Assembly (NCBI GenBank): GCA_016928955.1 | Contig: JAFGJV010000004.1 | Location: 62,001-126,000, forward strand | DNA length: 64,000 nucleotides | Reading direction: 5' to 3' | Origin: Spirochaetales bacterium | Lineage (GTDB): Bacteria > Spirochaetota > Spirochaetia > Treponematales > UBA12059 | Part shown: one piece after another, positions 1 through 64,000 of the stretch | Layout of the letters: each line of letters opens with the position of its first letter | How positions within the stretch are numbered: position 1 is the stretch's first letter | Translations under genes and position numbers: made by a program | The notes under the pieces: generated by a model | The model's input: the letters and a program-made list of their open reading frames with translations, nothing else | Told to the model about the DNA's origin: nothing | Database searches by the model: none

Positions 1-1
1 C

Positions 2-952
2 GAGAACCTGGACTCAAACGCCGCGTCCATCGAGCGCCAGCTCAACCGTTTCATATCGTTTGACGGCACGACGGCGTACACGGACAACAACAAGAACTGG
101 CTGGCCCGGCTCAACTATATAGATTTCCTGCGGGACATAGGCAGGCATTTCTCCGTCAACCGCATGCTGTCCTTTGAGGCGTACCGCATGCGCATGGAGA
201 CCGGCCTGTCCTTCATCGAGTTCAATTACCAGCTCCTCCAGAGCTACGACTTCCTGGAGCTGTACCGGCGCCACGGCTGCCGCCTGCAGATAGGCGGTGA
301 CGACCAGTGGGGAAACATCGTGGCGGGCATGGAGCTGATACGCCGCGTTGAGGGCGCCGAGGTGTTTGGCCTGACCTTCCCTTTGGTGACCACCAGCGAC
401 GGCAAGAAGATGGGCAAGACAGAAAAGGGCGCCCTGTTCCTGGACCCGGCCATAACCAGCCCCTACGACTTTTTCCAGTACTGGCGCAACGTTACCGACC
501 AGGACGTAGAACGCTTCCTCCTTATGTTCACCTTCCTGCCCACTGACGAGTGCAAGGCGCTGTCGGAGCCCGGGCGCAACGTCAACGAGGCCAAGGAGCG
601 CCTGGCCTGGGAGCTGACCGCCCTTATCCACGGCAAGGACGAGGCCGACAAGGCCCTGGCCGGCGCCAAGGCGGCCTTCGGGGGCGGCGGCGACCGCAGC
701 GCCATGCCCACGGTCTCGTTGCCGCGCTCCAAGTTCGACGCCGGCTACCCGGTTCTGGATCTGTTCGTTGACGCCGGCCTGTCGTCATCCAAGAGCGAGG
801 CCAGGCGCCTGGTGCAGCAGGGCGGGGCAACCGTGGGCGCCGATATCTGGGCTGACGAGAAGACGCCTGTAGGATCTTCAGCCCTGGACGAGGACGGCGA
901 GCTTATCTTGCGCGCGGGCAAGAAGCGCTATGCGCGGGTGGTTACCGGCTGA
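2..952 (+). CDS. tyrS: Tyrosyl-tRNA synthetase (5'-truncated by window edge)
   Basis: FNYQLLQSYDF, LQIGGDDQWGNI, KMGKT (KMSKS-like) and a C-terminal S4 domain (SKSEARRLVQQGG); frame open from window start. Confidence 0.97.
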   Translation, partial: ENLDSNAASIERQLNRFISFDGTTAYTDNNKNWLARLNYIDFLRDIGRHFSVNRMLSFEAYRMRMETGLSFIEFNYQLLQSYDFLELYRRHGCRLQIGGDDQWGNIVAGMELIRRVEGAEVFGLTFPLVTTSDGKKMGKTEKGALFLDPAITSPYDFFQYWRNVTDQDVERFLLMFTFLPTDECKALSEPGRNVNEAKERLAWELTALIHGKDEADKALAGAKAAFGGGGDRSAMPTVSLPRSKFDAGYPVLDLFVDAGLSSSKSEARRLVQQGGATVGADIWADEKTPVGSSALDEDGELILRAGKKRYARVVTG

Positions 953-1137
953 GGCGGCTTCGCGGCCTCGCCGCAGCCCGCTTGTAATCAAGGGGCGGGC
1001 GGGATAAGGTTAGTGCGTATCGATGACAGACCCGCGGAGCGCTGTGCCCGCGGGCGTTCCCACAGGCGGGCCGACTTGTTGGCCCCGCGGCCTTTGGCCG
1101 ACCCGCGTCGCCAGCGCATGGCGAGAGGAGGTTGGTC

Positions 1138-1629
1138 ATGAAAAAAACGTTGATGACAGGACTCCTGATCGTGGCCCTGCTCCTGGCTTTGGCCCATCCC
1201 GTGGCCGCCCAGGAAGCCGAGTCCGCGTCCTTGAGGGAGGGCAGGATCGGGGCGGGAGCCTATTTCAGCCTTGGCCGCCTTTTGGACGACCCGGTGGCCA
1301 TAGCCGGGGCGGCGTTTGAGTACGGCGTGGTGGACCGCTCGACCCTGGGAATCGGCTACGCGTATCTGGACGGCTACCTTATGCAGGCAGACTGCCTGGA
1401 GGCGTACGCCAGGGTGTATGTTCTCAACGGGGCGCTGGGCCTGTATCTCAGACCGTCCATCTTGATCATAGGCTGGGGAACGGAAACCATGGACGCCGTG
1501 TTCGACCTGGGCGCAGGAATAGAGTGGCAAAGCCCCTGGCTTGTGTACGCGGCTGTGCAGGCAACGGTCCTCTTCCAGAACGACGGGCGCGGCTATATGG
1601 TGGGCGCCTGCCTGGGGCTTAGGCTGTGA
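1138..1629 (+). CDS. Exported hypothetical protein, possible small outer-membrane beta-barrel
   Basis: GAGGAGG RBS; MKK+hydrophobic+AxA signal peptide; alternating aromatic/Gly beta-strand pattern; ends LGLRL. Confidence 0.6.
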   Translation: MKKTLMTGLLIVALLLALAHPVAAQEAESASLREGRIGAGAYFSLGRLLDDPVAIAGAAFEYGVVDRSTLGIGYAYLDGYLMQADCLEAYARVYVLNGALGLYLRPSILIIGWGTETMDAVFDLGAGIEWQSPWLVYAAVQATVLFQNDGRGYMVGACLGLRL

Positions 1630-2630
1630 GCAGAAAGGCCCTCTTCCTGGGCGGCACGGGTAATCTGTCGCGGGACGCCGCCCTGCGGGCCTTGGACGAG
1701 GGCTGGGAACTGTGGCTTGCCAACCGGGGTACATCAAACCGGGACGTGGCCGGCGCGCGGACGTTGAGCGTTGACGCCAGGGACTCAGACGCTCTCAGGC
1801 AGGCACTCAAGGATGGCGCCTGGGACTCCGTTGTCGATTTCATATCCTACCAGCCTGCCCATGTGCGCGCCGTGCTTGGCGCCCTGGGGAACGTCGGCCA
1901 GTACGTGTTCATATCCAGCGCGTCCTGCTACCACAAACCGCCGCTGGGCGGTCCGATTCGGGAAGACACGCCCCTGGCCAACCCGTTCTGGGCGTACTCT
2001 CGGGATAAAATCCGGTGTGAGGAAGCGCTCAACGCCTACGCGCGCGCGCCAGGCTCAGTTCCGGTCACCGTGGTGCGCCCCTCGCACACGTACGGAGAAA
2101 CCTGGATACCTTCCATCTTCGGTTCGGCCAGTTTTGCCGCTGCGGCGCGGCTCCTGGCAGGCAAGCCCATGCTGGTGCACGGTGACGGAACGGCCCGTTG
2201 GACGCTCACCCACGCGCGCGATTTTGCCGTGGGACTGGTGGGCGTCATGGGCAACAACGGGGCCCATGGCCAGGCCGTGCACATAACGGGCGACAGCGCC
2301 CCTACCTGGACGGATATATATAGGACCCTGGGCAGGCTCCTGGGCGCAGAGGCAAGCTTTGCCTTTGTGCCGGCTGATTTTATAGCCGAGCAGGATCCGG
2401 GCTTTGCCGAGCGCTTGCTTGGCGACAAGGGCTGGGACACGGTTTTTGACAACACAAAACTCAAGGCCCTGGTGCCTGGCTTTTCAAGTTCCGTCACCCT
2501 GGAACAAGGATTGGCGGAATCCCTGGCCTACTACCGGGCTCATCCCGAGCTGATGGTGGGCGACCCCGGTCTGGATGTGCGCCTGGACGCTGTCATTGCT
2601 GCGTGGCGTTCCGCTTTGGCCCGAGGGTAA
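1626..2630 (+). CDS. NAD-dependent epimerase/dehydratase (extended SDR)
   Basis: GGTGNLS Rossmann motif, YVFISSAS, YSRDK (YxxxK), VRPSHTYG; GTGA overlap with upstream stop. Confidence 0.9.
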   Translation: MSRKALFLGGTGNLSRDAALRALDEGWELWLANRGTSNRDVAGARTLSVDARDSDALRQALKDGAWDSVVDFISYQPAHVRAVLGALGNVGQYVFISSASCYHKPPLGGPIREDTPLANPFWAYSRDKIRCEEALNAYARAPGSVPVTVVRPSHTYGETWIPSIFGSASFAAAARLLAGKPMLVHGDGTARWTLTHARDFAVGLVGVMGNNGAHGQAVHITGDSAPTWTDIYRTLGRLLGAEASFAFVPADFIAEQDPGFAERLLGDKGWDTVFDNTKLKALVPGFSSSVTLEQGLAESLAYYRAHPELMVGDPGLDVRLDAVIAAWRSALARG

Positions 2631-4365
2631 ACGTCCATGTGGTGCCGCCTTCCCGGCTGATAGCCCAGCTGGCGCCAACCTGGCTGGACAGGGACACGAT
2701 CAACTGCATGCCCAGCGAATCCGACGTAGCCGGATCAATGGATTCCGGGAGGCCTGGCCCGTTGTCGCTGAGCACCATGCACAGGCCCCTGTCGTCCGTG
2801 GGGCGTATGGCCACGCCCAGGACGGGGTCTCTATCGTTGTCGGGGAACGCGTATTTCACCGAATTGGTCAGCACCTCGTTGATGATCAGGCCGCAGGGTA
2901 TGGCCACGTCTATGTCCACGCGCACAGGCTCGAGGTCCAGGTTGAGCGACGGCTCCCGTCCGTTCGTGGTGTAGGACGACACGAGCCACTGCACGATGGT
3001 GCGCGTGTAGTCCGACAGGTCCACGTGGGAAAGGTCGCCGGCCTCGTACAGAAGCTCGTGGATGGTGGCCATCACGCGTATGCGGTCTATCGAATCTGAG
3101 AACAGAGCGTCGCCGTCCGGCATGCCAGACGAGCGCAGGGTCAAGAGACTGACCACCAGCTGGAAGTTGTTCTTGACCCGGTGGTGGATTTCCTTGAGGA
3201 GGATCTCCTTTTCCTCAAGCGACGCGGCCAGCCGTTTGGCGTTTTCCGAGCGCTCGAGCTCCCGGGCGCGCACCAGTTCGGCCATGTTGTCCAGCGCGGC
3301 CGCTATGCGCCCGAGGTCCGAGTGGTCGTCTGGCAGATCCACCCGTGCGTCCAGCTGGCCTGAGCCTATGCGGGCCGTCGTGTCCAGGATCTTGGTCAGC
3401 CTGCGGCCGAACATGCGGTCCGTCAACACGCTCGAGAGGAACAGGGCAAAGGCGGCTACCACGACCATGATGACTATGTTCCGTGTCAGCTGGGTCCGGC
3501 TCCTTGCCAGGATGTTGTCCAATGCGGAGGCGTACACAATATACATATACGGAAACTCGTCGCCGGGCAGGGTGAGGGCGCGGAAGGCGAAAAAGCGCTT
3601 GATGCCGTCTGAGCCTTCTTCAATGAAGGTGCCGGACCCGCCGGAATTTTTGAGGATTTCCCAGACGCTGGCCTTGATGGGCTCCCCAACGGGATTGCTG
3701 TCCTTGGGCGGGTAGTGGTAGAGGCGTATGCCGTGGTAGTCGGTCAAGCCAAGAAAGGCGTTCGGCTCCAGCCTGATGGTTTCGAACAAGGCAGAATAGG
3801 ACTTGAGCTTGTATACGGCCGTCTGGACGCCCCAGAGGGTGCCGTCGGACTTGAACAGGGGCATGGCAAAGGGCATGGCCGGTTCGCTGAGCACGCGGCC
3901 TATGGTGAACTGGCCGCTGGCAAAACGCCCCGTGTCCACGGCGCGCTTGATGTGAAGCCGGTCAGACAGGTCCTCGCCGGGAGTGAGGAGGGACGACGCA
4001 ACAACGATGCCCCGCGTGTCAGTAGCCGTGAAGTTCAGGTATTCGGGATACTCGGTATGGACGGCTTTGAGAACCTCATCCATGTGCGCCGTGTCCGCGG
4101 TCCGGAAGGCGGGGAACGACGCGAGCGTGGACAGGAGCTGCTGGGTGGCATCGGTAGCCCTGGACTGCAGTTCGGCCAGGGTCTCCACCTGCCTGACTAT
4201 CTCGGCGCGGGCCTGGTCTGCCACGTCCCGGCTGCGTTCAACGCCGGTCAGCACGATGATGACCAAGGCCGGCGCCATGGACAGGAGCACGCTGATGAGG
4301 AGGGCGCCGCGCACGGACGGCACAAAGTGGCGGGTGGCGCGGGTAGCTGGCGCTGACTTTCTCAT
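2593..4365 (-). CDS. Membrane sensor histidine kinase (dCache-HAMP-HisKA_2/HATPase)
   Basis: Two TM helices, Cache-like periplasmic region, HAMP, LKEIHHRVKNNFQ H-box, NEVLTNSVKYAF, DNGPGLP, SLGMQLI. Confidence 0.92.
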   Translation of the reverse strand: MRKSAPATRATRHFVPSVRGALLISVLLSMAPALVIIVLTGVERSRDVADQARAEIVRQVETLAELQSRATDATQQLLSTLASFPAFRTADTAHMDEVLKAVHTEYPEYLNFTATDTRGIVVASSLLTPGEDLSDRLHIKRAVDTGRFASGQFTIGRVLSEPAMPFAMPLFKSDGTLWGVQTAVYKLKSYSALFETIRLEPNAFLGLTDYHGIRLYHYPPKDSNPVGEPIKASVWEILKNSGGSGTFIEEGSDGIKRFFAFRALTLPGDEFPYMYIVYASALDNILARSRTQLTRNIVIMVVVAAFALFLSSVLTDRMFGRRLTKILDTTARIGSGQLDARVDLPDDHSDLGRIAAALDNMAELVRARELERSENAKRLAASLEEKEILLKEIHHRVKNNFQLVVSLLTLRSSGMPDGDALFSDSIDRIRVMATIHELLYEAGDLSHVDLSDYTRTIVQWLVSSYTTNGREPSLNLDLEPVRVDIDVAIPCGLIINEVLTNSVKYAFPDNDRDPVLGVAIRPTDDRGLCMVLSDNGPGLPESIDPATSDSLGMQLIVSLSSQVGASWAISREGGTTWTFTLGPKRNATQQ

Positions 4366-4548
4366 GCTCGTTGGACTGTCCTCTTCCGTCCATGGCTGTC
4401 TCAGCCATGGAATCTGTGCCTCAAAGTATCGCCGATGGCGAAAAAAGCCGCAAGCTCGTTTTGCCTTGCGGGTGCTTAAAAAACATCAGTTTCATGGCTT
4501 CCGCCAGGTACTTGCATAGGACCTGTGTTCCGGCCTACCGTGCCTGCC

Positions 4549-6018
4549 ATGCTCCGTCTTTCCACGGCTGTGCGCCGCATACGATTCACACGTGCACGCG
4601 CCCTTGTTTTCTCGGCTTTTGCCGCGCTCATGGTGTCATCCTGCGGGCAGGGCCTGGCCCTGGATACGCAGGGCATGGACCCGGAACTGGCCGACTGGCT
4701 TGAGCGCGGTCTCTTTGCTTCCACATCGGAAGGGGGAGCCGGATTGCGCCGGGAACGGGAAGGCGCTCGCTACACCCTTGCGATTGCTGACGGGAACACG
4801 CGCGGAACTACGGCGTGGCTGGTGGGCCGTACCTGGCAGGTTCCGGTAGCCGATTACTTGTCGGGACGCGTGTCCGTAACGCTGGACGAGTGCTTGGACG
4901 GCAGCCTGGCTCTGGCTGAATGGGATGCCATTCCGGACGGCATGCTGGGGCTGGCCGTGGACGGTCTGTATCCAGGCGATCCTGGCTATCCCCTGGTCAA
5001 GGAAACCTGGCTGGAGCTCAGGGGAGACGGTAACGGCGTAAGCCTGGTAGCCGACAAACTGGATGCCGTCCTCCGCGAGATGGCAGTGCCAACAGCCCCG
5101 GACCTTGTGTGGGTGGCGGCCGTGGGGGATCTGATGCTTGAGCGCGGCGTTGGCCGACTGTTAGCGCATGAGGGCCCGCAGGCTGTTTTTGGCGGGGCGG
5201 CGGACATGCTGGCGGCCGCAGACCTGGCCGTGGCCAACCTGGAGGGAGCCCTCAGCGCGAGGGGTACGCCCGAGAACAAGGCGTACACCTTCAGGTCGGA
5301 TCCGGCATACGCGGCCAGCCTGGCAACGGCCGGCTTTGACGCCCTTCTGGTGGCCAACAACCACGCCTGGGACTGGGGACAGGTCGCCTTTCTGGATACC
5401 CTGGACCACATACGGGCGGCGGGCATGGTCCCCCTGGGCGCTGGGAGGAATCTTGCTGAAGCCGCATGCCCGGCCGAGTATGTGGTCGGTGACCGTACTG
5501 TGCGGCTATACGGCATAGCGTCCTATCCGGTAGAGACACGTGGTTGGGACGGTTCGCGGGTGGCGGCAGGAGCTGACACACCGGGCATTGCGTGGGCCGC
5601 GTCGGGCGGAGCGGACGCCATCAAGGCTGCGTTTTCGCCAGAAGCCCTAGATATAGTGTTCTTCCACGGCGGCGGCGAGTGGACCACAGGCCCGGACAGA
5701 CATACCATGGAACGGTACCGCGGCCTTGTAGACGCGGGAGCGGACGCGGTCGTGGGATCGCACCCGCACGTGGTGCACGGCATGGAACTGCGCGGGGGAA
5801 AACCCATCCTCTGGTCCGTGGGCAATTTCGCCTTCGCGGGCATGCAAGGCACGCCGGGCGGGCAGGACGGCCTCTTGGCGCTGATGGGCTTTGCCGGGGG
5901 GCGGCTCCTGTTTCTTCGGCCTCACGCCCTGCGGTTGGACGGACCCCGCGTCGACCGTGCGGACGATGCAGCCCTGGAAACGTTTTGGCTACGGTCCAGG
6001 GCGCTTGCCGGAGGCTAA
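4549..6018 (+). CDS. CapA/PGA_cap family metallophosphatase-fold protein, possible lipoprotein
   Basis: AVGDLML, ANLEG, ANNHAWD, FFHGGGE, GSHPHV, SVGNF motifs; VSSC lipobox-like; start uncertain. Confidence 0.85.
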   Translation: MLRLSTAVRRIRFTRARALVFSAFAALMVSSCGQGLALDTQGMDPELADWLERGLFASTSEGGAGLRREREGARYTLAIADGNTRGTTAWLVGRTWQVPVADYLSGRVSVTLDECLDGSLALAEWDAIPDGMLGLAVDGLYPGDPGYPLVKETWLELRGDGNGVSLVADKLDAVLREMAVPTAPDLVWVAAVGDLMLERGVGRLLAHEGPQAVFGGAADMLAAADLAVANLEGALSARGTPENKAYTFRSDPAYAASLATAGFDALLVANNHAWDWGQVAFLDTLDHIRAAGMVPLGAGRNLAEAACPAEYVVGDRTVRLYGIASYPVETRGWDGSRVAAGADTPGIAWAASGGADAIKAAFSPEALDIVFFHGGGEWTTGPDRHTMERYRGLVDAGADAVVGSHPHVVHGMELRGGKPILWSVGNFAFAGMQGTPGGQDGLLALMGFAGGRLLFLRPHALRLDGPRVDRADDAALETFWLRSRALAGG

Positions 6019-6057
6019 CAGCTTGCCGGCAAAGCCTGATGCTGTGCCAGACGCCCG

Positions 6058-7692
6058 CTAAATCTCGGCTATCACGTGGCCGTGGTACAGTTCGTCGCGC
6101 AGAACCTTGACCTGCTCGTCGCGCAGGTAGTCGTCAAAGCTCATCATGCGGTCTATCACGCCGCCGGGACACAGCTCGACGATGCGGTTGGCTATCGAGG
6201 TGACGAACTCGTGGTCGTGGCTGGTGAACAGAACGACGCCCGGAAACTCGATAAGGCCGTTGTTCAGGGCGGTGATGGCCTCAAGGTCCAGGTGGTTGGT
6301 CGGCTCGTCCAGGATAAGGCAGTTGGCGCTCTGGAGCATCATGCGCGACAGGAGGCAGCGGACTTTCTCGCCGCCTGACAGGACGCGCACGGGCTTAAGA
6401 GCCTCGTCGCCGGAGAACAGCATGCGGCCCAGGAAGCTGCGGATGTACGTCTCGTCGTCGCTCGTGGTCCAGCGCTTGAGCCACTCGACGATGGAGTCGT
6501 CGTTGTCAAAGAGCTCGGCGTTTTCCTTGGGAAAGTATGACGAACTCATGGTCTGTCCCCAGTAGAACTCGCCTTCGTAGTCTTTGTCCTCTCCTGCCAG
6601 GATCCGGAACAAGGCTGTTTTGGACAGATGCTCGCGGCCCACAAAGGCCACTTTGTCTCCGCGGTTCACCATCAGGTCCAGGCCGGACAGCAGGGTTTTC
6701 CCGTCCACCGCCTTGCTCAGGTTCTGGATGCGCAGGACGTTGTTGCCCGGATCGCGCTCGGGCTTGAAACCCACCCAGGGAAAGCGGCGGCTGGTGGGCT
6801 GGAGCTCGTCAACCTCGAGCTTCTCAAGGACTTTCTTGCGGCTGGTGGCCTGCCTGCTTTTGGACGCGTTGGACGCAAAGCGCTGGATGAATTCCTTGAG
6901 GTCTTTGACCTTCTCGTCGCGACGCTTTTTCTCGTCCTTCATCTGCTGCTGGAGCATGCGGCTGACCTTGTACCAGAAATCGTAGTTGCCCGGGTACATG
7001 CGTATGTGACCGTAGTCTATGTCGCAGGTGTGCGTGCATACGGCGTTGAGGAAATGCCGGTCGTGGGACACCACGATGACGATGTTGGGGAAATCTATCA
7101 GGAAATCCTCCAGCCAGGATATGCTGTCAAGGTCCAGGCCGTTGGTAGGCTCGTCCAAGAGGAGGATGTCGGGGTTGCCGAACAGGGCGCGGGCCAGAAG
7201 CGCGCGTACCTTGACCGACTCGGACACTTCCTTCATGAGCTTCTCGTGGTCGCTTTCGGTCACGCCCAGGCCGGACAGCAGGATGGATGCCTGGGCCTCG
7301 GCTTCCCAGCCGCCCATTTCCGCGAACTCGCCCTCAAGCTCGCTTGCCCGCAGGCCGTCAGCCTCGGTGAAGTCGGCCTTCTCGTAGATGGCCTCGCGTT
7401 CCTTCATGATGGAGTACAGCTTGGGATAGCCGGATACCACCACGTCCAGGATCCTGTGCTCCTCAAAGGCAAAATGGTCCTGGGACAGGACGGCCATGCG
7501 GAGCTGGGGCGGGTAGGTGATCTCTCCCCGGTCAACCTCAAGCTCGCCGGACAGGAGCTTAAGAAAGGTGGATTTTCCCGCGCCGTTGGCGCCTATGATG
7601 CCGTAGCAGTTGCCCGGCGTGAACTTAAGGCTTACGTCCTTGAAGAGGACGCGCTCGCCAAAGCCGAGAGCCACGTCTATGACATTGATCAT
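6058..7692 (-). CDS. ABC-F family ATPase (YbiT/YkpA-like)
   Basis: Two ABC domains (GANGAGKST, LLLDEPTN, LSGGEK, LILDEPTNHLD), no TM helices; start set at MINVIDV. Confidence 0.93.
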   Translation of the reverse strand: MINVIDVALGFGERVLFKDVSLKFTPGNCYGIIGANGAGKSTFLKLLSGELEVDRGEITYPPQLRMAVLSQDHFAFEEHRILDVVVSGYPKLYSIMKEREAIYEKADFTEADGLRASELEGEFAEMGGWEAEAQASILLSGLGVTESDHEKLMKEVSESVKVRALLARALFGNPDILLLDEPTNGLDLDSISWLEDFLIDFPNIVIVVSHDRHFLNAVCTHTCDIDYGHIRMYPGNYDFWYKVSRMLQQQMKDEKKRRDEKVKDLKEFIQRFASNASKSRQATSRKKVLEKLEVDELQPTSRRFPWVGFKPERDPGNNVLRIQNLSKAVDGKTLLSGLDLMVNRGDKVAFVGREHLSKTALFRILAGEDKDYEGEFYWGQTMSSSYFPKENAELFDNDDSIVEWLKRWTTSDDETYIRSFLGRMLFSGDEALKPVRVLSGGEKVRCLLSRMMLQSANCLILDEPTNHLDLEAITALNNGLIEFPGVVLFTSHDHEFVTSIANRIVELCPGGVIDRMMSFDDYLRDEQVKVLRDELYHGHVIAEI

Positions 7693-7837
7693 TGCGGTAT
7701 CCTTGAGGGCGGTATGTCGGGGTTCAGCCGCGGATAATGGCATAAAACCGCAAAAAACGCAATAAGACACAGGGGGGACAGCCAGAAATCATACTCCGCT
7801 GGGCGCATGGCGGCCGGTATTGCTTGGCCCGAACGCG

Positions 7838-8923
7838 TCAAGGCGACGACAATGCGGCTTCACCCAGCTCTTTGGCCAGAAGCTCCTTGACCGTCAGTTT
7901 GGCAGAGCGCGCGCGCCGCGCGCAGTCCACCATGCTGGCCACAAATTCTGTCAGGCTGCCGGCCGACTTTTCCTCGAACCAGCGACGGTAGAGGGACAGG
8001 TCCTCCTCGTACAGGCGGTACAGGTCCAGGTAGGCGTTGTTGATACCCGCCATGTCGAAGCCAGAGTATGCCTGGTTGGAAAACAGATCGGGCGCCACTT
8101 CCTTGAAACGCCCGGCGCGCTCCTGGATGACAAGCTCCTTCTCTGCCAGTTTTTCTTCCCTGGACAGGTCCTCTCGGCTGTACACGGCATCCAGCAAGGA
8201 AGCCGTTTCCTTAAGGTAGTCGGCAAAAAGCCTTGCGTCCGCGGATCGTTCCAGGCGTCGCCTCAGCTGTGGAGAGCCGGGGCCATACCGGTCCTCAAGA
8301 AACGCCTCGGCGGCCACGCGCCCCACAAAGGTGGCGAATTCCTCGTTGAACTGGTCCTGGCCTTTGACAAACAGGGTGGCGTGGGCAGATTCGTGGAGTA
8401 TGATCTCAGCCAGCACGTCCTCGTCGTAATCAAGCATGAAGGAGTACAGCGGGTCTCGGAAAAAGCCCAGGCTCGAAAAGGCGTCCACCTTGCGTATGAT
8501 GACGTCCAGGCCGGCTTCCTTGAGCCGCCTGGCTTCCTCCTCGGCGTCTTCCCGGTCATAGAAGCCGCGGTAGGGCAGGTTCCCGAGGAGGGGGTATTTC
8601 CAGTAATGCCGGGAGAAGGCGTCGGACGCGCAGGCGGACACCACGTCGGCCACGTAGTCCTGGTCCAGCGTAACGTAGCTGGTGTAGTTCTTGGTCGGCG
8701 TGAGGCCGACGCGCTCGGTGCCGAACGAGCGTATGTCGTTGACCAGGGCCAGGAAATCCCGCAGGCGCTGGTCCGTGTCAGGATCGGCCGATAGCTTGGC
8801 CGTGCTCTTTGCGCCGGCGCGCTCGGACAGGTAGCGTCCGCCCTGCTTGGTATACCAGCACGACGCGCTTGCCATGCACAGGCAGCATGCGAGCACGAGC
8901 GTCGCTTTGCGTCTCTTGATCAT
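7838..8923 (-). CDS. Putative zinc aminopeptidase (Aminopep family), lipoprotein-like
   Basis: ASCWY N-terminus, PYRGFY, AFSSLGFFRDP, ILHESAH (HExxH) followed by FNEEFA. Confidence 0.85.
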   Translation of the reverse strand: MIKRRKATLVLACCLCMASASCWYTKQGGRYLSERAGAKSTAKLSADPDTDQRLRDFLALVNDIRSFGTERVGLTPTKNYTSYVTLDQDYVADVVSACASDAFSRHYWKYPLLGNLPYRGFYDREDAEEEARRLKEAGLDVIIRKVDAFSSLGFFRDPLYSFMLDYDEDVLAEIILHESAHATLFVKGQDQFNEEFATFVGRVAAEAFLEDRYGPGSPQLRRRLERSADARLFADYLKETASLLDAVYSREDLSREEKLAEKELVIQERAGRFKEVAPDLFSNQAYSGFDMAGINNAYLDLYRLYEEDLSLYRRWFEEKSAGSLTEFVASMVDCARRARSAKLTVKELLAKELGEAALSSP

Positions 8924-9001
8924 GGAGCCCAGTATAGCATGGACAGGCCTTGGCTGGGGGCGCTTGCCGCCGCGGCCGTGAGGGGCGTACAATTGCCCAC
9001 C

Positions 9002-10219
9002 ATGAGCAATTCCAGTATCCGCCGAGAGCGCGTGCCGCTTATCCACGACAATCACAGCCACGTAAGCCTGTACGCGGCGCTGGCGTCCTGCCCGGACATC
9101 TCGGGCCTGCACCCGCCAGAAGCTATGCGGCTTTTGCGCAGCCTTCCCGCGGACAGCCTGAGCGTGGTACGGGGCTGGCGCACCAACGAGCTTCCGGTAG
9201 GTCCCGCCGATCTGGCATCCCTGCCGCCGGTGCTGCTCATCAACTTCAGCCTGCACGGGTTTGCCCTGAGCGACGCGGCCTTGCCGTACCTGTCGGAAGC
9301 CGTGCCGGACCTGGTGGAGCACAAGGACGACGCTTCCTGGCGGGAGGCCAACGTGCCGCGCCTGTTCGATGCCTACTGCGGCCTGTCGGGCGTCACGCCT
9401 GACAGGGTGGACGCGTTCATGGACGGCCTCCTTCCTTTGGGCGTGGGTTCCACCGAGGACATGGCCGTGGCCAACCCCGAGTCCCTGGCGGCTATGAGGA
9501 ATTCCGGATCAGCGGCCAGAATCCGCTCGTACGCCACGCCGGCCGCCTTTATGGCTATGTCGGCCGAAGAGCGCTCAGCCTGTGACGGCGTCAAGCTGTT
9601 TCTGGACGGATCCATCGGAGCGCGCACGGCCGGCGTACGGGGACCTTGGCTCGGGGGTGGAGCGGCCGTGCTGGCCTATCGGAACGAAGAGCTGGACGGA
9701 GAACTGTCCCGGATCGCGTCTTGGAAGACGGACGCGTCCATCCACGCCATCGGCGAGCTGGCCATAGAGCAGGCCCTGGATTCCCTTGAGCGCCTCCGGA
9801 AAAACGGCGCGGTCTTTCCCCTGGTCCGCCTGGAGCACGCACAGTTCATAAGCGAGGAGCAGGGACGGCGAGCTAGGGACCTGGGACTCGTCTTGTCCAT
9901 GCAGCCCAATTTTTCATCAGACTCGGAATGCTACGCCGACAGGCTTCCGGCCGCATATCTTGAGAACAACAATCCCTTCCGCATGCTGATAGACCGTGTG
10001 GGCTTTGTGCCAGGCACGGATCTCATATTCGGCTCTGACGGCATGCCCCACGGACTTGCGTATCCGGCCACGCTGTCGCTGTTTCCGCCCTTTCCCGTAC
10101 AGCGCCTGAGCCTGTCAGAACTGCTGGCAGGTTACGGGCCAGCCCGCGGCATGGACGGCGTCGTCGTCTTGGAAATCGACGACCAGGCCCGCCAGGTTCG
10201 GGTGATGGAGGAATCCTGA
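9002..10219 (+). CDS. Amidohydrolase_3 family metal-dependent hydrolase
   Basis: HDNHSH, KLFLDGSIGARTA, IHAIGE, RLEHAQ, SMQPNF, FGSDG. Confidence 0.88.
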   Translation: MSNSSIRRERVPLIHDNHSHVSLYAALASCPDISGLHPPEAMRLLRSLPADSLSVVRGWRTNELPVGPADLASLPPVLLINFSLHGFALSDAALPYLSEAVPDLVEHKDDASWREANVPRLFDAYCGLSGVTPDRVDAFMDGLLPLGVGSTEDMAVANPESLAAMRNSGSAARIRSYATPAAFMAMSAEERSACDGVKLFLDGSIGARTAGVRGPWLGGGAAVLAYRNEELDGELSRIASWKTDASIHAIGELAIEQALDSLERLRKNGAVFPLVRLEHAQFISEEQGRRARDLGLVLSMQPNFSSDSECYADRLPAAYLENNNPFRMLIDRVGFVPGTDLIFGSDGMPHGLAYPATLSLFPPFPVQRLSLSELLAGYGPARGMDGVVVLEIDDQARQVRVMEES

Positions 10220-10228
10220 CGGGAAGCG

Positions 10229-10828
10229 TCATTTCCCGAACAGGAACACCGCGCCTTCCGTCCGGTCCCGTTTCTGGATCTCGACGCTCCAGAAGTGCCG
10301 CTCGTTTTCCTCGATCTGGACGGTTTCCGTTTTGGCTATGTAGCGCCTGAACACGCTGAAATTTTCCGTGTGGAAGTGGATGACGCGGCCGAGCTCACCG
10401 CCTAGGTCCTCGGCCAGGAGTGGTATGCCCTCAGTGTCCAGGAATTCACGTATGAAACGGGCGTTCACATCGGATATGCACAGGAAGTTGTCGTGCGTCT
10501 CGCTCTCCAGTATGCGGCCTGCGCCAAAGGCCTTGGCTTTCAGGCGACGCTTGTCGGCGCCGCGCTTGAGCATGTCGTTGATCAGGAGCTCCATGGCCTG
10601 TATGCCGTAGCGGCCGGCCTCGGTGACGTTGACGGGCATGTCCTTGGCGTAGCGGCGGTTGGCCAGGAGAAAATGGTTCATGCCGGCAAGGCCGGCCGCC
10701 TCGTCGTACAGGCAGGCCGCAACGCAGGACCCGAGCAGGGTCTGTAGTACGGGACCTCGCGCTACCACGGTGTGTTCGCCCGGCTTGAGGATGATGCGCT
10801 CGTGCAGGGGCGGTGCCCGGTAGGCCAT
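10229..10828 (-). CDS. cheD: Chemoreceptor glutamine deamidase CheD
   Basis: TLLGSCVAACLYD, GMNHFLL, RYG..AMELLIN, AKAFG, EDLGG. Confidence 0.93.
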   Translation of the reverse strand: MAYRAPPLHERIILKPGEHTVVARGPVLQTLLGSCVAACLYDEAAGLAGMNHFLLANRRYAKDMPVNVTEAGRYGIQAMELLINDMLKRGADKRRLKAKAFGAGRILESETHDNFLCISDVNARFIREFLDTEGIPLLAEDLGGELGRVIHFHTENFSVFRRYIAKTETVQIEENERHFWSVEIQKRDRTEGAVFLFGK

Positions 10829-10912
10829 GGTTACTTTTTCCTTCCATGGCAAGTATAGGGCGGGAGAAACCTGGGCGCAACCGGCGGGGGGGCGTCTGTC
10901 GGGACGTTCCGG

Positions 10913-12661
10913 CTAGCGCTCTCCCAAGAGGCTCTTTAGTTCCTGAATGTCCTTTACCAGGCGCGTGCGGTCCAGGTTCTGGAAACGCTTGGGAACCATT
11001 TCCTTGCTGGTGCACTCGAGCACGGCCACCAGGTTCTGGAGTTCTATTTCGTGCGGATAGGCCGGCGGCACAAAGTCGGCCATGGTTTCCTCAAGGTCCT
11101 CCCGGGTGACAAAGGACCGGCCGTCCATGGCTGCCTTGAGCTTGGCCCGGATCAAAACGGCTTCCAGGTCGGCCCCGGAAAATTCGTGCTTGAAACGCCT
11201 GAGGAGCTCGCCCACGGGAAATTTGCGTATTTGCATGTCCAACTTGCGCACCAGGACGTCGAACAAGGCCTCTTTTTCTGCCTCTCCCTCGGGGTAGAAC
11301 AGTGCAAGATGCTCCTCGGCTCTGCCCTGGCGCTTGAGGTCTATGGGCAGGAGGTCCGGGCGGCAGGTAATGAGGAACCAGATGATCCTGCCGCGATACT
11401 CGGTGTTGCCCATGAAGCTGGCCAGCTGGGCAAAGATGCGGTTTGACGTGCCCGAGTCACCGTCCTGGTCGCGGTCGCCAAGGAAGGCGTCGGCCTCGTC
11501 TATCATGACGGCCACCGGGGCCATGGCCTTGAGTATGGCCAGGACCTTCTCTAAGTTAGACTCGGTCACGCCCTGCCATTTGGAGCGGAAATTCTTGAAC
11601 TTGACCATGGGCACGCCTATCTCCCCGGCAAAGGCGCTGACCATGAAGCTCTTGCCCGTGCCCACGGGGCCGGCTATCAGGTACCCCATGGGAAGGACGT
11701 CCAGCCGGCCCTGCTTGAGGGCTCGGGCGGCGTGCCTGAAGCGCTTGCGGACGAATTCGTGGCCGGACACATAAGACAGGTCATGTTCGGTGTCCAGGAA
11801 TTCCAGGAGACCGCCGGCCTCGCTCTCTATGATTTCCCGTTTTTTGGCCTTGAGGTAGTCCATGGATATGGGCTTGTCCTCTTGCCAGCTCTCGGCCGCC
11901 AGGCGATTGAGGTTGACCAGGTTGAGTCCCGACGTTATGGAGCCAACGGCATCCGGAGCCAGGCCCTTGTCCAGGAGCAGGGTGCCTTTGCCGTCCAAGA
12001 AGCGGAGGAAACTGGAGCGCACGGGCTCGTCCGGCATGGGTATCTCCACCTTGATGGTGGACGGGCTCGCGACAACGCGGGGATTGAGGTCGGCCAGGTT
12101 TTCCGACAGGAGGATGACGGACACGTCGCCCTTGGTGAACACGGGATCGTGGGACCAGCGGTTCAGCGTGACAAAGCAGTAGCGGTCGGCGTCGTCCAGC
12201 TTGGCCACCTCGCCGGCGGGTACCACGGTCTCTGCGTAGTCCACGATGAGGACGATGCGTTTCTTCTGGGGTATGTTGAGCAGGAAGTAGCGCTCCAAGG
12301 TCCGCAGGGCCACGGTCGGGTCGCTTGAGAACAGCTCGTCGTCAGACGCGTCCGGAAGGCGCTCCCGCATGGCCTTGACGTAGTCCTTCTGCATGTCGGG
12401 GGTGCAGAAGGACACGCCGCTTGAGCGGTCCCAGAACGCTATGATGTCGCGGTTGCCGAACAGTACCTCGGACACGTAGTCCTGGATCTTCACAAAGTTG
12501 AACTCGCCCTCGTTCATCTTGTGGGGCAGGAAATCCCTGATATTGCCGTGGATGATGTAGAGATTGGCGGTCTTCGAGCAGTATTTGTAGGAAAGCTCCT
12601 GGGCCCAGGCGGGTAGAATCTTGATAAAGGGCAGGTTTTTGACGATGAGCTGTTCTTTCAT
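10913..12661 (-). CDS. AAA+ ATPase (degenerate N-terminal AAA-like domain plus intact C-terminal AAA domain)
   Basis: GPVGTGKS Walker A, VMIDEAD Walker B, SKWQG pore loop, DLKRQGR arginine finger. Confidence 0.9.
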   Translation of the reverse strand: MKEQLIVKNLPFIKILPAWAQELSYKYCSKTANLYIIHGNIRDFLPHKMNEGEFNFVKIQDYVSEVLFGNRDIIAFWDRSSGVSFCTPDMQKDYVKAMRERLPDASDDELFSSDPTVALRTLERYFLLNIPQKKRIVLIVDYAETVVPAGEVAKLDDADRYCFVTLNRWSHDPVFTKGDVSVILLSENLADLNPRVVASPSTIKVEIPMPDEPVRSSFLRFLDGKGTLLLDKGLAPDAVGSITSGLNLVNLNRLAAESWQEDKPISMDYLKAKKREIIESEAGGLLEFLDTEHDLSYVSGHEFVRKRFRHAARALKQGRLDVLPMGYLIAGPVGTGKSFMVSAFAGEIGVPMVKFKNFRSKWQGVTESNLEKVLAILKAMAPVAVMIDEADAFLGDRDQDGDSGTSNRIFAQLASFMGNTEYRGRIIWFLITCRPDLLPIDLKRQGRAEEHLALFYPEGEAEKEALFDVLVRKLDMQIRKFPVGELLRRFKHEFSGADLEAVLIRAKLKAAMDGRSFVTREDLEETMADFVPPAYPHEIELQNLVAVLECTSKEMVPKRFQNLDRTRLVKDIQELKSLLGER

Positions 12662-12861
12662 GCCGCCTCCGTGCTCGCGGTAAAGGGACGACCACGATAA
12701 ACGGGTCCACGGCCATAGTAGCCCGCGGACGGGGGCCTGGGCAAGCGTCCCGCCCTTGACGGCAAACGCCTATGGCCGATACTGCTAGCAGGGCGCCGAG
12801 CGTCCATTCATGCTGGAAATTTTGCCGGCGGGCCACCGAGGAACCGCCGCACGGAGAACGT

Positions 12862-14193
12862 ATGGCTATACCGTATGAGATTGAGCGCATAAAAGCCTGG
12901 GTAACGGCGGCCGACATGGGCCTTGGGCACAAGCGGGCCGTCTATCCTCTGTCCTTCATGGCCGAGGAGAGCGTCATCGTGGCCAACTCCGCGGCCTTTG
13001 CCGAGCCCGACGAACTCAAGATATGGGACACCATGCGCTCGGCGTACGAGCGCCTGTCCCGCGTCAAGAGCGTACCCCTGGTCGGGAACCTCCTCTTTGG
13101 CATCATGGACTATTTCCAGTCCATAAAGCCGCCGTACCCCAGGGTCGACCTTTCCTTTCCAACCATACAGACGCGCTTTGTGGACCGCATGGTGGGCAAG
13201 GGGCTGTGCCGCACCATGCTCAAGAAGATGGACACCAAGCCCCTGCCCATGGTCACCAGTTTTTTCCAGAACGCAATGGCGGCCAACGCGGCAGGGCACG
13301 GCAGGGTGTACTGCATCATATGCGACGCGGACATAAACCGGGTATGGGTGTCCAGTGCTCCCAAAACCTCCCGCGTGGAGTACTTTGTTCCCTGCGGGAG
13401 CGCCCTGCTCAGGCTCAGGCAGTACGGGGTGCCGGACGATAAGATTTACATGACGGGCTTTCCGCTCCCGCTCGAGCTCCTGGGCAACGAGGACCTGGAC
13501 GTGCTGAAAGCGGACCTTGGCAGGCGCCTGGCCGTGCTGGATCCCAAAGAGCGTTTCCGGCCCCTCCATGGCCTCAATGTCGAGCACTTCCTTGGCAAGA
13601 AGAACGCCAAGGCCAAGGCAGACCGGCCTCCGACCATAGCGTTCGCCGTGGGCGGTGCGGGGGCCCAGAAGGACATAGGCGCGGCGGCGCTCAAGAGCCT
13701 GGCGCCCAAACTCAAGGCCGGGGAGGCCAGGCTCAACCTGATAGCCGGGCTCCGCAAGGAAGTGGCAGAGTACTTCCAGGCCCTGATAGACGAGTACGCT
13801 CCGGGCTGCCCGAACGTGCGCGTCATATGGGGCCAGACGGACGCGGAGTACTTTGGCGCCTTTAACGAATCCCTCCACGATACGGACATCCTGTGGACCA
13901 AGCCCAGCGAGCTGTCGTTCTACGTGGGCCTGGGCTTGCCCATCATATCCGCGCCGTGCATAGGCTCGCAGGAACGTTTCAACCGGCGCTGGCTGGAGTC
14001 CGTCCAGGCCTGCTACGACCAGCACGACCCGGAATACGCGCACGAGTGGATATTTGAGTACCTGAACGACGGCCGCTTTGCCGAGGCCGCCTGGTCGGGC
14101 TTTCTCAAGGCCAGGAAATACGGCACCTACAAGATCATGGAGATTCTGGCCACGGGCACCATGAAGCGGGAGAGCTCCCCGCTCAAGCGCTGA
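12862..14193 (+). CDS. GT-B fold glycosyltransferase-like protein (MGDG-synthase-related)
   Basis: DMGLGHKRA, TGFPLP, VGGAG, WTKPSE, IGSQERFN; GGAG RBS. Confidence 0.7.
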   Translation: MAIPYEIERIKAWVTAADMGLGHKRAVYPLSFMAEESVIVANSAAFAEPDELKIWDTMRSAYERLSRVKSVPLVGNLLFGIMDYFQSIKPPYPRVDLSFPTIQTRFVDRMVGKGLCRTMLKKMDTKPLPMVTSFFQNAMAANAAGHGRVYCIICDADINRVWVSSAPKTSRVEYFVPCGSALLRLRQYGVPDDKIYMTGFPLPLELLGNEDLDVLKADLGRRLAVLDPKERFRPLHGLNVEHFLGKKNAKAKADRPPTIAFAVGGAGAQKDIGAAALKSLAPKLKAGEARLNLIAGLRKEVAEYFQALIDEYAPGCPNVRVIWGQTDAEYFGAFNESLHDTDILWTKPSELSFYVGLGLPIISAPCIGSQERFNRRWLESVQACYDQHDPEYAHEWIFEYLNDGRFAEAAWSGFLKARKYGTYKIMEILATGTMKRESSPLKR

Positions 14194-14249
14194 GGCTTGC
14201 CGGTTTTCATAGCCGCAGGGAGGGTGGAATAGGTATATTGGCCACGACT

Positions 14250-15386
14250 ATGAGCGATCAACCGAAAATTCTCATGACCATGCTTGAGGTGGGCTTTGGC
14301 CACAAGGCCCCCGCCAACGCCGTCCGGGACGCGCTGTCCGTGCTGTATCCCGGGCGTTTCCACGTGGACGTGGTGGACTTCGCTCGCGAGAGCGGGGCCT
14401 TGGCCATAGACGACCAGCTCAAACGGACCTGGGATTTCGGCCTGGCCTTTCCGCCATCGGCGCGCATCGGCTATCTGCTCATAGAGCTGGCCGGCAGTAA
14501 CAAGGGCTATTTGGACGTGTTGTTCAAGGATTTTGTGGACAAAGGCATGGACTACATACGGTCCTACGGGCCGGACCTGGTCTTTGCGACGCACCCCCTG
14601 TGCCTGTATATCGCCGTTAAGGCCCGCACCCAGCTGGGCTTGAATTTCAAGGTTGTGGCCTACGTGGTGGATCCCTTTGACGGATACGCGTGGTGGGCTG
14701 AAGAGGGCGCGGACGCCATACTCGTGGCCACCGAGCGGTCAAAGCAGCGTCTCCTCAAGCACGGCATCAGTGAGCGGCTGATCAGGGTCCTGGGCTTTCC
14801 CATCAACAATAAATTCCTGGAGTTGCCGGACAACGCGGCCACCATCAAGGAACGCCTTGGCCTGGATCCGGACAAGCGAACCGTGCTGGTAACCGCCGGC
14901 GGCCAGGGTATAGGCATCGTCTATTTTTTTGTGGAGGCTATGAGCCTTCTCAACCTGCCCCTGAACGTTATCATTGTGTCCGGCAAGAACAAGACCACAA
15001 AAAAGCGCATGGACAGGCTCGTCGGCACGTCCAAGCGGACGAACATACTGTCCCTCGGCTACGTGACCAACATGAACGAACTGGTGGCGGCCTGCGACGT
15101 GGTGGCCGGCAAGGCCGGGGCGTCCACGGCCATGGAGTCCTTCTTCCTCAACAAACCGGTGGTGTTCACCGAGTGGGCCACGTTCAACGACCGGTACATC
15201 ATCAACTTTGTGCTTGATTACAAGATTGGGTGGTACTGCCCCACCTTGTTCTCCTTCAACCGCGCAATGAAGGACATAGCCTTGGACCAGGGCTTGGCCG
15301 AGCGTGAAACCAACCTGGCGGAGCTCGCGTTGCGGCCCGGCACCGACGACGTGGCACGTTTCCTGGCACGGGAACTGGGTGCCTAG
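14250..15386 (+). CDS. MGDG synthase/UgtP family diacylglycerol glycosyltransferase
   Basis: GFGHKAPA, ATHP, GFPI, TAGGQG, GYVTNMNEL, GKAGAST. Confidence 0.85.
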   Translation: MSDQPKILMTMLEVGFGHKAPANAVRDALSVLYPGRFHVDVVDFARESGALAIDDQLKRTWDFGLAFPPSARIGYLLIELAGSNKGYLDVLFKDFVDKGMDYIRSYGPDLVFATHPLCLYIAVKARTQLGLNFKVVAYVVDPFDGYAWWAEEGADAILVATERSKQRLLKHGISERLIRVLGFPINNKFLELPDNAATIKERLGLDPDKRTVLVTAGGQGIGIVYFFVEAMSLLNLPLNVIIVSGKNKTTKKRMDRLVGTSKRTNILSLGYVTNMNELVAACDVVAGKAGASTAMESFFLNKPVVFTEWATFNDRYIINFVLDYKIGWYCPTLFSFNRAMKDIALDQGLAERETNLAELALRPGTDDVARFLARELGA

Positions 15387-15552
15387 CAGACTGTTGAAAA
15401 CCCCTATGCTTTTTAAACAGCCCGATCAAGGGGCAAGGGCCCGGCGCTTGCGTCGCACGGTCGCCTGTGATACTATCCTGGGCGGAGAGACACAGGGCGG
15501 CCCGGCTGTCCGAAGTCTCCCGCGGTATCACGATCTGTAAGGAGACTCTACC

Positions 15553-15723
15553 ATGGCATACAAGGTGACTGACGCTTGCGTGAATTGTGGCGCGTGCGAC
15601 GCTGAGTGCCCCGTTGAGGCCATCAGCGAGAAGAACGGCGCCCGCTGGATAGATCCGGCCAAGTGCACCGATTGCGGTTCCTGCGCCGCCGTTTGTCCGG
15701 TTGAGGCCATTGTCCAGGCCTAA
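15553..15723 (+). CDS. 2[4Fe-4S] ferredoxin, clostridial type (56 aa; absent from ORF track)
   Basis: Manual translation MAYKVTDACVNCGACDAECPVEAISEKNGARWIDPAKCTDCGSCAAVCPVEAIVQA*; two CxxCxxCxxxCP motifs; AAGGAG RBS. Confidence 0.97.
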   Translation: MAYKVTDACVNCGACDAECPVEAISEKNGARWIDPAKCTDCGSCAAVCPVEAIVQA

Positions 15724-15792
15724 GGTTTTCTGACACGCGGGCCTTGCCCGCTTTTGGGGTAGCACGGCGCCTGGCGCCTGCCCTTACCACAA

Positions 15793-15837
15793 GCCGCTTC
15801 CGCGTGGCCGCAAGCCCGCGGGGGCGGTTGTTTTTTT
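15793..15837 (+). terminator. Rho-independent terminator after ferredoxin
   Basis: GCCGCTTCCGCG...CGCGGGGGCGGT stem followed by a T run. Confidence 0.7.
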
Positions 15838-15874
15838 AAGTGCGGCGCCGTGCGAGCGGAGCGGTTTTGGCTGG

Positions 15875-16867
15875 TCAGCGCTCGGCTATTTCGCGGATCA
15901 GGGAGCGCGTTTCGGGCCAGGACAGGCAGGGATCGGTGACGGATACCCTGGGAAGGGGTTTCTGGCCTTGCCGGATGTCCTGCCTGCCCCCGTCTATGTA
16001 CGACTCGATCATCATGCCGCTCAGCGGGACGCCCCGCTTGCGAAGTGCCAGGAGCGAACGCGCGATCTCGGCCTGGCGCGAGGGCACGCCGGCGGAATTG
16101 CCGTGGGACACGTCGACCATCACGGTCTTGGGCAAACCAGAGGCTGCCGCGCGGTTGGCCACCGCCCCGGCAAGGGGCCAGTTAGGTTCGTCTTCGGTGC
16201 CGCGCAGGATGATATGGGAGCAAGGATTCCCGGTGGCGACTCTTTCCTCCACGCGGCCGGCATCTGAGTGGAGGAGTACGCTGGTGCTGCCCGCGGCCGC
16301 GGAAGCGGCGTTCAGCGCCGTGTCTATGCGGCCGTCCCTGCCGTTTTTGAAGCCGCAGGCGCAGGGCAGGGATGCGGCCGCCTCCCTGAGGGCTTGCGAT
16401 TCGACCCCGCGCGCTCCGACCGAAGCGTAGGACAGGAGGTCTGCCCAATACGGCCACAGGAAGGGCGACACGAGCTCGGCGGCCAGGGGCAGGCCCAGGT
16501 CCAGGATGCCAAGCATCAGGGACCGGGCGGAGCGCATGCCTGCCGCAACGCCCTCAGATCCGTCCATGGCAGGATCCCGGGCCATGCCGCGCCAACCTAG
16601 GCCGGTGCGAGACTTTTCCACGTAACAGCGCATGACCACCAAAAGGCGTTCCGACAGGCTCCTGGCCTCGGCCGCAAGGAGGCTGGCGTATTCCAGGGCT
16701 CCGTCCCTGTCGTGGACGGAGCAGGGTCCAACGACCACGAGCAGGCGAGTATCCGCGCCCCTGAGTATGTTGATCGCGTCCTGGGAGCTCTGGCGGACCA
16801 GCGCGGCGTTAGCGTCGGTAAGCGGCAGTTCGGTTTTCAGCTCTCCGGGCGTCGGGATGTCGCTCAT
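15875..16867 (-). CDS. DAHP synthase class I-alpha (AroF/G/H family)
   Basis: VVGPCSVHD, EKSRT, VGAR..ESQ, GFKNG, ILRG, DVSHGNS, GMMIES, SVTD. Confidence 0.92.
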   Translation of the reverse strand: MSDIPTPGELKTELPLTDANAALVRQSSQDAINILRGADTRLLVVVGPCSVHDRDGALEYASLLAAEARSLSERLLVVMRCYVEKSRTGLGWRGMARDPAMDGSEGVAAGMRSARSLMLGILDLGLPLAAELVSPFLWPYWADLLSYASVGARGVESQALREAAASLPCACGFKNGRDGRIDTALNAASAAAGSTSVLLHSDAGRVEERVATGNPCSHIILRGTEDEPNWPLAGAVANRAAASGLPKTVMVDVSHGNSAGVPSRQAEIARSLLALRKRGVPLSGMMIESYIDGGRQDIRQGQKPLPRVSVTDPCLSWPETRSLIREIAER

Positions 16868-16871
16868 GGTC

Positions 16872-18116
16872 TTACAGGTCCTCGCGCTCCACTGGGCAGG
16901 TCATGCAACGGGCGCCGCCGCCGCCTCTGGCAAGCTCTATGCCGTCAAAGCCAACGACCAGCCGTCCGTAATCGGCGGCCTTTTCCCGGCCTTCCACAAA
17001 GTCGTCGGCCTTGCGGTAGGCAAAGCCAGCCTTGGCCAGGGCCTCGAGCGTATAGGAATTGCAGCTGTACATGACGATTTTGCCAGGGGCAAAGGCAAAC
17101 GAGTTGGCGCCGGAAAGCCACTGCTCGCGTTCCTGGTACAGCCGGTGCCCGCTTCCGCACAACACGGGCTCAAGGTCTATGCCGGCGCCCTTCAAGCCCT
17201 GAAGGAGCCCGTCCTCCTCATGGAACGACAGGCCGCCTTTGGGATTGGCGTCTATGCGTATGACGCGGGCGCGGTCTCGGCCCGTTACGACGGGACCGTA
17301 CACCAGGGCGGCGTCCCGGTCTATCATGGTGAACACCATGTCCAGGTGGATGGTGGCGCGCTCGCGGGGTATCATGACCGCGAAGACGCTGACCGGCTCT
17401 CCTGCCTTGCGCGCCGCGTTGGCCGCCACCCGTTCCACGGCGTCCGCGGTGGTGCGCTCAGACACGCCTATGGCCAGCACCGTTGGCGACAGGACCAGGA
17501 AATCCCCGCCCTCTATGGTGATGTAGTTACTGCGCTCCTCGGGACCGTTGAGGATGAAGTCCTTGGCCATGAAGTCCGGGTGATGCTTGAAAATGAAGCG
17601 CGTAACGATGCTCTCTATCAGGCGCACGTCAAAGGCGGTAGCGCCGGACAGCACGCAGCTCCGGAACACGGCCGCCGAGTCGCGCATGAAGTACGCGTTG
17701 GGCAGGGGCCGCATGACGAACGAGTGGGGGTCGATCATGGACGACAGGCTGCGCTCCAGGGACGGGAGCCCCTCTATGGTCATGCGGGACAGCTCCTGGG
17801 CGCCCATTGCCATGAGCTCGTCCATGCGGTTGCGTATGGGGCAGAGGGTTGCCAGGGTGCGCAGGAGCTCGAATTTGTTGCCGTCGGCGGCTATGGCCTC
17901 AGCCAGCAGGTCCGTTACCTCGTAGGTGGACGCAACCGTGGACAGGAAGGACTTCAGGCGGTCGTACTCCGCGCGGACTGCCTCAAGGGGTATGATGTCG
18001 TTGTAGAGGTCGCGCTCGGCCTCCTTGGGGGTCATGGCCTCTATCTCGTAGCCGGGTGTATGGATGATGACGCGCTTGAGCGTGCCTATCTCGCTGGTGA
18101 CGTTCAACTTGGGCAT
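16872..18116 (-). CDS. arcA: Arginine deiminase
   Basis: LNVTSEIGTL, PNAYFMRD, IEGGD, GVSERT, IHLDMVFT, GGGGARCMTCP catalytic Cys. Confidence 0.95.
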   Translation of the reverse strand: MPKLNVTSEIGTLKRVIIHTPGYEIEAMTPKEAERDLYNDIIPLEAVRAEYDRLKSFLSTVASTYEVTDLLAEAIAADGNKFELLRTLATLCPIRNRMDELMAMGAQELSRMTIEGLPSLERSLSSMIDPHSFVMRPLPNAYFMRDSAAVFRSCVLSGATAFDVRLIESIVTRFIFKHHPDFMAKDFILNGPEERSNYITIEGGDFLVLSPTVLAIGVSERTTADAVERVAANAARKAGEPVSVFAVMIPRERATIHLDMVFTMIDRDAALVYGPVVTGRDRARVIRIDANPKGGLSFHEEDGLLQGLKGAGIDLEPVLCGSGHRLYQEREQWLSGANSFAFAPGKIVMYSCNSYTLEALAKAGFAYRKADDFVEGREKAADYGRLVVGFDGIELARGGGGARCMTCPVEREDL

Positions 18117-18237
18117 GGGACGTTCCTTTCCCCTGTCTGTGGAAACCAAAGTGGCTGGCGTAGTGGTTATGCCGTAGGGCGTGCCTGGGCGTAATTCTAG
18201 CGGATAGGGCGACGAGTGAAAAGAGCTCGACCCCTTC

Positions 18238-18251
18238 CGTATAAATATGCA
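18238..18251. promoter_or_regulatory. Putative ARG box (ArgR operator)
   Basis: CGTATAAATATGCA closely matches the TGMATAAWWATKCA consensus; lies between divergent arginine genes. Confidence 0.6.
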
Positions 18252-18285
18252 CGGCCCGCGCATAAAACCTTCATATAAATTTTTC

Positions 18286-18315
18286 TTGACAGCGATTTTT
18301 TGCGGTACCTATACT
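18286..18315 (+). promoter_or_regulatory. Sigma70-type promoter
   Basis: TTGACA-N18-TATACT upstream of the CDS at 18371. Confidence 0.65.
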
Positions 18316-18370
18316 GCCGTGACGCCGGGCGGAAATCCGGCGGATCGTGCGCAACGAAAGGTGGTTTTTC

Positions 18371-19708
18371 ATGGCCAAGCGCAACGTTATCATTATAGGA
18401 GCCGCGGGTCGCGACTTCCACAACTTCAACACCTTCTTCCGCGACAACGCCGACTACAACGTCGTGGCGTTCACCGCGGCCCAGATCCCCGACATAGACG
18501 ACCGCAAGTACCCGGCCGCCCTTGCAGGAAAACTGTATCCAGATGGCATACCGATACACGCCGAGAGCGAGCTGCCCGAGCTGATCAAGAAGCTCAAGGT
18601 GGACGAGTGCGTGTTCTCCTACTCAGACGTGCCCTATACGCACGTCATGGGCGTAGGCGCCATCGTCAACGCGGCCGGCGCAACCTTCAGGCTGCTCGGC
18701 CCCAACGACACCCAGGTCAAGTCGACCAAGCCGGTCATCGGCGTGTGCGCTGTGCGCACCGGAGCGGGCAAGAGCCAGACCAGCCGCAAGATCGTGCAGA
18801 TGCTCATGGACAAGGGCCTCAAGGTTGTGGCCATCAGGCATCCCATGCCCTACGGCGACCTCGTCAAGCAGAAGGTCCAGCGCTTTGCGACCGTGGAAGA
18901 CCTCAAGAAGCACGAGTGCACCATCGAGGAAATGGAAGAGTACGAGCCGCACGTGGTGCGCGGCAACGTCATCTACGCCGGCGTTGACTACGAGGCCATC
19001 CTCCGCGAGGCCGAGAAGGAAGCCGACGTCATCCTGTGGGACGGCGGCAACAACGACTTCCCGTTCTACAAGACCGACCTCCTGATCACGGTGGCGGATC
19101 CCCACCGCCCGGGCAATGAAGTGTCCTTCTACCCCGGCGAGGTTTCCCTGCGCATGGCGGACGTCATCGTCATCAACAAGATAGACACGGCCAGCCCAGA
19201 GGGCATCCAGACCGTCCGAGAGAACATCCAGCGGGTCAACCCCAAGGCCACCGTCATAGACGGCGCCAGCCCCATCACGGTGGACAAGCCCGAGCTCATC
19301 AAGGGCAAGAAAGTCCTGTGCGTGGAAGACGGCCCGACGCTCACCCACGGCCACATGAAGATAGGCGCCGGCGTGGTGGCTGCCCGCAAGTTCGGCGCCG
19401 CCGAGCTGGTTGACCCGCGCCCCTACGTGGTGGGCAAGCTGGCCGAAACCTTCAAGATCTACCCGAACATCGGCACCCTCCTGCCGGCCATGGGGTATGG
19501 GGAGCAGCAGGTCAAGGACCTGGAGAAGACGATCGAGAAGACCGAGTGCGACACCGTGCTCATAGCCACGCCGATCGACCTCAACCGCATCGTCAAGATC
19601 CAGAAACCCACGGTCAAGGTAGGCTACGACCTCCAGGAGATCGGAAACCCCAACCTGAGCGAGGTGCTGGACGATTTCCTCAAGAAGCACGCGCTCGGCA
19701 AAAAATAA
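18371..19708 (+). CDS. COG2403 P-loop protein (cyclic 2,3-diphosphoglycerate synthetase-like); probable arginine synthetase ArcE
   Basis: GAAGRDFHNFN, AVRTGAGKSQT, IRHPMPYG, TIEEMEEYEPH, WDGGNND, VEDGPTLTHG; strongly biased codons; divergent from arcA. Confidence 0.85.
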   Translation: MAKRNVIIIGAAGRDFHNFNTFFRDNADYNVVAFTAAQIPDIDDRKYPAALAGKLYPDGIPIHAESELPELIKKLKVDECVFSYSDVPYTHVMGVGAIVNAAGATFRLLGPNDTQVKSTKPVIGVCAVRTGAGKSQTSRKIVQMLMDKGLKVVAIRHPMPYGDLVKQKVQRFATVEDLKKHECTIEEMEEYEPHVVRGNVIYAGVDYEAILREAEKEADVILWDGGNNDFPFYKTDLLITVADPHRPGNEVSFYPGEVSLRMADVIVINKIDTASPEGIQTVRENIQRVNPKATVIDGASPITVDKPELIKGKKVLCVEDGPTLTHGHMKIGAGVVAARKFGAAELVDPRPYVVGKLAETFKIYPNIGTLLPAMGYGEQQVKDLEKTIEKTECDTVLIATPIDLNRIVKIQKPTVKVGYDLQEIGNPNLSEVLDDFLKKHALGKK

Positions 19709-19728
19709 CAAGCGGACGTTGAGTACTG

Positions 19729-19757
19729 AGGGCCGCCTCCAGGGGCGGCCCTTCTTT
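19729..19757 (+). terminator. Rho-independent terminator
   Basis: AGGGCCGCC / GGCGGCCCT stem followed by TCTTT. Confidence 0.75.
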
Positions 19758-19823
19758 GGTTCCTGCCGCGGTATTGTGGCCACAAGGGCGGAAAGACGTG
19801 CTATTGTGGCCCAAGGAGGCTCT

Positions 19824-20249
19824 ATGAGCGAAGCGATCGAGCTGCGCGACTATGTGGAAGGCGACTATGTCTCCCTGGTCGAGCTGTGGGCGTCCACGGG
19901 CGTGGGCAATCCCGCGCGCGGCGATACAGCCGAGAGCATACAGCGGACCTTGGACCAGGGCGGACGCCTGGTGGTGCTGGACTCTGAGGGCTGGATCGTG
20001 GGCTCGGCCTGGCTCACCGACGACGGGCGCAGGCTGTACCTGCACCACATGGCCGTGGCACCCAGCCTCCAGGGCAAGGGACTGGGCAGGATGCTCATGA
20101 ACGCGGCCATGGATACCGCCCGCGAGCGCGGCATGCAGATGAAACTGGAAGTACACCGAGACAACGGCCGGGCCCGCGCCCTGTACGAATCCTGCGACTT
20201 TGCGCCGCTGGAAGGGTATGACACCATGATCAGGCGCAGGGTGGACTGA
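19824..20249 (+). CDS. GNAT family N-acetyltransferase
   Basis: AAGGAGG RBS; VAPSLQGKGLG acetyl-CoA motif; N..ARALYE. Confidence 0.9.
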   Translation: MSEAIELRDYVEGDYVSLVELWASTGVGNPARGDTAESIQRTLDQGGRLVVLDSEGWIVGSAWLTDDGRRLYLHHMAVAPSLQGKGLGRMLMNAAMDTARERGMQMKLEVHRDNGRARALYESCDFAPLEGYDTMIRRRVD

Positions 20250-20330
20250 GAGACGCTCGTCGCCACGAACCCGTACAAAGAACCTCGTTCGCTCGCCCGA
20301 ATCGCCCCCTTTTTATTTTTTCTTTGGGGA

Positions 20331-20359
20331 TTGACCGCACTCCATGCTGGTTTTACGAT
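20331..20359 (+). promoter_or_regulatory. Sigma70-type promoter for cstA
   Basis: TTGACC-N17-TACGAT with a T-rich upstream tract. Confidence 0.55.
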
Positions 20360-20551
20360 TTCCGCATAGCCAAACCGAATGTCAAAACCCTTGATGGCGG
20401 GCACGATCGATACGGAAAGCCGCCAGGAGGCATACGCGCCCGTGGTGGGCGGACAAGGAAGTGCGCAAGCACCGGGGCTCGTAGGGGCGCCTGGGATACG
20501 ATGGGAAGCCGCCCGCACAGGGCGGCCGACGCGTAGCAAGGAGGGTACGGA

Positions 20552-22240
20552 ATGACCACCATCATCGTGGTATTCGCTCTGGCACTCTACCTGATCTTCT
20601 ACTTCACGTACGGCAAAAACCTCAGGGACAAGCTGTTGAAGAGCGGCAACGCTCCGCCGGCGCCGTCCGAGCGCCTGAAAGACGGCGTGGACTACGTGCC
20701 AACGAGCAAGTATGTCCTGTTCGGCCACCACTTTGCGTCCATAGCGGGCGCCGGACCCATCGTTGGGCCCGCCATGGCGGTGGCCTGGGGCTGGCTACCC
20801 GGACTTCTGTGGATATGGTTCGGCAACATATTCATTGGGGCCATCCACGACTACCTGTCGCTGGCCGCCAGCGTGCGCTACGACGGACGCTCCGTGCAGT
20901 TCGTGGCCCAGGACCTGATAGGCAAGAAGGCGGGCAAGGCCTTTGGCTGGTTCATCCTGTTCCTCTGTATTCTGGTTGTGGCGGCTTTTGGCGATATCGT
21001 GGCAGGGCAGTTCGCCGCGGACGGCCGCGTGTTCAGCGCGTTCTTCCTGTTCTGCGTGGCCGCTATCATAGCAGGGTTCTTCATGTACCGTACCAAGCTC
21101 GGGCTGGGCTGGGGTTCCCTGATAGGCCTTGCGCTGATCATCGCCGCCTTTATTGGCGGAGAGTACCTGCCCATAGCGGCCAGCAAGGACGTTTGGTTTG
21201 CCGTCATCTTTGTATACGTGGTCATAGCCAGCGCCCTGCCGGTAAATTTCCTCTTGCAGCCGCGGGATTACCTCAATAGCTTCCTTTTGTATTTCGGCCT
21301 GGCTGTGGGCGGCATAGCGGCGGTGATTGCGTTCAAGAATTTTGATTCCATACCGCTGTTCACCAGTTTCTCGGCCAAGGTGCTCGGTCCGGCGGGGAAC
21401 CTACAACCCAGCCCGTTCTGGCCAACGGTTCCGCTTGTGATAGCGTGCGGCGCCCTGTCCGGTTTCCACTCGCTGGTGGCGTCCGGAACCAGCTCAAAGC
21501 AGCTGGCCAAGGAGAACGACGCCCTCTTTGTGGGTTACGGCGGCATGTTGACGGAAGGCTTTTTGTCGACCATCGTGGTTGTGTCCATAGCCGGCTTTGG
21601 CATAGCGGCCCTGGGCGACAAGCTGATGGCCACCGCGGCTCTGGGGCGCTTTGTCAATTCGTACGGCGTCATGGTCAGCACGGTACTTCCTTTCCTGAGC
21701 AGGAATTTCATGAACCTGTTCGCGTCCGTGTGGGTATCCAGCTTTGCCCTGACCACGCTCGACACCACAAACCGCCTGGGACGCTACATAGTCCATGAGC
21801 TGGCCATGCCCCTCAAGGACAAAAACCCCGGCGCGTATAAGATCTTCCAGAACAAGTGGGTGGCGTCCTTCATCATAGCCTTCCTCGGCGTGGGGCTGGC
21901 CTGGACAGGCAACTACACCGTGCTGTGGCCGGCTTTCTCCGGGGCCAACCAGCTGATAGCGTCCATTGTCATGATCACCGTGGCCGTATGGGTCAAGAAA
22001 AAGCTGGATCCCAGGTACACCAACGTGGTTATGATTCCGGCCGTATTCCTGTGGATCACGGTGACCGCGGCCCTGGTGTGGTACGAGGCGGCCATCATCC
22101 CGACGCACTTCATAGACATGGCCAACGTCAAGAACGTCATTACCGGCGTGGTGGTGGGCCTCATAACCCTGTTCATGCTGGTGCTTAATTTCATCATGAT
22201 GGCAGCCGTCTGGAAGGATTTCAAGAAACAGACCGCCTGA
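20552..22240 (+). CDS. cstA: Carbon starvation protein A family peptide/pyruvate transporter
   Basis: DGVDYVPT..VLFGHHFASIAGAGPIVGP, IACGALSGFHSL, YGGMLTEG, LTTLDT, WPAFSGANQL; many TM helices. Confidence 0.95.
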   Translation: MTTIIVVFALALYLIFYFTYGKNLRDKLLKSGNAPPAPSERLKDGVDYVPTSKYVLFGHHFASIAGAGPIVGPAMAVAWGWLPGLLWIWFGNIFIGAIHDYLSLAASVRYDGRSVQFVAQDLIGKKAGKAFGWFILFLCILVVAAFGDIVAGQFAADGRVFSAFFLFCVAAIIAGFFMYRTKLGLGWGSLIGLALIIAAFIGGEYLPIAASKDVWFAVIFVYVVIASALPVNFLLQPRDYLNSFLLYFGLAVGGIAAVIAFKNFDSIPLFTSFSAKVLGPAGNLQPSPFWPTVPLVIACGALSGFHSLVASGTSSKQLAKENDALFVGYGGMLTEGFLSTIVVVSIAGFGIAALGDKLMATAALGRFVNSYGVMVSTVLPFLSRNFMNLFASVWVSSFALTTLDTTNRLGRYIVHELAMPLKDKNPGAYKIFQNKWVASFIIAFLGVGLAWTGNYTVLWPAFSGANQLIASIVMITVAVWVKKKLDPRYTNVVMIPAVFLWITVTAALVWYEAAIIPTHFIDMANVKNVITGVVVGLITLFMLVLNFIMMAAVWKDFKKQTA

Positions 22241-22267
22241 GCCCGGGATAGCCCGGGTTGAAAGAAT

Positions 22268-22307
22268 GCCTGTCCGGAAGCCTTACAGCCCTCCGGACAG
22301 GCTTTTT
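22268..22307 (+). terminator. Rho-independent terminator after cstA
   Basis: Perfect 11-bp stem GCCTGTCCGGA / TCCGGACAGGC followed by TTTTT. Confidence 0.8.
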
Positions 22308-22534
22308 AGCGGGGGAGAACGCTCCCGCGGCACGCTGGAAAAACCTGGAGTTTTCTGCGTCCCGTTAAGAAACCGACGGTTCACGGGGCTCCCCGTGTTT
22401 ACGGCCGAGAACGCGACGATTTCTCAGGTGCGCCTCAGAAAGGTGGGATGTGTGGGGCCTTCCGGCACGCTGATCTTGGCGCGTTCGCGGGGCTATCGCC
22501 TTGTGTGCCGTATGTTCCGGGGGGAGGTTGTCCG

Positions 22535-22822
22535 ATGGCTGTTTTCCGGTCGTTGCTGTCCTGGCTGAAAGCTTTCAAGGACGTGGTTGTTCAGGTCAAC
22601 CGAGGAAAGGCAACAGGCATGCTCGAGTTCGAGCTCAAGGAGCTTGAAAACGTGTTCATGCTCCTTACCATGGGAGGCTTTGTGGGCCTGCCCGCACCGC
22701 CCACGCCCGTTGCCCTGGAGATAGTGCCCTTCCTTGAGAACGAGCTTGTCGTGCTCTTGTCAAGGTCAGACATGGCGTCCGACCCCATTGGCTCGCTTAT
22801 GGGCATGCTGGAGGTGGACTGA
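22535..22822 (+). CDS. Small CstA/ArsA-associated protein (cory-CC-star-like)
   Basis: GGAGG RBS; ELKELENVFMLL..G.FVGLP.PP..LE..P pattern; stop overlaps ArsA start (TGATG). Confidence 0.75.
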   Translation: MAVFRSLLSWLKAFKDVVVQVNRGKATGMLEFELKELENVFMLLTMGGFVGLPAPPTPVALEIVPFLENELVVLLSRSDMASDPIGSLMGMLEVD

Positions 22823-23763
22823 TGGCCGCTCATTCGCAGATAAAGCGCGCGGCGTTTTTCTTGGGCAAGGGCGGGGTAGGCAAGACCACGTTATCCGCGT
22901 CTTTTGCCCTGGATGCCGCGGACAGGGGGCGTAAGACACTAATTGTGTCCCTGGATCCTGCGCATAACCTAGGCGACGTGCTGGGAACCAGGCTGGGGGG
23001 CGAGCCCCTGAATGTGCGCCCAAACCTTGACGCCGCCGAGGTGGACCTCCCGACTTGGGTCAAGCGCTACCTTGACGACACCCGGAGGGAAATCAAGGCC
23101 AATTACTCCTACCAGTCAGCGCTCAACCTGGACGGCTTTCTGAACATCATGAAGTACGCCCCGGGCACGGAGGAATACGCCGTGCTCTGGGCTATCGAGC
23201 ACGTGTGGTGCGACCTTGGTGGACTGTACGACACCGTGGTGTTCGACACGCCGCCCACGGCCCTGTCTCTCCGTTTCCTGGCCCTGCCCACCATATCTGA
23301 GCTGTGGGTGGCGGAATTGTCCAAGCTGAGGGCGAGCATCCTTAAAAAACGAACCACGCTCCTCAAGCTCAACCCGGACGCTGTCGTTGGCGCAAGTTGC
23401 GTGGACCCTGAGGACGACAAAGTGTACGGTCGACTGTCGGCCGTCAAGCAGCGCCTGGCCGTGCTGAACGCGTTGTTCCGGGACGAGAGCTTCCTTGCCC
23501 TGGTGATCAACCCCGACCAGCTGTCAAGGGCGGAAGGAGCTCGCATCCGGGAAGAGCTCGACAGGCTACGCATACCCATTTCCGCGGTATGCATGAACAA
23601 GATAGGCCTGCCCGGCAGCGTGGACGACGGCCCGGGACCTGCGCTCAAGGGGCTTCCCGTTTTCAGGTATGCCTTGGGCACGGCCAACGGAACGGACACG
23701 GAAAAGCCGTCAGGTCTGGACCTGGGTGATCTTGTCGACCATTATACACGTGGAAGCATCTAA
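22822..23763 (+). CDS. ArsA/Get3 family ATPase (single domain)
   Basis: GKGGVGKTT deviant Walker A, SLDPAHNL, PGTEE, FDTPPT. Confidence 0.92.
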   Translation: MAAHSQIKRAAFFLGKGGVGKTTLSASFALDAADRGRKTLIVSLDPAHNLGDVLGTRLGGEPLNVRPNLDAAEVDLPTWVKRYLDDTRREIKANYSYQSALNLDGFLNIMKYAPGTEEYAVLWAIEHVWCDLGGLYDTVVFDTPPTALSLRFLALPTISELWVAELSKLRASILKKRTTLLKLNPDAVVGASCVDPEDDKVYGRLSAVKQRLAVLNALFRDESFLALVINPDQLSRAEGARIREELDRLRIPISAVCMNKIGLPGSVDDGPGPALKGLPVFRYALGTANGTDTEKPSGLDLGDLVDHYTRGSI

Positions 23764-23929
23764 AAAGCCTCAGTGTGTAGAGGCTTACCTTAGAAAACCT
23801 GGCGTTTTGCCAAAAACGCAGAAGCCTCTAATTAGCCATGGGGTTTTTAGATGTTACCCAGAGCGGGGGGCGTACGCGCCCCGGCTTTCCGCGCGACTGG
23901 CCGCCACCTAAGGCCGGGGAAAGGCAACC

Positions 23930-24571
23930 ATGAATCAGTATCTTTTGTTCGGCATTGTGGCCTTGGCAATAGCGGCGACAGGCGCGTATTTTTTCGGCGT
24001 TCGTAAAAACCGGGCGTTGGCGGCGGCCTACTCGGCCGAGTGTGAGGGCGCGCTCAGGCCCAAGGACCGCGACTACGTCAACATAGGCGGGGCCATAGGC
24101 TTCCAGCTGACGTACCGCCTGGGCGAGCCGTGGACGGAAGCCAAGGGCACCATAACGCTGGCGGCCAGGCAGTCGCTTTTGTACCTGCCCGTGTCCCTGC
24201 TCCTGGGCATGAGGGATCGCTTTGCCATCAACGTATTCACGGCGCGGGCCATGCGCGGCGAGGGGCACCTTCTGTCCGCATCCTGGGAGCGCGCCCACGG
24301 AGCGTCGATAGAAGGCCGGGACAGGATGAAGCGGGAAACCCTCGATGCAGGCGGCAAGCATTTTGTGATCCTGTACGATCATGACGATCTGGCCCCCTTC
24401 CTGAAGACCCTTGCTGAAAACCTGCCCCAGGCCGAGCGTTTCCGGCATTTCTGCTGGTACGGACAGAACAAGACCGTGTTCCTGCACCTGGCGCCCAGGG
24501 TCGGCACGGTGGGGGCCGTTATGAGCTCCGTCATGCCGCGGGTGACCGAGCGCCTGAAGGCCGGCGCTTAG
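23930..24571 (+). CDS. Membrane-anchored hypothetical protein
   Basis: N-terminal TM helix followed by RKN; fills the gap on the coding strand. Confidence 0.7.
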   Translation: MNQYLLFGIVALAIAATGAYFFGVRKNRALAAAYSAECEGALRPKDRDYVNIGGAIGFQLTYRLGEPWTEAKGTITLAARQSLLYLPVSLLLGMRDRFAINVFTARAMRGEGHLLSASWERAHGASIEGRDRMKRETLDAGGKHFVILYDHDDLAPFLKTLAENLPQAERFRHFCWYGQNKTVFLHLAPRVGTVGAVMSSVMPRVTERLKAGA

Positions 24572-24641
24572 CGGGCAGTACGGCACACCGACCCGCAAGC
24601 ATCACTTTCGCGATTGCCCGAGGGCTGATACTATTAGCTCC

Positions 24642-25631
24642 ATGGAACACTATGCGGATTACGCCATTGCCGATTGCCATTCCGACGCCCTGCTTCCGGT
24701 GGTGGGTCAGAGTCTGGTACCGGGCGAGACCGGTGAGAGGGATTTTTTCGCCAAGAACAGCATAGGGCACGTCGATATGCCCAGGCTCGAGGCCGGCCAT
24801 GTGGCGTGCCAGGCCTTTGCCTGCTTTGCAGGCGAGACCATACCGCCCGAAGGGGCACGGGCGGTTACGGACATGCTCCTGGACAGCTTGGACACCATCC
24901 TTGCTCAAGCTGGGCCGCGCATGCGGAGAATACTGTCGGCGGCCGACGCAGAAGCCGCGCGCCGCGACGGCACGGTAGGAGCGCTGGCGACCATAGAGGG
25001 CGGCGAATGCCTGGAGGGAGACCTGGCCCTGCTTGGCCACTTCCACGGCCGCGGGGTGCGCATGCTCGGGCTGACCCACAACAAACGTAACGAGCTCGGG
25101 CGCGGAGCCAAGGCCGAGGGAACGGACGGCCTGACCGATTTCGGGAAGGCCGTCATACGCGAATGCGCGCGCCTTGGCGTGGTGGTGGACGTGTCGCACC
25201 TGTCAGACCAGGCCCTGGACGACGCTCTCAAGACGACCGACGCCCCCCTGGTCGCGTCGCACTCCAATTGCAGGGCCCTGTGCTGCCACGTGCGGAACCT
25301 CAGGGACGACCAGATCATAGACATAGGCCGGACCGGGGGGCTTGTGGCCGCCACCTGCGTGCCGTATTTTGTCGAGCGGCAAAAAGGCATGGCGACTCTT
25401 GGGCGGCTTGCCGACCACATAGAGCGCGTGGCGCGGCTGGCCGGCATAGAGCACGTTGCCCTTGGCTCAGACTTTGAGGGCTACGATCCGAGCTACGGAG
25501 CGACCGTGCCCGACGCCGCCGGCTGGCCACTGTTGGCCGACGAGCTGGAGCGCAGGGGCTTTTCGCGCGGCGAGGTAGACAGGGTGTTCTGGGGCAACTG
25601 GCTGGCTGTGTTCAAGTCAGTGGCCGGCTGA
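24642..25631 (+). CDS. Membrane dipeptidase (peptidase M19)
   Basis: DCHSD, GHVDMPRL, IEGG, LTHN, VDVSH, ASHSN, RNL.D, GSDFEG. Confidence 0.93.
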   Translation: MEHYADYAIADCHSDALLPVVGQSLVPGETGERDFFAKNSIGHVDMPRLEAGHVACQAFACFAGETIPPEGARAVTDMLLDSLDTILAQAGPRMRRILSAADAEAARRDGTVGALATIEGGECLEGDLALLGHFHGRGVRMLGLTHNKRNELGRGAKAEGTDGLTDFGKAVIRECARLGVVVDVSHLSDQALDDALKTTDAPLVASHSNCRALCCHVRNLRDDQIIDIGRTGGLVAATCVPYFVERQKGMATLGRLADHIERVARLAGIEHVALGSDFEGYDPSYGATVPDAAGWPLLADELERRGFSRGEVDRVFWGNWLAVFKSVAG

Positions 25632-25689
25632 GCTCGAATGCGAAAGAACGCCCCGCGTCGGCCCTGCCGAGATGGAGAGTGAGGACAGC

Positions 25690-26778
25690 ATGTATTTGAC
25701 CTTCCGGTGGTACGCTGACAAGGATTCCATTCCGCTGTCGTCCATAAGGCAGATACCCGCCATGCGCGGCGTGGTGTCCGCCCTGTATGACGAGCCGCCG
25801 GGCTCGGCATGGACCGCAGGAGACCTGCGCGCGCTCAGGCAAACCATAGAGGCGGCCGAACTGGAATTCCGCGTCGTAGAATCCATACCGGTGCCGGAGG
25901 GAGTCAAGCTCGGCGGGCCGGACCGGGATAAGGGCATAGACTCGTGGCTGAAAAGTCTCAAGGCCGTGGCGGAGGCGCTCGGTCCTGGGTCGGAACCGAC
26001 CGGCTCCGAGGAACCGGTGGTCGTCACCTACAACTTCATGCCTGTGTTCGACTGGACGCGCAGTGAGCTGTCCAGAACCCTGCCGGACGGTTCTACGGTC
26101 TTGGCCTACGACTCGGGCTCCGTCGAGCGCATGGATCCCCTGGACGGAGACCTGGAATTGCCCGGATGGATGGCCCGCTACTCAAAAGAGGAGATGTACC
26201 GCCTTCTGTCCGACTACCGGGCCCTGTCAGACGACGACGTGTACGGCAACCTGACCTATTTCCTGCGAGCCGTTTGTCCGGAAGCAGAACGGCTCGGCCT
26301 ACGTCTGGCCATCCACCCCGACGACCCCCCGTGGTCGGTTTTTGGCATACCCAGGATCATGACCGGAGCTACCGCGCTCCGTAAGCTGTTCTCTGACGTG
26401 CCGTCGCCGGCCAATGGCCTGTGCTTGTGCACGGGCAGTTTCGGCGTCCTGACCGCGAACGATCTTCCCTCAATGGCAAAGGAATTCGCCGGGCGCACGC
26501 GCTTTGTGCATATGCGCAACGTCAAGGTCACGGGGCCAAAATCCTTTGAGGAGAGCGCCCACTGGAAGGGAGCCGGCAGCATAGATCTTGCCGCAGTCAT
26601 AGACGCCTTGCAGCTGGCCGGTTTCAAAGGACCTGTGCGCCCCGACCACGGACGCATGATATGGGGCGAGAGCGGAAAACCGGGTTACGGTCTCTTCGAC
26701 AGGGCCCTGGGCGCTTCGTACATCCAGGGTTTGATAGACGCCGGTTCCCGATCCAGAAAAAGCTCCTCGTTCCGATAA
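25690..26778 (+). CDS. uxuA: Mannonate dehydratase
   Basis: TFRWY, VVESIPV, YNFMPVFDWTR, IHPDDPP, LCTGS, VHMRN, RPDHGRMIWGE, PGYGLFDRALG. Confidence 0.96.
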   Translation: MYLTFRWYADKDSIPLSSIRQIPAMRGVVSALYDEPPGSAWTAGDLRALRQTIEAAELEFRVVESIPVPEGVKLGGPDRDKGIDSWLKSLKAVAEALGPGSEPTGSEEPVVVTYNFMPVFDWTRSELSRTLPDGSTVLAYDSGSVERMDPLDGDLELPGWMARYSKEEMYRLLSDYRALSDDDVYGNLTYFLRAVCPEAERLGLRLAIHPDDPPWSVFGIPRIMTGATALRKLFSDVPSPANGLCLCTGSFGVLTANDLPSMAKEFAGRTRFVHMRNVKVTGPKSFEESAHWKGAGSIDLAAVIDALQLAGFKGPVRPDHGRMIWGESGKPGYGLFDRALGASYIQGLIDAGSRSRKSSSFR

Positions 26779-26804
26779 AACAGCAAACAAAACGCAAGCG
26801 CCAA

Positions 26805-26834
26805 GCGGCCGTCCCGCGTAACAGGGACGGTCGC
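26805..26834. terminator. Stem-loop after uxuA (possible terminator)
   Basis: GCGGCCGTCCC / GGGACGGTCGC stem; no clear U tail on the + strand. Confidence 0.45.
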
Positions 26835-26891
26835 CGGTTGTAGGAGGCCGCCTTGCACGGCCTGCCGCCGGCGTTCCTGAAAGGGGACGCA

Positions 26892-27872
26892 ATGCGCGCG
26901 TATCTTGCAGCACTCGTGTTTTTTGTTACGGCCTTTTCCTGTTCGCCGCCGCCGGATGCCGGGGACAAGGGACAGGCAGACCCGGCGCTGGTCGGTCCCG
27001 TCCGTTCGTCCGTGACGGCCGCCGAGCTTGAGTCCGAGCTGTTCGACATATGCGAGACCGAGCGCAGAAACGGCTGTCTGCAGGGTCTCGGCGCCCTGGA
27101 GTCGATGTTGCTCGAGGGCACGGGTGACGCGGCAGGGGCTTTGTACGCCGCCTCACGGGATCTCTTCGTGGCCTACGCGTATGGCGAGTCCAGCCTAGAC
27201 GACGCGCTTGGGCGGCTGGATGGCATACAGCAGGGCTGGCTGGACAGCGGCCACCAGCCGGACGCGGCGCTGGTATACGCCGTGGCGTCGGTGCGCTCGG
27301 CCCTTGTTGGGGACTGGGAACCGGGAAAGGCACCCCGGACGGCCACGGGACCGGAGAGTCCGGACTCTTTCCGGGCTTGGCTGTCCCTGGCCTACCGCAT
27401 CCAGAACGGCGTGGCCACATCCGAGGAAATCCGGCGCTACTCGGCCATGCAGGCCCGGTACTCGTCCTTTCCCCCGTACTGGCGGGTGTTCACCCTGGCA
27501 GGCTTGAACCAGGAATTTTCGGTCGACTCGGCGGAACGCTGCATACGGCTGGCACCCCACGGTCCCTATGCAGAGCTGTCCCGCCATTCCCTCGCGTCCA
27601 ACTTTGGCCTGCCCGACGGATCGGGCAAAGCCGTGCTGACGAGCGGCGAGATACAGGCCATCGTCGAGGACGCGGTCGCCAGCGGAGACTATGACCGTCT
27701 CGAAACGCTGTTTCCTACGCTTGAACTGCCCGACAATCCATCAACCATGTTCGCCGTTGGCGCTTTGAGGTCTCTGAGCGAAATCAGGGACGCGCGTTTG
27801 TGGCTTGAATCTCGACGGGCCAGGGCTCAGGGCCGGCTGGCCGAACGCCTGCGCTACGTCACGGGAGCCTGA
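26892..27872 (+). CDS. Hypothetical alpha-helical lipoprotein, first gene of the large operon
   Basis: AAGGGG RBS; hydrophobic N-terminus with AFSC lipobox. Confidence 0.7.
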   Translation: MRAYLAALVFFVTAFSCSPPPDAGDKGQADPALVGPVRSSVTAAELESELFDICETERRNGCLQGLGALESMLLEGTGDAAGALYAASRDLFVAYAYGESSLDDALGRLDGIQQGWLDSGHQPDAALVYAVASVRSALVGDWEPGKAPRTATGPESPDSFRAWLSLAYRIQNGVATSEEIRRYSAMQARYSSFPPYWRVFTLAGLNQEFSVDSAERCIRLAPHGPYAELSRHSLASNFGLPDGSGKAVLTSGEIQAIVEDAVASGDYDRLETLFPTLELPDNPSTMFAVGALRSLSEIRDARLWLESRRARAQGRLAERLRYVTGA

Positions 27873-27874
27873 CC

Positions 27875-28528
27875 ATGAGGTGGTCAGCGTATATGACGGC
27901 CGCTGTGCTCGCTGTCCTGTGCCTATCCTGCTTGTCCTGCAGGCGCAGGGACGCGGCTGCCGCCCTGGAACGGCATATATCTGCCATTTCCTCGTACCAG
28001 GAAGGCAAGCTGGATAAAGCCATAGCCGAGGCAGCCGAGGCCGAACGTATGGACGACACCCTGGTCGCGGCTTCCATTCTGAAGGGCAAGGCGGAATTTT
28101 TTTCGGACGACCTGGGATCAGCGCTCGCCTCGTTCTCCTTGGCGCTCAAGGCCCAGCCCGCCAGCATAGAAGCCCGTCTGTGGCAGGCGCGGTGCCTGCG
28201 CTACCTCAAGCGTCAGCCAGAAGCGATTGAAGCGTGCGAATCGGCCCTTGCCCTTGCGCCGAACCTGGTGGAACTCCTCAGGCTGCGCGCGGCCATGGCC
28301 ATGGATGACGACGACGTTGCCACGGCGGCGCTGTGCCTGGACAGGGCCGCGTCAAGCGCCCAGGAGTTCGCGCTGGTGTTTATGGACCGCGCCGCACTGC
28401 GCTGGGCAGCCGGGCACGCTGAAGGAGCCCGCGACGATCTGAAGATGGCACTGTCGCTCCTGCCGCCAGGATCGCCTGCCCGGAAAGGGGCAACAGATCT
28501 CTTGTCCGCGGTAGAGGCCGGGTTGTGA
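27875..28528 (+). CDS. TPR-repeat lipoprotein
   Basis: CLSC lipobox; repeated A...F/C..AL...P TPR pattern. Confidence 0.8.
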   Translation: MRWSAYMTAAVLAVLCLSCLSCRRRDAAAALERHISAISSYQEGKLDKAIAEAAEAERMDDTLVAASILKGKAEFFSDDLGSALASFSLALKAQPASIEARLWQARCLRYLKRQPEAIEACESALALAPNLVELLRLRAAMAMDDDDVATAALCLDRAASSAQEFALVFMDRAALRWAAGHAEGARDDLKMALSLLPPGSPARKGATDLLSAVEAGL

Positions 28529-29985
28529 GCGTGCGGGTCGGAGCTTGGTTCCGGAACCTTCGTTGGGCTGTCATGGCGCTCGGCGTATTTGTGTCCGGCT
28601 GCGCGTCGCTACCCGAGCCTTCATCCTTGCCCCCTGGCCTTTACGCATCTGCATGCCAGGTTCCAGAAGCCCAGGAACGCGCGCTTAGTTGCGCAGACGC
28701 CGCCCGCCTGGCAGTGGAACGGTCGGTAGAGCTCAGGGCCGAGCGGGAAGCGCTTGGGCTGAAAGAGGGCGCGTGGGCCTTGGGGTTCCGCGAGTATCTT
28801 CCCGACCTGAGCGTGTCCTGGGCCCGGGACGAACGCCTTTCTTTTTTGTCCAGCGATCAGGCAGCGTGGACCCTGTCACTCGACGTGAGCCAAACCCTGT
28901 GGGACGGCGGAAAACTCAGGCGGACGAGGACGCTCGAGTCTGCGAGCCTCTCCTGGGCCCGGGCGGAAATGGTGAAGAAGGAGCGAGCGCTTGCGGAGGC
29001 TGCAATAAGCGCGTACCGGAATGTACTGGCCGCTCGCTCGCGCCTTGACCTCCTGCGCCAATCCAACGAACGGGCGGCTCTGGAGCTTGAAACGTTGGAG
29101 TGCGAGGTGGAACTCGGGTTTGCCCGACCAGATGTTCTGGCGGACGCCGGGCATAGGCTGGACTCAATGTCATTGGACATACAGGAAGCAGATCTTGGGG
29201 TCGAGGAAGCAGAGCACCAGCTGGCCACGCTGCTTTTTTGTGACGGGCTGCCAGCGCTCGGCGAGTCCGTCAACACGGAGGAACGGGCCCTGGACGTGGA
29301 CGGGGAAAAGCTTGTGGCGGCCGCCCTTGAGAGGTCTCCGGATGTGGACGCGGCCGCCCGCCTGGTCGAGCAACGGCGGGTTGAGGCGGAGGCTGCGGCC
29401 TGGGCGTGGCTGCCCGTGGTTCGCGTGGATATCAGCGCCCGCTTCGGCGGAGACGAGTTTCCTTTGACGGACGCGGCGTGGACAGCGAACGTAACGCTGT
29501 CATACGACGGTCCCTGGCTGTCCGGACAGGCCGGCGTCAGCGGCGGTCTAGAAGGAAGGGACGCGCGGCGCTTCGGGAGTTCGTCAAGCGTATATCCCGT
29601 CCCGGCACCGGCGGAAAGCATGGCACCCGCTGGCGCGCGGCTGGCGCTGCAACAGGCCATTGACGCCTATGACTCGACCCGGCGGGCCGTCGAACTCGGC
29701 GCGCGCCTGGCCTTGACCCGGTACGGAATAGCGGCCAGACGCAGGGACAGCGCGCGTTCCGGACTGGACCTGGCCCGGCGCCAGCAGGCGTTGTGCCAGG
29801 TGCGCGTGCGCCTCGGACAGGCTACCAGGCTGGAAGCCCTGGACGCGGAACTCGCGTGCGCCAAAGCCGAACTCGGGCTCCTGGACGCGGCGATGGGGCT
29901 TCTGTCGGCACAGCGAGACCTTGAACGCATCCTCGGGCTTGATCCCGGCGCGCTGCCTGCGTTCGCAGGCGGAGTTAGGCAATGA
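28525..29985 (+). CDS. TolC/OEP family outer-membrane channel
   Basis: VSGC lipobox; two OEP repeats (YLPDLSVS...VSQTLWDGG; ALERSPDV...WLPVV); GQATRLEALDAE. Confidence 0.85.
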   Translation: MSVRVGAWFRNLRWAVMALGVFVSGCASLPEPSSLPPGLYASACQVPEAQERALSCADAARLAVERSVELRAEREALGLKEGAWALGFREYLPDLSVSWARDERLSFLSSDQAAWTLSLDVSQTLWDGGKLRRTRTLESASLSWARAEMVKKERALAEAAISAYRNVLAARSRLDLLRQSNERAALELETLECEVELGFARPDVLADAGHRLDSMSLDIQEADLGVEEAEHQLATLLFCDGLPALGESVNTEERALDVDGEKLVAAALERSPDVDAAARLVEQRRVEAEAAAWAWLPVVRVDISARFGGDEFPLTDAAWTANVTLSYDGPWLSGQAGVSGGLEGRDARRFGSSSSVYPVPAPAESMAPAGARLALQQAIDAYDSTRRAVELGARLALTRYGIAARRRDSARSGLDLARRQQALCQVRVRLGQATRLEALDAELACAKAELGLLDAAMGLLSAQRDLERILGLDPGALPAFAGGVRQ

Positions 29986-31322
29986 AACGGCTCGTGACTG
30001 CGGCGCTGGCCGTTCTTGTCGCGGCGTCGTGCGCGCGGGCCAAGCCGGCAGAGAGCGATGGCACACCAGTGGATGTTTCCGTCGCCGAGGTCGTGTCGCT
30101 TGACATAGCGGAGCTGGTCAAAGGGTATGGCAGCCTGTCGTTCCAGGACAAGGCCGACGTCACGGCGCGAGAGGAAGGCCAGCTGGTCCGTCTGCTGGCA
30201 AAAGAAGGCGACGAGGTCCGGCGCGGACAGCTCATGGCCGTACTCGAGAACAAACGCCTCGAAATAGCGGAAGAGAGCGCCAGGAACGCGGTCGACCAGG
30301 CCCAGGCCGCCAGGCAGCTGGCCCTGGCGCGCAAACAGGAGGGGGAGTTCGCAGCCGAGGCACGGGTCCTTCAGCTCGAACGGAGCGGCATGGAATTGGA
30401 GCAGGCCAAGGCGGCCCTGGCGGAGGGGCGCAGGGTGCAGGACGAGCTGGAAATTCTCCATCAGGCCGGCGGGTTGAGCGAGGAGGAAATCATAGCGGGC
30501 CGGATCAAGGTTCTCAACCTGGAGGAGAAGGCGCATCTGCTGGCCAAGGACCTGGCCATACGCGAGGTTGGGCTCCGGGACGAGGACCTTGCGGCCGCTG
30601 GCTATTCGGGTTTTACAAGCGACCAGGAACGGCGCATGGCGCTCATAGGCCTGTGTACCGCGTCGCTCTGCGCCGAGCTTATGGCGGCACAGGCGCGCCT
30701 GAGTTCGGCCACTACCGACCTCAAAGCGGTCCGGCTGTCCCTCAGCGAATTGGAGTTGCGCTCGCCCATCGACGGCGTGGTGGGAGCCGTGTATGTAAGC
30801 CCCGGAGAATGCGTCAAGCCGGACACGGCCGTCTTCACGGTAATGGACGTGGACTCCCTGCACGCAGTCATACAGGTAGACGAGGTTGAGGCCGCCGGGT
30901 TGGAGGAAGGTTGCGGGGCCGAGTTGTTTGTCGACGCCACAGGCGGCGTGTTCAAAGGCAGCATCAAGTCCATAGCTCCGATCGCCGACGCAAGATCCGG
31001 CTCGGTCACGGTCAAGGTAGCTCTGCGGGACAAGCCTGCCGGGCTCAAGCCGGGTTTGTTCGTTCGGGTGACGATACACACCGGGCGGGGACGCACGGCT
31101 CTGATCGCGCCCGATGCATGCCTCCTTGGCGAACGAGATGGGGAAGCAAGCGTGTTCGTTGTCGCAGGCGGCAGGGTGTATGAGCGCACGGTACGTCTGG
31201 GTGAGAGCCTGCCCGAAGGACGGGAGCTTGTGTCCGGCGTGTCGCGAGGAGACGTGCTGGTAAGCGGCCCGGGCCGCTGGCTGAAGGAGGGCGACCATGT
31301 ATCGATCGCGGAGGAAAGCTGA
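29982..31322 (+). CDS. Periplasmic adaptor / membrane-fusion protein with a long alpha-hairpin
   Basis: AASC lipobox; KEGDEVRRGQL and LRSPIDGVV lipoyl halves; LKPGLFVRV; ERTVRLG. Confidence 0.9.
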   Translation: MKRLVTAALAVLVAASCARAKPAESDGTPVDVSVAEVVSLDIAELVKGYGSLSFQDKADVTAREEGQLVRLLAKEGDEVRRGQLMAVLENKRLEIAEESARNAVDQAQAARQLALARKQEGEFAAEARVLQLERSGMELEQAKAALAEGRRVQDELEILHQAGGLSEEEIIAGRIKVLNLEEKAHLLAKDLAIREVGLRDEDLAAAGYSGFTSDQERRMALIGLCTASLCAELMAAQARLSSATTDLKAVRLSLSELELRSPIDGVVGAVYVSPGECVKPDTAVFTVMDVDSLHAVIQVDEVEAAGLEEGCGAELFVDATGGVFKGSIKSIAPIADARSGSVTVKVALRDKPAGLKPGLFVRVTIHTGRGRTALIAPDACLLGERDGEASVFVVAGGRVYERTVRLGESLPEGRELVSGVSRGDVLVSGPGRWLKEGDHVSIAEES

Positions 31323-32769
31323 AGGACCAACCAGCCATGAGTTGCCGGTAGCGGCCGTCATGGTGCTATGCGCCGCCATGCTATCAGCCTGTGGCCTCCT
31401 TGACCTGAGGGACGTAGGAGCATGGACGTATCCCGACACTCCGTACCAGGTTCTGAAGGACCTGGACCAAGCTGTGCGCTTCGGCTTTGACGGACAAGCA
31501 GACCGTATAGCCGCTGAGCGCTCCTTCAGGGTGACCTGTCCGGATGGCGTCGTGGACGGCGACTTTGAGTGGACGGGGGAAGCATGCGAATGGTCGCCCG
31601 TGGGCGGCTGGGAACCGTGCGTGCGCTACAGGCTGGTGTTCAGAGGCGAAATCCGGATGTCGGACGGCCGTATGGCGCGTCCCTGCGTCGACCTACCGTT
31701 CTACGCTGAGAGGGCGGGCAGGCCGCCCTTTGTCGCCGGTGCCCAACCGCTGGACGGGGCATCCGTAGGTGTATGGGGCAGCGATGCTCGTATCCTGAAA
31801 CTGGATTTTTCAGAGCCGATGGACACGGCGTCCGTATTCCGGGAGCTGTCGCTGAGTCCGGGTGTCAATGCCGATCCGCGTTGGAGCGCTGACGGAAAAA
31901 CCCTGGAGCTCGTGCTCAACGAGGCCCTCGAGCCGTGCGTGCAGTACCGGTGGAGCCTGTCCGCTGAAGCGCGTTCAGCGGACGGATCCGCTCTGGGTGG
32001 CGATGTGACGGGTTCCTTTGTCAGCGACGCTGACCGGACGCCTCCATACGTGGCCAGCGCGGTTCCGGTGGGTCTCACGGGAGGACGTTGGCTGGAGCTC
32101 GGCGCGACCCTCGATGAATTGAAAACGGGCCAGTCGCTTGGCGTCAGGTTCAGCGAGGCCATGGATCCCCACTCGGCGGCGGCCTCAGTCCGCGTCGGGC
32201 CAGGAGTGTCGGGAAACTGCGCCGCAGCAGAGCCGGATTTGGTCGTATTCACCCCCGCGCAGGAATGGCCCCCCGAGTCGGCCCTGGTCCTTACCGTATC
32301 CGGGGACGCGGAGGACGCTTCCGGCCTGCCCATGGGCAACGAGTGGACGCAGGTCTTTCGTCCTGCCGTTCCGTACCTGCGCGTGCTTTCCATGCTCGAT
32401 CAGGACGGCTCGCTGCTGGAACAACCGAGTGGCGGAGAACTTTTCAGGGTGGCCGTCGGCCCCGAGCCCGATGGTGATTTTTACCTGAGCGTGAGATTTT
32501 CCGGAGCGTTCGACGACGCGGGCAAGGTCCTTGCCGTTGAGGATATCGCGCTGGCTGCTTTGTTCCCGTCCACGTTGCCCGCTCCGCGCCTTACCTGCGC
32601 CGAGTGGGTGTCGGACGACACGATCGCGCTCTCATGGGAAGGCTTGTCTGCCGGGAACTCCGACTGCCCCCACTATTATCGGCTCAGGATCACCGGTGGA
32701 ACTGGTGGCATACAAGATAGGGAAACACACGTCATGGACGGCGACCTGTCCCTGTACCTGGAGGGCTAG
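31297..32769 (+). CDS. Lipoprotein with tandem Ig-like (Big_5/SbsA-like) domains
   Basis: LSACG lipobox; repeated P.DG....L.FSEPMD, FSEAMDP and D..G..L motifs; exact start uncertain. Confidence 0.75.
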   Translation: MYRSRRKAEGPTSHELPVAAVMVLCAAMLSACGLLDLRDVGAWTYPDTPYQVLKDLDQAVRFGFDGQADRIAAERSFRVTCPDGVVDGDFEWTGEACEWSPVGGWEPCVRYRLVFRGEIRMSDGRMARPCVDLPFYAERAGRPPFVAGAQPLDGASVGVWGSDARILKLDFSEPMDTASVFRELSLSPGVNADPRWSADGKTLELVLNEALEPCVQYRWSLSAEARSADGSALGGDVTGSFVSDADRTPPYVASAVPVGLTGGRWLELGATLDELKTGQSLGVRFSEAMDPHSAAASVRVGPGVSGNCAAAEPDLVVFTPAQEWPPESALVLTVSGDAEDASGLPMGNEWTQVFRPAVPYLRVLSMLDQDGSLLEQPSGGELFRVAVGPEPDGDFYLSVRFSGAFDDAGKVLAVEDIALAALFPSTLPAPRLTCAEWVSDDTIALSWEGLSAGNSDCPHYYRLRITGGTGGIQDRETHVMDGDLSLYLEG

Positions 32770-32771
32770 CC

Positions 32772-34298
32772 ATGAGCAAGCGAGCGATGAGCGCTCTGGC
32801 GGCGGCCGCCCTGATCCTGTTCGGGTCCTGCGGCCTCCTCATCGACAGGCCTTTTGCCGTCAGCGCGTGGATGCCGGGGCGCGAGAGGATGGACGCGGCA
32901 AGCCTTCACGTCGTGAGCGTAAGCTTTTCCATGGACCCCGACAGGCCCCTTGCCGAGTCGTGCTTTTCCTTGGCCGAGGATGGGCGGCCCATAAGCGGGT
33001 CTTGTTCCTGGGAGGGCACAACACTGGCGTTCAGGCCGTACGGCGGGTTTGTCGAGGACGCGGATTATGTCCTGACCGTGTCCCAGGAGGCTCGGACTGA
33101 GGACGGGCTGTCATTGGCCTCGGACTTTGAGGCACGGTTCACGACCAAGGCCGAAGGCGAGCGCCCGAGGATAACGGGATCTGTGCCGGTAGATGGCGGC
33201 GTGCTCGCAGGACGCATGGATACGGTGACAGTGAGCTGCTCGGAGAGCGTCGATCCGCTTACGTTCAGGTCTTCCGTATCCCTGTCGCCTGGCGTCAAGG
33301 GCTACTGGTTCCTGTCAAACGGGGGCCGCGACATGCTTTTCCAGCCCTTCGAGCCGTTTACTGTCGGCGAACGATACAGCATCAGGGTGTCATCGGGGCT
33401 GCTCAGCCAATTGGGATACGAGCTCGGTTATTCGTGGGAAGCTGGCTTTACGGCGGGCTGCGACCTTGCGCCGCCTGAACTGGCATCAGCCGAGGCTGTG
33501 GACCAAGCCGGACTCGGCATGCTGTCGCTCGTGCAGGATGAGGACGGCGATACGTTGTGGACGGTAAACGCCGGTTGGGAAACAGCATGGTGGCTCAGAC
33601 TCAAGTTTTCGGAGAGTGTCGACCTGGCCAGCGTGGCGAGCCATACCAGGCTTGAAGGCGGGATCGCGTTCAAGCCGGAAACGGAGGCAGGTCTGTCCGA
33701 TTCTGCATTATTCCTTCCTACGGTTCAACCGGTGTGGGGCCAGGAGTTTACCGTTACGATCTTGCCCGGCATTGAAGACGCATACGGGAACCAGAGCGAC
33801 ATCCAATACGTGTTCCGCTGCGTCGCGGACGGACCCGGATCAAAACCGCCGCGGCTTATAGGCGTTCGTCTGCCCCTGGCTCCTGGCGCAACGGATCCAT
33901 CCTACCGGAAGCTCAAGGCCTATCCCTGGGCCGAGCAGTTCGCCAGCCTCGTGCTCGATACGTGCCCGGAATCGTTTCCCATAGGCGAGGCCGTATCCGT
34001 GCCCGTCGAGCTGTACGTAGAAGTAGCCCAGGGTGCGTCCCTGGACCTGTTATCTATCATGGAGTCGTTCAGGATAACGGGCGGAAACGACGCCCTGGAT
34101 TTTACGCCGACCCGCGTGAGGGCAGGCGGTCTTGACTGGGAAGCGCCAGAATGGCCGGGGGCTCTCCTTGCAACGGTGGACGGCACACTTGTGAACCACG
34201 CCAATTCGGGAATCATCACCCTCAGCGTGGCGGAGGGGTTTCATGACAGTGTCGGAAACTCGAACGCGGAGTCCCAGGATTTGCTCCTATTGAAGTAG
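32772..34298 (+). CDS. Lipoprotein with tandem Ig-like (Big_5/SbsA-like) domains
   Basis: FGSCG lipobox; FSMDPD, P.DG...SESVDP, FSESVD, IEDAYGN, HDSVGN, FTT motifs. Confidence 0.78.
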   Translation: MSKRAMSALAAAALILFGSCGLLIDRPFAVSAWMPGRERMDAASLHVVSVSFSMDPDRPLAESCFSLAEDGRPISGSCSWEGTTLAFRPYGGFVEDADYVLTVSQEARTEDGLSLASDFEARFTTKAEGERPRITGSVPVDGGVLAGRMDTVTVSCSESVDPLTFRSSVSLSPGVKGYWFLSNGGRDMLFQPFEPFTVGERYSIRVSSGLLSQLGYELGYSWEAGFTAGCDLAPPELASAEAVDQAGLGMLSLVQDEDGDTLWTVNAGWETAWWLRLKFSESVDLASVASHTRLEGGIAFKPETEAGLSDSALFLPTVQPVWGQEFTVTILPGIEDAYGNQSDIQYVFRCVADGPGSKPPRLIGVRLPLAPGATDPSYRKLKAYPWAEQFASLVLDTCPESFPIGEAVSVPVELYVEVAQGASLDLLSIMESFRITGGNDALDFTPTRVRAGGLDWEAPEWPGALLATVDGTLVNHANSGIITLSVAEGFHDSVGNSNAESQDLLLLK

Positions 34299-34366
34299 GG
34301 CCCTCCCCTGAAACTGAGGCTGGTAGGGTCGACCGCAATGTTGTTCGCAAAAAAAAGGAGAAAAAC

Positions 34367-37300
34367 ATGACGTACCTTGACACCAGAAGGATAGCCGCCG
34401 CTTTCATGGCCGTCATCATGGCCTTGGCCGGCGTAAGCGTTTCTGCTCAGACGGACGAGCGCATGCTGGAGGAAGTGTTCTCGCAAAACCTGGAACAATG
34501 CTTTGCCGAAGCGGACGGCGCCCGGGATCCTGTGGCCTGGATACGGTGCGCCCAGGGCGGGTTGGAAGCCGCCGTAGCGGGTTGGGAAGCCGCGGCCCTA
34601 GCGGTATACGAGGGCGGCCCGAGTTTTGAGGGAGACAAGGACAGGATTCAAAGGCTCGGACAGGAGGAACTGGATAGGTGTTTTGCCTCGTGGCTTATGG
34701 ACCGGTTTTTTGGCGGCGAGGCGGCAAAACTCAGGGCCAGCGTGGCGTCGGCCGCTGAACGGGAAAGCAGACGGCGTCTGTACGTCACCGACGATAGCTC
34801 CGAGCTGTGCCTGGCTCCGAACGGGGATCCCATCATTCAGCGTCCGCAAGGTTCCATCGAAGCGGAGGGCCAGGCATGGCAGTCCGCGCTGAACGCGTAC
34901 GCGAAGGACGCAACGGACAGCTTTTTAGCCGCCATCAATGGGCTGGGCCAGGATGCCCTGAGCCGGCTGGCTCCCGGCGAACGTGAACGCTTCCGGGACA
35001 TATTCGCAAAAAGCTCCCTCCGCGAGTCCGAGCGTTGCGGCACCCTTGTGCAGGAGCTCATGCGGAGGGAAGAGAGCCTCTTTGTCGCGCGTCTCGGTTC
35101 CGACCGATGGAGCCTGAGAAGCCAAAGCGAGGGTGAGTCGGCTGACAACGCCTTGCTCGAGGCGTGCGAGGAAGCCGAGGCGGCTTGCGACGCCGGCTTG
35201 AGCGCGCTGGCGCTCAGGATAGAGGAAGCCAAGGCAGGCGCCGGCGACCTTGCCCTGGAAGGCGCCGACTGGCTGGAACAGTTTCAGGAGCAATTCGAGC
35301 GCGGTCTGGACGCATGGGAACGGGCAGAAGAGCGGTTCATGACCCGTCGTCTGGAATGGGAAGCGTCGGCGGCGTCGGCTTTTGACGCCGGGATGACGGC
35401 CTGGGCCGACGCGTATGACCGGCTCGAGATGGCGAGCCAAGCATGGGAGGAACAGGCGTCGGCCTTGCTGGTCACGGGAGAAGCCGCGTTCAAGGAGGCC
35501 AGCGTAGCCCTCGCTGACGATATCGAGAAAGCGCGAGCCCTATTCGAATTTTCAGCTGCCCAACGGCAGAGCTCGGGATCGGAGAAGGCCGCCGCCCTGG
35601 TGGACATCTACGTGCAGAGCACCCGGTCGATGAGCAGCGCGGAAGAGGGGGCAAAATACTGGCTTGGCATCCTGTTTGATCGCGTCGGCATGGACGATCC
35701 GCCCGAGTTCGGAAGCCAGGAGCTCGAAACATTTTTGGAGCTCCGCAAAATCCTCTTGTCGACGCCGGTATACGCTGCGGATGCGTATGACGCTCAACGG
35801 GAAGCCCTTGAGGAAAGCGAGCGCTGGCTGGGCATGTATGGGGATTTCAGGAATCGGTGCACGGAAGCCCGGAACAGCCTGGAAAACGAGTACACCCTGG
35901 CGCTCGGCGGCGAAGCCCTGGGCGCCGTGTTGAGCGATGGAACGGGCCCTGGCGAGTTCTGCCTGGACGAATATCAAGTAGCCCTGCTCAAGGCCCGCGC
36001 TGTCCGCGCCTACTGGGATAGGCGGGCATCCATGGCCGAGCTTGTCCAGGCCTATGCAGAAGACCTGAGCTCGGGCCGCGCCACCGAGGCTGAGAGCGAC
36101 GATGCCTTGGCTGCGGCGGGAATTGAATACGCTTCGGCGCTGGACGCCTACCGGCAAGCCGTAGGCGCGGTGACGGATGCCGGGTCGGCCATACAAGATT
36201 CCAGGTCAGCCCTGGCGAGCGCCCTTGACGAGCTCGACCGAGCCGGTTCCGCCTTGGAGGCACTGAACAGGGAGTATTCCCGCGCCCTTGCGGCGATCGC
36301 CCTTGGCGGGGCCGGCTATCTGCGAGACGAGGCGGAAGCCTTGTACCAGGCCATGGCCGAGCTGGAGACGGAAGAAGCCGCGGAAAGGGAGGCCGACAAG
36401 CTGGCTGCTTTCCTGGCGGCTGGTTCTGCGTACGGCGTCGGGGCGACGCTTGAATCAGCAAGCGTTGCGTTCGACTATCTGGTGCGCGGCCGTTCGGGTG
36501 AGCCAAGCCTGGCAGAACTTGACGCCGCGTGGAGGAAGGTGTGGGATCCGTCCGGAAGCGACGTGCCTGATCATGTCGATCAGTTCGGGCTCTCCACGGA
36601 GGATCCGGAGTACCATGTTCTGGCACGTATGCTTAAGGGCCTTGAAACAGCGGACCCGGCGGACGGCGCGTATTTGAAAGCAGGCGAGGACGCGATACGC
36701 GCTGTCGTGCGCACGGCCGCGGCGCGCAAGAACGCGGCCTTGAAGCAGCGACTTGACGACCTGGCCTTGATAGCGGCAGCGGACTTAAGGGCTTGGTACG
36801 CAGAGAGAGCTGGGCGCTCGCTGCCCGAGGACATAGAAACGGCTCTTGCCGGCGACCTTGAGCGCGCTGAGCGCGAGCTTCTCAAGAGGCGGCTGGAGCT
36901 TGAGCTCGGGGCCCTCAAGCAGGATGGATCGTCATCGCTGGACGCGTTCTGGGCCGGGAACCCGGAGGATAGGGAGAGGGCCCTTGTCGTGCTCGAGTCG
37001 CTTGCCCAGGGACTGGAAGGCCACTGGGATGACGGCGCCGGAGCGTTCGACACGGTCCTGGCCGGGCTGTGTGCGGCGGAAGAGGGCGTGGAGCTCTTCA
37101 TCATGGGTCAGGGTTTCTACTCCGTGGACGGCCTGGACCTGGGAACCTGTTTCGCGAACGAGGAGCTGACCGGGTGCCTCCAAGCCAACGGCAGGTACGG
37201 CGCGTACCATGAATGGGCGGCATACGCGCCGGCGGTGGAAGCAGAACACAGGCGCATGGCTCTATCCATCATGTCGGACGCCCTGTCTGATCTGGGTATG

Positions 37301-40300
37301 TCCTCGCCCGACGAGGCGTTGGGGGAGCTCGGCCTGCCGGGAGCGGCGGCCCTATCGGCGGCGCTGAACAGCGAACCGGAAATGGCCATCGAAAAAACGC
37401 TCGACCTCATGATCGCGGGGCAAGGCGCCCGTTCCCTGGCACCCGGCTGGATGAGCGGCGTCCTTGATTCGTGGGTGGCTGCCGTGGCCGAAAGCGCCGC
37501 GTCGTGGGCTCTAGCGTCCGGTGTGGGGCTTGTATCCGTCGCGCAGGCCGATAGCGGGATACGGGACGCGCGTCTGGCCTTGGATCAAGCTTTGGCTGGG
37601 GCCAATCCGGACATGGAGCTCGAGCCGCTCGCCCGCGCCCTGGCAAGAGCTCAGGCGCTGCGCGTGCTCGCCATAACGGCCGAGCGCATAGAAACCGCGC
37701 GCGCGGAGGCAGAGGAGGACGGCACGCTCCATTGGCGGCAAGGCCTATGCTCGCCCTGCCTGGACGCTAGCGACGACGATGCGGGCGAACAAGCGAGCGC
37801 GCCTGCGCTTGCCGGGTCGTCCAGCTGGATCGAAGGCTACGCGCTGGATTCAGCCGATGCCCTGGACATGGCCGCACGGGCGGCAGGGGGCGCACTGCGC
37901 CAGTGGAGGGACGAGGATTTTATCGCCGGGGTGCGAACGGACACGGCGCTGGAAGCGTCGTACCGGCATCTCTTGGCTGGGATTGCGTCGTACCTTACAG
38001 ATCCTTCGGCGGCCTACAGCTCGGCCTATGCCATCGTGCTCCCTTCACGGTTGGACGACGCGTTTACAGCGGCCTCCGGGGAATGGAATTCGGTGCTCGC
38101 AGGGAAAGCGCGTCTCCGGGCGTCTTTTGCGAACGCCGTAAACGACTGGGCCCTTGCGTGCGATCCCGTGGCCCTCAAGGATGCCCTGCCGAGCATGGAG
38201 ATATGCCTTAACGCCGCGCGCGACAGCTACGAGCTTGCCAGAACTTCGTGGGAGCAGGCTACCAGCTCGTTCACGGCCGCTGGGGCCGCGTACGAGACTG
38301 CGCGGCAGGCAGCGGCGAGCCTGTACACGGGCCTTGAGGACGCGCGGTTTGAGCTTGAAGCCAGGAAGGCGCTCCAGCGCTGGGCGTCAACCGCGTATCT
38401 ATCCTCGGAGGGGGAGCGCTGCGTGGCAGTATACCGCGACCCGGCCGCCGAGCTTGCCTGGTGTCGCGACAGGCTCGCCAGATCAACGGAGGCAGTGGAC
38501 GTCCTGGCCGGTCTGTATGCGGGCGACCTGTCGGAACGGCCGTACGACGATCCCGAATACCAGGCCGCCTTGGCTGAATTCAAGGCGCGCCAGACTGACG
38601 CCATGCTGATGGCCAAGGCGGAAGCAACGCTGTCCAAAACCTGGACGGCGCTGAGCGCAGAAAGGGCGAGCGCGCTCCGGGCGTACTGGGATATCATCAA
38701 TGGCGGCGAATCGGGAATGCCCTTCGCCCAGGAGCTTCCTTTTGAGGATTATCAGGCCCTGGATACGCTGTCGACGGCGGGCTGGAACGACGTACTGACC
38801 GTAGGAGCCGATGGCAGGCTCGCCCTGTCGCGCGACGCAGACAACCGGCTTGTCTTGAACGACGCGGATGGCGCGCGGATACTGGCCGATTATTTCAAGC
38901 CCACAGAAGAAGGAGGGCCGAGCAGGTTCCAGGAGGCGCTGGGAAATTTCTCGGCTCGCATAGCGAGCTACAACCTGGACGGCGAACAGCTGTATTCATG
39001 GGGGCTGGCCAGGGACTACTTGCTTTCGTCAGTACTTCGGGCCAATCCGGACGCAGCCGTCCTTTCCCAGGACGGCCCGGTGTCCGATTCCCGCTTGCAC
39101 GACGCCATAAACGCGGTGTCGGTGTACTACGAGCCTGCGTCCAACATGCTCGATGAATTCAGGGCGCAAGGACTCGATGTCCTGCGCAGGCGCGCCTGGG
39201 ACAAGCTTGGCCAGGAGCAAAAGGCCGACCTGGAAATGCTTGTAACGCTCGAGCTTTCGGGCTCCTGCCAGGTGACGCCGCTTTTGAACGCCATAAAGGA
39301 CGCGACCAGGGCGGCTGAGTACCGGTATATGGAAGCGCGTTTTGACCACTTGATCGACCAGGTCAGTTTCATACTGTGGCCGCCGAACCTGGTGCGCTAC
39401 CTGTACTGGAAGGACGCCCGGGACTCAATCCTCAGCGGTCCCTGCGACGGCTTTACGCGAGAGATGGACCAAGGCGCCAAAGCCCTGAATGCCCGGGCAT
39501 CAGAAATGGCCAAAGCATGGAACCGGATACAGGGCGTCGAGAAACAGCTCGCAGCGCTCAGCTTGGACGGGGCGGGGGATGTCGGCGACCACATAGCGCG
39601 GGCCGTCAAGGCCGCCGGTGGTTGGAGCGACGAAGACGTGGCCGGCCTCAAGAGCGCGTGCGCCCGGCAACAGGCCGCTATCCAGGAAGGAAGCTCGTTT
39701 CCGGAACTCGTAGCAGGCATGAGCGAACGCTGCTCCCAGGCCGCGGCCGACGCCACCAAGACTCTGGAGGCTGTACACTCGCGCAAGCGCGCCGACAGCA
39801 ATCAGCTGGTCGCCGATTTCCAGGCATGTTACGACGGGTACCTGTCGGGCGATACCGACGAGGGCGCCTTCAGGGCGGCGGCGGCTCTGGCGTACGGCGC
39901 TGGAAGTCCCTCATGGAGCTCGCACCTCAGGTCCCTGGGAGCTTGGACCCTTGACGGACTGCTGTCGTCGCCTGACACGGATCCTGAGTTCCTGGAAAAA
40001 GCCGCGCGCTCAATGGTGTCGCTGATAGAACGAGCGTGGGCTGAGCGGGTGGCGGGGGAGCGGGCAGTCTTGGCCGACGAGTATTCGCTCGCGTTCGAGG
40101 ATCTAGCCGAACGCTGGAACGCGTGGAATACGGCTGCCGGTCTCATACTGTCGCGTGGCAGGGCCGATTTCATGCAGGCGCGGTCGGATATGGCGGAACG
40201 GGCTGAAGCATGGGCGGCGGCATTCGATAAGAGCTACCGGGAGAAAACCCTGGCATGGAACGCGGCGGCCCTGGACGCGGCAGACAGCAAGCTGGCATGG

Positions 40301-43300
40301 GCAGAGCGCGCGGCGCTTGCCGCCGACAGCGCGGCAAAAGGAGGGATGCTCAGCCTGGTGGGCGAGGACGCGGAGCACGGCGCCCGGGCCCTGGACCTCA
40401 ACCAGGTAGGAGAACTCAGGCTTGCGTGCGACCCTGACGGCCTTCTAGAAAAGGCCCTTGCGTCGGCCGGCATCTCAGGCATGGCAAAAGCGCTCGCGTG
40501 GTCGGGAACGGCCGGACAGACAACTGGCGTCCGCACGGACGATGGGTTTGCCTGCTCCTGGGATTCGGCCGCCATCCAGGCTAGCGCCCGAAGCTACGCG
40601 GAAGATTCCCGGCAACGCCTGAGCACGGGACAGGCCAAGCTGATGGCCAGGAGCGCGCGGGACGCCGTGGACCTTGCCGTGAGGGGTCTGGAGGATTCGG
40701 TACGGCAAGCGAATTTCCAGTTCGAGGACAGCATGGACGAGCTCTTCATGCGACAAGGGGGCTGGTCCAGGTACGGGCGGCTGTACGTGAAGGACGTGTT
40801 GAGCCATTCGACGCTCTTTGACTACGCGATCACCGAGCGGGCCAGCGTGGATACCTACCGCGAATACAGGATGGACGCGTGGCGCCCGTCCACGGATTTG
40901 TCCGACGAGGCGAGCGCGGGCCTGGACGGAGCGGGACTCCAGGAGCTCGTGAGGCAGGCCCAGGAGGAAGTGGAAAAGAGGGCGGGCACGGTATTCGGCA
41001 CGGAAGACGATGAGACGGAAGATGCAATAGCCAGCCGTACGCGTCTGTTCAGGTTTTACAGGGAAGAGCGCTATGTGAGCGGGATGGAAACCATCACCGT
41101 GGAGGATAGGAACGGCGACCTGCGGACCATAGAGCGGCCTGTTTACTCAACCAGAGTGCTCGAAGACGAAGGCAAGCTCCAGAAACGCACCACGGGCGCT
41201 GGTCTGTTCGGCGCCTGGCTTGGGTATGATCCAGTGCTTTCCGACCTCCCCGATGTGGACGAGGGTTTGGACGACACCTTCCGCGACCAAGGCTCCGGCG
41301 AACTCGGCCGGCTCATGAGCCAGTACTTGTATTGGAGCCTCAAAGAGGGCAAGGGCCTGGGCGAGTTGGCCAAGCCAATGTACGAGAAGGACCTCTGGGA
41401 TGACAGGGGCAGCTGGCTTCAGGCACCCAACCTGAGGGGAATAGCTGACATCGGCGTTACGATAGGGGCGGCCGTACTGTCCGGCGGCACGAGCCTCGGC
41501 GCCATGCTTGTGTCCGCGGGCATCAACCTGGCCGACGACGCCGTGTTTGGCGCCCTGGACGTGGCCACAGGATACAAAACCTGGGAGGAGGCCGGGCTGG
41601 AGTTCGGGAAAAAAGCCGTGTCGTCAGCCATGGGCGCGGTGGTCGGCTCCACGGGAGGCCTTTCGTCCCTCGTCGACCCGTCGCTCGGCTTTGGCCATGT
41701 GCTTGCGTCCACCATGTTGGACGAGGTCCAGACCGTCGGCATGAGCTTGGCCACGTCCGCGATAAACGCCGTGCAATGGGACGGATCGGGCCTGGTATGG
41801 TCCAGCGACATGTTTTCTGCGGGCGTGACGGGCGGACTGAGCGGCGCCTTGGCCGGTGCCGCTGGCGGAATAACAGGCGGCGTCATGAACCTTGGCCTGG
41901 AAGGTTTTGTGTCCGACCTGGCATCCGACGCACGGACCTTGTCGGCCGTTCTTGGCGGCCTTGCAGAACAAGGCGTAAGCTACGCCATGGGCGGGACGTC
42001 CAGCTTCAACCTCTTCAACCTTGGCGTATTCGGGTGGAAGGGCGAGGATGGGAATGCCATACGGACGGGCCTTCTGGAATTGAGCATAGGAGGCGACGGC
42101 ATCGGCCTGGGCTTGGGACAAGGCGGCATGGATATGAGCCTGGGCACCATAGCGAGCGCCCTGCGGGGCACGGAGGCGTGGCTGGTGAACGCCCGCATGG
42201 CCTTTTCCGGTCAGGACGAGGCCGGCAAATACGCAAGCGCACTGCGATCGTTGTATTCGGCAGGCAAGGCGTCGGGTCCGGACAGAACGCGCTTTGAACA
42301 GATCATCTCAGGCAAGGCGAATATTCTTGAGGACGCGGAAGGCGCTTTCTCCGCGCTGACCAAGTACGACACGACGAGCGATACCTACACCATAACCCTG
42401 GGCAAGAACGTCCTTGAGGACTCGTCCCGTTTCGGACTTAACATAGTGCTGGCCCACGAAGCACGGCGCAACGGACTGAATGACGGGGAGGACGGACAGA
42501 CCAAGGAGACGCAAGACGCCGTCATTGGCCATATAGAATTGGCGGCTGCCTTAGGCGATACCTACGGTATGAACGCACTAACGGAACGACAGAGGGCGGA
42601 GGTAACTGCGCTCAATGAGGCCCGCAAGGGCTATGTGGCCGGCATGCTGGACGTGTTCGCCAGCTACGCGTCCGAGGACGACTATTGGCGGCTTACCGTG
42701 GACGGCAACCTGATGTACGACGGCTTCAAGGAATTGCGCAGGGAATTCTACCTTGCGAACGGGGAAGTGGGGGTGGAGTTTGTCGAGGGGAGCCAGGAAG
42801 AGACGACCCGAGGCGGAGCCTTGGTGCACTATCTGGGGGAGGGCAGGGCGCGGACCCTGCTTGGCGGATCCGCCGACTCGCTGGGTACGTATGACCTAGA
42901 GTCGCTCAAGTCGGTCATGCCGTCGCTTACGCAGGAATCCCTCTCGGCTTTGAAAGACAACGGCGGGACCCTGGCTGACCTCAACCTGACCCAGGCCCAG
43001 AAAGACCAGTTACTCGGCGAGTCGCTCATGAGGAAATACGGCATGGCGTTTGACCAGGACAAAGGATGGTCGGGCAAGGAGACCGTGTCGTTCTCGCTTA
43101 CCGACGAGGATGTGGGCATGATAGGCATAGCCCGCGTGGGCGCTAACCAGTACGAGCGCTTTACCGTATCCATGATCGTGCGGAGGCATCCGGACGCTTT
43201 CGATACGTGGAAAGACGGTTCGGCTACGAATGACTACAACGTCCGCGACAACAGCGACATAGCTTTTTACAAGTGGGCCCTGCCCGGCGAGCGTCTGGCA

Positions 43301-43810
43301 AACGGCCAGGAATTCGAGCGTTACGCTCCCCAGTTCCAGTTTACCAGTATCGCCAATACGCTCGGCGGAGAGAACGACCGGATATGGGAGGTGTCGATCG
43401 AGGACAAGGATAAAGTGCCCCACACCTATCTCAGCAACACCTTGGCCAGTGGCACCTTCAATATGAGGCTGATACCGTCAACAAGCGGGAGATATGGTGT
43501 CGACACGGTAGGTTTGCTTTCAAACGCCACGACCTTGGCTGGCGAATATATCGGTATTGACGGAAGAGTGAAACCGGAGGATAAACTATGGATATTCCAT
43601 AACTTTGGTACGAATGCCACTTCGCTTGGATGCATGGGCCCTATGAGTGATGATATCGATTATGGAAATAATGAAGAAGCATGGCATATTGTTGAAGAGA
43701 TAGGTTCTGGTGCTTGGAAAATGTATCAAATATTGCAAAAACTGCGATCTTGGAATATTTACAATGGTTTAGTTTTTTCTGGATATATTTCGGGAAAGGT
43801 GAAGCCATGA
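34367..43810 (+). CDS. Giant (3147 aa) exported protein, putative polymorphic toxin
   Basis: AAGGAG RBS; Sec signal peptide (VSA/QT); long acidic Ala-rich helical body; Gly-rich hydrophobic segment; HEARR; low-GC C-terminus with HNFGTNATSLGC. The ORF is certain; the function is inferred. Confidence 0.7.
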   Translation: MTYLDTRRIAAAFMAVIMALAGVSVSAQTDERMLEEVFSQNLEQCFAEADGARDPVAWIRCAQGGLEAAVAGWEAAALAVYEGGPSFEGDKDRIQRLGQEELDRCFASWLMDRFFGGEAAKLRASVASAAERESRRRLYVTDDSSELCLAPNGDPIIQRPQGSIEAEGQAWQSALNAYAKDATDSFLAAINGLGQDALSRLAPGERERFRDIFAKSSLRESERCGTLVQELMRREESLFVARLGSDRWSLRSQSEGESADNALLEACEEAEAACDAGLSALALRIEEAKAGAGDLALEGADWLEQFQEQFERGLDAWERAEERFMTRRLEWEASAASAFDAGMTAWADAYDRLEMASQAWEEQASALLVTGEAAFKEASVALADDIEKARALFEFSAAQRQSSGSEKAAALVDIYVQSTRSMSSAEEGAKYWLGILFDRVGMDDPPEFGSQELETFLELRKILLSTPVYAADAYDAQREALEESERWLGMYGDFRNRCTEARNSLENEYTLALGGEALGAVLSDGTGPGEFCLDEYQVALLKARAVRAYWDRRASMAELVQAYAEDLSSGRATEAESDDALAAAGIEYASALDAYRQAVGAVTDAGSAIQDSRSALASALDELDRAGSALEALNREYSRALAAIALGGAGYLRDEAEALYQAMAELETEEAAEREADKLAAFLAAGSAYGVGATLESASVAFDYLVRGRSGEPSLAELDAAWRKVWDPSGSDVPDHVDQFGLSTEDPEYHVLARMLKGLETADPADGAYLKAGEDAIRAVVRTAAARKNAALKQRLDDLALIAAADLRAWYAERAGRSLPEDIETALAGDLERAERELLKRRLELELGALKQDGSSSLDAFWAGNPEDRERALVVLESLAQGLEGHWDDGAGAFDTVLAGLCAAEEGVELFIMGQGFYSVDGLDLGTCFANEELTGCLQANGRYGAYHEWAAYAPAVEAEHRRMALSIMSDALSDLGMSSPDEALGELGLPGAAALSAALNSEPEMAIEKTLDLMIAGQGARSLAPGWMSGVLDSWVAAVAESAASWALASGVGLVSVAQADSGIRDARLALDQALAGANPDMELEPLARALARAQALRVLAITAERIETARAEAEEDGTLHWRQGLCSPCLDASDDDAGEQASAPALAGSSSWIEGYALDSADALDMAARAAGGALRQWRDEDFIAGVRTDTALEASYRHLLAGIASYLTDPSAAYSSAYAIVLPSRLDDAFTAASGEWNSVLAGKARLRASFANAVNDWALACDPVALKDALPSMEICLNAARDSYELARTSWEQATSSFTAAGAAYETARQAAASLYTGLEDARFELEARKALQRWASTAYLSSEGERCVAVYRDPAAELAWCRDRLARSTEAVDVLAGLYAGDLSERPYDDPEYQAALAEFKARQTDAMLMAKAEATLSKTWTALSAERASALRAYWDIINGGESGMPFAQELPFEDYQALDTLSTAGWNDVLTVGADGRLALSRDADNRLVLNDADGARILADYFKPTEEGGPSRFQEALGNFSARIASYNLDGEQLYSWGLARDYLLSSVLRANPDAAVLSQDGPVSDSRLHDAINAVSVYYEPASNMLDEFRAQGLDVLRRRAWDKLGQEQKADLEMLVTLELSGSCQVTPLLNAIKDATRAAEYRYMEARFDHLIDQVSFILWPPNLVRYLYWKDARDSILSGPCDGFTREMDQGAKALNARASEMAKAWNRIQGVEKQLAALSLDGAGDVGDHIARAVKAAGGWSDEDVAGLKSACARQQAAIQEGSSFPELVAGMSERCSQAAADATKTLEAVHSRKRADSNQLVADFQACYDGYLSGDTDEGAFRAAAALAYGAGSPSWSSHLRSLGAWTLDGLLSSPDTDPEFLEKAARSMVSLIERAWAERVAGERAVLADEYSLAFEDLAERWNAWNTAAGLILSRGRADFMQARSDMAERAEAWAAAFDKSYREKTLAWNAAALDAADSKLAWAERAALAADSAAKGGMLSLVGEDAEHGARALDLNQVGELRLACDPDGLLEKALASAGISGMAKALAWSGTAGQTTGVRTDDGFACSWDSAAIQASARSYAEDSRQRLSTGQAKLMARSARDAVDLAVRGLEDSVRQANFQFEDSMDELFMRQGGWSRYGRLYVKDVLSHSTLFDYAITERASVDTYREYRMDAWRPSTDLSDEASAGLDGAGLQELVRQAQEEVEKRAGTVFGTEDDETEDAIASRTRLFRFYREERYVSGMETITVEDRNGDLRTIERPVYSTRVLEDEGKLQKRTTGAGLFGAWLGYDPVLSDLPDVDEGLDDTFRDQGSGELGRLMSQYLYWSLKEGKGLGELAKPMYEKDLWDDRGSWLQAPNLRGIADIGVTIGAAVLSGGTSLGAMLVSAGINLADDAVFGALDVATGYKTWEEAGLEFGKKAVSSAMGAVVGSTGGLSSLVDPSLGFGHVLASTMLDEVQTVGMSLATSAINAVQWDGSGLVWSSDMFSAGVTGGLSGALAGAAGGITGGVMNLGLEGFVSDLASDARTLSAVLGGLAEQGVSYAMGGTSSFNLFNLGVFGWKGEDGNAIRTGLLELSIGGDGIGLGLGQGGMDMSLGTIASALRGTEAWLVNARMAFSGQDEAGKYASALRSLYSAGKASGPDRTRFEQIISGKANILEDAEGAFSALTKYDTTSDTYTITLGKNVLEDSSRFGLNIVLAHEARRNGLNDGEDGQTKETQDAVIGHIELAAALGDTYGMNALTERQRAEVTALNEARKGYVAGMLDVFASYASEDDYWRLTVDGNLMYDGFKELRREFYLANGEVGVEFVEGSQEETTRGGALVHYLGEGRARTLLGGSADSLGTYDLESLKSVMPSLTQESLSALKDNGGTLADLNLTQAQKDQLLGESLMRKYGMAFDQDKGWSGKETVSFSLTDEDVGMIGIARVGANQYERFTVSMIVRRHPDAFDTWKDGSATNDYNVRDNSDIAFYKWALPGERLANGQEFERYAPQFQFTSIANTLGGENDRIWEVSIEDKDKVPHTYLSNTLASGTFNMRLIPSTSGRYGVDTVGLLSNATTLAGEYIGIDGRVKPEDKLWIFHNFGTNATSLGCMGPMSDDIDYGNNEEAWHIVEEIGSGAWKMYQILQKLRSWNIYNGLVFSGYISGKVKP

Positions 43811-44997
43811 AAGCCAAAAGTTGGGTTGTAGTTGGTATTGTAATTTCAGTTGCGTCTTGTTCACAAAAGCCAGGGATATCTGACGATAACCAGGTAGTTC
43901 TTTATGAGGCTGTTAATAAAAATGATGTGGTTAATCAGTTTGTTAGCATAGAAGAAAAAGATTTGCCTGAATTGTTTATAGGAATAAATTATTTCCCTGG
44001 AGATTCAGTTTGGCTAGATACAGAAGGTGAACTAAAAACCCAGCCAATAATAAATAATAGTTTTCAAAGCTTTCCGTGGACCATGTACAAAAAAAATATG
44101 CTTATTCATTTAAGCTCTACTGGTAGAGTATCTATAGAGAGGTTTAGCGCTATTTATGATCAAGATGGCTATTTTGTATTTCAACAAACACAGGGTTCAC
44201 AAAGCAAGGGTTACAATGAATATTTAATCATGGGTGGAGGATATTTTCTCAATCAGTTTTATTATAAATCTGGTCTAGATGGAAAAACTGCAACTGGAGG
44301 ATATATAAACTTAAATGAATTTTCAGATAAGAGAGATAATAGCGACATAGAAGATATTTTGTCTGGAGAATTTAGTAACGATTATAATTCAGGCAGCTTC
44401 GCAGGGTATCTTCTTGATGACGGCATCCAAAGTGTGTCAGCCTCATCCAGCCTGGCTGAAAGCGCCCAGGCGGGCGGATTTGTCTACTCGCCTGAAAAGA
44501 TGCTCAAAAAATACGCATTCATCGACCACCCCGAGGGCGGGTCCATGGAGTATCGCAACTACCTCCGGTGCTGGGCCGAGGGAGTGGTCGGGCCGGGACT
44601 TGGCGAGTACGTGGATATAGTGTTCTCTCGGGACAGCGACCGGCTCATCGTGCTCAATGGTTACGTGGACATACTCAGGCGCTCTTTATACAAGGATAAC
44701 AGCAGGCCCAAAGTAGTTGAACTGCGGAGCGAGAGCCCGGAATTTACCATGGAGTACGAATTTGAGGATGTGGTCAAATTTCATGAAATTGCGTTGCCGG
44801 AGCCCACGCGTTCTCTCAGAATGACCATCAAGGACGTGTATCCGGGCAGGAAGTATGATGACACTTGCGTGAGCGCCGTCATGCTACCCCAGGAACGCTG
44901 GCGTAGCGAGGACGAGGAGCGCGCAGAGCTGTTTGCGTACTTGGTGGAAATAGGGGCATGGGAAACGATACGGGCCGAGCTGGAAGCAGGCCAGTAG
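43807..44997 (+). CDS. Lipoprotein with a C-terminal NADase-type glycan-binding (discoidin-like) domain; putative immunity protein
   Basis: ATGA overlap with the giant gene stop; VASC lipobox; WAEGVVGPGLGE, LNGY, YKDNSRPK, IKDVYPGRKYDDTCVS. Confidence 0.75.
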   Translation: MKAKSWVVVGIVISVASCSQKPGISDDNQVVLYEAVNKNDVVNQFVSIEEKDLPELFIGINYFPGDSVWLDTEGELKTQPIINNSFQSFPWTMYKKNMLIHLSSTGRVSIERFSAIYDQDGYFVFQQTQGSQSKGYNEYLIMGGGYFLNQFYYKSGLDGKTATGGYINLNEFSDKRDNSDIEDILSGEFSNDYNSGSFAGYLLDDGIQSVSASSSLAESAQAGGFVYSPEKMLKKYAFIDHPEGGSMEYRNYLRCWAEGVVGPGLGEYVDIVFSRDSDRLIVLNGYVDILRRSLYKDNSRPKVVELRSESPEFTMEYEFEDVVKFHEIALPEPTRSLRMTIKDVYPGRKYDDTCVSAVMLPQERWRSEDEERAELFAYLVEIGAWETIRAELEAGQ

Positions 44998-45021
44998 CCT
45001 GTTTAGGAAGATGAGGACACG

Positions 45022-45057
45022 ACAAACGGCGCGTTCCTTATTGGACGCGCCGTTTGT
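45022..45057. terminator. Bidirectional terminator-like hairpin between convergent genes
   Basis: Perfect 13-bp stem ACAAACGGCGCGT / ACGCGCCGTTTGT. Confidence 0.75.
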
Positions 45058-45068
45058 GTGAGTTGCGC

Positions 45069-45437
45069 TCAGAACCAGCCGTCGTCGTCGCTTTCGTCCC
45101 AACGTATGGCTGTTATGTAAGCTTCCATCGAAGAATCAAAAGTCTGGAAGAAGGTCTCAGTTCCTTCATAGGTTTCACCCGCTGACAGGTTGACACTATA
45201 CGTCCACTATTCGTCTACCCACCCCGTAGCATCATAGAGCTCGATGAGCACTGATACGTTTTCTATTTTTTCATAACCAGTATTATAGAGTGTGTACAGG
45301 ACATTCGTCGAGCTTCCACCGTTAGTTATGCCATCAATTGTAAAAGAGACGCCGTAATCCGGAAAATCGCAGGAGAACGACACGAGGATGGTCAGCGCGG
45401 CCAGGACGGCAAACAGGACATACTTTGAGCGTTTCAT
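45069..45437 (-). pseudogene. FxLYD-like lipoprotein interrupted by an in-frame TAG at 45207-45209
   Basis: GGAGG RBS; SFSC lipobox; IELYDATG; frame continues 45 codons (WTYSVNLSAGETYEG...DDDGWF) to TGA. Confidence 0.65.
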
Positions 45438-45521
45438 GGTTAGCCTCCACTAGGAAGAAATATAGAGCACATCCGGCATGAAAACATGAAATACCGGGAA
45501 AAATTACAGACCGGAGGCGGG

Positions 45522-47783
45522 CTATTCGTCCTTGAAGGCCAGCACGCGGGACAGTTCGGCCGCGTAGGCCGGCTCGGTCGGGGCCAGGCGGACGGCCGTC
45601 CGGAGGAGGCGTTCGGCTCCGGCAGCGTCTCCCAGCTTGAGCCGTATGCCCGCCAGGGCCGACATCACGCGGGGGTCGTCCGGGTGTCGGAGCCTGAGCT
45701 CCTCAAGGAGGGCTGAAGCATCCCTGGCGGAACCGCCGGCGGCAAGCTCGAGGGCCTGCTCCATGATGGCCTCGGGTCCGCAGTGGCGGTCCGAGCAGGC
45801 GCGAAGGAAGCTTTTAAAGCCCACGGCCAGGACGGCGCGGTCGTCGGATTGCCTGGTGCCGGCGGCAAAGGAGCTGACGTCGTCCAGCAGGGCGGACACA
45901 AAGGCCGCGGGGTGCTGGCTGCCCTGGGCGGTCAGGAAGGCCGAAAGGCCAGCGGTTTCGTAGAAGCGGCCAGAGCTGGACCTGGCTTCTATGATGCCGT
46001 CCGTATACAGGACCAGCCTGTCGCCCGGGCTCATGGCTGTGGACGACTGCAGCCTGGGAAAGTCCTCGGTGATGCCCAACAACATGCCGTCGGGGGTTTC
46101 CAGTTCCTCGACGCTTCCGTCCAGGCGCCTGAGCAGGGCCGGCGGATGCCCGGCGCTGGCGTAGAACAGGCTGCCGTCGCTGACGTCCAGCACGGCCAGG
46201 AAGGCGGACACAAAATAGGTTTCGCCGCCTATGAGCTCGCACAGTTCGCTGTTGACCTCGGCAAGTATGGCGCTGGGTTCCCAGCCGCGCAGGGCGTGTG
46301 CCCGGAAGCTGACCTTGGCCATGGCGGCCACCAGGGCGGCCGGTATGCCGTGGCCGGACACGTCTCCCACCACAAAGGCAAAGCGGCCAGAACCCAGGTC
46401 GATGGCGTCGTACAGGTCGCCGCCCACGTTGGCCATGGCCTGGTAGCGGGCGCCAAAGCTGAGCGCCGGGGAACGGGGTAGCTCGTCCTCGTCTGGAATG
46501 ATTTTCCTCTGCACGGCCGCGGCCATCAGGACTTCTTCCTCTATCTCGTCGTTGCGGCGCCTGAGCAGGGTGTAGGCCTCGTTGAGCTTGCGCGTGCGCT
46601 CGGCCACGGCGCGCTCCAGGGTCTGGGAATAGCGCTCGATTTCCGACCGCTGTTCCTCCATGCGCCGCATGTCGTCCGACAGGCTCTCGGCCACGTGATT
46701 GAAAAAATCGGCAAGTTCGCCGAACTCGTCGCCGCTTTTCAGGTCTACGCGGTAGTCAAGCTGGCCCGCGGCCAAGGCCAGGGCACCGCGCTTGAGGGCC
46801 TCCACGGGCCGGGATATGGCCTTGGATTCGAGCACGGCCAGGATGATGGCCGCGACCAGGGCCAGCATGGATATGGCTATCAGTGCGCGGAAGAAATCGA
46901 ACACGGGAGCGCCCACGTCGGCTATGGGCCCGAGGCCGAGAATCAGCCAGTCGGTGCCGTCCACGCGGGACGAGGCGTAGTACAGGCCGTGTTTGGGCAG
47001 GAACCCGGACGTGCGCTCCACGGAATTCATGTAGCCGCGCATGCCGTCGAGCGGGGACGACGCGGAAAAGGCCGACACTCCCAGCACGGCCGCGCCGCCT
47101 GATTCCAGCCTGGCTATCACGGCGCCTGCACGGTCCACAAGGTACGTGCTCGCGTTGCTGGTAAAGCGCCGCAGGGGAAGGATGGACTCTATGCTAGCAA
47201 GGCGAACGTCAGCGGCCAGCACGCCAAGGAGCCGCCCGTCCAGCCTGCAAGCCAGGCTGATGGACACGACCTGGTCGCCCGTGCCCGCGTCCGTGTAGGG
47301 CGAGCTGACAAAGGCTCGGTCGCCCAGCAGGGCCTGGGCGAACCAGGGACGTTTTCGCCAGTCCCAACCCGGCTCTGGTGTCCAGCCGGACCCGTCCATG
47401 TAATACCCGCCGCTGCGGACAAAGCCGTCGGCCAGCACAACGCGGTTGCGGGCGGAGTACTCGGCCGTGCCGTAGTACATCCAGGCCACGTCCGGATCCG
47501 ACTGGGTGGACGAGGTAAGCAGGGTGTGGATCAGGGCTGGCTGGTCGTTCAGGGTTTGGATGTGCGACTGGATGGTAGCCAGGGCTCCCAGCTTGCCGGC
47601 CAGCCAGGACTCCAGGTCCGACGCCGCCAGGGCCATGTCCCGGGTCACGTTGCCAAGCACCGCGGATTCCACGGAACCGGTCACGGTGAAGTACAGGGCA
47701 AAGGCCACCAGGGCTATGACCGCTGAAAAGAGGAGGACAAGGGTGGTGAAAACTCGACGGGCTACTGATCGTTGTTTCGGCAC
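45522..47783 (-). CDS. Membrane sensor PP2C/SpoIIE (RsbU-like) phosphatase with dCache, HAMP and a C-terminal TPR
   Basis: PYTDAGTG Cache motif, DEFGELA HAMP, VGGDLYD, GDVSGHG, SAGHPP, LYTDGI, SDD. Confidence 0.92.
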   Translation of the reverse strand: MPKQRSVARRVFTTLVLLFSAVIALVAFALYFTVTGSVESAVLGNVTRDMALAASDLESWLAGKLGALATIQSHIQTLNDQPALIHTLLTSSTQSDPDVAWMYYGTAEYSARNRVVLADGFVRSGGYYMDGSGWTPEPGWDWRKRPWFAQALLGDRAFVSSPYTDAGTGDQVVSISLACRLDGRLLGVLAADVRLASIESILPLRRFTSNASTYLVDRAGAVIARLESGGAAVLGVSAFSASSPLDGMRGYMNSVERTSGFLPKHGLYYASSRVDGTDWLILGLGPIADVGAPVFDFFRALIAISMLALVAAIILAVLESKAISRPVEALKRGALALAAGQLDYRVDLKSGDEFGELADFFNHVAESLSDDMRRMEEQRSEIERYSQTLERAVAERTRKLNEAYTLLRRRNDEIEEEVLMAAAVQRKIIPDEDELPRSPALSFGARYQAMANVGGDLYDAIDLGSGRFAFVVGDVSGHGIPAALVAAMAKVSFRAHALRGWEPSAILAEVNSELCELIGGETYFVSAFLAVLDVSDGSLFYASAGHPPALLRRLDGSVEELETPDGMLLGITEDFPRLQSSTAMSPGDRLVLYTDGIIEARSSSGRFYETAGLSAFLTAQGSQHPAAFVSALLDDVSSFAAGTRQSDDRAVLAVGFKSFLRACSDRHCGPEAIMEQALELAAGGSARDASALLEELRLRHPDDPRVMSALAGIRLKLGDAAGAERLLRTAVRLAPTEPAYAAELSRVLAFKDE

Positions 47784-47906
47784 GCGGCGCTCGTTCAGGG
47801 GTAGGCCGGCGGATGGCCGCGGGCCGTTGCAGGCAGTATACCCTGATTTTCAGTTTGGGGTAAGGGGCGCTCGCCCACGGGCGTCGTTTTAGGGTACAGT
47901 GCGCGC

Positions 47907-49088
47907 ATGCCAAGCGACCTGTTTTTTTCTGAGCGCGTGCCGAGGACGCACAACAGCAACCGGCTCTCCGATCTGCTCGGGCGCCTGCGGTCCGAGGGCC
48001 GCGCTATCGTCAACCTGGCTGAAAGCAATCCGACACGCTGCGGGATCAGGCAGGACTGGGTTCTGGACAGCATGGCAACGCCGGAGTCGCTGTCCTACCA
48101 GCCTGACCCAAGAGGGCTTTTGAGCGCCCGGGAGGCCCTGGCAGAGCGCCTTGCCTGCGCGCCGGATTCCCTGTTCCTGACCGCCAGCACGTCAGAGGCG
48201 TATTCCTGGCTGTTCAAGCTGCTGGCAGATCCGGGCGACACGATCCTGGTGCCCAAGCCTGGCTATCCTTTGTTCGATTACCTGGCGGGCCTTGAGGGCG
48301 TGCGCGTGGCCCCGTACCGCCTAGCGTATGCCCATCCGTCCGGATGGACCATAGACCGCGATTCGCTGGAAGGGGCGGCCGCGTCCACAGGAGCCAAGGC
48401 GGTCGTTGTCATCAACCCGAACAATCCCACGGGTTCCTACCTCAAGAAGGACGAACGGGACTTCTTGAGGTCCCTGTGCGCCGAACGCGGCCTGGCCCTG
48501 ATTTCTGACGAGGTGTTTCTGCCCTACGCGCTGGAAGCTGACGCTAGCCGGGCAAGCATGGCCGGATCTGATGCCTGCCTGACCGTTACCCTGGACGGCC
48601 TGTCCAAGCTGCTCTGCCTGCCCCAGGTCAAACTCGGGTGGATGCGGCTGGACGGACCGGCCATGCTGGTCGAGGAGGCGGCAGCGCGGCTGGATATCAT
48701 AGCGGACACCTTTCTCTCCGCGTCGGCGCCCGCCATGAACGCCCTGCCGGACATGCTTACCCGGGCGGACGCCTTTGTGGCTCGTCTCGTGGGCAGGCTG
48801 TCGGGCAATCTTGCCGACCTGCGGTCGGTGTTCGGCTCGCCACAGTCGCCATACCGGGTGCTGCGCTGCGAGGGCGGCTGGACGGCCCTGCTTGAGTGCC
48901 CGAGGGTAGAGAGCGACGAGGATATGGCCCTGGCCCTGCTCCGCGACGAGGGACTGTATGTACATCCCGGTTACCTGTACGACTTCGAGCGGGAGGGCGT
49001 TCTTACCCTGAGTCTCCTCCTCGAGCCGGAGGTCTTTTCTACCGGGGTCAGGGCCCTCAAGCGACGCTTGGACAGGATGATCGGCTAG
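47907..49088 (+). CDS. PLP-dependent aminotransferase class I/II
   Basis: PGYPLF, INPNNPTG, ISDEVF, GLSK...KLGW. Confidence 0.92.
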   Translation: MPSDLFFSERVPRTHNSNRLSDLLGRLRSEGRAIVNLAESNPTRCGIRQDWVLDSMATPESLSYQPDPRGLLSAREALAERLACAPDSLFLTASTSEAYSWLFKLLADPGDTILVPKPGYPLFDYLAGLEGVRVAPYRLAYAHPSGWTIDRDSLEGAAASTGAKAVVVINPNNPTGSYLKKDERDFLRSLCAERGLALISDEVFLPYALEADASRASMAGSDACLTVTLDGLSKLLCLPQVKLGWMRLDGPAMLVEEAAARLDIIADTFLSASAPAMNALPDMLTRADAFVARLVGRLSGNLADLRSVFGSPQSPYRVLRCEGGWTALLECPRVESDEDMALALLRDEGLYVHPGYLYDFEREGVLTLSLLLEPEVFSTGVRALKRRLDRMIG

Positions 49089-49192
49089 CGAGCGGCCTTG
49101 CCCTCTGGAGTGCCTTCCGGCTAGTATGGGCGGGAAGGCCGCGCGCTTCCCGGCAACGATCGCGTCAACAGCGGCCGAAAAGGGAGGAATCC

Positions 49193-50071
49193 ATGCCCGC
49201 ATCCATCATAGACGGCAAGCAGTTGGCCGAGGACCTGAGAAAAGACATAGCAGCCCGGGTGCAAGCCCTTGCCAAACGGGGCGTGACCCCCGGCCTTGCC
49301 GTCATCCTGGTGGGCGACGATCCGGCCAGCGTGTCGTACGTAACGGCCAAAGAGAAGGCCTGCGCCGAGGCGGGCATGCGCAGTTTCGAGAGGCGGCTCC
49401 CAGGCGACGCGTCGGAAGCAACGGTGCTGGACCTGGTCAAGGCTTTCAACGACGACCCGGCCGTCCACGGCATCCTGGTTCAGCTACCGCTGCCCAAGCA
49501 GGTGTCGGAGCGCCGCGTGATAGAGGCCATACGCCCGGACAAGGACGTGGACGGCTTCACGCCGGAAAACGTCGGCAGGATGTTGCTAGGGGAGCGCTGT
49601 TTCCTGCCCTGCACGCCTCATGGAGTCCTCAAGCTGATAGAACGGGCAGGCATGTCCACCAAGGGCGCCCACGCGGTGGTGGTGGGCCGCTCCAATATCG
49701 TGGGCAAACCGCTTGCCAACCTGCTGATCCGCAAGGAATACAACGCCACCGTGACCGTGTGCCACACGGGTACCAAGGACATGGCCGCCCACACGCGGCG
49801 GGCGGACATCCTGATAGCCTGCGCCGGAACGCCCGGCCTCATAACGGCTGACATGGTCAAGCCGGGCGCCTGCGTGATAGACGTTGGCGTGAACCGCGTG
49901 GACGATCCGAGCAAGCCCAAGGGCTGGCGCCTGGCAGGCGACGTGGACTTCAGGGCGGTGAGCGAGGTGGCTGGATCCATCACGCCGGTTCCAGGAGGGG
50001 TGGGCCCCATGACCATCACCATGCTGCTGTACAACACCGTCGAGTCCGCCGAGCGGGCGGCGGGAGCATGA
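49193..50071 (+). CDS. folD: Methylene-THF dehydrogenase/cyclohydrolase
   Basis: IIDGK, YVTAK, GILVQLPLP, KDVDG, PCTP, GRSNIVGKP, TPVPGGVGPMT; GGAGG RBS. Confidence 0.97.
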   Translation: MPASIIDGKQLAEDLRKDIAARVQALAKRGVTPGLAVILVGDDPASVSYVTAKEKACAEAGMRSFERRLPGDASEATVLDLVKAFNDDPAVHGILVQLPLPKQVSERRVIEAIRPDKDVDGFTPENVGRMLLGERCFLPCTPHGVLKLIERAGMSTKGAHAVVVGRSNIVGKPLANLLIRKEYNATVTVCHTGTKDMAAHTRRADILIACAGTPGLITADMVKPGACVIDVGVNRVDDPSKPKGWRLAGDVDFRAVSEVAGSITPVPGGVGPMTITMLLYNTVESAERAAGA

Positions 50072-50940
50072 AACCGGTCGATATAGGCCCGGCCACCAGC
50101 CCGGGCACGGAGAGCGGTGCCGGATGCCAGACATGCATGGCTGACGTCCAGAACATGCGCGACGACCGACGCATACCCATCAAGAAGGTGGGCGTCAAGG
50201 GCCTTCGGTACCCCATCACGGTACTGGACAGGGCCAATTCCATACAGCACACCACAGCCTTGGTGAACCTGTTCGCGGACCTGCCCCATGACTTCAAGGG
50301 CACGCACATGAGCCGCTTCATCGAGGTCTTCAACGAGCACCGCAAAGACCTGTCCATGCCGCGCTTTTTGTCCATGCTGGACGAGGTGCGTCACGCCCTG
50401 GACGCAGAGACCGCGTATTCCGACCTGCATTTTACCTATTTCATTGAGAAAGCCGCGCCCGTGTCCGGCCAGAAAAGCATGATGAGCTACGAGTGCTCCT
50501 ACGAGGGCCGCGTGTCGGACACCGACCGCGAATTCTGGGTAACGGTCAACGTTCCGGTGCAGACGGTCTGTCCCTGCTCCAAGGCCATCAGCCGCTACGG
50601 CGCCCACAACCAGCGGGGCGTGGTTACCGTATCGGTGCAACTCGGGCCGTTTTTCTGGATAGAGGACCTGGTGGCCGTGGTGGAAAAGTCCGCGTCCAGC
50701 GACGTGTACACCCTCCTTAAGCGAGACGACGAGAAATACGTCACGGAAAAGGCCTTTGACAACCCCCGCTTTGTCGAGGATGTGGTGCGCGAGGTGTATG
50801 ACGGCCTCCGGACCATAGGGTCGTTCCCGAGGTTCAAGGTACAGGCTGAGAATTTCGAGAGCATACACAACCATTCGGCCTACGCATGCGTGGAATACGA
50901 CAAGGCTAGGGACGGAAAGGAAGAGGGGCATGGGGTTTAA
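50068..50940 (+). CDS. folE2: GTP cyclohydrolase IB
   Basis: DVQ, KVGVKG, KGTHMSRF, CPCSKAIS.YGAHNQRG, LKR.DEK, NPRFVED, ESIHNHSA; alternative start at 50137. Confidence 0.96.
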   Translation: MKPVDIGPATSPGTESGAGCQTCMADVQNMRDDRRIPIKKVGVKGLRYPITVLDRANSIQHTTALVNLFADLPHDFKGTHMSRFIEVFNEHRKDLSMPRFLSMLDEVRHALDAETAYSDLHFTYFIEKAAPVSGQKSMMSYECSYEGRVSDTDREFWVTVNVPVQTVCPCSKAISRYGAHNQRGVVTVSVQLGPFFWIEDLVAVVEKSASSDVYTLLKRDDEKYVTEKAFDNPRFVEDVVREVYDGLRTIGSFPRFKVQAENFESIHNHSAYACVEYDKARDGKEEGHGV

Positions 50941-51601
50941 CGCCGTAACGCGCGTGGATGATTTGGTGAGAATACGGTCGGTGATCGTGTCCGTGTACGA
51001 CAAGACCGGCCTTGAGGGTTTTCTGGTCCGCGTTCTGGGTACCTGCCCGGGGGTGCGTTTCTACGCGACTGGCGGGACGTACCAGTTCATAAGCGGGCTT
51101 CTGGGCGAGCGCTCGGGCGCCCATTTGGTGAAAATGAGCGATTATACCCGCCAGCCGGAGATGAAGGGCGGCTTGGTCAAGACCTTGGACTGGAGAATAT
51201 ACCTGGGCCTTCTGGCCGAGCCCTACGACGAGGACCATGGGGCAGACCTGCGGCGGCACGACGCCGTGGCCTTTGACATGGTGGTGGGCAACCTGTACGC
51301 CTTTGGCCAGGCGGCCGAAACGGCGACAGGCTTTGAGGAGGCCAGGCAGCACATAGACATAGGCGGTCCCTGCATGATCAGGGCAGCGGCCAAGAACTTC
51401 CTCCGCGTGGCGGCCGTACCGGGGCCTGACCTGTATGACCAGGTCGCCGATGCCCTGGAGCGCGGCAAGGGCGCCCTGCGCCTAGAGGACCGGGCCCGGC
51501 TGGCCGGTGAGGTGTTCAGGCGTCAGGCCCAATACGACGCGGCCGTGGCGGATTTTTTCGTCGGGAAGGGAGCGTCGCTCTTGCCCTCGTCCTACCGCTA
51601 G
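50930..51601 (+). CDS. Stand-alone IMP cyclohydrolase (PurH N-terminal MGS-like half)
   Basis: SVYDKTGL, ATGGT, GGLVKTL, VVGNLYAF, IDIGGPCMIRAAAKNF. Confidence 0.9.
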   Translation: MGFNAVTRVDDLVRIRSVIVSVYDKTGLEGFLVRVLGTCPGVRFYATGGTYQFISGLLGERSGAHLVKMSDYTRQPEMKGGLVKTLDWRIYLGLLAEPYDEDHGADLRRHDAVAFDMVVGNLYAFGQAAETATGFEEARQHIDIGGPCMIRAAAKNFLRVAAVPGPDLYDQVADALERGKGALRLEDRARLAGEVFRRQAQYDAAVADFFVGKGASLLPSSYR

Positions 51602-51615
51602 GCTATGCTCGCGCC

Positions 51616-52872
51616 ATGGAACACAAAAAGCTGAGCTCTCTTTACCGGGACTTTGCGCCCGATGTGTACCCGCAGTCCATGGAAATCGTCTTCCGGGACG
51701 CTGCCGGCAAGGCGTCATCCATAGTCTATGAAAAAGTGGAATGGACGGTGGACGGCAAGCGCAGGGGCCTCCGTTATGGCGACAATCCCGATCAGAGCGC
51801 CGTTCTCTACAGGCCGGTGAACGCCCAGCTGTCCATAGCCGGCGCGGAACTGGCGGAGCCAGACGGGCGCCTGGTGTCGGCCGCCGAGCTCCTGCAGTTC
51901 GGCAAGCACCCCGGGAAAACCAACCTGACGGATGTGGACAGCGCTTTGTCCATCCTGCGCTACCTGGCAGACAGGCCGGCCTGCGCCATCATGAAGCATA
52001 ACAACCCATCGGGCGTGGCCATGGACACTGACCTTGGCCGGGCCTACCATGAGGCGTACATGGCCGACCGGGTTGCCGCCTTCGGAGGGGCCGTGGTGCT
52101 CAACCGGGAGCTGGACGCCTCCACAGCCAGGGATATCGCGTCCTCGTACTGCGAGGTGGTGGCCGCGCCTGAGTTCGGGCCGGGAGCCTTTGACGAGCTG
52201 GCGCGCAAGAAAAACATCCGCGTGATGCGCATACCAGGCATAGCGGAGCTCGAGCGCTACGCCCCGGCGCGGGTACTGGACATACGGTCCCTGCTTGACG
52301 GGGCCTGCGTCGTGCAGTCTTCCTTCGCGTCGGCCATACGCTCGCCGGCCGACCTCTTGCCCGCCGTGGCCGAACGCAAGGGCGAGCGGGTGGCGGTGTC
52401 GCGAGAGCCGACCGACGGAGAGCGCGCCGACATGCTGTTCGGCTGGGCCGTGGAGTGCGGCGTTACCAGCAATTCCGTGATTTACGTGAAAGACGGCCGG
52501 ACCCTGGGCATAGGCGCGGGCGAGCAGGATCGCGTCGGTGTCGCCATTCTGGCGCGCGACAAGGCGTACCGAAAGCTTGAGGACAGGCTGTGCTGGGAAC
52601 GGCACGGCGTCGCCTGGAACGAATTTTCCGACGAAACAGCGAAAAGCGAGCTAGCGGCCGAAGTCCGGGCCGGAAACGGGGGCCTCAAAGGATCGGTCAT
52701 GGTATCCGACGCCTTCTTCCCGTTCCGCGACGGCATAGAGGTGGGCCTACGGGAAGGCGTGGGAGCGGTGCTACAGCCGGGCGGGGCCATGCGCGACGCG
52801 GATTCCATAGAAGCGTGCAACGACTACGGCGCTGCCATGAAATTCACCGGTCAGCGTTGCTTTAGGCATTGA
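51616..52872 (+). CDS. Stand-alone AICAR transformylase (PurH C-terminal half)
   Basis: LRYGDNPDQ, KHNNPSG, AFGG, EVVAAP, SNSV, GIGAGEQDRV, SDAFFPFRDG, QPGG, TGQRCFRH. Confidence 0.92.
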   Translation: MEHKKLSSLYRDFAPDVYPQSMEIVFRDAAGKASSIVYEKVEWTVDGKRRGLRYGDNPDQSAVLYRPVNAQLSIAGAELAEPDGRLVSAAELLQFGKHPGKTNLTDVDSALSILRYLADRPACAIMKHNNPSGVAMDTDLGRAYHEAYMADRVAAFGGAVVLNRELDASTARDIASSYCEVVAAPEFGPGAFDELARKKNIRVMRIPGIAELERYAPARVLDIRSLLDGACVVQSSFASAIRSPADLLPAVAERKGERVAVSREPTDGERADMLFGWAVECGVTSNSVIYVKDGRTLGIGAGEQDRVGVAILARDKAYRKLEDRLCWERHGVAWNEFSDETAKSELAAEVRAGNGGLKGSVMVSDAFFPFRDGIEVGLREGVGAVLQPGGAMRDADSIEACNDYGAAMKFTGQRCFRH

Positions 52873-52993
52873 GGCGGCCGAGGGTGGACGCCCCCGCGTC
52901 GAATGGATATATTGGTTCCTGCGCCGCAACAGAAAAAGCCGGATGCCGAAAGGGCCGGCTCGGCGCAATGGCCAAGCTCGTTAGGAGGTAGCT

Positions 52994-53338
52994 ATGAGCG
53001 ATTATCATCCCGCCGATCCGCAGGTCGTCAGGGCAAACGGCGTGCGAGGTGTGCTGTCCGCCGGGGCCGGCGTGGGCCTGGTGCTCTTCAACATGCTGAC
53101 AAAAATCCCCGTTATAGGATACATCCTGAGCGGCGGACTGGTGGTTATTGGGGTCATGGGTTTTCTGGGCAAGGATAAGACGGACAAGGCCACCAGTTCC
53201 ATACTGATGGGCGCCGGAATCCTGGGCCTGGCTTCCATGGTCGTCCCGGGCCTCATAGGCCTGGCCGCCCTTGCTTTGATCGGCTACGGCGGGTACAACC
53301 TGTTCAAGTTCGTCAAAGGCGTCAAAACCCGCGCCTGA
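52994..53338 (+). CDS. Small integral membrane protein
   Basis: AGGAGG RBS; about four Gly-rich hydrophobic helices. Confidence 0.75.
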   Translation: MSDYHPADPQVVRANGVRGVLSAGAGVGLVLFNMLTKIPVIGYILSGGLVVIGVMGFLGKDKTDKATSSILMGAGILGLASMVVPGLIGLAALALIGYGGYNLFKFVKGVKTRA

Positions 53339-53362
53339 GCCTGTTCAGCTGGCAGTATCCGC

Positions 53363-53419
53363 AGCCACGGCAGGGCGGCTTGAAAGATAGACCGGCCCTG
53401 GCGTGGTTTTATTTTTTTT
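53363..53419 (+). terminator. Probable Rho-independent terminator
   Basis: Imperfect CCACGGCAGGGC / GCCCTGGCGTGG stem followed by long T runs. Confidence 0.6.
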
Positions 53420-53464
53420 GGAGTCCGGGCCTCCTGGTTTTGGGCTCCCCGTTGAGGTTCAAGC

Positions 53465-54796
53465 GTGTTGTACTTCATAGAAACATACGGTTGCCAGATG
53501 AACAAAGCCGAGTCGGCCGCGCTCGAGAGGCAGCTCGTAGAGCACGGCTGGAAAGCCGCCCAGGACGCGGGCACGGCGGATCTCGTGCTTATCAACACCT
53601 GTAGTGTGCGCATCACCGCAGAAAACCGGGCCTGGGGGCGGATAAACTATTACGCGTCCTTGAAGCGCGCCAGGCCCTTCTATCTCATGGTGACGGGTTG
53701 CATGGCCGAGAGGCTCAAGGCGGACATGAGGATACGCCAGCCTGCCGTGGACTATGTGCTCGGCAATTTCCAGAAGCAGTCGTTTGGCCTTGCCCTTGAC
53801 GCAATGGTCCAAGGCAAGCGCCTAGAAGTCATTGAGGAAAGCCCATCCTACGCCTTTGCGCCAAGCCACCTGGAACCTGGCGCGTTCAGGTCCTTCCTGC
53901 CTATCATGCATGGCTGCGACAATTTCTGCACGTATTGCATCGTCCCCTACGTGCGGGGCAGGGAAACGTCCAGGGATCCCCAGGCCATACTGGGCGAGCT
54001 GGACGATCTTGCCGCTGCCGGCATTCGCGAAGTCACCTTGCTTGGTCAGAACGTAAATTCCTACCGCTGGTCCGGCGGAGGGGCGGACATGAACTTTCCT
54101 ACGCTGCTGGAGACCTGCGCAAGGCGCGTTGAGGGCTCCAGTATTCGGCGCCTGCGCTTCCTGTCCAGCCATCCCAAGGATCTTTCGGACCGGACCATGG
54201 ACGTATTAGCCGCGTATCCGGTGTTCGGCAAGCATATCCACTTGTGCGCCCAGCACGGTTCCAACCGTGTGCTCAAGGCCATGAACCGCAGGTATACCAG
54301 AGAGTACTATCTCGGCTTGGTGCAAAAACTCAGAAGCCGTATACCGGATTTGTCCCTGTCAACCGATATTCTGATTGGGTTCCCCGGCGAAACCGAGGAG
54401 GATGTGGAGCTGACCCTTGAGCTGATGCGCGAGGTCAGGTTTGCCTACTCGTTCATGTATCACTTCAACCCAAGGGAGGGTACGCCTGCGGCGGTCATGG
54501 ACGGAGCTTTGCCAGACGCGGTCAAAAAAGAGCGTCTGGCGCGGGTGATCGCGCTACAGAAAACAATCACCCGCGAGCTGATGGCATCCCTTGTCGGCAC
54601 CGAGGCCGACGTGTTGGTGGAGGGCGTTTCGAAGAAACGGGAGGGGGAGCTCTTGGCTCGCAGCGACCTGGACATGATGGTCGTATTCCCCGGAGAGCCG
54701 TTTCTGATCGGCCAGTTCGCAAAGGTCCGGCTGGATTCCCTGCGTGGCGTGACGTTCAAGGGCACCATGGTACCGGGCGATCATTCGGCGCAATAG
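53465..54796 (+). CDS. miaB: tRNA methylthiotransferase MiaB
   Basis: TYGCQMN, INTCSVR, TGCMAE, GCDNFCTYCIVPYVRG, LLGQNVNSY, SSHPKD, GFPGET, TRAM domain. Confidence 0.96.
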   Translation: MLYFIETYGCQMNKAESAALERQLVEHGWKAAQDAGTADLVLINTCSVRITAENRAWGRINYYASLKRARPFYLMVTGCMAERLKADMRIRQPAVDYVLGNFQKQSFGLALDAMVQGKRLEVIEESPSYAFAPSHLEPGAFRSFLPIMHGCDNFCTYCIVPYVRGRETSRDPQAILGELDDLAAAGIREVTLLGQNVNSYRWSGGGADMNFPTLLETCARRVEGSSIRRLRFLSSHPKDLSDRTMDVLAAYPVFGKHIHLCAQHGSNRVLKAMNRRYTREYYLGLVQKLRSRIPDLSLSTDILIGFPGETEEDVELTLELMREVRFAYSFMYHFNPREGTPAAVMDGALPDAVKKERLARVIALQKTITRELMASLVGTEADVLVEGVSKKREGELLARSDLDMMVVFPGEPFLIGQFAKVRLDSLRGVTFKGTMVPGDHSAQ

Positions 54797-54834
54797 CCGC
54801 CCGCTGATTAAAGATCCTGCAAGGAGGTAGGTAC

Positions 54835-55170
54835 ATGCCCTGGAAGCTCGTGGCCTTCATAGCGGTCATGTCGATCGTGCTTGTTTTTGTGGGGTTCAAC
54901 CTGGACAACCGCTGCGACATATCGATCATGTTCGTGAAATTCGAGCAGGTTCCGGTTGTCATCACCATACTGGCGTCGTTCGTGCTGGGCCTTTTGGCGG
55001 CCTTGGTCCTGAGTTTTGGGCGAGGTGCAAAAGTAAAGAAGGCTATGGCCACGCCGAAAACGGGACCCGCGCGCGCGGACGCTCCGGCCAACGGCAGCCC
55101 CGTGGTTGAGCGCGTAGACACGCCTTCCCCTGCGAAGGGCAAGAAACGGCTCTTCAGCAAGAAACGCTAG
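54835..55170 (+). CDS. LapA-like small membrane protein
   Basis: AAGGAGG RBS; two TM helices (F...N, P...I...F..G) and a basic tail. Confidence 0.7.
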   Translation: MPWKLVAFIAVMSIVLVFVGFNLDNRCDISIMFVKFEQVPVVITILASFVLGLLAALVLSFGRGAKVKKAMATPKTGPARADAPANGSPVVERVDTPSPAKGKKRLFSKKR

Positions 55171-55177
55171 GCTGGCC

Positions 55178-56212
55178 ATGTTCCGCCGCACCGCACGCTT
55201 GATCGCGGTTTTGGGGATGTTCCTGACCCAGCTGCCCTCAACGCATGCCGATCCGGACCCGGCAGCCCTCGGCATGGCCGCGCAGGCCGATAGCCCGGGC
55301 TTTTACACCGCGGCCGTACACGCGGCATACGAAACGGGTTCGCTGGATGCGGCCGTGGCTCTATTGCTGGAGTTGGCGCCCCTGCCCAAGAATCCGGCCG
55401 TTTCCGGTGCCTTGTACGCCGAGCTGGCTGGCCTTCTTGCCCTGGGGGCTCGCTGGCCGGAGGCATCCGACGCTTGGGTATTGGCAGCCGACGCCGGATA
55501 CCGGCCGGGACCGTCCATGCTTGAGGGGGCGGCATGCATGCTGGCCGCCGGCGATGCGAGTGAAGCGCTGAAACTGATACTGGGAGCGCGGGAGCGGGGC
55601 TTGGACGGACAGGAAACGCTACGTTCGCGTGTCCTTGAAGGCTGGGCCGCCAGGCTGAACGGGGACGCGGCCAGGGGTCTTGCGCTCGCCAAGGAAGCCC
55701 TTGGAACGGCAAGCGGCGATATCAAGTACCTTGCCCTGTACCTTGCGCTTTCATGCGCTGAGGGTGGTGAGCGCGACCAATATAGTCGGCAAGCAACGGC
55801 CATGTGGCCGGGGTTCGACCTTGATGGTCCCCTCCAGGGGGCATGGTCGGCGCTGACGTCGCTTGCGGACGTTCCCGCCGTGTGGGTCGAGGGTAGCGAT
55901 CAGAGCGTCCCACAGCAACAATCGGCATTGGCCTCGAGCCCGGCGACCAAGCCGTCCGGGCCCGACGCGGACGCGCCCCTGTGGTACCAGCTTGGCGCGT
56001 TCAGGGACATGGACAAGGCCGTTGAACTCGGGAACGCGCTCGCGGCGGCTGGTTTCCGCGCGTCCATGGCAAGGAAAAACGGCGGCACGGACTGGCTGTA
56101 CATTGTGTTTGTCGACGCGGGAGACGATCCGGCGGCGACCCTCCTGTCGCTCAAGGACGCCGGTTTCGAAGCATGGCCGCTGTACGGCCAGGCGGCTAGT
56201 CAGACAGAGTAA
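55178..56212 (+). CDS. Exported helical protein with a C-terminal SPOR domain
   Basis: Signal peptide; WYQLGAFRD..A...L...GF SPOR signature. Confidence 0.8.
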   Translation: MFRRTARLIAVLGMFLTQLPSTHADPDPAALGMAAQADSPGFYTAAVHAAYETGSLDAAVALLLELAPLPKNPAVSGALYAELAGLLALGARWPEASDAWVLAADAGYRPGPSMLEGAACMLAAGDASEALKLILGARERGLDGQETLRSRVLEGWAARLNGDAARGLALAKEALGTASGDIKYLALYLALSCAEGGERDQYSRQATAMWPGFDLDGPLQGAWSALTSLADVPAVWVEGSDQSVPQQQSALASSPATKPSGPDADAPLWYQLGAFRDMDKAVELGNALAAAGFRASMARKNGGTDWLYIVFVDAGDDPAATLLSLKDAGFEAWPLYGQAASQTE

Positions 56213-57698
56213 ACACCACCGCCGCGCTCTCCGTGGTCACGGCTCCATCTATCGCCACACGCGCTGGCGTCAGGCTCAGCATGTCGGTCGTCGATCCGTC
56301 GTCCAGCGTTTTGGTCGAGCGGGACAGCTCGTACGTGCTGCGCTTGCTGGAAGGTTGGTCGCCCACGGTCACGGCGCGCAGATCCAGAAGCGTCAGTCCG
56401 TCAAGCTGGAATACCGCGTAGCTGCCCACTTCCACCGATTCTCCGCTCTGCAAACGGTAAGAAGCCCCGTCAAAACTCAAAATGTCCCCCGCATCCGAGC
56501 GGTAGCTGCCTTTGAGCTCCGAGACCACGGTCGAAGCTAACGATGGCTGGCGTTTGAAAGCCTTGGCTGTATCCGGACTCAGGCGTCTATAGCGCCCGTC
56601 CCAGCGCCCGCTCACGTCGGCCTTGATGCGCCAGTCCTGGAATATGTGCACGACTACCGTGTCCGCCGCCGCCAGCTCGACGTTCATGAGCCGCCGGAGG
56701 TTGCGGACCGACTGGTTGCGGGCGGCTATATACAGTCCAAAGCGCGTGGGGTTGGATGTTTCCCAGTCGAATACCTCGACCACGCTCTGTCCGGAAAACA
56801 TCAGCGTTGCGTCCTTGGGCTGGAAGGTGAGGAACTGGGCGTCTTTGGACAAGGGATCCGTGGATTCCTTGTACCATATCCCGTCAAGCCAGGCCTCAAA
56901 GGTCTCTGCCTTCCCATCCAATATGGCTTGGGCCATTTTTTGCGCGATGCTGGCGCCGGGAATTTTTTCCTGGCCGAGCTGTACATACGCTCGGTCCAAA
57001 AAGCTCCAGGCCCAGGTTTCCTTGATCTGGTCCAGGAAATTGCTGGATTCCGGATCCGGGGTCCACACCGCTATGTTCCAGCTCTCCGCGTCTGTCTGGC
57101 CGAGCTTGTAGCTTTCTGGGCGCTCAGTGGTCTCAACCATCACGGCGTCCGCGGCCGTCTGGAACACGGTCTGAAAAGCGTCGCCATCGCTGCCGGCGTC
57201 TGCCCTCCTGAACACGGTCATGGTCTGCCGGTTGTCCTCGTCCATGCCCGTGCACACGATGTTGATGGTATGGTCGCCCACCAGGTCGTACACGGCCGCC
57301 TGGAAGGTTTTTACCTTGCTCGCCAACGTGCCGCCGTCCCAGGCTCGCAGCCAGCGTTTGGACCTGGCATCGTAATCGGCCACCACGATGCGGATAAGCG
57401 GATTGTCCGCGGCGCGCACCACGAGTATCTGCTCGTCCTCGTCGTCCAAATCCAGATTGAATGCGTATATGTCCAGGAGGGTCTCGTCTGGGTTCAGCTC
57501 TATGGCGCTCACCAGATGCTGTTCCGCCCCGACGCTCTGGTCGTCAACAGAGTCGGATGTCGCCGCAAAGCTTCTGTACCTGACAGGCTCGCTGACGGGC
57601 GCCTTGCTGCGGGTCTGGCTGAAAATTAGGAAGAACAGGGCAACCGCAACGGCGGCGGCGACGGCTATGACGAAAACGGTCTGGGTATAGCGTTTCAT
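56196..57698 (-). CDS. Pallilysin (Tp0751)-related protein
   Basis: N-terminal anchor; NLDLDDEDEQILVV, DLVGDH; syntenic position between the miaB block and vWA/cfpA as recalled for Treponema. Confidence 0.65.
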   Translation of the reverse strand: MKRYTQTVFVIAVAAAVAVALFFLIFSQTRSKAPVSEPVRYRSFAATSDSVDDQSVGAEQHLVSAIELNPDETLLDIYAFNLDLDDEDEQILVVRAADNPLIRIVVADYDARSKRWLRAWDGGTLASKVKTFQAAVYDLVGDHTINIVCTGMDEDNRQTMTVFRRADAGSDGDAFQTVFQTAADAVMVETTERPESYKLGQTDAESWNIAVWTPDPESSNFLDQIKETWAWSFLDRAYVQLGQEKIPGASIAQKMAQAILDGKAETFEAWLDGIWYKESTDPLSKDAQFLTFQPKDATLMFSGQSVVEVFDWETSNPTRFGLYIAARNQSVRNLRRLMNVELAAADTVVVHIFQDWRIKADVSGRWDGRYRRLSPDTAKAFKRQPSLASTVVSELKGSYRSDAGDILSFDGASYRLQSGESVEVGSYAVFQLDGLTLLDLRAVTVGDQPSSKRSTYELSRSTKTLDDGSTTDMLSLTPARVAIDGAVTTESAAVVFTLSD

Positions 57699-57756
57699 GC
57701 GCGGTGTTCGGCTCCACAGGGTTCTGGCGGATGCGGGTGAATCCGGCCTCGGCGTG

Positions 57757-58737
57757 TCAGCCGGGCAGGGCTGGACCGATCAGTTCTAGCACCTTTTTCT
57801 TGATAGTTTCAAGTGGATAGGGCGACTTGAAACCGGCGGCCGTCCTGTGGCCGCCGCCCCCGAACGACTGGGCCAGATGGGCCACGTTGACGGCGCCCTT
57901 GGACCTGAGGGAACAGCGGAGGACTCCTTCCATGTTGACCTTGAAGAAGGCAGACACCTCCACGGATTTGGCCAGGAGAGGAATGTTGATTAGGTCCTCG
58001 GCGTCTTCGTAGCTGGCCCCACACGCCATCAGCATGTCCTTGTCCATAACCTGGATAGCCAGGGCGTCCCCGTGGTGCAGCTCAAGGGTGGACAGGACGG
58101 CTTTTCGGAGTAGGAGCACGCTGGTTGATGACGATTCGTAGAGCAGGTTGTGTATGCGGGCGGGCACCACGCCGAGGTTCACAAGATCGAGCGCGGCCTG
58201 GAAGGTGCTCTGACTGGTCTTGGCGTAGGAGAACGATCCCGTGTCGTACACGATGCCCGCAAAGAGGGCTACCGCCACGTCCGGAGCTATGTCCTGGCCA
58301 AGGGCCTTGATCAAGTAATAGGCCATCTCGCAGGTGCTGGACGCCTCGGGCATGGAGCAGGCCTCGTTGTTGGTGACGCCCTTGGCTTCGTGATGATCGA
58401 AAACGAGGATGTTTCCGGCCCTGGACAGGGCTATGTCGGCCATCTCGCCTGTGTATTGAATGTCGTTGGTGTCCAGAAGCACGATCGTCGATTGGCTCAG
58501 GTCCTGATCGGCCACGTTGGACAAGCGCAAGACTCCTATGACCTTTCTCTCGTCTATGAACGCGTATTTCTGAGAATAGACGTCCGCGTTGACGGCCTGG
58601 ACCTTTTTGCCCATGGCCTCCAGCACGACGCGCAGGGCATACTGGGCGCCCAGACCGTCAGCGTCGGGTGACTCGTGTGATGTCAGGATGAAGTTGTCGC
58701 CGTCCCGGAAGAGGGCTACCGTCTCATCCAGGGTCAT
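57757..58737 (-). CDS. DHH/DHHA1 phosphoesterase (NrnA-like)
   Basis: HESPDADGLG, LLD, FDHH, ASSTCE, DTGSF, SLRS, GGGGH..AAG. Confidence 0.93.
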   Translation of the reverse strand: MTLDETVALFRDGDNFILTSHESPDADGLGAQYALRVVLEAMGKKVQAVNADVYSQKYAFIDERKVIGVLRLSNVADQDLSQSTIVLLDTNDIQYTGEMADIALSRAGNILVFDHHEAKGVTNNEACSMPEASSTCEMAYYLIKALGQDIAPDVAVALFAGIVYDTGSFSYAKTSQSTFQAALDLVNLGVVPARIHNLLYESSSTSVLLLRKAVLSTLELHHGDALAIQVMDKDMLMACGASYEDAEDLINIPLLAKSVEVSAFFKVNMEGVLRCSLRSKGAVNVAHLAQSFGGGGHRTAAGFKSPYPLETIKKKVLELIGPALPG

Positions 58738-59570
58738 GTGGCGTTTGCCCTGCCAGGGCCGTCATCATCCCGCTTTCTCGACCTCAGCCACAGCACGGCG
58801 ATGACTCCGGCGAGCAGCACGGCCGCCCCGCCCAGGACCGGCCACAATACAGAGTCGCGTAGCCTCGACGCTCCCTCCGGGGGCTGGTAGGCCAGCTCTG
58901 ACGCCACGGCCGACTGGCCGTCGCTTCCCTGGCCCAAAGCGGCCTGGGCTGAACCGGCCAAGGGCGAGCTGGGGCGGGCAGGCGGGTCGGATAGGGTGCG
59001 TATCAGGTCGCTCGATTCTCCTTCTATCCTGCCTTCAAGCCCGTAGCCTATGGTGATCACGCGGAAGCTGCCGTGATCCTCGCGCTTGATGTATGAAAGG
59101 AGGGGATGGTTCACGGTATAGTCGGAAGAGTAATACCGGGTACCCTGGGGCGCCTCCTGCCGTTCGTCGGTGACGAGCAGTATGTATTTGGGCCTGTCCG
59201 GGGTGCCGCGTTCCTTGACGATGGTGTCCAGATCATCCAGGGCTGCGCCTATATCCGTAAAACTGCCGTCCGCCTCAAGCGCGCGTATGGACCTGACCAA
59301 GGCGGCGGTGTCCGCGTCGCTGTGTATGTCGCCCTTCCAGAGCACCGAGCGTTGGCCGTAGAATTCCAAAACGCAGGCCCAGTCGCCGGGCAGGAACAGC
59401 CTGCCGACCACGTCGCCGGCTACAAAATTCTTGGCGTCCTGTATGGCAGGCTGCATGGACAGGGACGTGTCGAGCAGTATGAAAAAATCCACGTTATTCA
59501 CCCGCTCGTCGGCAGACAGGCCCGCGAGCGAGAGCATGAAGCAAAGGATAAAGGCAAGGGCGCGTTTCAT
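58734..59570 (-). CDS. vWA-domain membrane-anchored protein (Tp0750-like)
   Basis: Signal peptide MKRALA; LLDTSLSM MIDAS, FTDIGAAL, LLVTD; C-terminal TM and basic residues. Confidence 0.85.
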   Translation of the reverse strand: MKRALAFILCFMLSLAGLSADERVNNVDFFILLDTSLSMQPAIQDAKNFVAGDVVGRLFLPGDWACVLEFYGQRSVLWKGDIHSDADTAALVRSIRALEADGSFTDIGAALDDLDTIVKERGTPDRPKYILLVTDERQEAPQGTRYYSSDYTVNHPLLSYIKREDHGSFRVITIGYGLEGRIEGESSDLIRTLSDPPARPSSPLAGSAQAALGQGSDGQSAVASELAYQPPEGASRLRDSVLWPVLGGAAVLLAGVIAVLWLRSRKRDDDGPGRANAT

Positions 59571-60106
59571 CGATGCAAACCATCCTCGTTTTTGGCGCCA
59601 GGACAGCCTTGGCTCGGCATCCCTGCACCGCGCAATTCCCTCGGGGAACCGCTTCTTTGGGGAACCCGTAATGCACAAGCGCCCACGGGTTCCATCACAA
59701 CCACATTCTTGAACATGAGTCCTCAAGCACGGAAACATCCCTCAGACCCGGGTCAAAAACAACGGAAGACGGCCCGGCACATGAGACGCTAGTAGTATGG
59801 TACCGTGAGCATCACCTATTTCAGGGCATTTTGCAAGAGAAAATGCGATACGCGGATTTCGGCTGCACTGATGGCCTGCGGCGGTTCGCTGGTTCCACGA
59901 CGCTTGCCGGGGGCTGAGTCGCCGCTGTGGCGTGAGGGGGAGGGCGGCAGAGATGCCATAGGGTTTTCAACATCCTGCTAGAGGTCAGGCTGGTCAGAAT
60001 AACCTTGCCCGTATGGGTTTTAGGCTACCGTGGCCCAGAATGACCAAATATAGAGATTATCTACGATTATAGCATGTAATGGGCGCGTATTTTTTTAACT
60101 ACCCGC

Positions 60107-60134
60107 TTTACTTTTCCGCGCCAGGGGGTAGTAT
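60107..60134 (+). promoter_or_regulatory. Possible sigma70 promoter for cfpA
   Basis: TTTACT-N16-TAGTAT in an AT-richer intergenic region; TAAGGAG RBS at 60161. Confidence 0.4.
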
Positions 60135-60174
60135 AGGCGGCATATCGACACTTTTTCCCATAAGGAGATGAACG

Positions 60175-62229
60175 ATGGGTGCCATTGACCTCCCAAAGAG
60201 CCCTAACGTATTCCATCCTGAGAAGCCTAGCGCGGTTGGTTCGCGCAACTCGCTTGCCCAGGAGAACCGCGACCAGCAGAAGGAAGTAGACCAGCTGCTG
60301 CATGAGGAGACCAACAAGGTCCTCCATCACCTCAACTCCCGCCTGCCCAAGGAAGTCCTGGAACGCCTGGACGTCATGGGTGGCCTCAAGGAGAAGGTGT
60401 ACAACTACTTCAACCAGAACTACCAGAACATGTTCAACCGCTATATCGTCACCACTGAGGACGAGATGGTGAAGAAGGTCAGGAACTTCATTGACAAGGA
60501 AGAAATGAAGACCCTGTCCCGCTACACCCCGAAGGAGATAGCGGCCCTTCTGGACGAGGTCGGCGGCGCTGACAAGTTCAACACCGGCGAAATCGAAAAG
60601 TCCATGGTCAACATGTTCGGCCACCTCCAGGGCCATATCCAGCGCGGCGTCAACGAGCTGGAGAACCTGACCAACAGCCTGCTCCGCCAGAAGACGGACG
60701 TTGGCGCCTTCATCCGCGGCGAGAACGCCTACTCCGTGGTCAAGTGCGCCTTCAAGGACAACGCCTGGAAGCCCAAGACGGTCGCAGACGTCAAGCTATC
60801 CGTCAACATCCTGGACTCCGAGCTCATCAGCCCGATCTTCCACTACCAGGTCACCGTTGAGTACCTGATCAAGGACCTGATCGCCAAGCACATCATCGAT
60901 ACCATTGACAAGGAAATCGAGAAGCTCAAGGACACGCTGATAGACGAGGGCAAGGAAGAGCTGAACGACACCGAGATCATCTTTGAGAAGATGAAGAAGG
61001 TGAAGGATTTCACCGACGACGACATCGAGAATCCCAAGTCCAAGCGCTATACCATCATAGCCAAGGACCTGATGGACAGGATCAACAATCTTCGCGCGGA
61101 AATCGACCCGGCCACCTTCGACCAGCTCAATATCCGCGAGAACCTCAAGAAGATCATCGACATCGAGAACATCCGCAACCGCGGCTACAACACCGCGGTC
61201 AACAGCCTGACGTCCATCCTGGACACGTCCAAGATGGGCTACCAGTACATCGAGAACCTGAAGAACGCCCGCTTGCTCATCATCCGCGAGTACGAGGATA
61301 CCGACCGCGCCATCCTGCCCGACGAGCGCTACCAGATCCGCCTCCAGTACTACGACAACGCCCAGCTCATCGAGGAGCGCAAGGCCTACGATGTGCAGAT
61401 CACCAGCTTTGAGACCGAGGTCCAGCACCTCTGGGACGTCATGCAGATGATGTACGACGATTCCAAGTTCTTGAAGCGCATCACGGACTTCAACGACCTT
61501 GCCAAGATCATGAAGAACAAGATCCGCCGCAAGATCAAGGAGCCCAAGGGCGAGCCGATGTACGAGGACATTGCCAAGGTCTGGGACGAAATTTCCTTCG
61601 TGAAGCCCGCTGAGACCGACGTGGAAAGCCTCAACCGCACCTACCTGTTCGAGAAGGACAAGGTCAAGAACCGCCTGATCCTCATGCGGGACAAGCTCAA
61701 GACCATGTATGCGTACCAGTACCCCATACAGCGCCGCGTGGTGGAGGAGCGCCTGAACTTCCTTGAGAAGGAATTCCAGCGCTTTGACTACATGATCAAT
61801 CCCTACCATATCCAGCCCGGTCTACTCCTTGACGTGGATATCACATCCATCAAGCGCAAGAAGGCCACCCTGGACGGCATGGCCAACGTGCTCAACGAGT
61901 TCCTGCACGGCGTGTCCAAGGGCTTCCAGGACGCGGCCTTTGCCTCGTTCAGCCGCAGGCGCTCCACCGTCCGCGAGGACATTGCCCAGTCCTTTGCCCC
62001 TCCGTCCTTGGAAGAGGGACAGGAGAGCGCTTCGTCCGGCTATCTGGCCATGCTCAACGCAGAGCCTGCCGCCCTGCCCGAAGCCACTGCCACCAGGGCT
62101 CCGTCCACCCGCGGACGCAAGCCGGCGGCCCGTGGCGTGGTAGACAGCGCCAAGCGCCCTGGGCGCAAGCCGGGCCCCAAGGCCGGTGGAAGGTCCCGCA
62201 GGGACTCAGGCGGAGTACGCGAGCTTTGA
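60175..62229 (+). CDS. cfpA: Cytoplasmic filament protein A
   Basis: N-terminus [26 protein letters not shown] recognised as treponemal CfpA; 684 aa, coiled-coil, strongly biased codons. Confidence 0.93.
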
Positions 62230-62322
62230 TCGCGGTGACGCGCACGTGCTGAAACAGCGTGGCCGGGTGAACGTATCCGTTTCCCCGCCGCGCTAGAACA
62301 GCGGCGCGCGAGTACCAAACCG

Positions 62323-62357
62323 GGCGCCCCCACCGCTGTGGGGGCGCCTTATTTTTT
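62323..62357 (+). terminator. Rho-independent terminator after cfpA
   Basis: Perfect stem GGCGCCCCCAC / GTGGGGGCGCC followed by TTATTTTTT. Confidence 0.85.
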
Positions 62358-62384
62358 GACAAAGAGGCGGAAACTATCTACTAT
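62356..62384 (+). promoter_or_regulatory. Sigma70 promoter overlapping the terminator tail
   Basis: TTGACA-N17-TACTAT. Confidence 0.7.
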
Positions 62385-62561
62385 TATTCATCGTACCGGC
62401 GGTCTTGCCGACGTGGCTGGTAAGCCCCGCGGATTGGCGTGAACGCAGGAAAGACCGCGACTGATGAACGGTCACCGAGTATGGCCAGTGGTTTTTAAAG
62501 CGCGAGCATCAGAACGATTTGATTGGCTGTCCTTCCGGGCGGCCGTATGGAAGGGGTGGGC

Positions 62562-63596
62562 ATGTTGGTCACAAACTACGTATTCGAGGCGTTAGGGTCG
62601 CGGGAATCCTTCAATACCTCGGTTCGGCACGTCAAGGCGACCGTGGGGTTGTCGGAAAGGGTGGCGGGCGGCGAGAACCTGGCGGACGCCGTCAACACGC
62701 TGCTGGACGAAAAGGCCCTGAGCTTGGACGAGGTGGCGCCGCTGGTGTCTATGTTGCTCGTGGACAAATTATCCTACGTGGCGGTATCCAGGAACCTGAG
62801 CACCGTGACCACGGATCTGAAGGCCGTCCACGCCGCCGTAAAATCCTGGAACGCGGCTGATTTCGTCGTCCTGTACCATCATCCGGACCTCGGCTGCATA
62901 CTGCTCAACCCCAAAAACGAGTCGCATCTGGCCCGGCTTGACCGGCTGAACAAATACGAGCTCATTACCGTATACGCCGGGGGCTTTGCCAAAGGGCTGG
63001 ACGCCGCGCTGGCGCGGAAGGCGGCACTTGCCCTGGTCGGGCTTTACGAGGGAGACAAACCCAAGGCAGACGCGTCCCTTGGCAAGGGACCGTTCTCGTA
63101 TCGCCAGCCCAAGCCCAAGGCGGCGCCCCGAGCGGAGCCTGCAAAGAAGGCGGGCAGAAAAGCCGCGCCTGCCCGGAAAGGCAAAAAGAAGGCGTCCGCC
63201 GGAACAGCGGTTGCCGAGCAGGCCGTGCGGGCACCCGCGCCGGCTGCTCAGGCACCCAAGATGGGCGCACGCATGACGCCCATGTACGCGGTTCCCGTCA
63301 GCAACGAATTGTTCCACAACGGAAACGTTGAGGCATGGAAGCGCATCATAGAAAGCTACAAGACCAAACACCCCGACCTGGAAGTGCTCGTGTACTACGA
63401 CGGCGAGCGCATCACGGATATCAACGCCCTCTTCAAATGGGGCAAGGTCAAGCACGGCAGCGTCATCCAGTTTGCGGTGGCCGGAGAGAATATCTGCGAT
63501 GTGGCCAAGCTGCAGCGCTATCTGGCCCAGGGCGCGAGCAAGATGTTCGAGGCTTTCCTCCGCGGACCCGTCAACAGCGTCCTTCCCCTGTTTTGA
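62562..63596 (+). CDS. Conserved spirochete hypothetical protein
   Basis: Long ORF with Lys/Ala linker; C-terminal NELFHNGNVEAWK...LFKWGKVKHG domain; start uncertain (62547 or 62562). Confidence 0.8.
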   Translation: MLVTNYVFEALGSRESFNTSVRHVKATVGLSERVAGGENLADAVNTLLDEKALSLDEVAPLVSMLLVDKLSYVAVSRNLSTVTTDLKAVHAAVKSWNAADFVVLYHHPDLGCILLNPKNESHLARLDRLNKYELITVYAGGFAKGLDAALARKAALALVGLYEGDKPKADASLGKGPFSYRQPKPKAAPRAEPAKKAGRKAAPARKGKKKASAGTAVAEQAVRAPAPAAQAPKMGARMTPMYAVPVSNELFHNGNVEAWKRIIESYKTKHPDLEVLVYYDGERITDINALFKWGKVKHGSVIQFAVAGENICDVAKLQRYLAQGASKMFEAFLRGPVNSVLPLF

Positions 63597-63610
63597 GCAA
63601 GGAGCAGAGC

Positions 63611-64000
63611 ATGAAAGAGCATGTCCATTTTTTCAGCCAGAAAGACGTCATCAAAAAGGGTGTTGAACTAGAGACGCTCGGACAGCGCGGGCGCCAGGCC
63701 AACGAATTCGCGGAGCTTGGTTTTCCAATACTGCCCGGCTTTATCATTGATTCCGTGGTTGCGTCGCACCTGGCCAAGGAGAACGTCCTTGACGCCATCC
63801 GGGCGCCCATGAAAAAGGCAGACGCCGTGGTGGAAAAATCCTACGGCGACCCCAACGAGCCCCTGCTCATCAAGATTGTCATATCCCCGAACCTGGCCAT
63901 ATCCAACTATCCGGCCCTGCACAACTTTGGCCTTGCCAGAAAGACTGTGGGCGGTTTCACGCGCTTTGTGGGGGAGAACTTTGCAGCCCATGAAGTGGCT
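63611..64000 (+). CDS. Pyruvate phosphate dikinase-like protein, N-terminal part (truncated by window; absent from ORF track)
   Basis: AAGGAG RBS; manual translation MKEHVHFFS...LGQRGRQANEFAELGFPILPGFII...KSYGDPNEPLL...LHNFGL resembles the PPDK N-terminus. Confidence 0.75.
   Translation, partial: MKEHVHFFSQKDVIKKGVELETLGQRGRQANEFAELGFPILPGFIIDSVVASHLAKENVLDAIRAPMKKADAVVEKSYGDPNEPLLIKIVISPNLAISNYPALHNFGLARKTVGGFTRFVGENFAAHEVA

Follow-up and report, generated by a model that had tools for sequence, protein, structure and literature searches.

An AT-rich, strain-variable patch across the end of a giant spirochaete gene and the first half of the lipoprotein gene downstream

In the 64,000-nucleotide stretch of a Spirochaetales contig analysed here (the window), an AT-rich patch begins inside the last part of a gene for a 3147-residue protein, hereafter the giant, and ends in the middle of the lipoprotein gene that follows it. 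Comparison with natural alleles supports the patch being a strain-variable cassette that is swapped between strains by recombination, and we consider it probable that this cassette forms the allelic core of a module of the polymorphic toxin/immunity type. The fold of the giant's tip, a conserved His and Cys, the linkage of the two genes and the family context together suggest the toxin and immunity roles. The system belongs to an undescribed spirochaete family, and what is novel about it is an exchange unit smaller than either of the two genes.

Composition and extent of the patch

The initial annotation had described an AT-rich patch of about 1 kb at the giant's tip and the next gene, and this was borne out: GC over 43481-44410 is 36.3%, compared with 63.5% genome-wide. 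In 200-bp windows, GC is 0.31-0.37 over 43600-44400, 0.57-0.70 upstream and 0.56-0.60 over 44400-44700. Since 900-bp windows of the whole host assembly (2.87 Mb, 59 contigs, 99.5% completeness) have a mean GC of 0.636 with an sd of 0.043, the patch is some 6 sd below the mean, and of the 28164 windows no more than 26 have a GC of 0.36 or less. In the giant gene, GC3 is 0.75 over the body and 0.37 over the final 109 codons; in the lipoprotein gene it is 0.24 for codons 1-201 and 0.68 for codons 202-396. The drop from 0.75 to 0.24-0.37 therefore occurs within two intact overlapping genes, whose reading frames stay open through both transitions (Table 1), in agreement with the initial annotation. 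On the right the composition changes sharply (approximately 44392-44410); on the left it changes gradually between about 43457 and about 43640. The cassette consists of giant residues 3039-3147 and lipoprotein residues 1 to about 201; the earlier estimate of about 200 residues stood for the lipoprotein, and that of about 120 for the giant is reduced to 109.

Table 1. Features of the locus (window coordinates)
Feature	Position	Strand	Basis
Upstream genes: TPR, OEP (TolC-like), HlyD-type membrane-fusion protein, two Big_5	27875..34298	+	same orientation as giant
Giant gene, 3147 aa	34367..43810	+	ORF; N-terminal signal-like segment read by eye
Conserved pre-tip region, giant aa 2548-2794	42008..42748	+	homology ends here where tips differ
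Helical N-terminal part of tip module, giant aa 2795-2930	42749..43156	+	AlphaFold2 model
Predicted YkuD-fold (L,D-transpeptidase/carboxypeptidase-like) domain, giant aa 2931-3147, ~217 aa	43157..43807	+	structure comparison
AT-rich strain-variable cassette	43481..44410	+	GC, GC3, identity drop to P0009/P0003, contig breaks
Invariant His codon, giant H3078 = tip H284	43598..43600	+	A2 alignment, 31 sequences
Near-invariant Cys codon, giant C3089 = tip C295, motif S-L-G-C	43631..43633	+	at least 90% of A2
Lipoprotein gene, 396 aa	43807..44997	+	start overlaps giant's TGA stop (ATGA)
Constant NADase-type glycan-binding (discoidin / F5/8 type C) domain, lipoprotein aa 251-359	44557..44883	+	NF047619, PF25302
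Perfect 13-nt inverted repeat, 10-nt loop, just 3' of lipoprotein stop	45022..45057	.	resembles terminator hairpin

The giant's tip, the lipoprotein and related loci

The giant appears to be Sec-exported. Neither Pfam nor NCBIfam places any family on its 3147 residues, tip included, at E 0.1 or below, and RHS/YD repeats and a TPS domain with FHA repeats are absent in the same searches. The tip could nevertheless be modelled with AlphaFold2 (mean pLDDT 87, pTM 0.85; helices at tip residues 21-96), and model residues ~137-353 match Pgp2 (Z 8.7), Csd6 (Z 8.6) and LdtA (Z 7.7), with further matches to Bd1075 (Z 7.4) and Tlde1a (Z 6.0, 116 residues aligned). L,D-transpeptidase titles are borne by 14 of the 20 top structural rows (Z 4.8-8.7), and four more of these rows are Pgp2, Csd6, Bd1075 and DpaA, which we take to be YkuD-fold enzymes. 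Tlde1a, also among the 20, is described as a YkuD-fold enzyme in the available part of its source (PMC9638812). The remaining row (4xxt) is titled otherwise, and unrelated rows come next at Z 3.2 or lower. The best Z, 8.7, is of a size that, according to the tool, best hits commonly reach by chance; we call the fold because 19 of the 20 top rows are coherent, and not from Z alone. Foldseek likewise returned Csd6 (E 0.011) and Pgp2 as the best matches (E 0.011-0.027). Sequence methods do not put the tip in YkuD, as hhalign of the A2 alignment against two YkuD sequences gave E 0.12 and 0.093. The model thus gives the tip a predicted YkuD-type L,D-transpeptidase/carboxypeptidase fold that is recognisable only by structure.

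YkuD enzymes use a catalytic His and Cys, the latter in a (S/T)-x-G-C motif, and space them by 14-17 residues; in the tip the spacing is 11 residues. According to the model, the patch carries the active-site half of the YkuD-like domain, with H3078 and C3089 as putative catalytic residues. The exchanged part had been taken for a toxin tip, but it corresponds to only the C-terminal, active-site half of this ~217-residue domain. Judging from the predicted fold, the tip probably acts on peptidoglycan.

The lipoprotein gene is translationally coupled to the giant. Its N-terminal leader runs to what reads by eye as a lipobox, V-A-S-C (Cys codon 43858-43860), and its C-terminal half holds a discoidin domain that scores 85 bits with NF047619 (cut-off 38) and 56.4 bits with PF25302 (cut-off 27). 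The N-terminal half is modelled at pLDDT below 50, and a search with this region only found no relatives. We regard this half as variable and allele-specific, and it probably neutralises the cognate tip. The PF25302 family is not exclusively linked to such tips, because lipoproteins carrying it are present in three genomes (G026, G030, G038) where no tip of the window's family was found.

Related loci place the pair in a wider family. Full-length homologues of the giant, 2286-3699 residues long, come from G036 and from records labelled Spirochaetia, and nearly all of the 65 tip homologues found lie at protein C-termini. Among these relatives a conserved exported body carries alternative C-terminal domains. 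The matches of G005, G003 and four places in G036 are confined to residues 1-232 to 1-277 of the query, a limit at about giant residue 2794; the 3699-residue G036 giant aligns over residues 2-2824 at 28-34% identity and then differs; and Peptidase_M15_4 sits at the extreme C-terminus of one of the 13 other giants scanned. In G036, the giant is followed by six orphan tip cassettes that share the pre-tip region (in orphans 1, 2 and 4 the homology stops at giant residues 2779-2793), and the gene downstream of each orphan encodes a signal or lipoprotein leader. Tip type and downstream gene type are coupled in this genome: tips of the window's family have a PF25302 lipoprotein downstream in 3/3 cases, and other tips have other exported genes in 4/4. 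One of the G036 orphans has a sub-threshold M23 match and an SH3_3 gene downstream. GC along the array forms a sawtooth, 0.55-0.67 alternating with 0.27-0.43. In G016, from another genus, the drop in GC is milder: 0.65-0.72 gives way to 0.44-0.53 over the lipoprotein N-terminal half, and the discoidin part is back at 0.61-0.66. Looking for orphan tip and lipoprotein cassettes in the host genome had been suggested as a check; searches of it with the 600-residue tip, the lipoprotein, the whole giant and the G036 cassettes found none, nor any paralogue of the pair, and the six in G036 are those of a relative.

A swapped pair of cognate-binding proteins need not be a toxin and its immunity protein. 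The giant could be a surface or periplasmic protein that remodels the cell wall or mediates adhesion, with the lipoprotein as its partner (a regulator, an anchor or a glycan-binding adaptor) and a co-varying interface diversified by phage, predators or antibodies. Csd6 and Pgp2, the best structural matches, are self-acting L,D-carboxypeptidases of cell shape, which would fit such a role, as would a discoidin domain that suggests glycan binding over inhibition, the genomes with PF25302 lipoproteins and no tip of this family, and the window's lack of secretion-system markers of known antibacterial weapons. Among the 11 neighbouring window genes scanned with Pfam, no markers of T5SS, T6SS or T7SS were found, and no PAAR/VgrG/Hcp or other T6SS genes. 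However, housekeeping enzymes are rarely found on 3000-residue proteins with interchangeable C-termini and orphan tips arrayed without promoters, every orphan tip in G036 has its own type-matched exported gene, and other tips of the family resemble peptidoglycan peptidases (M15_4 and the weak M23 match). Several alleles within one community also fit strain-level antagonism, and on balance we think a non-toxin pair unlikely.

The toxin/immunity reading can be extended to the whole locus, though we hold the combined version only tentatively. It would comprise a hitherto undescribed Spirochaetia family of giant polymorphic toxins with peptidoglycan-directed tips (YkuD-like, M15 and M23-like), whose gene is the last of a conserved TPR-TolC-MFP-Big_5(-RND) operon, a possible exporter; two-part immunity lipoproteins whose discoidin domain parks a swappable inhibitor at the cell wall; and a sub-genic specificity unit traded via intragenic homologous anchors. 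The upstream gene order is kept ahead of the giants in G036 and G005. The export route and the segment's donor are inferred.

Natural alleles and recombination breakpoints

The identity profile of a near-identical pair of MAG genes, P0009 and P0003, both on one 18177-bp contig, breaks at the same places as the composition, which identifies the divergent block with the AT-rich block. P0009 matches the giant at 28-30 of 30 residues in each 30-residue bin over residues 1006-3015 and at 26/30 in bin 3016-3045, with the first mismatch at residue 3039, and then at 18-22/30 in later bins. Within the tip, residues 1-244 are identical (244/244), and residues 245-353, the giant's last 109, match at 68/108 (63%), with both the His and the Cys retained. 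P0003 matches the lipoprotein at 50/177 (28%) over residues 22-198 and at 192/198 (97%) over residues 199-396. Protein identity is 97-100% on either side of the divergent block. Uniform identity among orthologues would have spoken against a swapped patch; instead, it falls from 97-100% to 63% and 28%. At 63% identity, the replacement is homologous and not another toxin type. For the P0009/P0003 allele, contig ends are the only guide to GC content and exact crossover points.

Three other studies yielded contigs that agree with the flanks of the patch, where the DNA is 99-99.6% identical (4 differences in 982 nt and 4 in 415 nt), and depart from the window at 43481 or 43611 on the left and at 44386-44410 on the right. 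These contigs carry at least two other alleles, and runs X3, X4 and X7 show breaks or joints at 43481, 43611, 43663, 44386 and 44410. In X3, a 5586-bp contig agrees with 42500-43481 with 4 differences and then ends, joints connect 43481 to 44410 and 43663 to 44386, and low-depth contigs give the exact window allele at 43921-44071 and 44189-44405. The alternative X3 allele is also AT-rich at 43486-43618, because its 36 listed differences include 16 GC>AT and 10 AT>GC changes. X4 and X7 hold unlike sequence up to 44410, and its last 30 letters encode the P0003 motif S-L-E-A-D-L-F-H-A-Y. The X4 form has 3 differences from the window over 43502-43611 and is divergent from there on; left crossovers would therefore have occurred at no fewer than two sites. 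Sludge and wastewater communities hold the alleles side by side.

Fast evolution in place, under relaxed or positive selection and AT-biased mutation and with neither recombination nor import, would be consistent with the graded left composition boundary and with the lipoprotein N-terminal half always being the least conserved at deep divergence (15-24%, compared with 32-41% for the C-terminal half). It is very improbable, however, given that an unalignable segment adjoins flanks whose identity is 97-100% at the protein level and 99-99.6% at the DNA level, that within some 20 codons GC3 climbs from ~0.24 to ~0.68, and that the right breakpoint is common to three runs while one form switches on the left at 43611. 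We read the common right breakpoint, the second left switch point and the identity and GC3 jumps as marks of crossovers. X4 already suggests a mosaic allele in which patch and flanks have different phylogenies. An assembly chimera, in which a contig of a low-GC organism was joined into the host genome, might be suspected from the 59 contigs and the foreign-looking composition but is scarcely credible, because a separately built, single 3361-bp Logan contig of run X1 spans 42500-45500 with 1 difference and so bridges both junctions, the two genes keep their frames there and their domains run on, X3, a run from another study, holds exact pieces of the patch, and P0009/P0003 has the same architecture. 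X1 is possibly the source sample, and its contig therefore shows continuity and is no independent confirmation.

In the exchange that we propose, strains of one species would hold different versions of giant residues 3039-3147 together with lipoprotein residues 1 to about 201, and these would be traded by homologous recombination with crossovers in blocks conserved among alleles: on the left at about 43481 or about 43611 (an F-H-N-F-G block) and on the right at 44386-44410 (an L-L-D-D-G-I-Q block). The low GC3 suggests that the segment came from a pool of low-GC cassettes and is unadjusted to the host genome. Of the joint swap of tip and lipoprotein first proposed, exchange by recombination is supported by the coincident identity and GC breaks and the recurrent breakpoints; that it moves as one unit remains a proposal, given the X4 left switch at 43611.

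Comparison with known systems

The logic of the module follows that of known polymorphic toxins. In E. coli, Rhs proteins have AT-rich tips beside a GC-rich body, and an AT-rich tip next to a GC-rich body is seen in the window too. Rhs- and CdiA-type toxins combine a conserved body with an exchangeable C-terminal toxin and a protective gene downstream, as set out in the available text of PMC3482391 and PMC3150448. The window similarly has a large, apparently exported protein with an exchangeable tip and a type-matched, presumably protective gene directly downstream, and orphan tip and immunity cassettes that keep a piece of the conserved body are seen in G036. In contrast, the giant has no RHS/YD or FHA repeats and no VENN-type junction by Pfam, and the unit exchanged within the species falls short of a whole toxin domain and stops part-way through the next gene.

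Csd6 (4xzz), Pgp2 (6xj7) and Bd1075 (7o21) match the tip best in structure, over tip residues ~137-352, at only 7-9% identity. They are stand-alone L,D-carboxypeptidases that trim the cell's own peptidoglycan. We found no report of polymorphism for them in the portions of the literature available. A functional parallel may be Tlde1/Tldi1 of Salmonella, a T6SS effector with an L,D-transpeptidase fold and its periplasmic immunity protein (PMC9638812, as far as the accessible text describes it; structure 7uma). There, a modified YkuD fold serves as a peptidoglycan-directed antibacterial effector and is neutralised by a periplasmic protein, roles that the window's pair may share. Tlde1 is, however, small stand-alone T6SS cargo, whereas here the fold would form the tip of a 3147-residue protein with no T6SS genes seen in the window, and sequence similarity between the two is undetectable.

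In E-colicins, a short divergent block covers the immunity-contacting toxin C-terminus and the immunity gene between nearly identical flanks. Recombination diversifies the immunity region of nuclease colicins and S-pyocins, according to the part of PMC5821083 available. The window resembles these bacteriocins in having a short, highly divergent block over the C-terminal part of the candidate toxin and the downstream gene, with near-identical flanks. The colicin block differs in that it includes a whole small immunity gene and is anchored in another gene, whereas the anchor here is the immunity candidate's own constant domain. The initial annotation had called such an anchor an unusual design, but it is less unprecedented than that, since in esaG and tipC, two T7SS immunity gene families, internal conserved blocks reportedly support homologous recombination that yields chimeric immunity genes (PMC9484751, in the text available). 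That recombination takes place among tandem immunity paralogues, unlike the unit of part toxin and part lipoprotein proposed here.

The module would add a new carrier family in Spirochaetia that is invisible to Pfam and NCBIfam, with members of 2300-3700 residues and a six-cassette orphan array in one genome, and a predicted YkuD-fold tip, visible by structure only, that ends a giant protein. It would also add a natural sub-genic exchange unit, made up of half a candidate catalytic domain and half a two-domain lipoprotein whose constant domain would be the downstream crossover site. Such a unit would delimit the residues that carry cognate specificity and, if the proposal is true, new toxin/immunity specificities could arise without replacement of either gene. 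With two natural alleles on backgrounds that are 97-100% identical elsewhere, specificity can be put to a direct test, and the locus could mark strain-level antagonism in sludge and wastewater communities.

An AT-rich block within two intact genes

GC content in 200-bp windows drops from about position 43450, lies at 0.31-0.37 over 43600-44400 and is 0.595 again by 44400-44599. The patch at 43481-44410 has a GC content of 36.3% against 63.5% for the genome, and among 900-bp windows of the whole 2.87-Mb assembly (mean GC 0.636, s.d. 0.043) only 26 of 28,164 reach 0.36 or below. This anomaly is greatest at third codon positions (see table), and because the residues of the giant's tip that lie 5′ of the patch are host-like in GC3 (0.67-0.83), the synonymous-site anomaly is limited to the patch. 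Both transitions in composition fall inside intact genes, the right one being sharp (~44392-44410) and the left one graded (43457-43640). GC, GC3 and the reading frames therefore confirm the initial annotation in its description of an AT-rich patch inside two intact genes. The extent it gave holds for the lipoprotein, where the first ~200 aa are covered (codons 1-201), and is replaced for the giant, where the last 109 codons rather than ~120 aa are affected.

Features of the locus and of the related G036 array
Feature	Position	Strand	Length	GC3	Remark
Giant ORF	34367-43810		3147 aa
Giant body				0.75
Giant, last 109 codons				0.37
Lipoprotein ORF	ATG 43807, end 44997		396 aa		Start overlaps the giant's TGA stop
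Lipoprotein, codons 1-201				0.24
Lipoprotein, codons 202-396				0.68
YhgA-like transposase gene in G036 array	L032 6395-7522	-

The divergence of the patch is evident against a near-identical gene pair recovered by protein searches, P0009 (a 2141-aa partial giant) and P0003 (a 402-aa lipoprotein), which are adjacent on one 18177-bp contig labelled a Spirochaetia MAG by its source. The giant matches P0009 at 28-30 of 30 residues in each 30-aa bin over aa 1006-3015. Tip residues 1-244 are identical throughout (244/244), the first mismatch in the alignment being aa 3039, and tip residues 245-353 share 68 of 108. Across this drop, the bins from aa 3016, 3046, 3076 and 3106 score 26/30, 19/30, 18/30 and 22/30, followed by 6/12 in the last 12 aa. 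Identity between the lipoprotein and P0003 is 50/177 at aa 22-198 and 192/198 at aa 199-396. The divergent block is therefore the AT-rich block, and identity between these orthologues drops where the patch lies, contrary to the uniform identity that the initial annotation named as a refutation.

Other low-GC islands of the same genome (contigs C13 1-5800, C24 1-2600, C23 43001-45800, C39 at several places and C1 49901-52900) have minimum 900-bp GC values of 0.31-0.43. Nothing they encode is related to the giant, the tip, the lipoprotein or the cassettes of G036, a complete genome from the same order and another family.

Natural alleles and the boundaries of exchange

Part of 42800-45000 is present in 24 run rows, and all sampled words occur in two, possibly the source. 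Assembled contigs, not reads, from four sequencing runs (X1, X3, X4 and X7) were compared over 42500-45500; the other runs, with word shares of 0.19-0.47, do not enter the evidence. In X1, a possible source, a single 3361-bp contig spans the whole region with 1 difference and thus bridges both patch junctions. In X3, a sludge run from a different study, a 5586-bp contig (depth 31.7) equals 42500-43481 with 4 differences and stops at 43481. A 994-bp contig (depth 27.2) corresponds to 43452-43663 with 45 differences and is then joined to 44386; a second joint links 43481 to 44410. Contigs of depth 2-2.9 in this run carry the exact window allele at 43921-44071 and 44189-44405, indicating that it is a minor variant there alongside other alleles. 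Over 43486-43618 the alternative X3 allele has 36 listed differences, 16 GC>AT and 10 AT>GC, an excess which indicates that it too is AT-rich in this interval. The right flank (44410-44783) has 25 differences in 374 nt, so the 'constant' lipoprotein domain is relatively conserved across alleles and not identical.

Two further studies, X4 (wastewater) and X7 (digester), yield contigs that match from 44410 on, differing at 4 of 415 nt and 40 of 1091 nt, respectively. Before 44410 their sequence is unlike the window, and its last 30 letters, identical in both runs, encode the P0003 motif S-L-E-A-D-L-F-H-A-Y. Another X4 contig equals 43502-43611 apart from 3 differences; past this point it turns into a tip variant distinct from those of both the window and P0009. 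The locus therefore has at least three alleles. The right breakpoint at 44386-44410 is common to three studies, and left breakpoints lie at 43481 and ~43611. Together with the identity break against P0009/P0003, these breakpoints support the initial proposal of a swap by recombination; segment exchange is well supported, and the interpretation of the patch as swapped is supported. An invertible segment is not supported, the contig comparison being devoid of strand-switch joints.

Repeats at the junctions are limited to short pairs at about chance level. The 9-mer ATGAGGCTG has 3 copies in the 64-kb window, all in the patch or at its edges: 43463-43471 (+), 10 nt before the 43481 breakpoint; 43904-43912 (+), inside the patch; and 44438-44446 (-), inverted and 28 nt past 44410. 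The copies differ in codon phase, and this cluster, spotted post hoc, compares with a mean of 0.70 copies in shuffles and at least 3 copies in 4 of 100 shuffles. A 16-nt direct repeat with 14/16 identical positions, at 43247-43262 in the giant tip and 44335-44350 in the lipoprotein N-half, encodes D-N-S-D-I in both copies and is probably due to chance.

Searches of protein databases and the metagenome contig scan found no donor of the patch. Lipoprotein aa 20-200 alone had no protein match at E ≤0.01 and so gave no donor lead, and the scan of metagenome contigs recovered 13 loci, all at ≤35% identity, and hence no DNA of other alleles. The orphan tip-plus-lipoprotein cassettes for which a search had been suggested were not found in the window's own genome, nor were paralogues. 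The lasting AT-richness of the alleles could come from recurrent import out of a low-GC pool, or from another bias.

Beyond the lipoprotein gene, an X3 joint from 45104 to 45354 omits 249 nt, indicating that this region is also strain-variable. A small lipoprotein-like ORF at 45069-45437 (-), with a lipobox-like S-F-S-C by eye, a GC content of 0.43-0.50 and a single in-frame stop that interrupts it after 76 codons, may be a degraded remnant of an additional cassette gene.

Predicted tip fold and a putative toxin-immunity pair

The giant has no Pfam or NCBIfam match, and its aa 2100-2800 retrieved only unnamed clusters from the ESM Atlas (best score 0.89). For its tip, the last 353 aa, 1.84 billion representatives yielded 65 homologues (E ≤0.001); almost every one is C-terminal in its protein, and the proteins are 74-4165 aa long. 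Among 31 aligned homologues, H284 (giant H3078) is invariant and C295 (giant C3089) is kept in at least 90%. The AlphaFold2 model of the tip (mean pLDDT 87, pTM 0.85) combines an N-terminal helical part with a beta-rich domain, and its best Foldseek matches in the PDB are Csd6 (E 0.011) and Pgp2. A Foldseek-independent structural search returned Pgp2 (Z 8.7), Csd6 (Z 8.6), LdtA (Z 7.7) and further L,D-transpeptidases to Z 4.8, including the T6SS effector Tlde1a (Z 6.0). Fourteen of the best 20 rows are L,D-transpeptidase-type by title, and five more we take to be so, giving 19 of 20; unrelated rows follow at Z ≤3.2. These matches span model residues ~137-353, which identifies the tip's end as a predicted YkuD-fold domain of ~217 aa. 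Since the Z values alone fall in the tool's warning range, the model-based fold assignment is good and membership of the enzyme family is unproven. The relationship is invisible to sequence methods, namely Pfam, a profile of the 31-sequence alignment against PDB sequences (chance-level rows only) and hhalign of that alignment against YkuD (not significant). A search for canonical YkuD (PF03734) genes recovered none from the window's genome (99.5% complete); it covered 31 genomes of the order, this one included, and just 4 of them have such a gene.

The patch (tip residues 245-353) makes up the C-terminal half of the YkuD-fold domain and holds the His and the S-L-G-C Cys; the P0009 allele keeps both H284 and C295. 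The lipoprotein has a V-A-S-C lipobox by eye and, at aa 251-359, a NADase-type discoidin domain (85 bits, cut-off 38, and 56.4 bits, cut-off 27). Its N-half is modelled at pLDDT <50, and aa 20-200 had no usable match in the ESM Atlas. A prediction of the complex between tip residues 97-353 and lipoprotein aa 22-396 (score 0.00, mark 0.32) favours neither side.

We propose that the giant, which appears to be exported given its signal-like N-terminus by eye, bears a predicted peptidoglycan-directed, YkuD-like tip, and that the translationally coupled lipoprotein probably shields its producer within the periplasm. The lipoprotein N-half would bind the active-site half of the tip, in which case specificity would map to the two co-varying halves, and the discoidin domain may hold the lipoprotein on a glycan. 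Homologous crossovers in blocks shared by all alleles (around P-S at 43481, F-H-N-F-G at ~43611 and L-L-D-D-G-I-Q at ~44400) would then move the tip half and the lipoprotein half together. A toxin/immunity function of the pair is likely.

E. coli Rhs is characterised by AT-rich tips attached to a GC-rich core, and a limited keyword search of the open-access literature found no paper on Rhs GC structure. In E-colicins, identical flanks enclose a divergent block that takes in the C-terminal part of the toxin together with the immunity gene. The patch resembles the nuclease colicins and pyocins treated in PMC5821083, and the locus follows the polymorphic toxin logic set out in PMC3482391. Conserved blocks within the immunity genes esaG and tipC mediate recombination, according to PMC9484751, and in the T6SS pair Tlde1/Tldi1 an antibacterial effector with a YkuD fold comes with a periplasmic immunity protein, as described in PMC9638812. 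The literature searched held no description of an exchange unit that cuts through both a catalytic domain and a two-domain immunity candidate. The giant carrier family was likewise not described in open-access papers in a limited keyword search, which is weak evidence that it is unpublished.

Related arrays and the upstream operon

In a comparison with 40 relatives, eight matches fell within one 26-kb stretch of G036. This array comprises a giant of 3699 aa, homologous to that of the window across aa 2-2824, and after it six orphan ORFs whose starts are equivalent to giant aa 1818, 2176, 2176, 2569, 2569 and 2569, and resembles the CDI and Rhs orphan arrays reported in PMC3150448. Homology stops at aa 2779-2793, save in three orphans with the window's tip family. 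Downstream of every unit lies a small gene that encodes a signal or lipoprotein leader. This gene specifies a PF25302 (discoidin) lipoprotein after 3/3 tips of the window's family and is a different one after 4/4 other units (155 aa, 449 aa with SH3_3, 266 aa and 205 aa). GC alternates along the array, at 0.55-0.67 in the shared 5′ parts versus 0.27-0.43 in the tips and downstream genes. One of 13 other giants scanned has Peptidase_M15_4 at residues 3097-3125 of 3127, and one G036 orphan has a sub-threshold M23 match; both are peptidoglycan peptidase families. The G036-type and within-species patterns thus place exchange at two nested levels. Between genera, exchange at the pre-tip junction (~aa 2794) takes in the entire ~350-aa tip along with the downstream gene, and within the window's species the exchanged unit is smaller.

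Three G036 orphans (orph2, orph5 and orph6; L031/L032, G036:C1:1202949-1222000) share a near-identical leader, G-G-P-P-R-F-F-K-T-G-P-P-E-I-V-R-K-P-P-S, which suggests that the 5′ edge of these cassettes carries a repeated stretch of DNA.

A milder replicate of the window's design is found in G016, a genome of another genus with a GC content of ~0.69, where GC falls to 0.44-0.53 in the N-half of the lipoprotein before rising to 0.61-0.66 across its discoidin part. This PF25302 lipoprotein (L053, G016:C155, 3075-4200) adjoins a tip of the window's family and is broken by a frameshift near codon 215 that leaves ORFs of 235 aa and 145 aa, which could reflect a pseudogene or an assembly error.

Gene order 5′ of the giant is conserved in three genomes from two families (window 26853-34298, L054 in G036 and L055 in G005): a ~337-aa unknown protein, TPR, OEP (TolC-like), HlyD-type MFP, Big_5 and Big_5. 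In G036 and G005, two AcrB-like RND genes lie between the Big_5 genes and the giant; both are absent at the corresponding place in the window. These conserved genes are a possible dedicated export machine. On contig C26 of the window's genome (18159 bp), whose last 1.6 kb contain no giant gene, a paralogous copy of the operon at 2677-16565 comprises a 337-like gene, OEP, MFP, two Big_5 and two RND genes.
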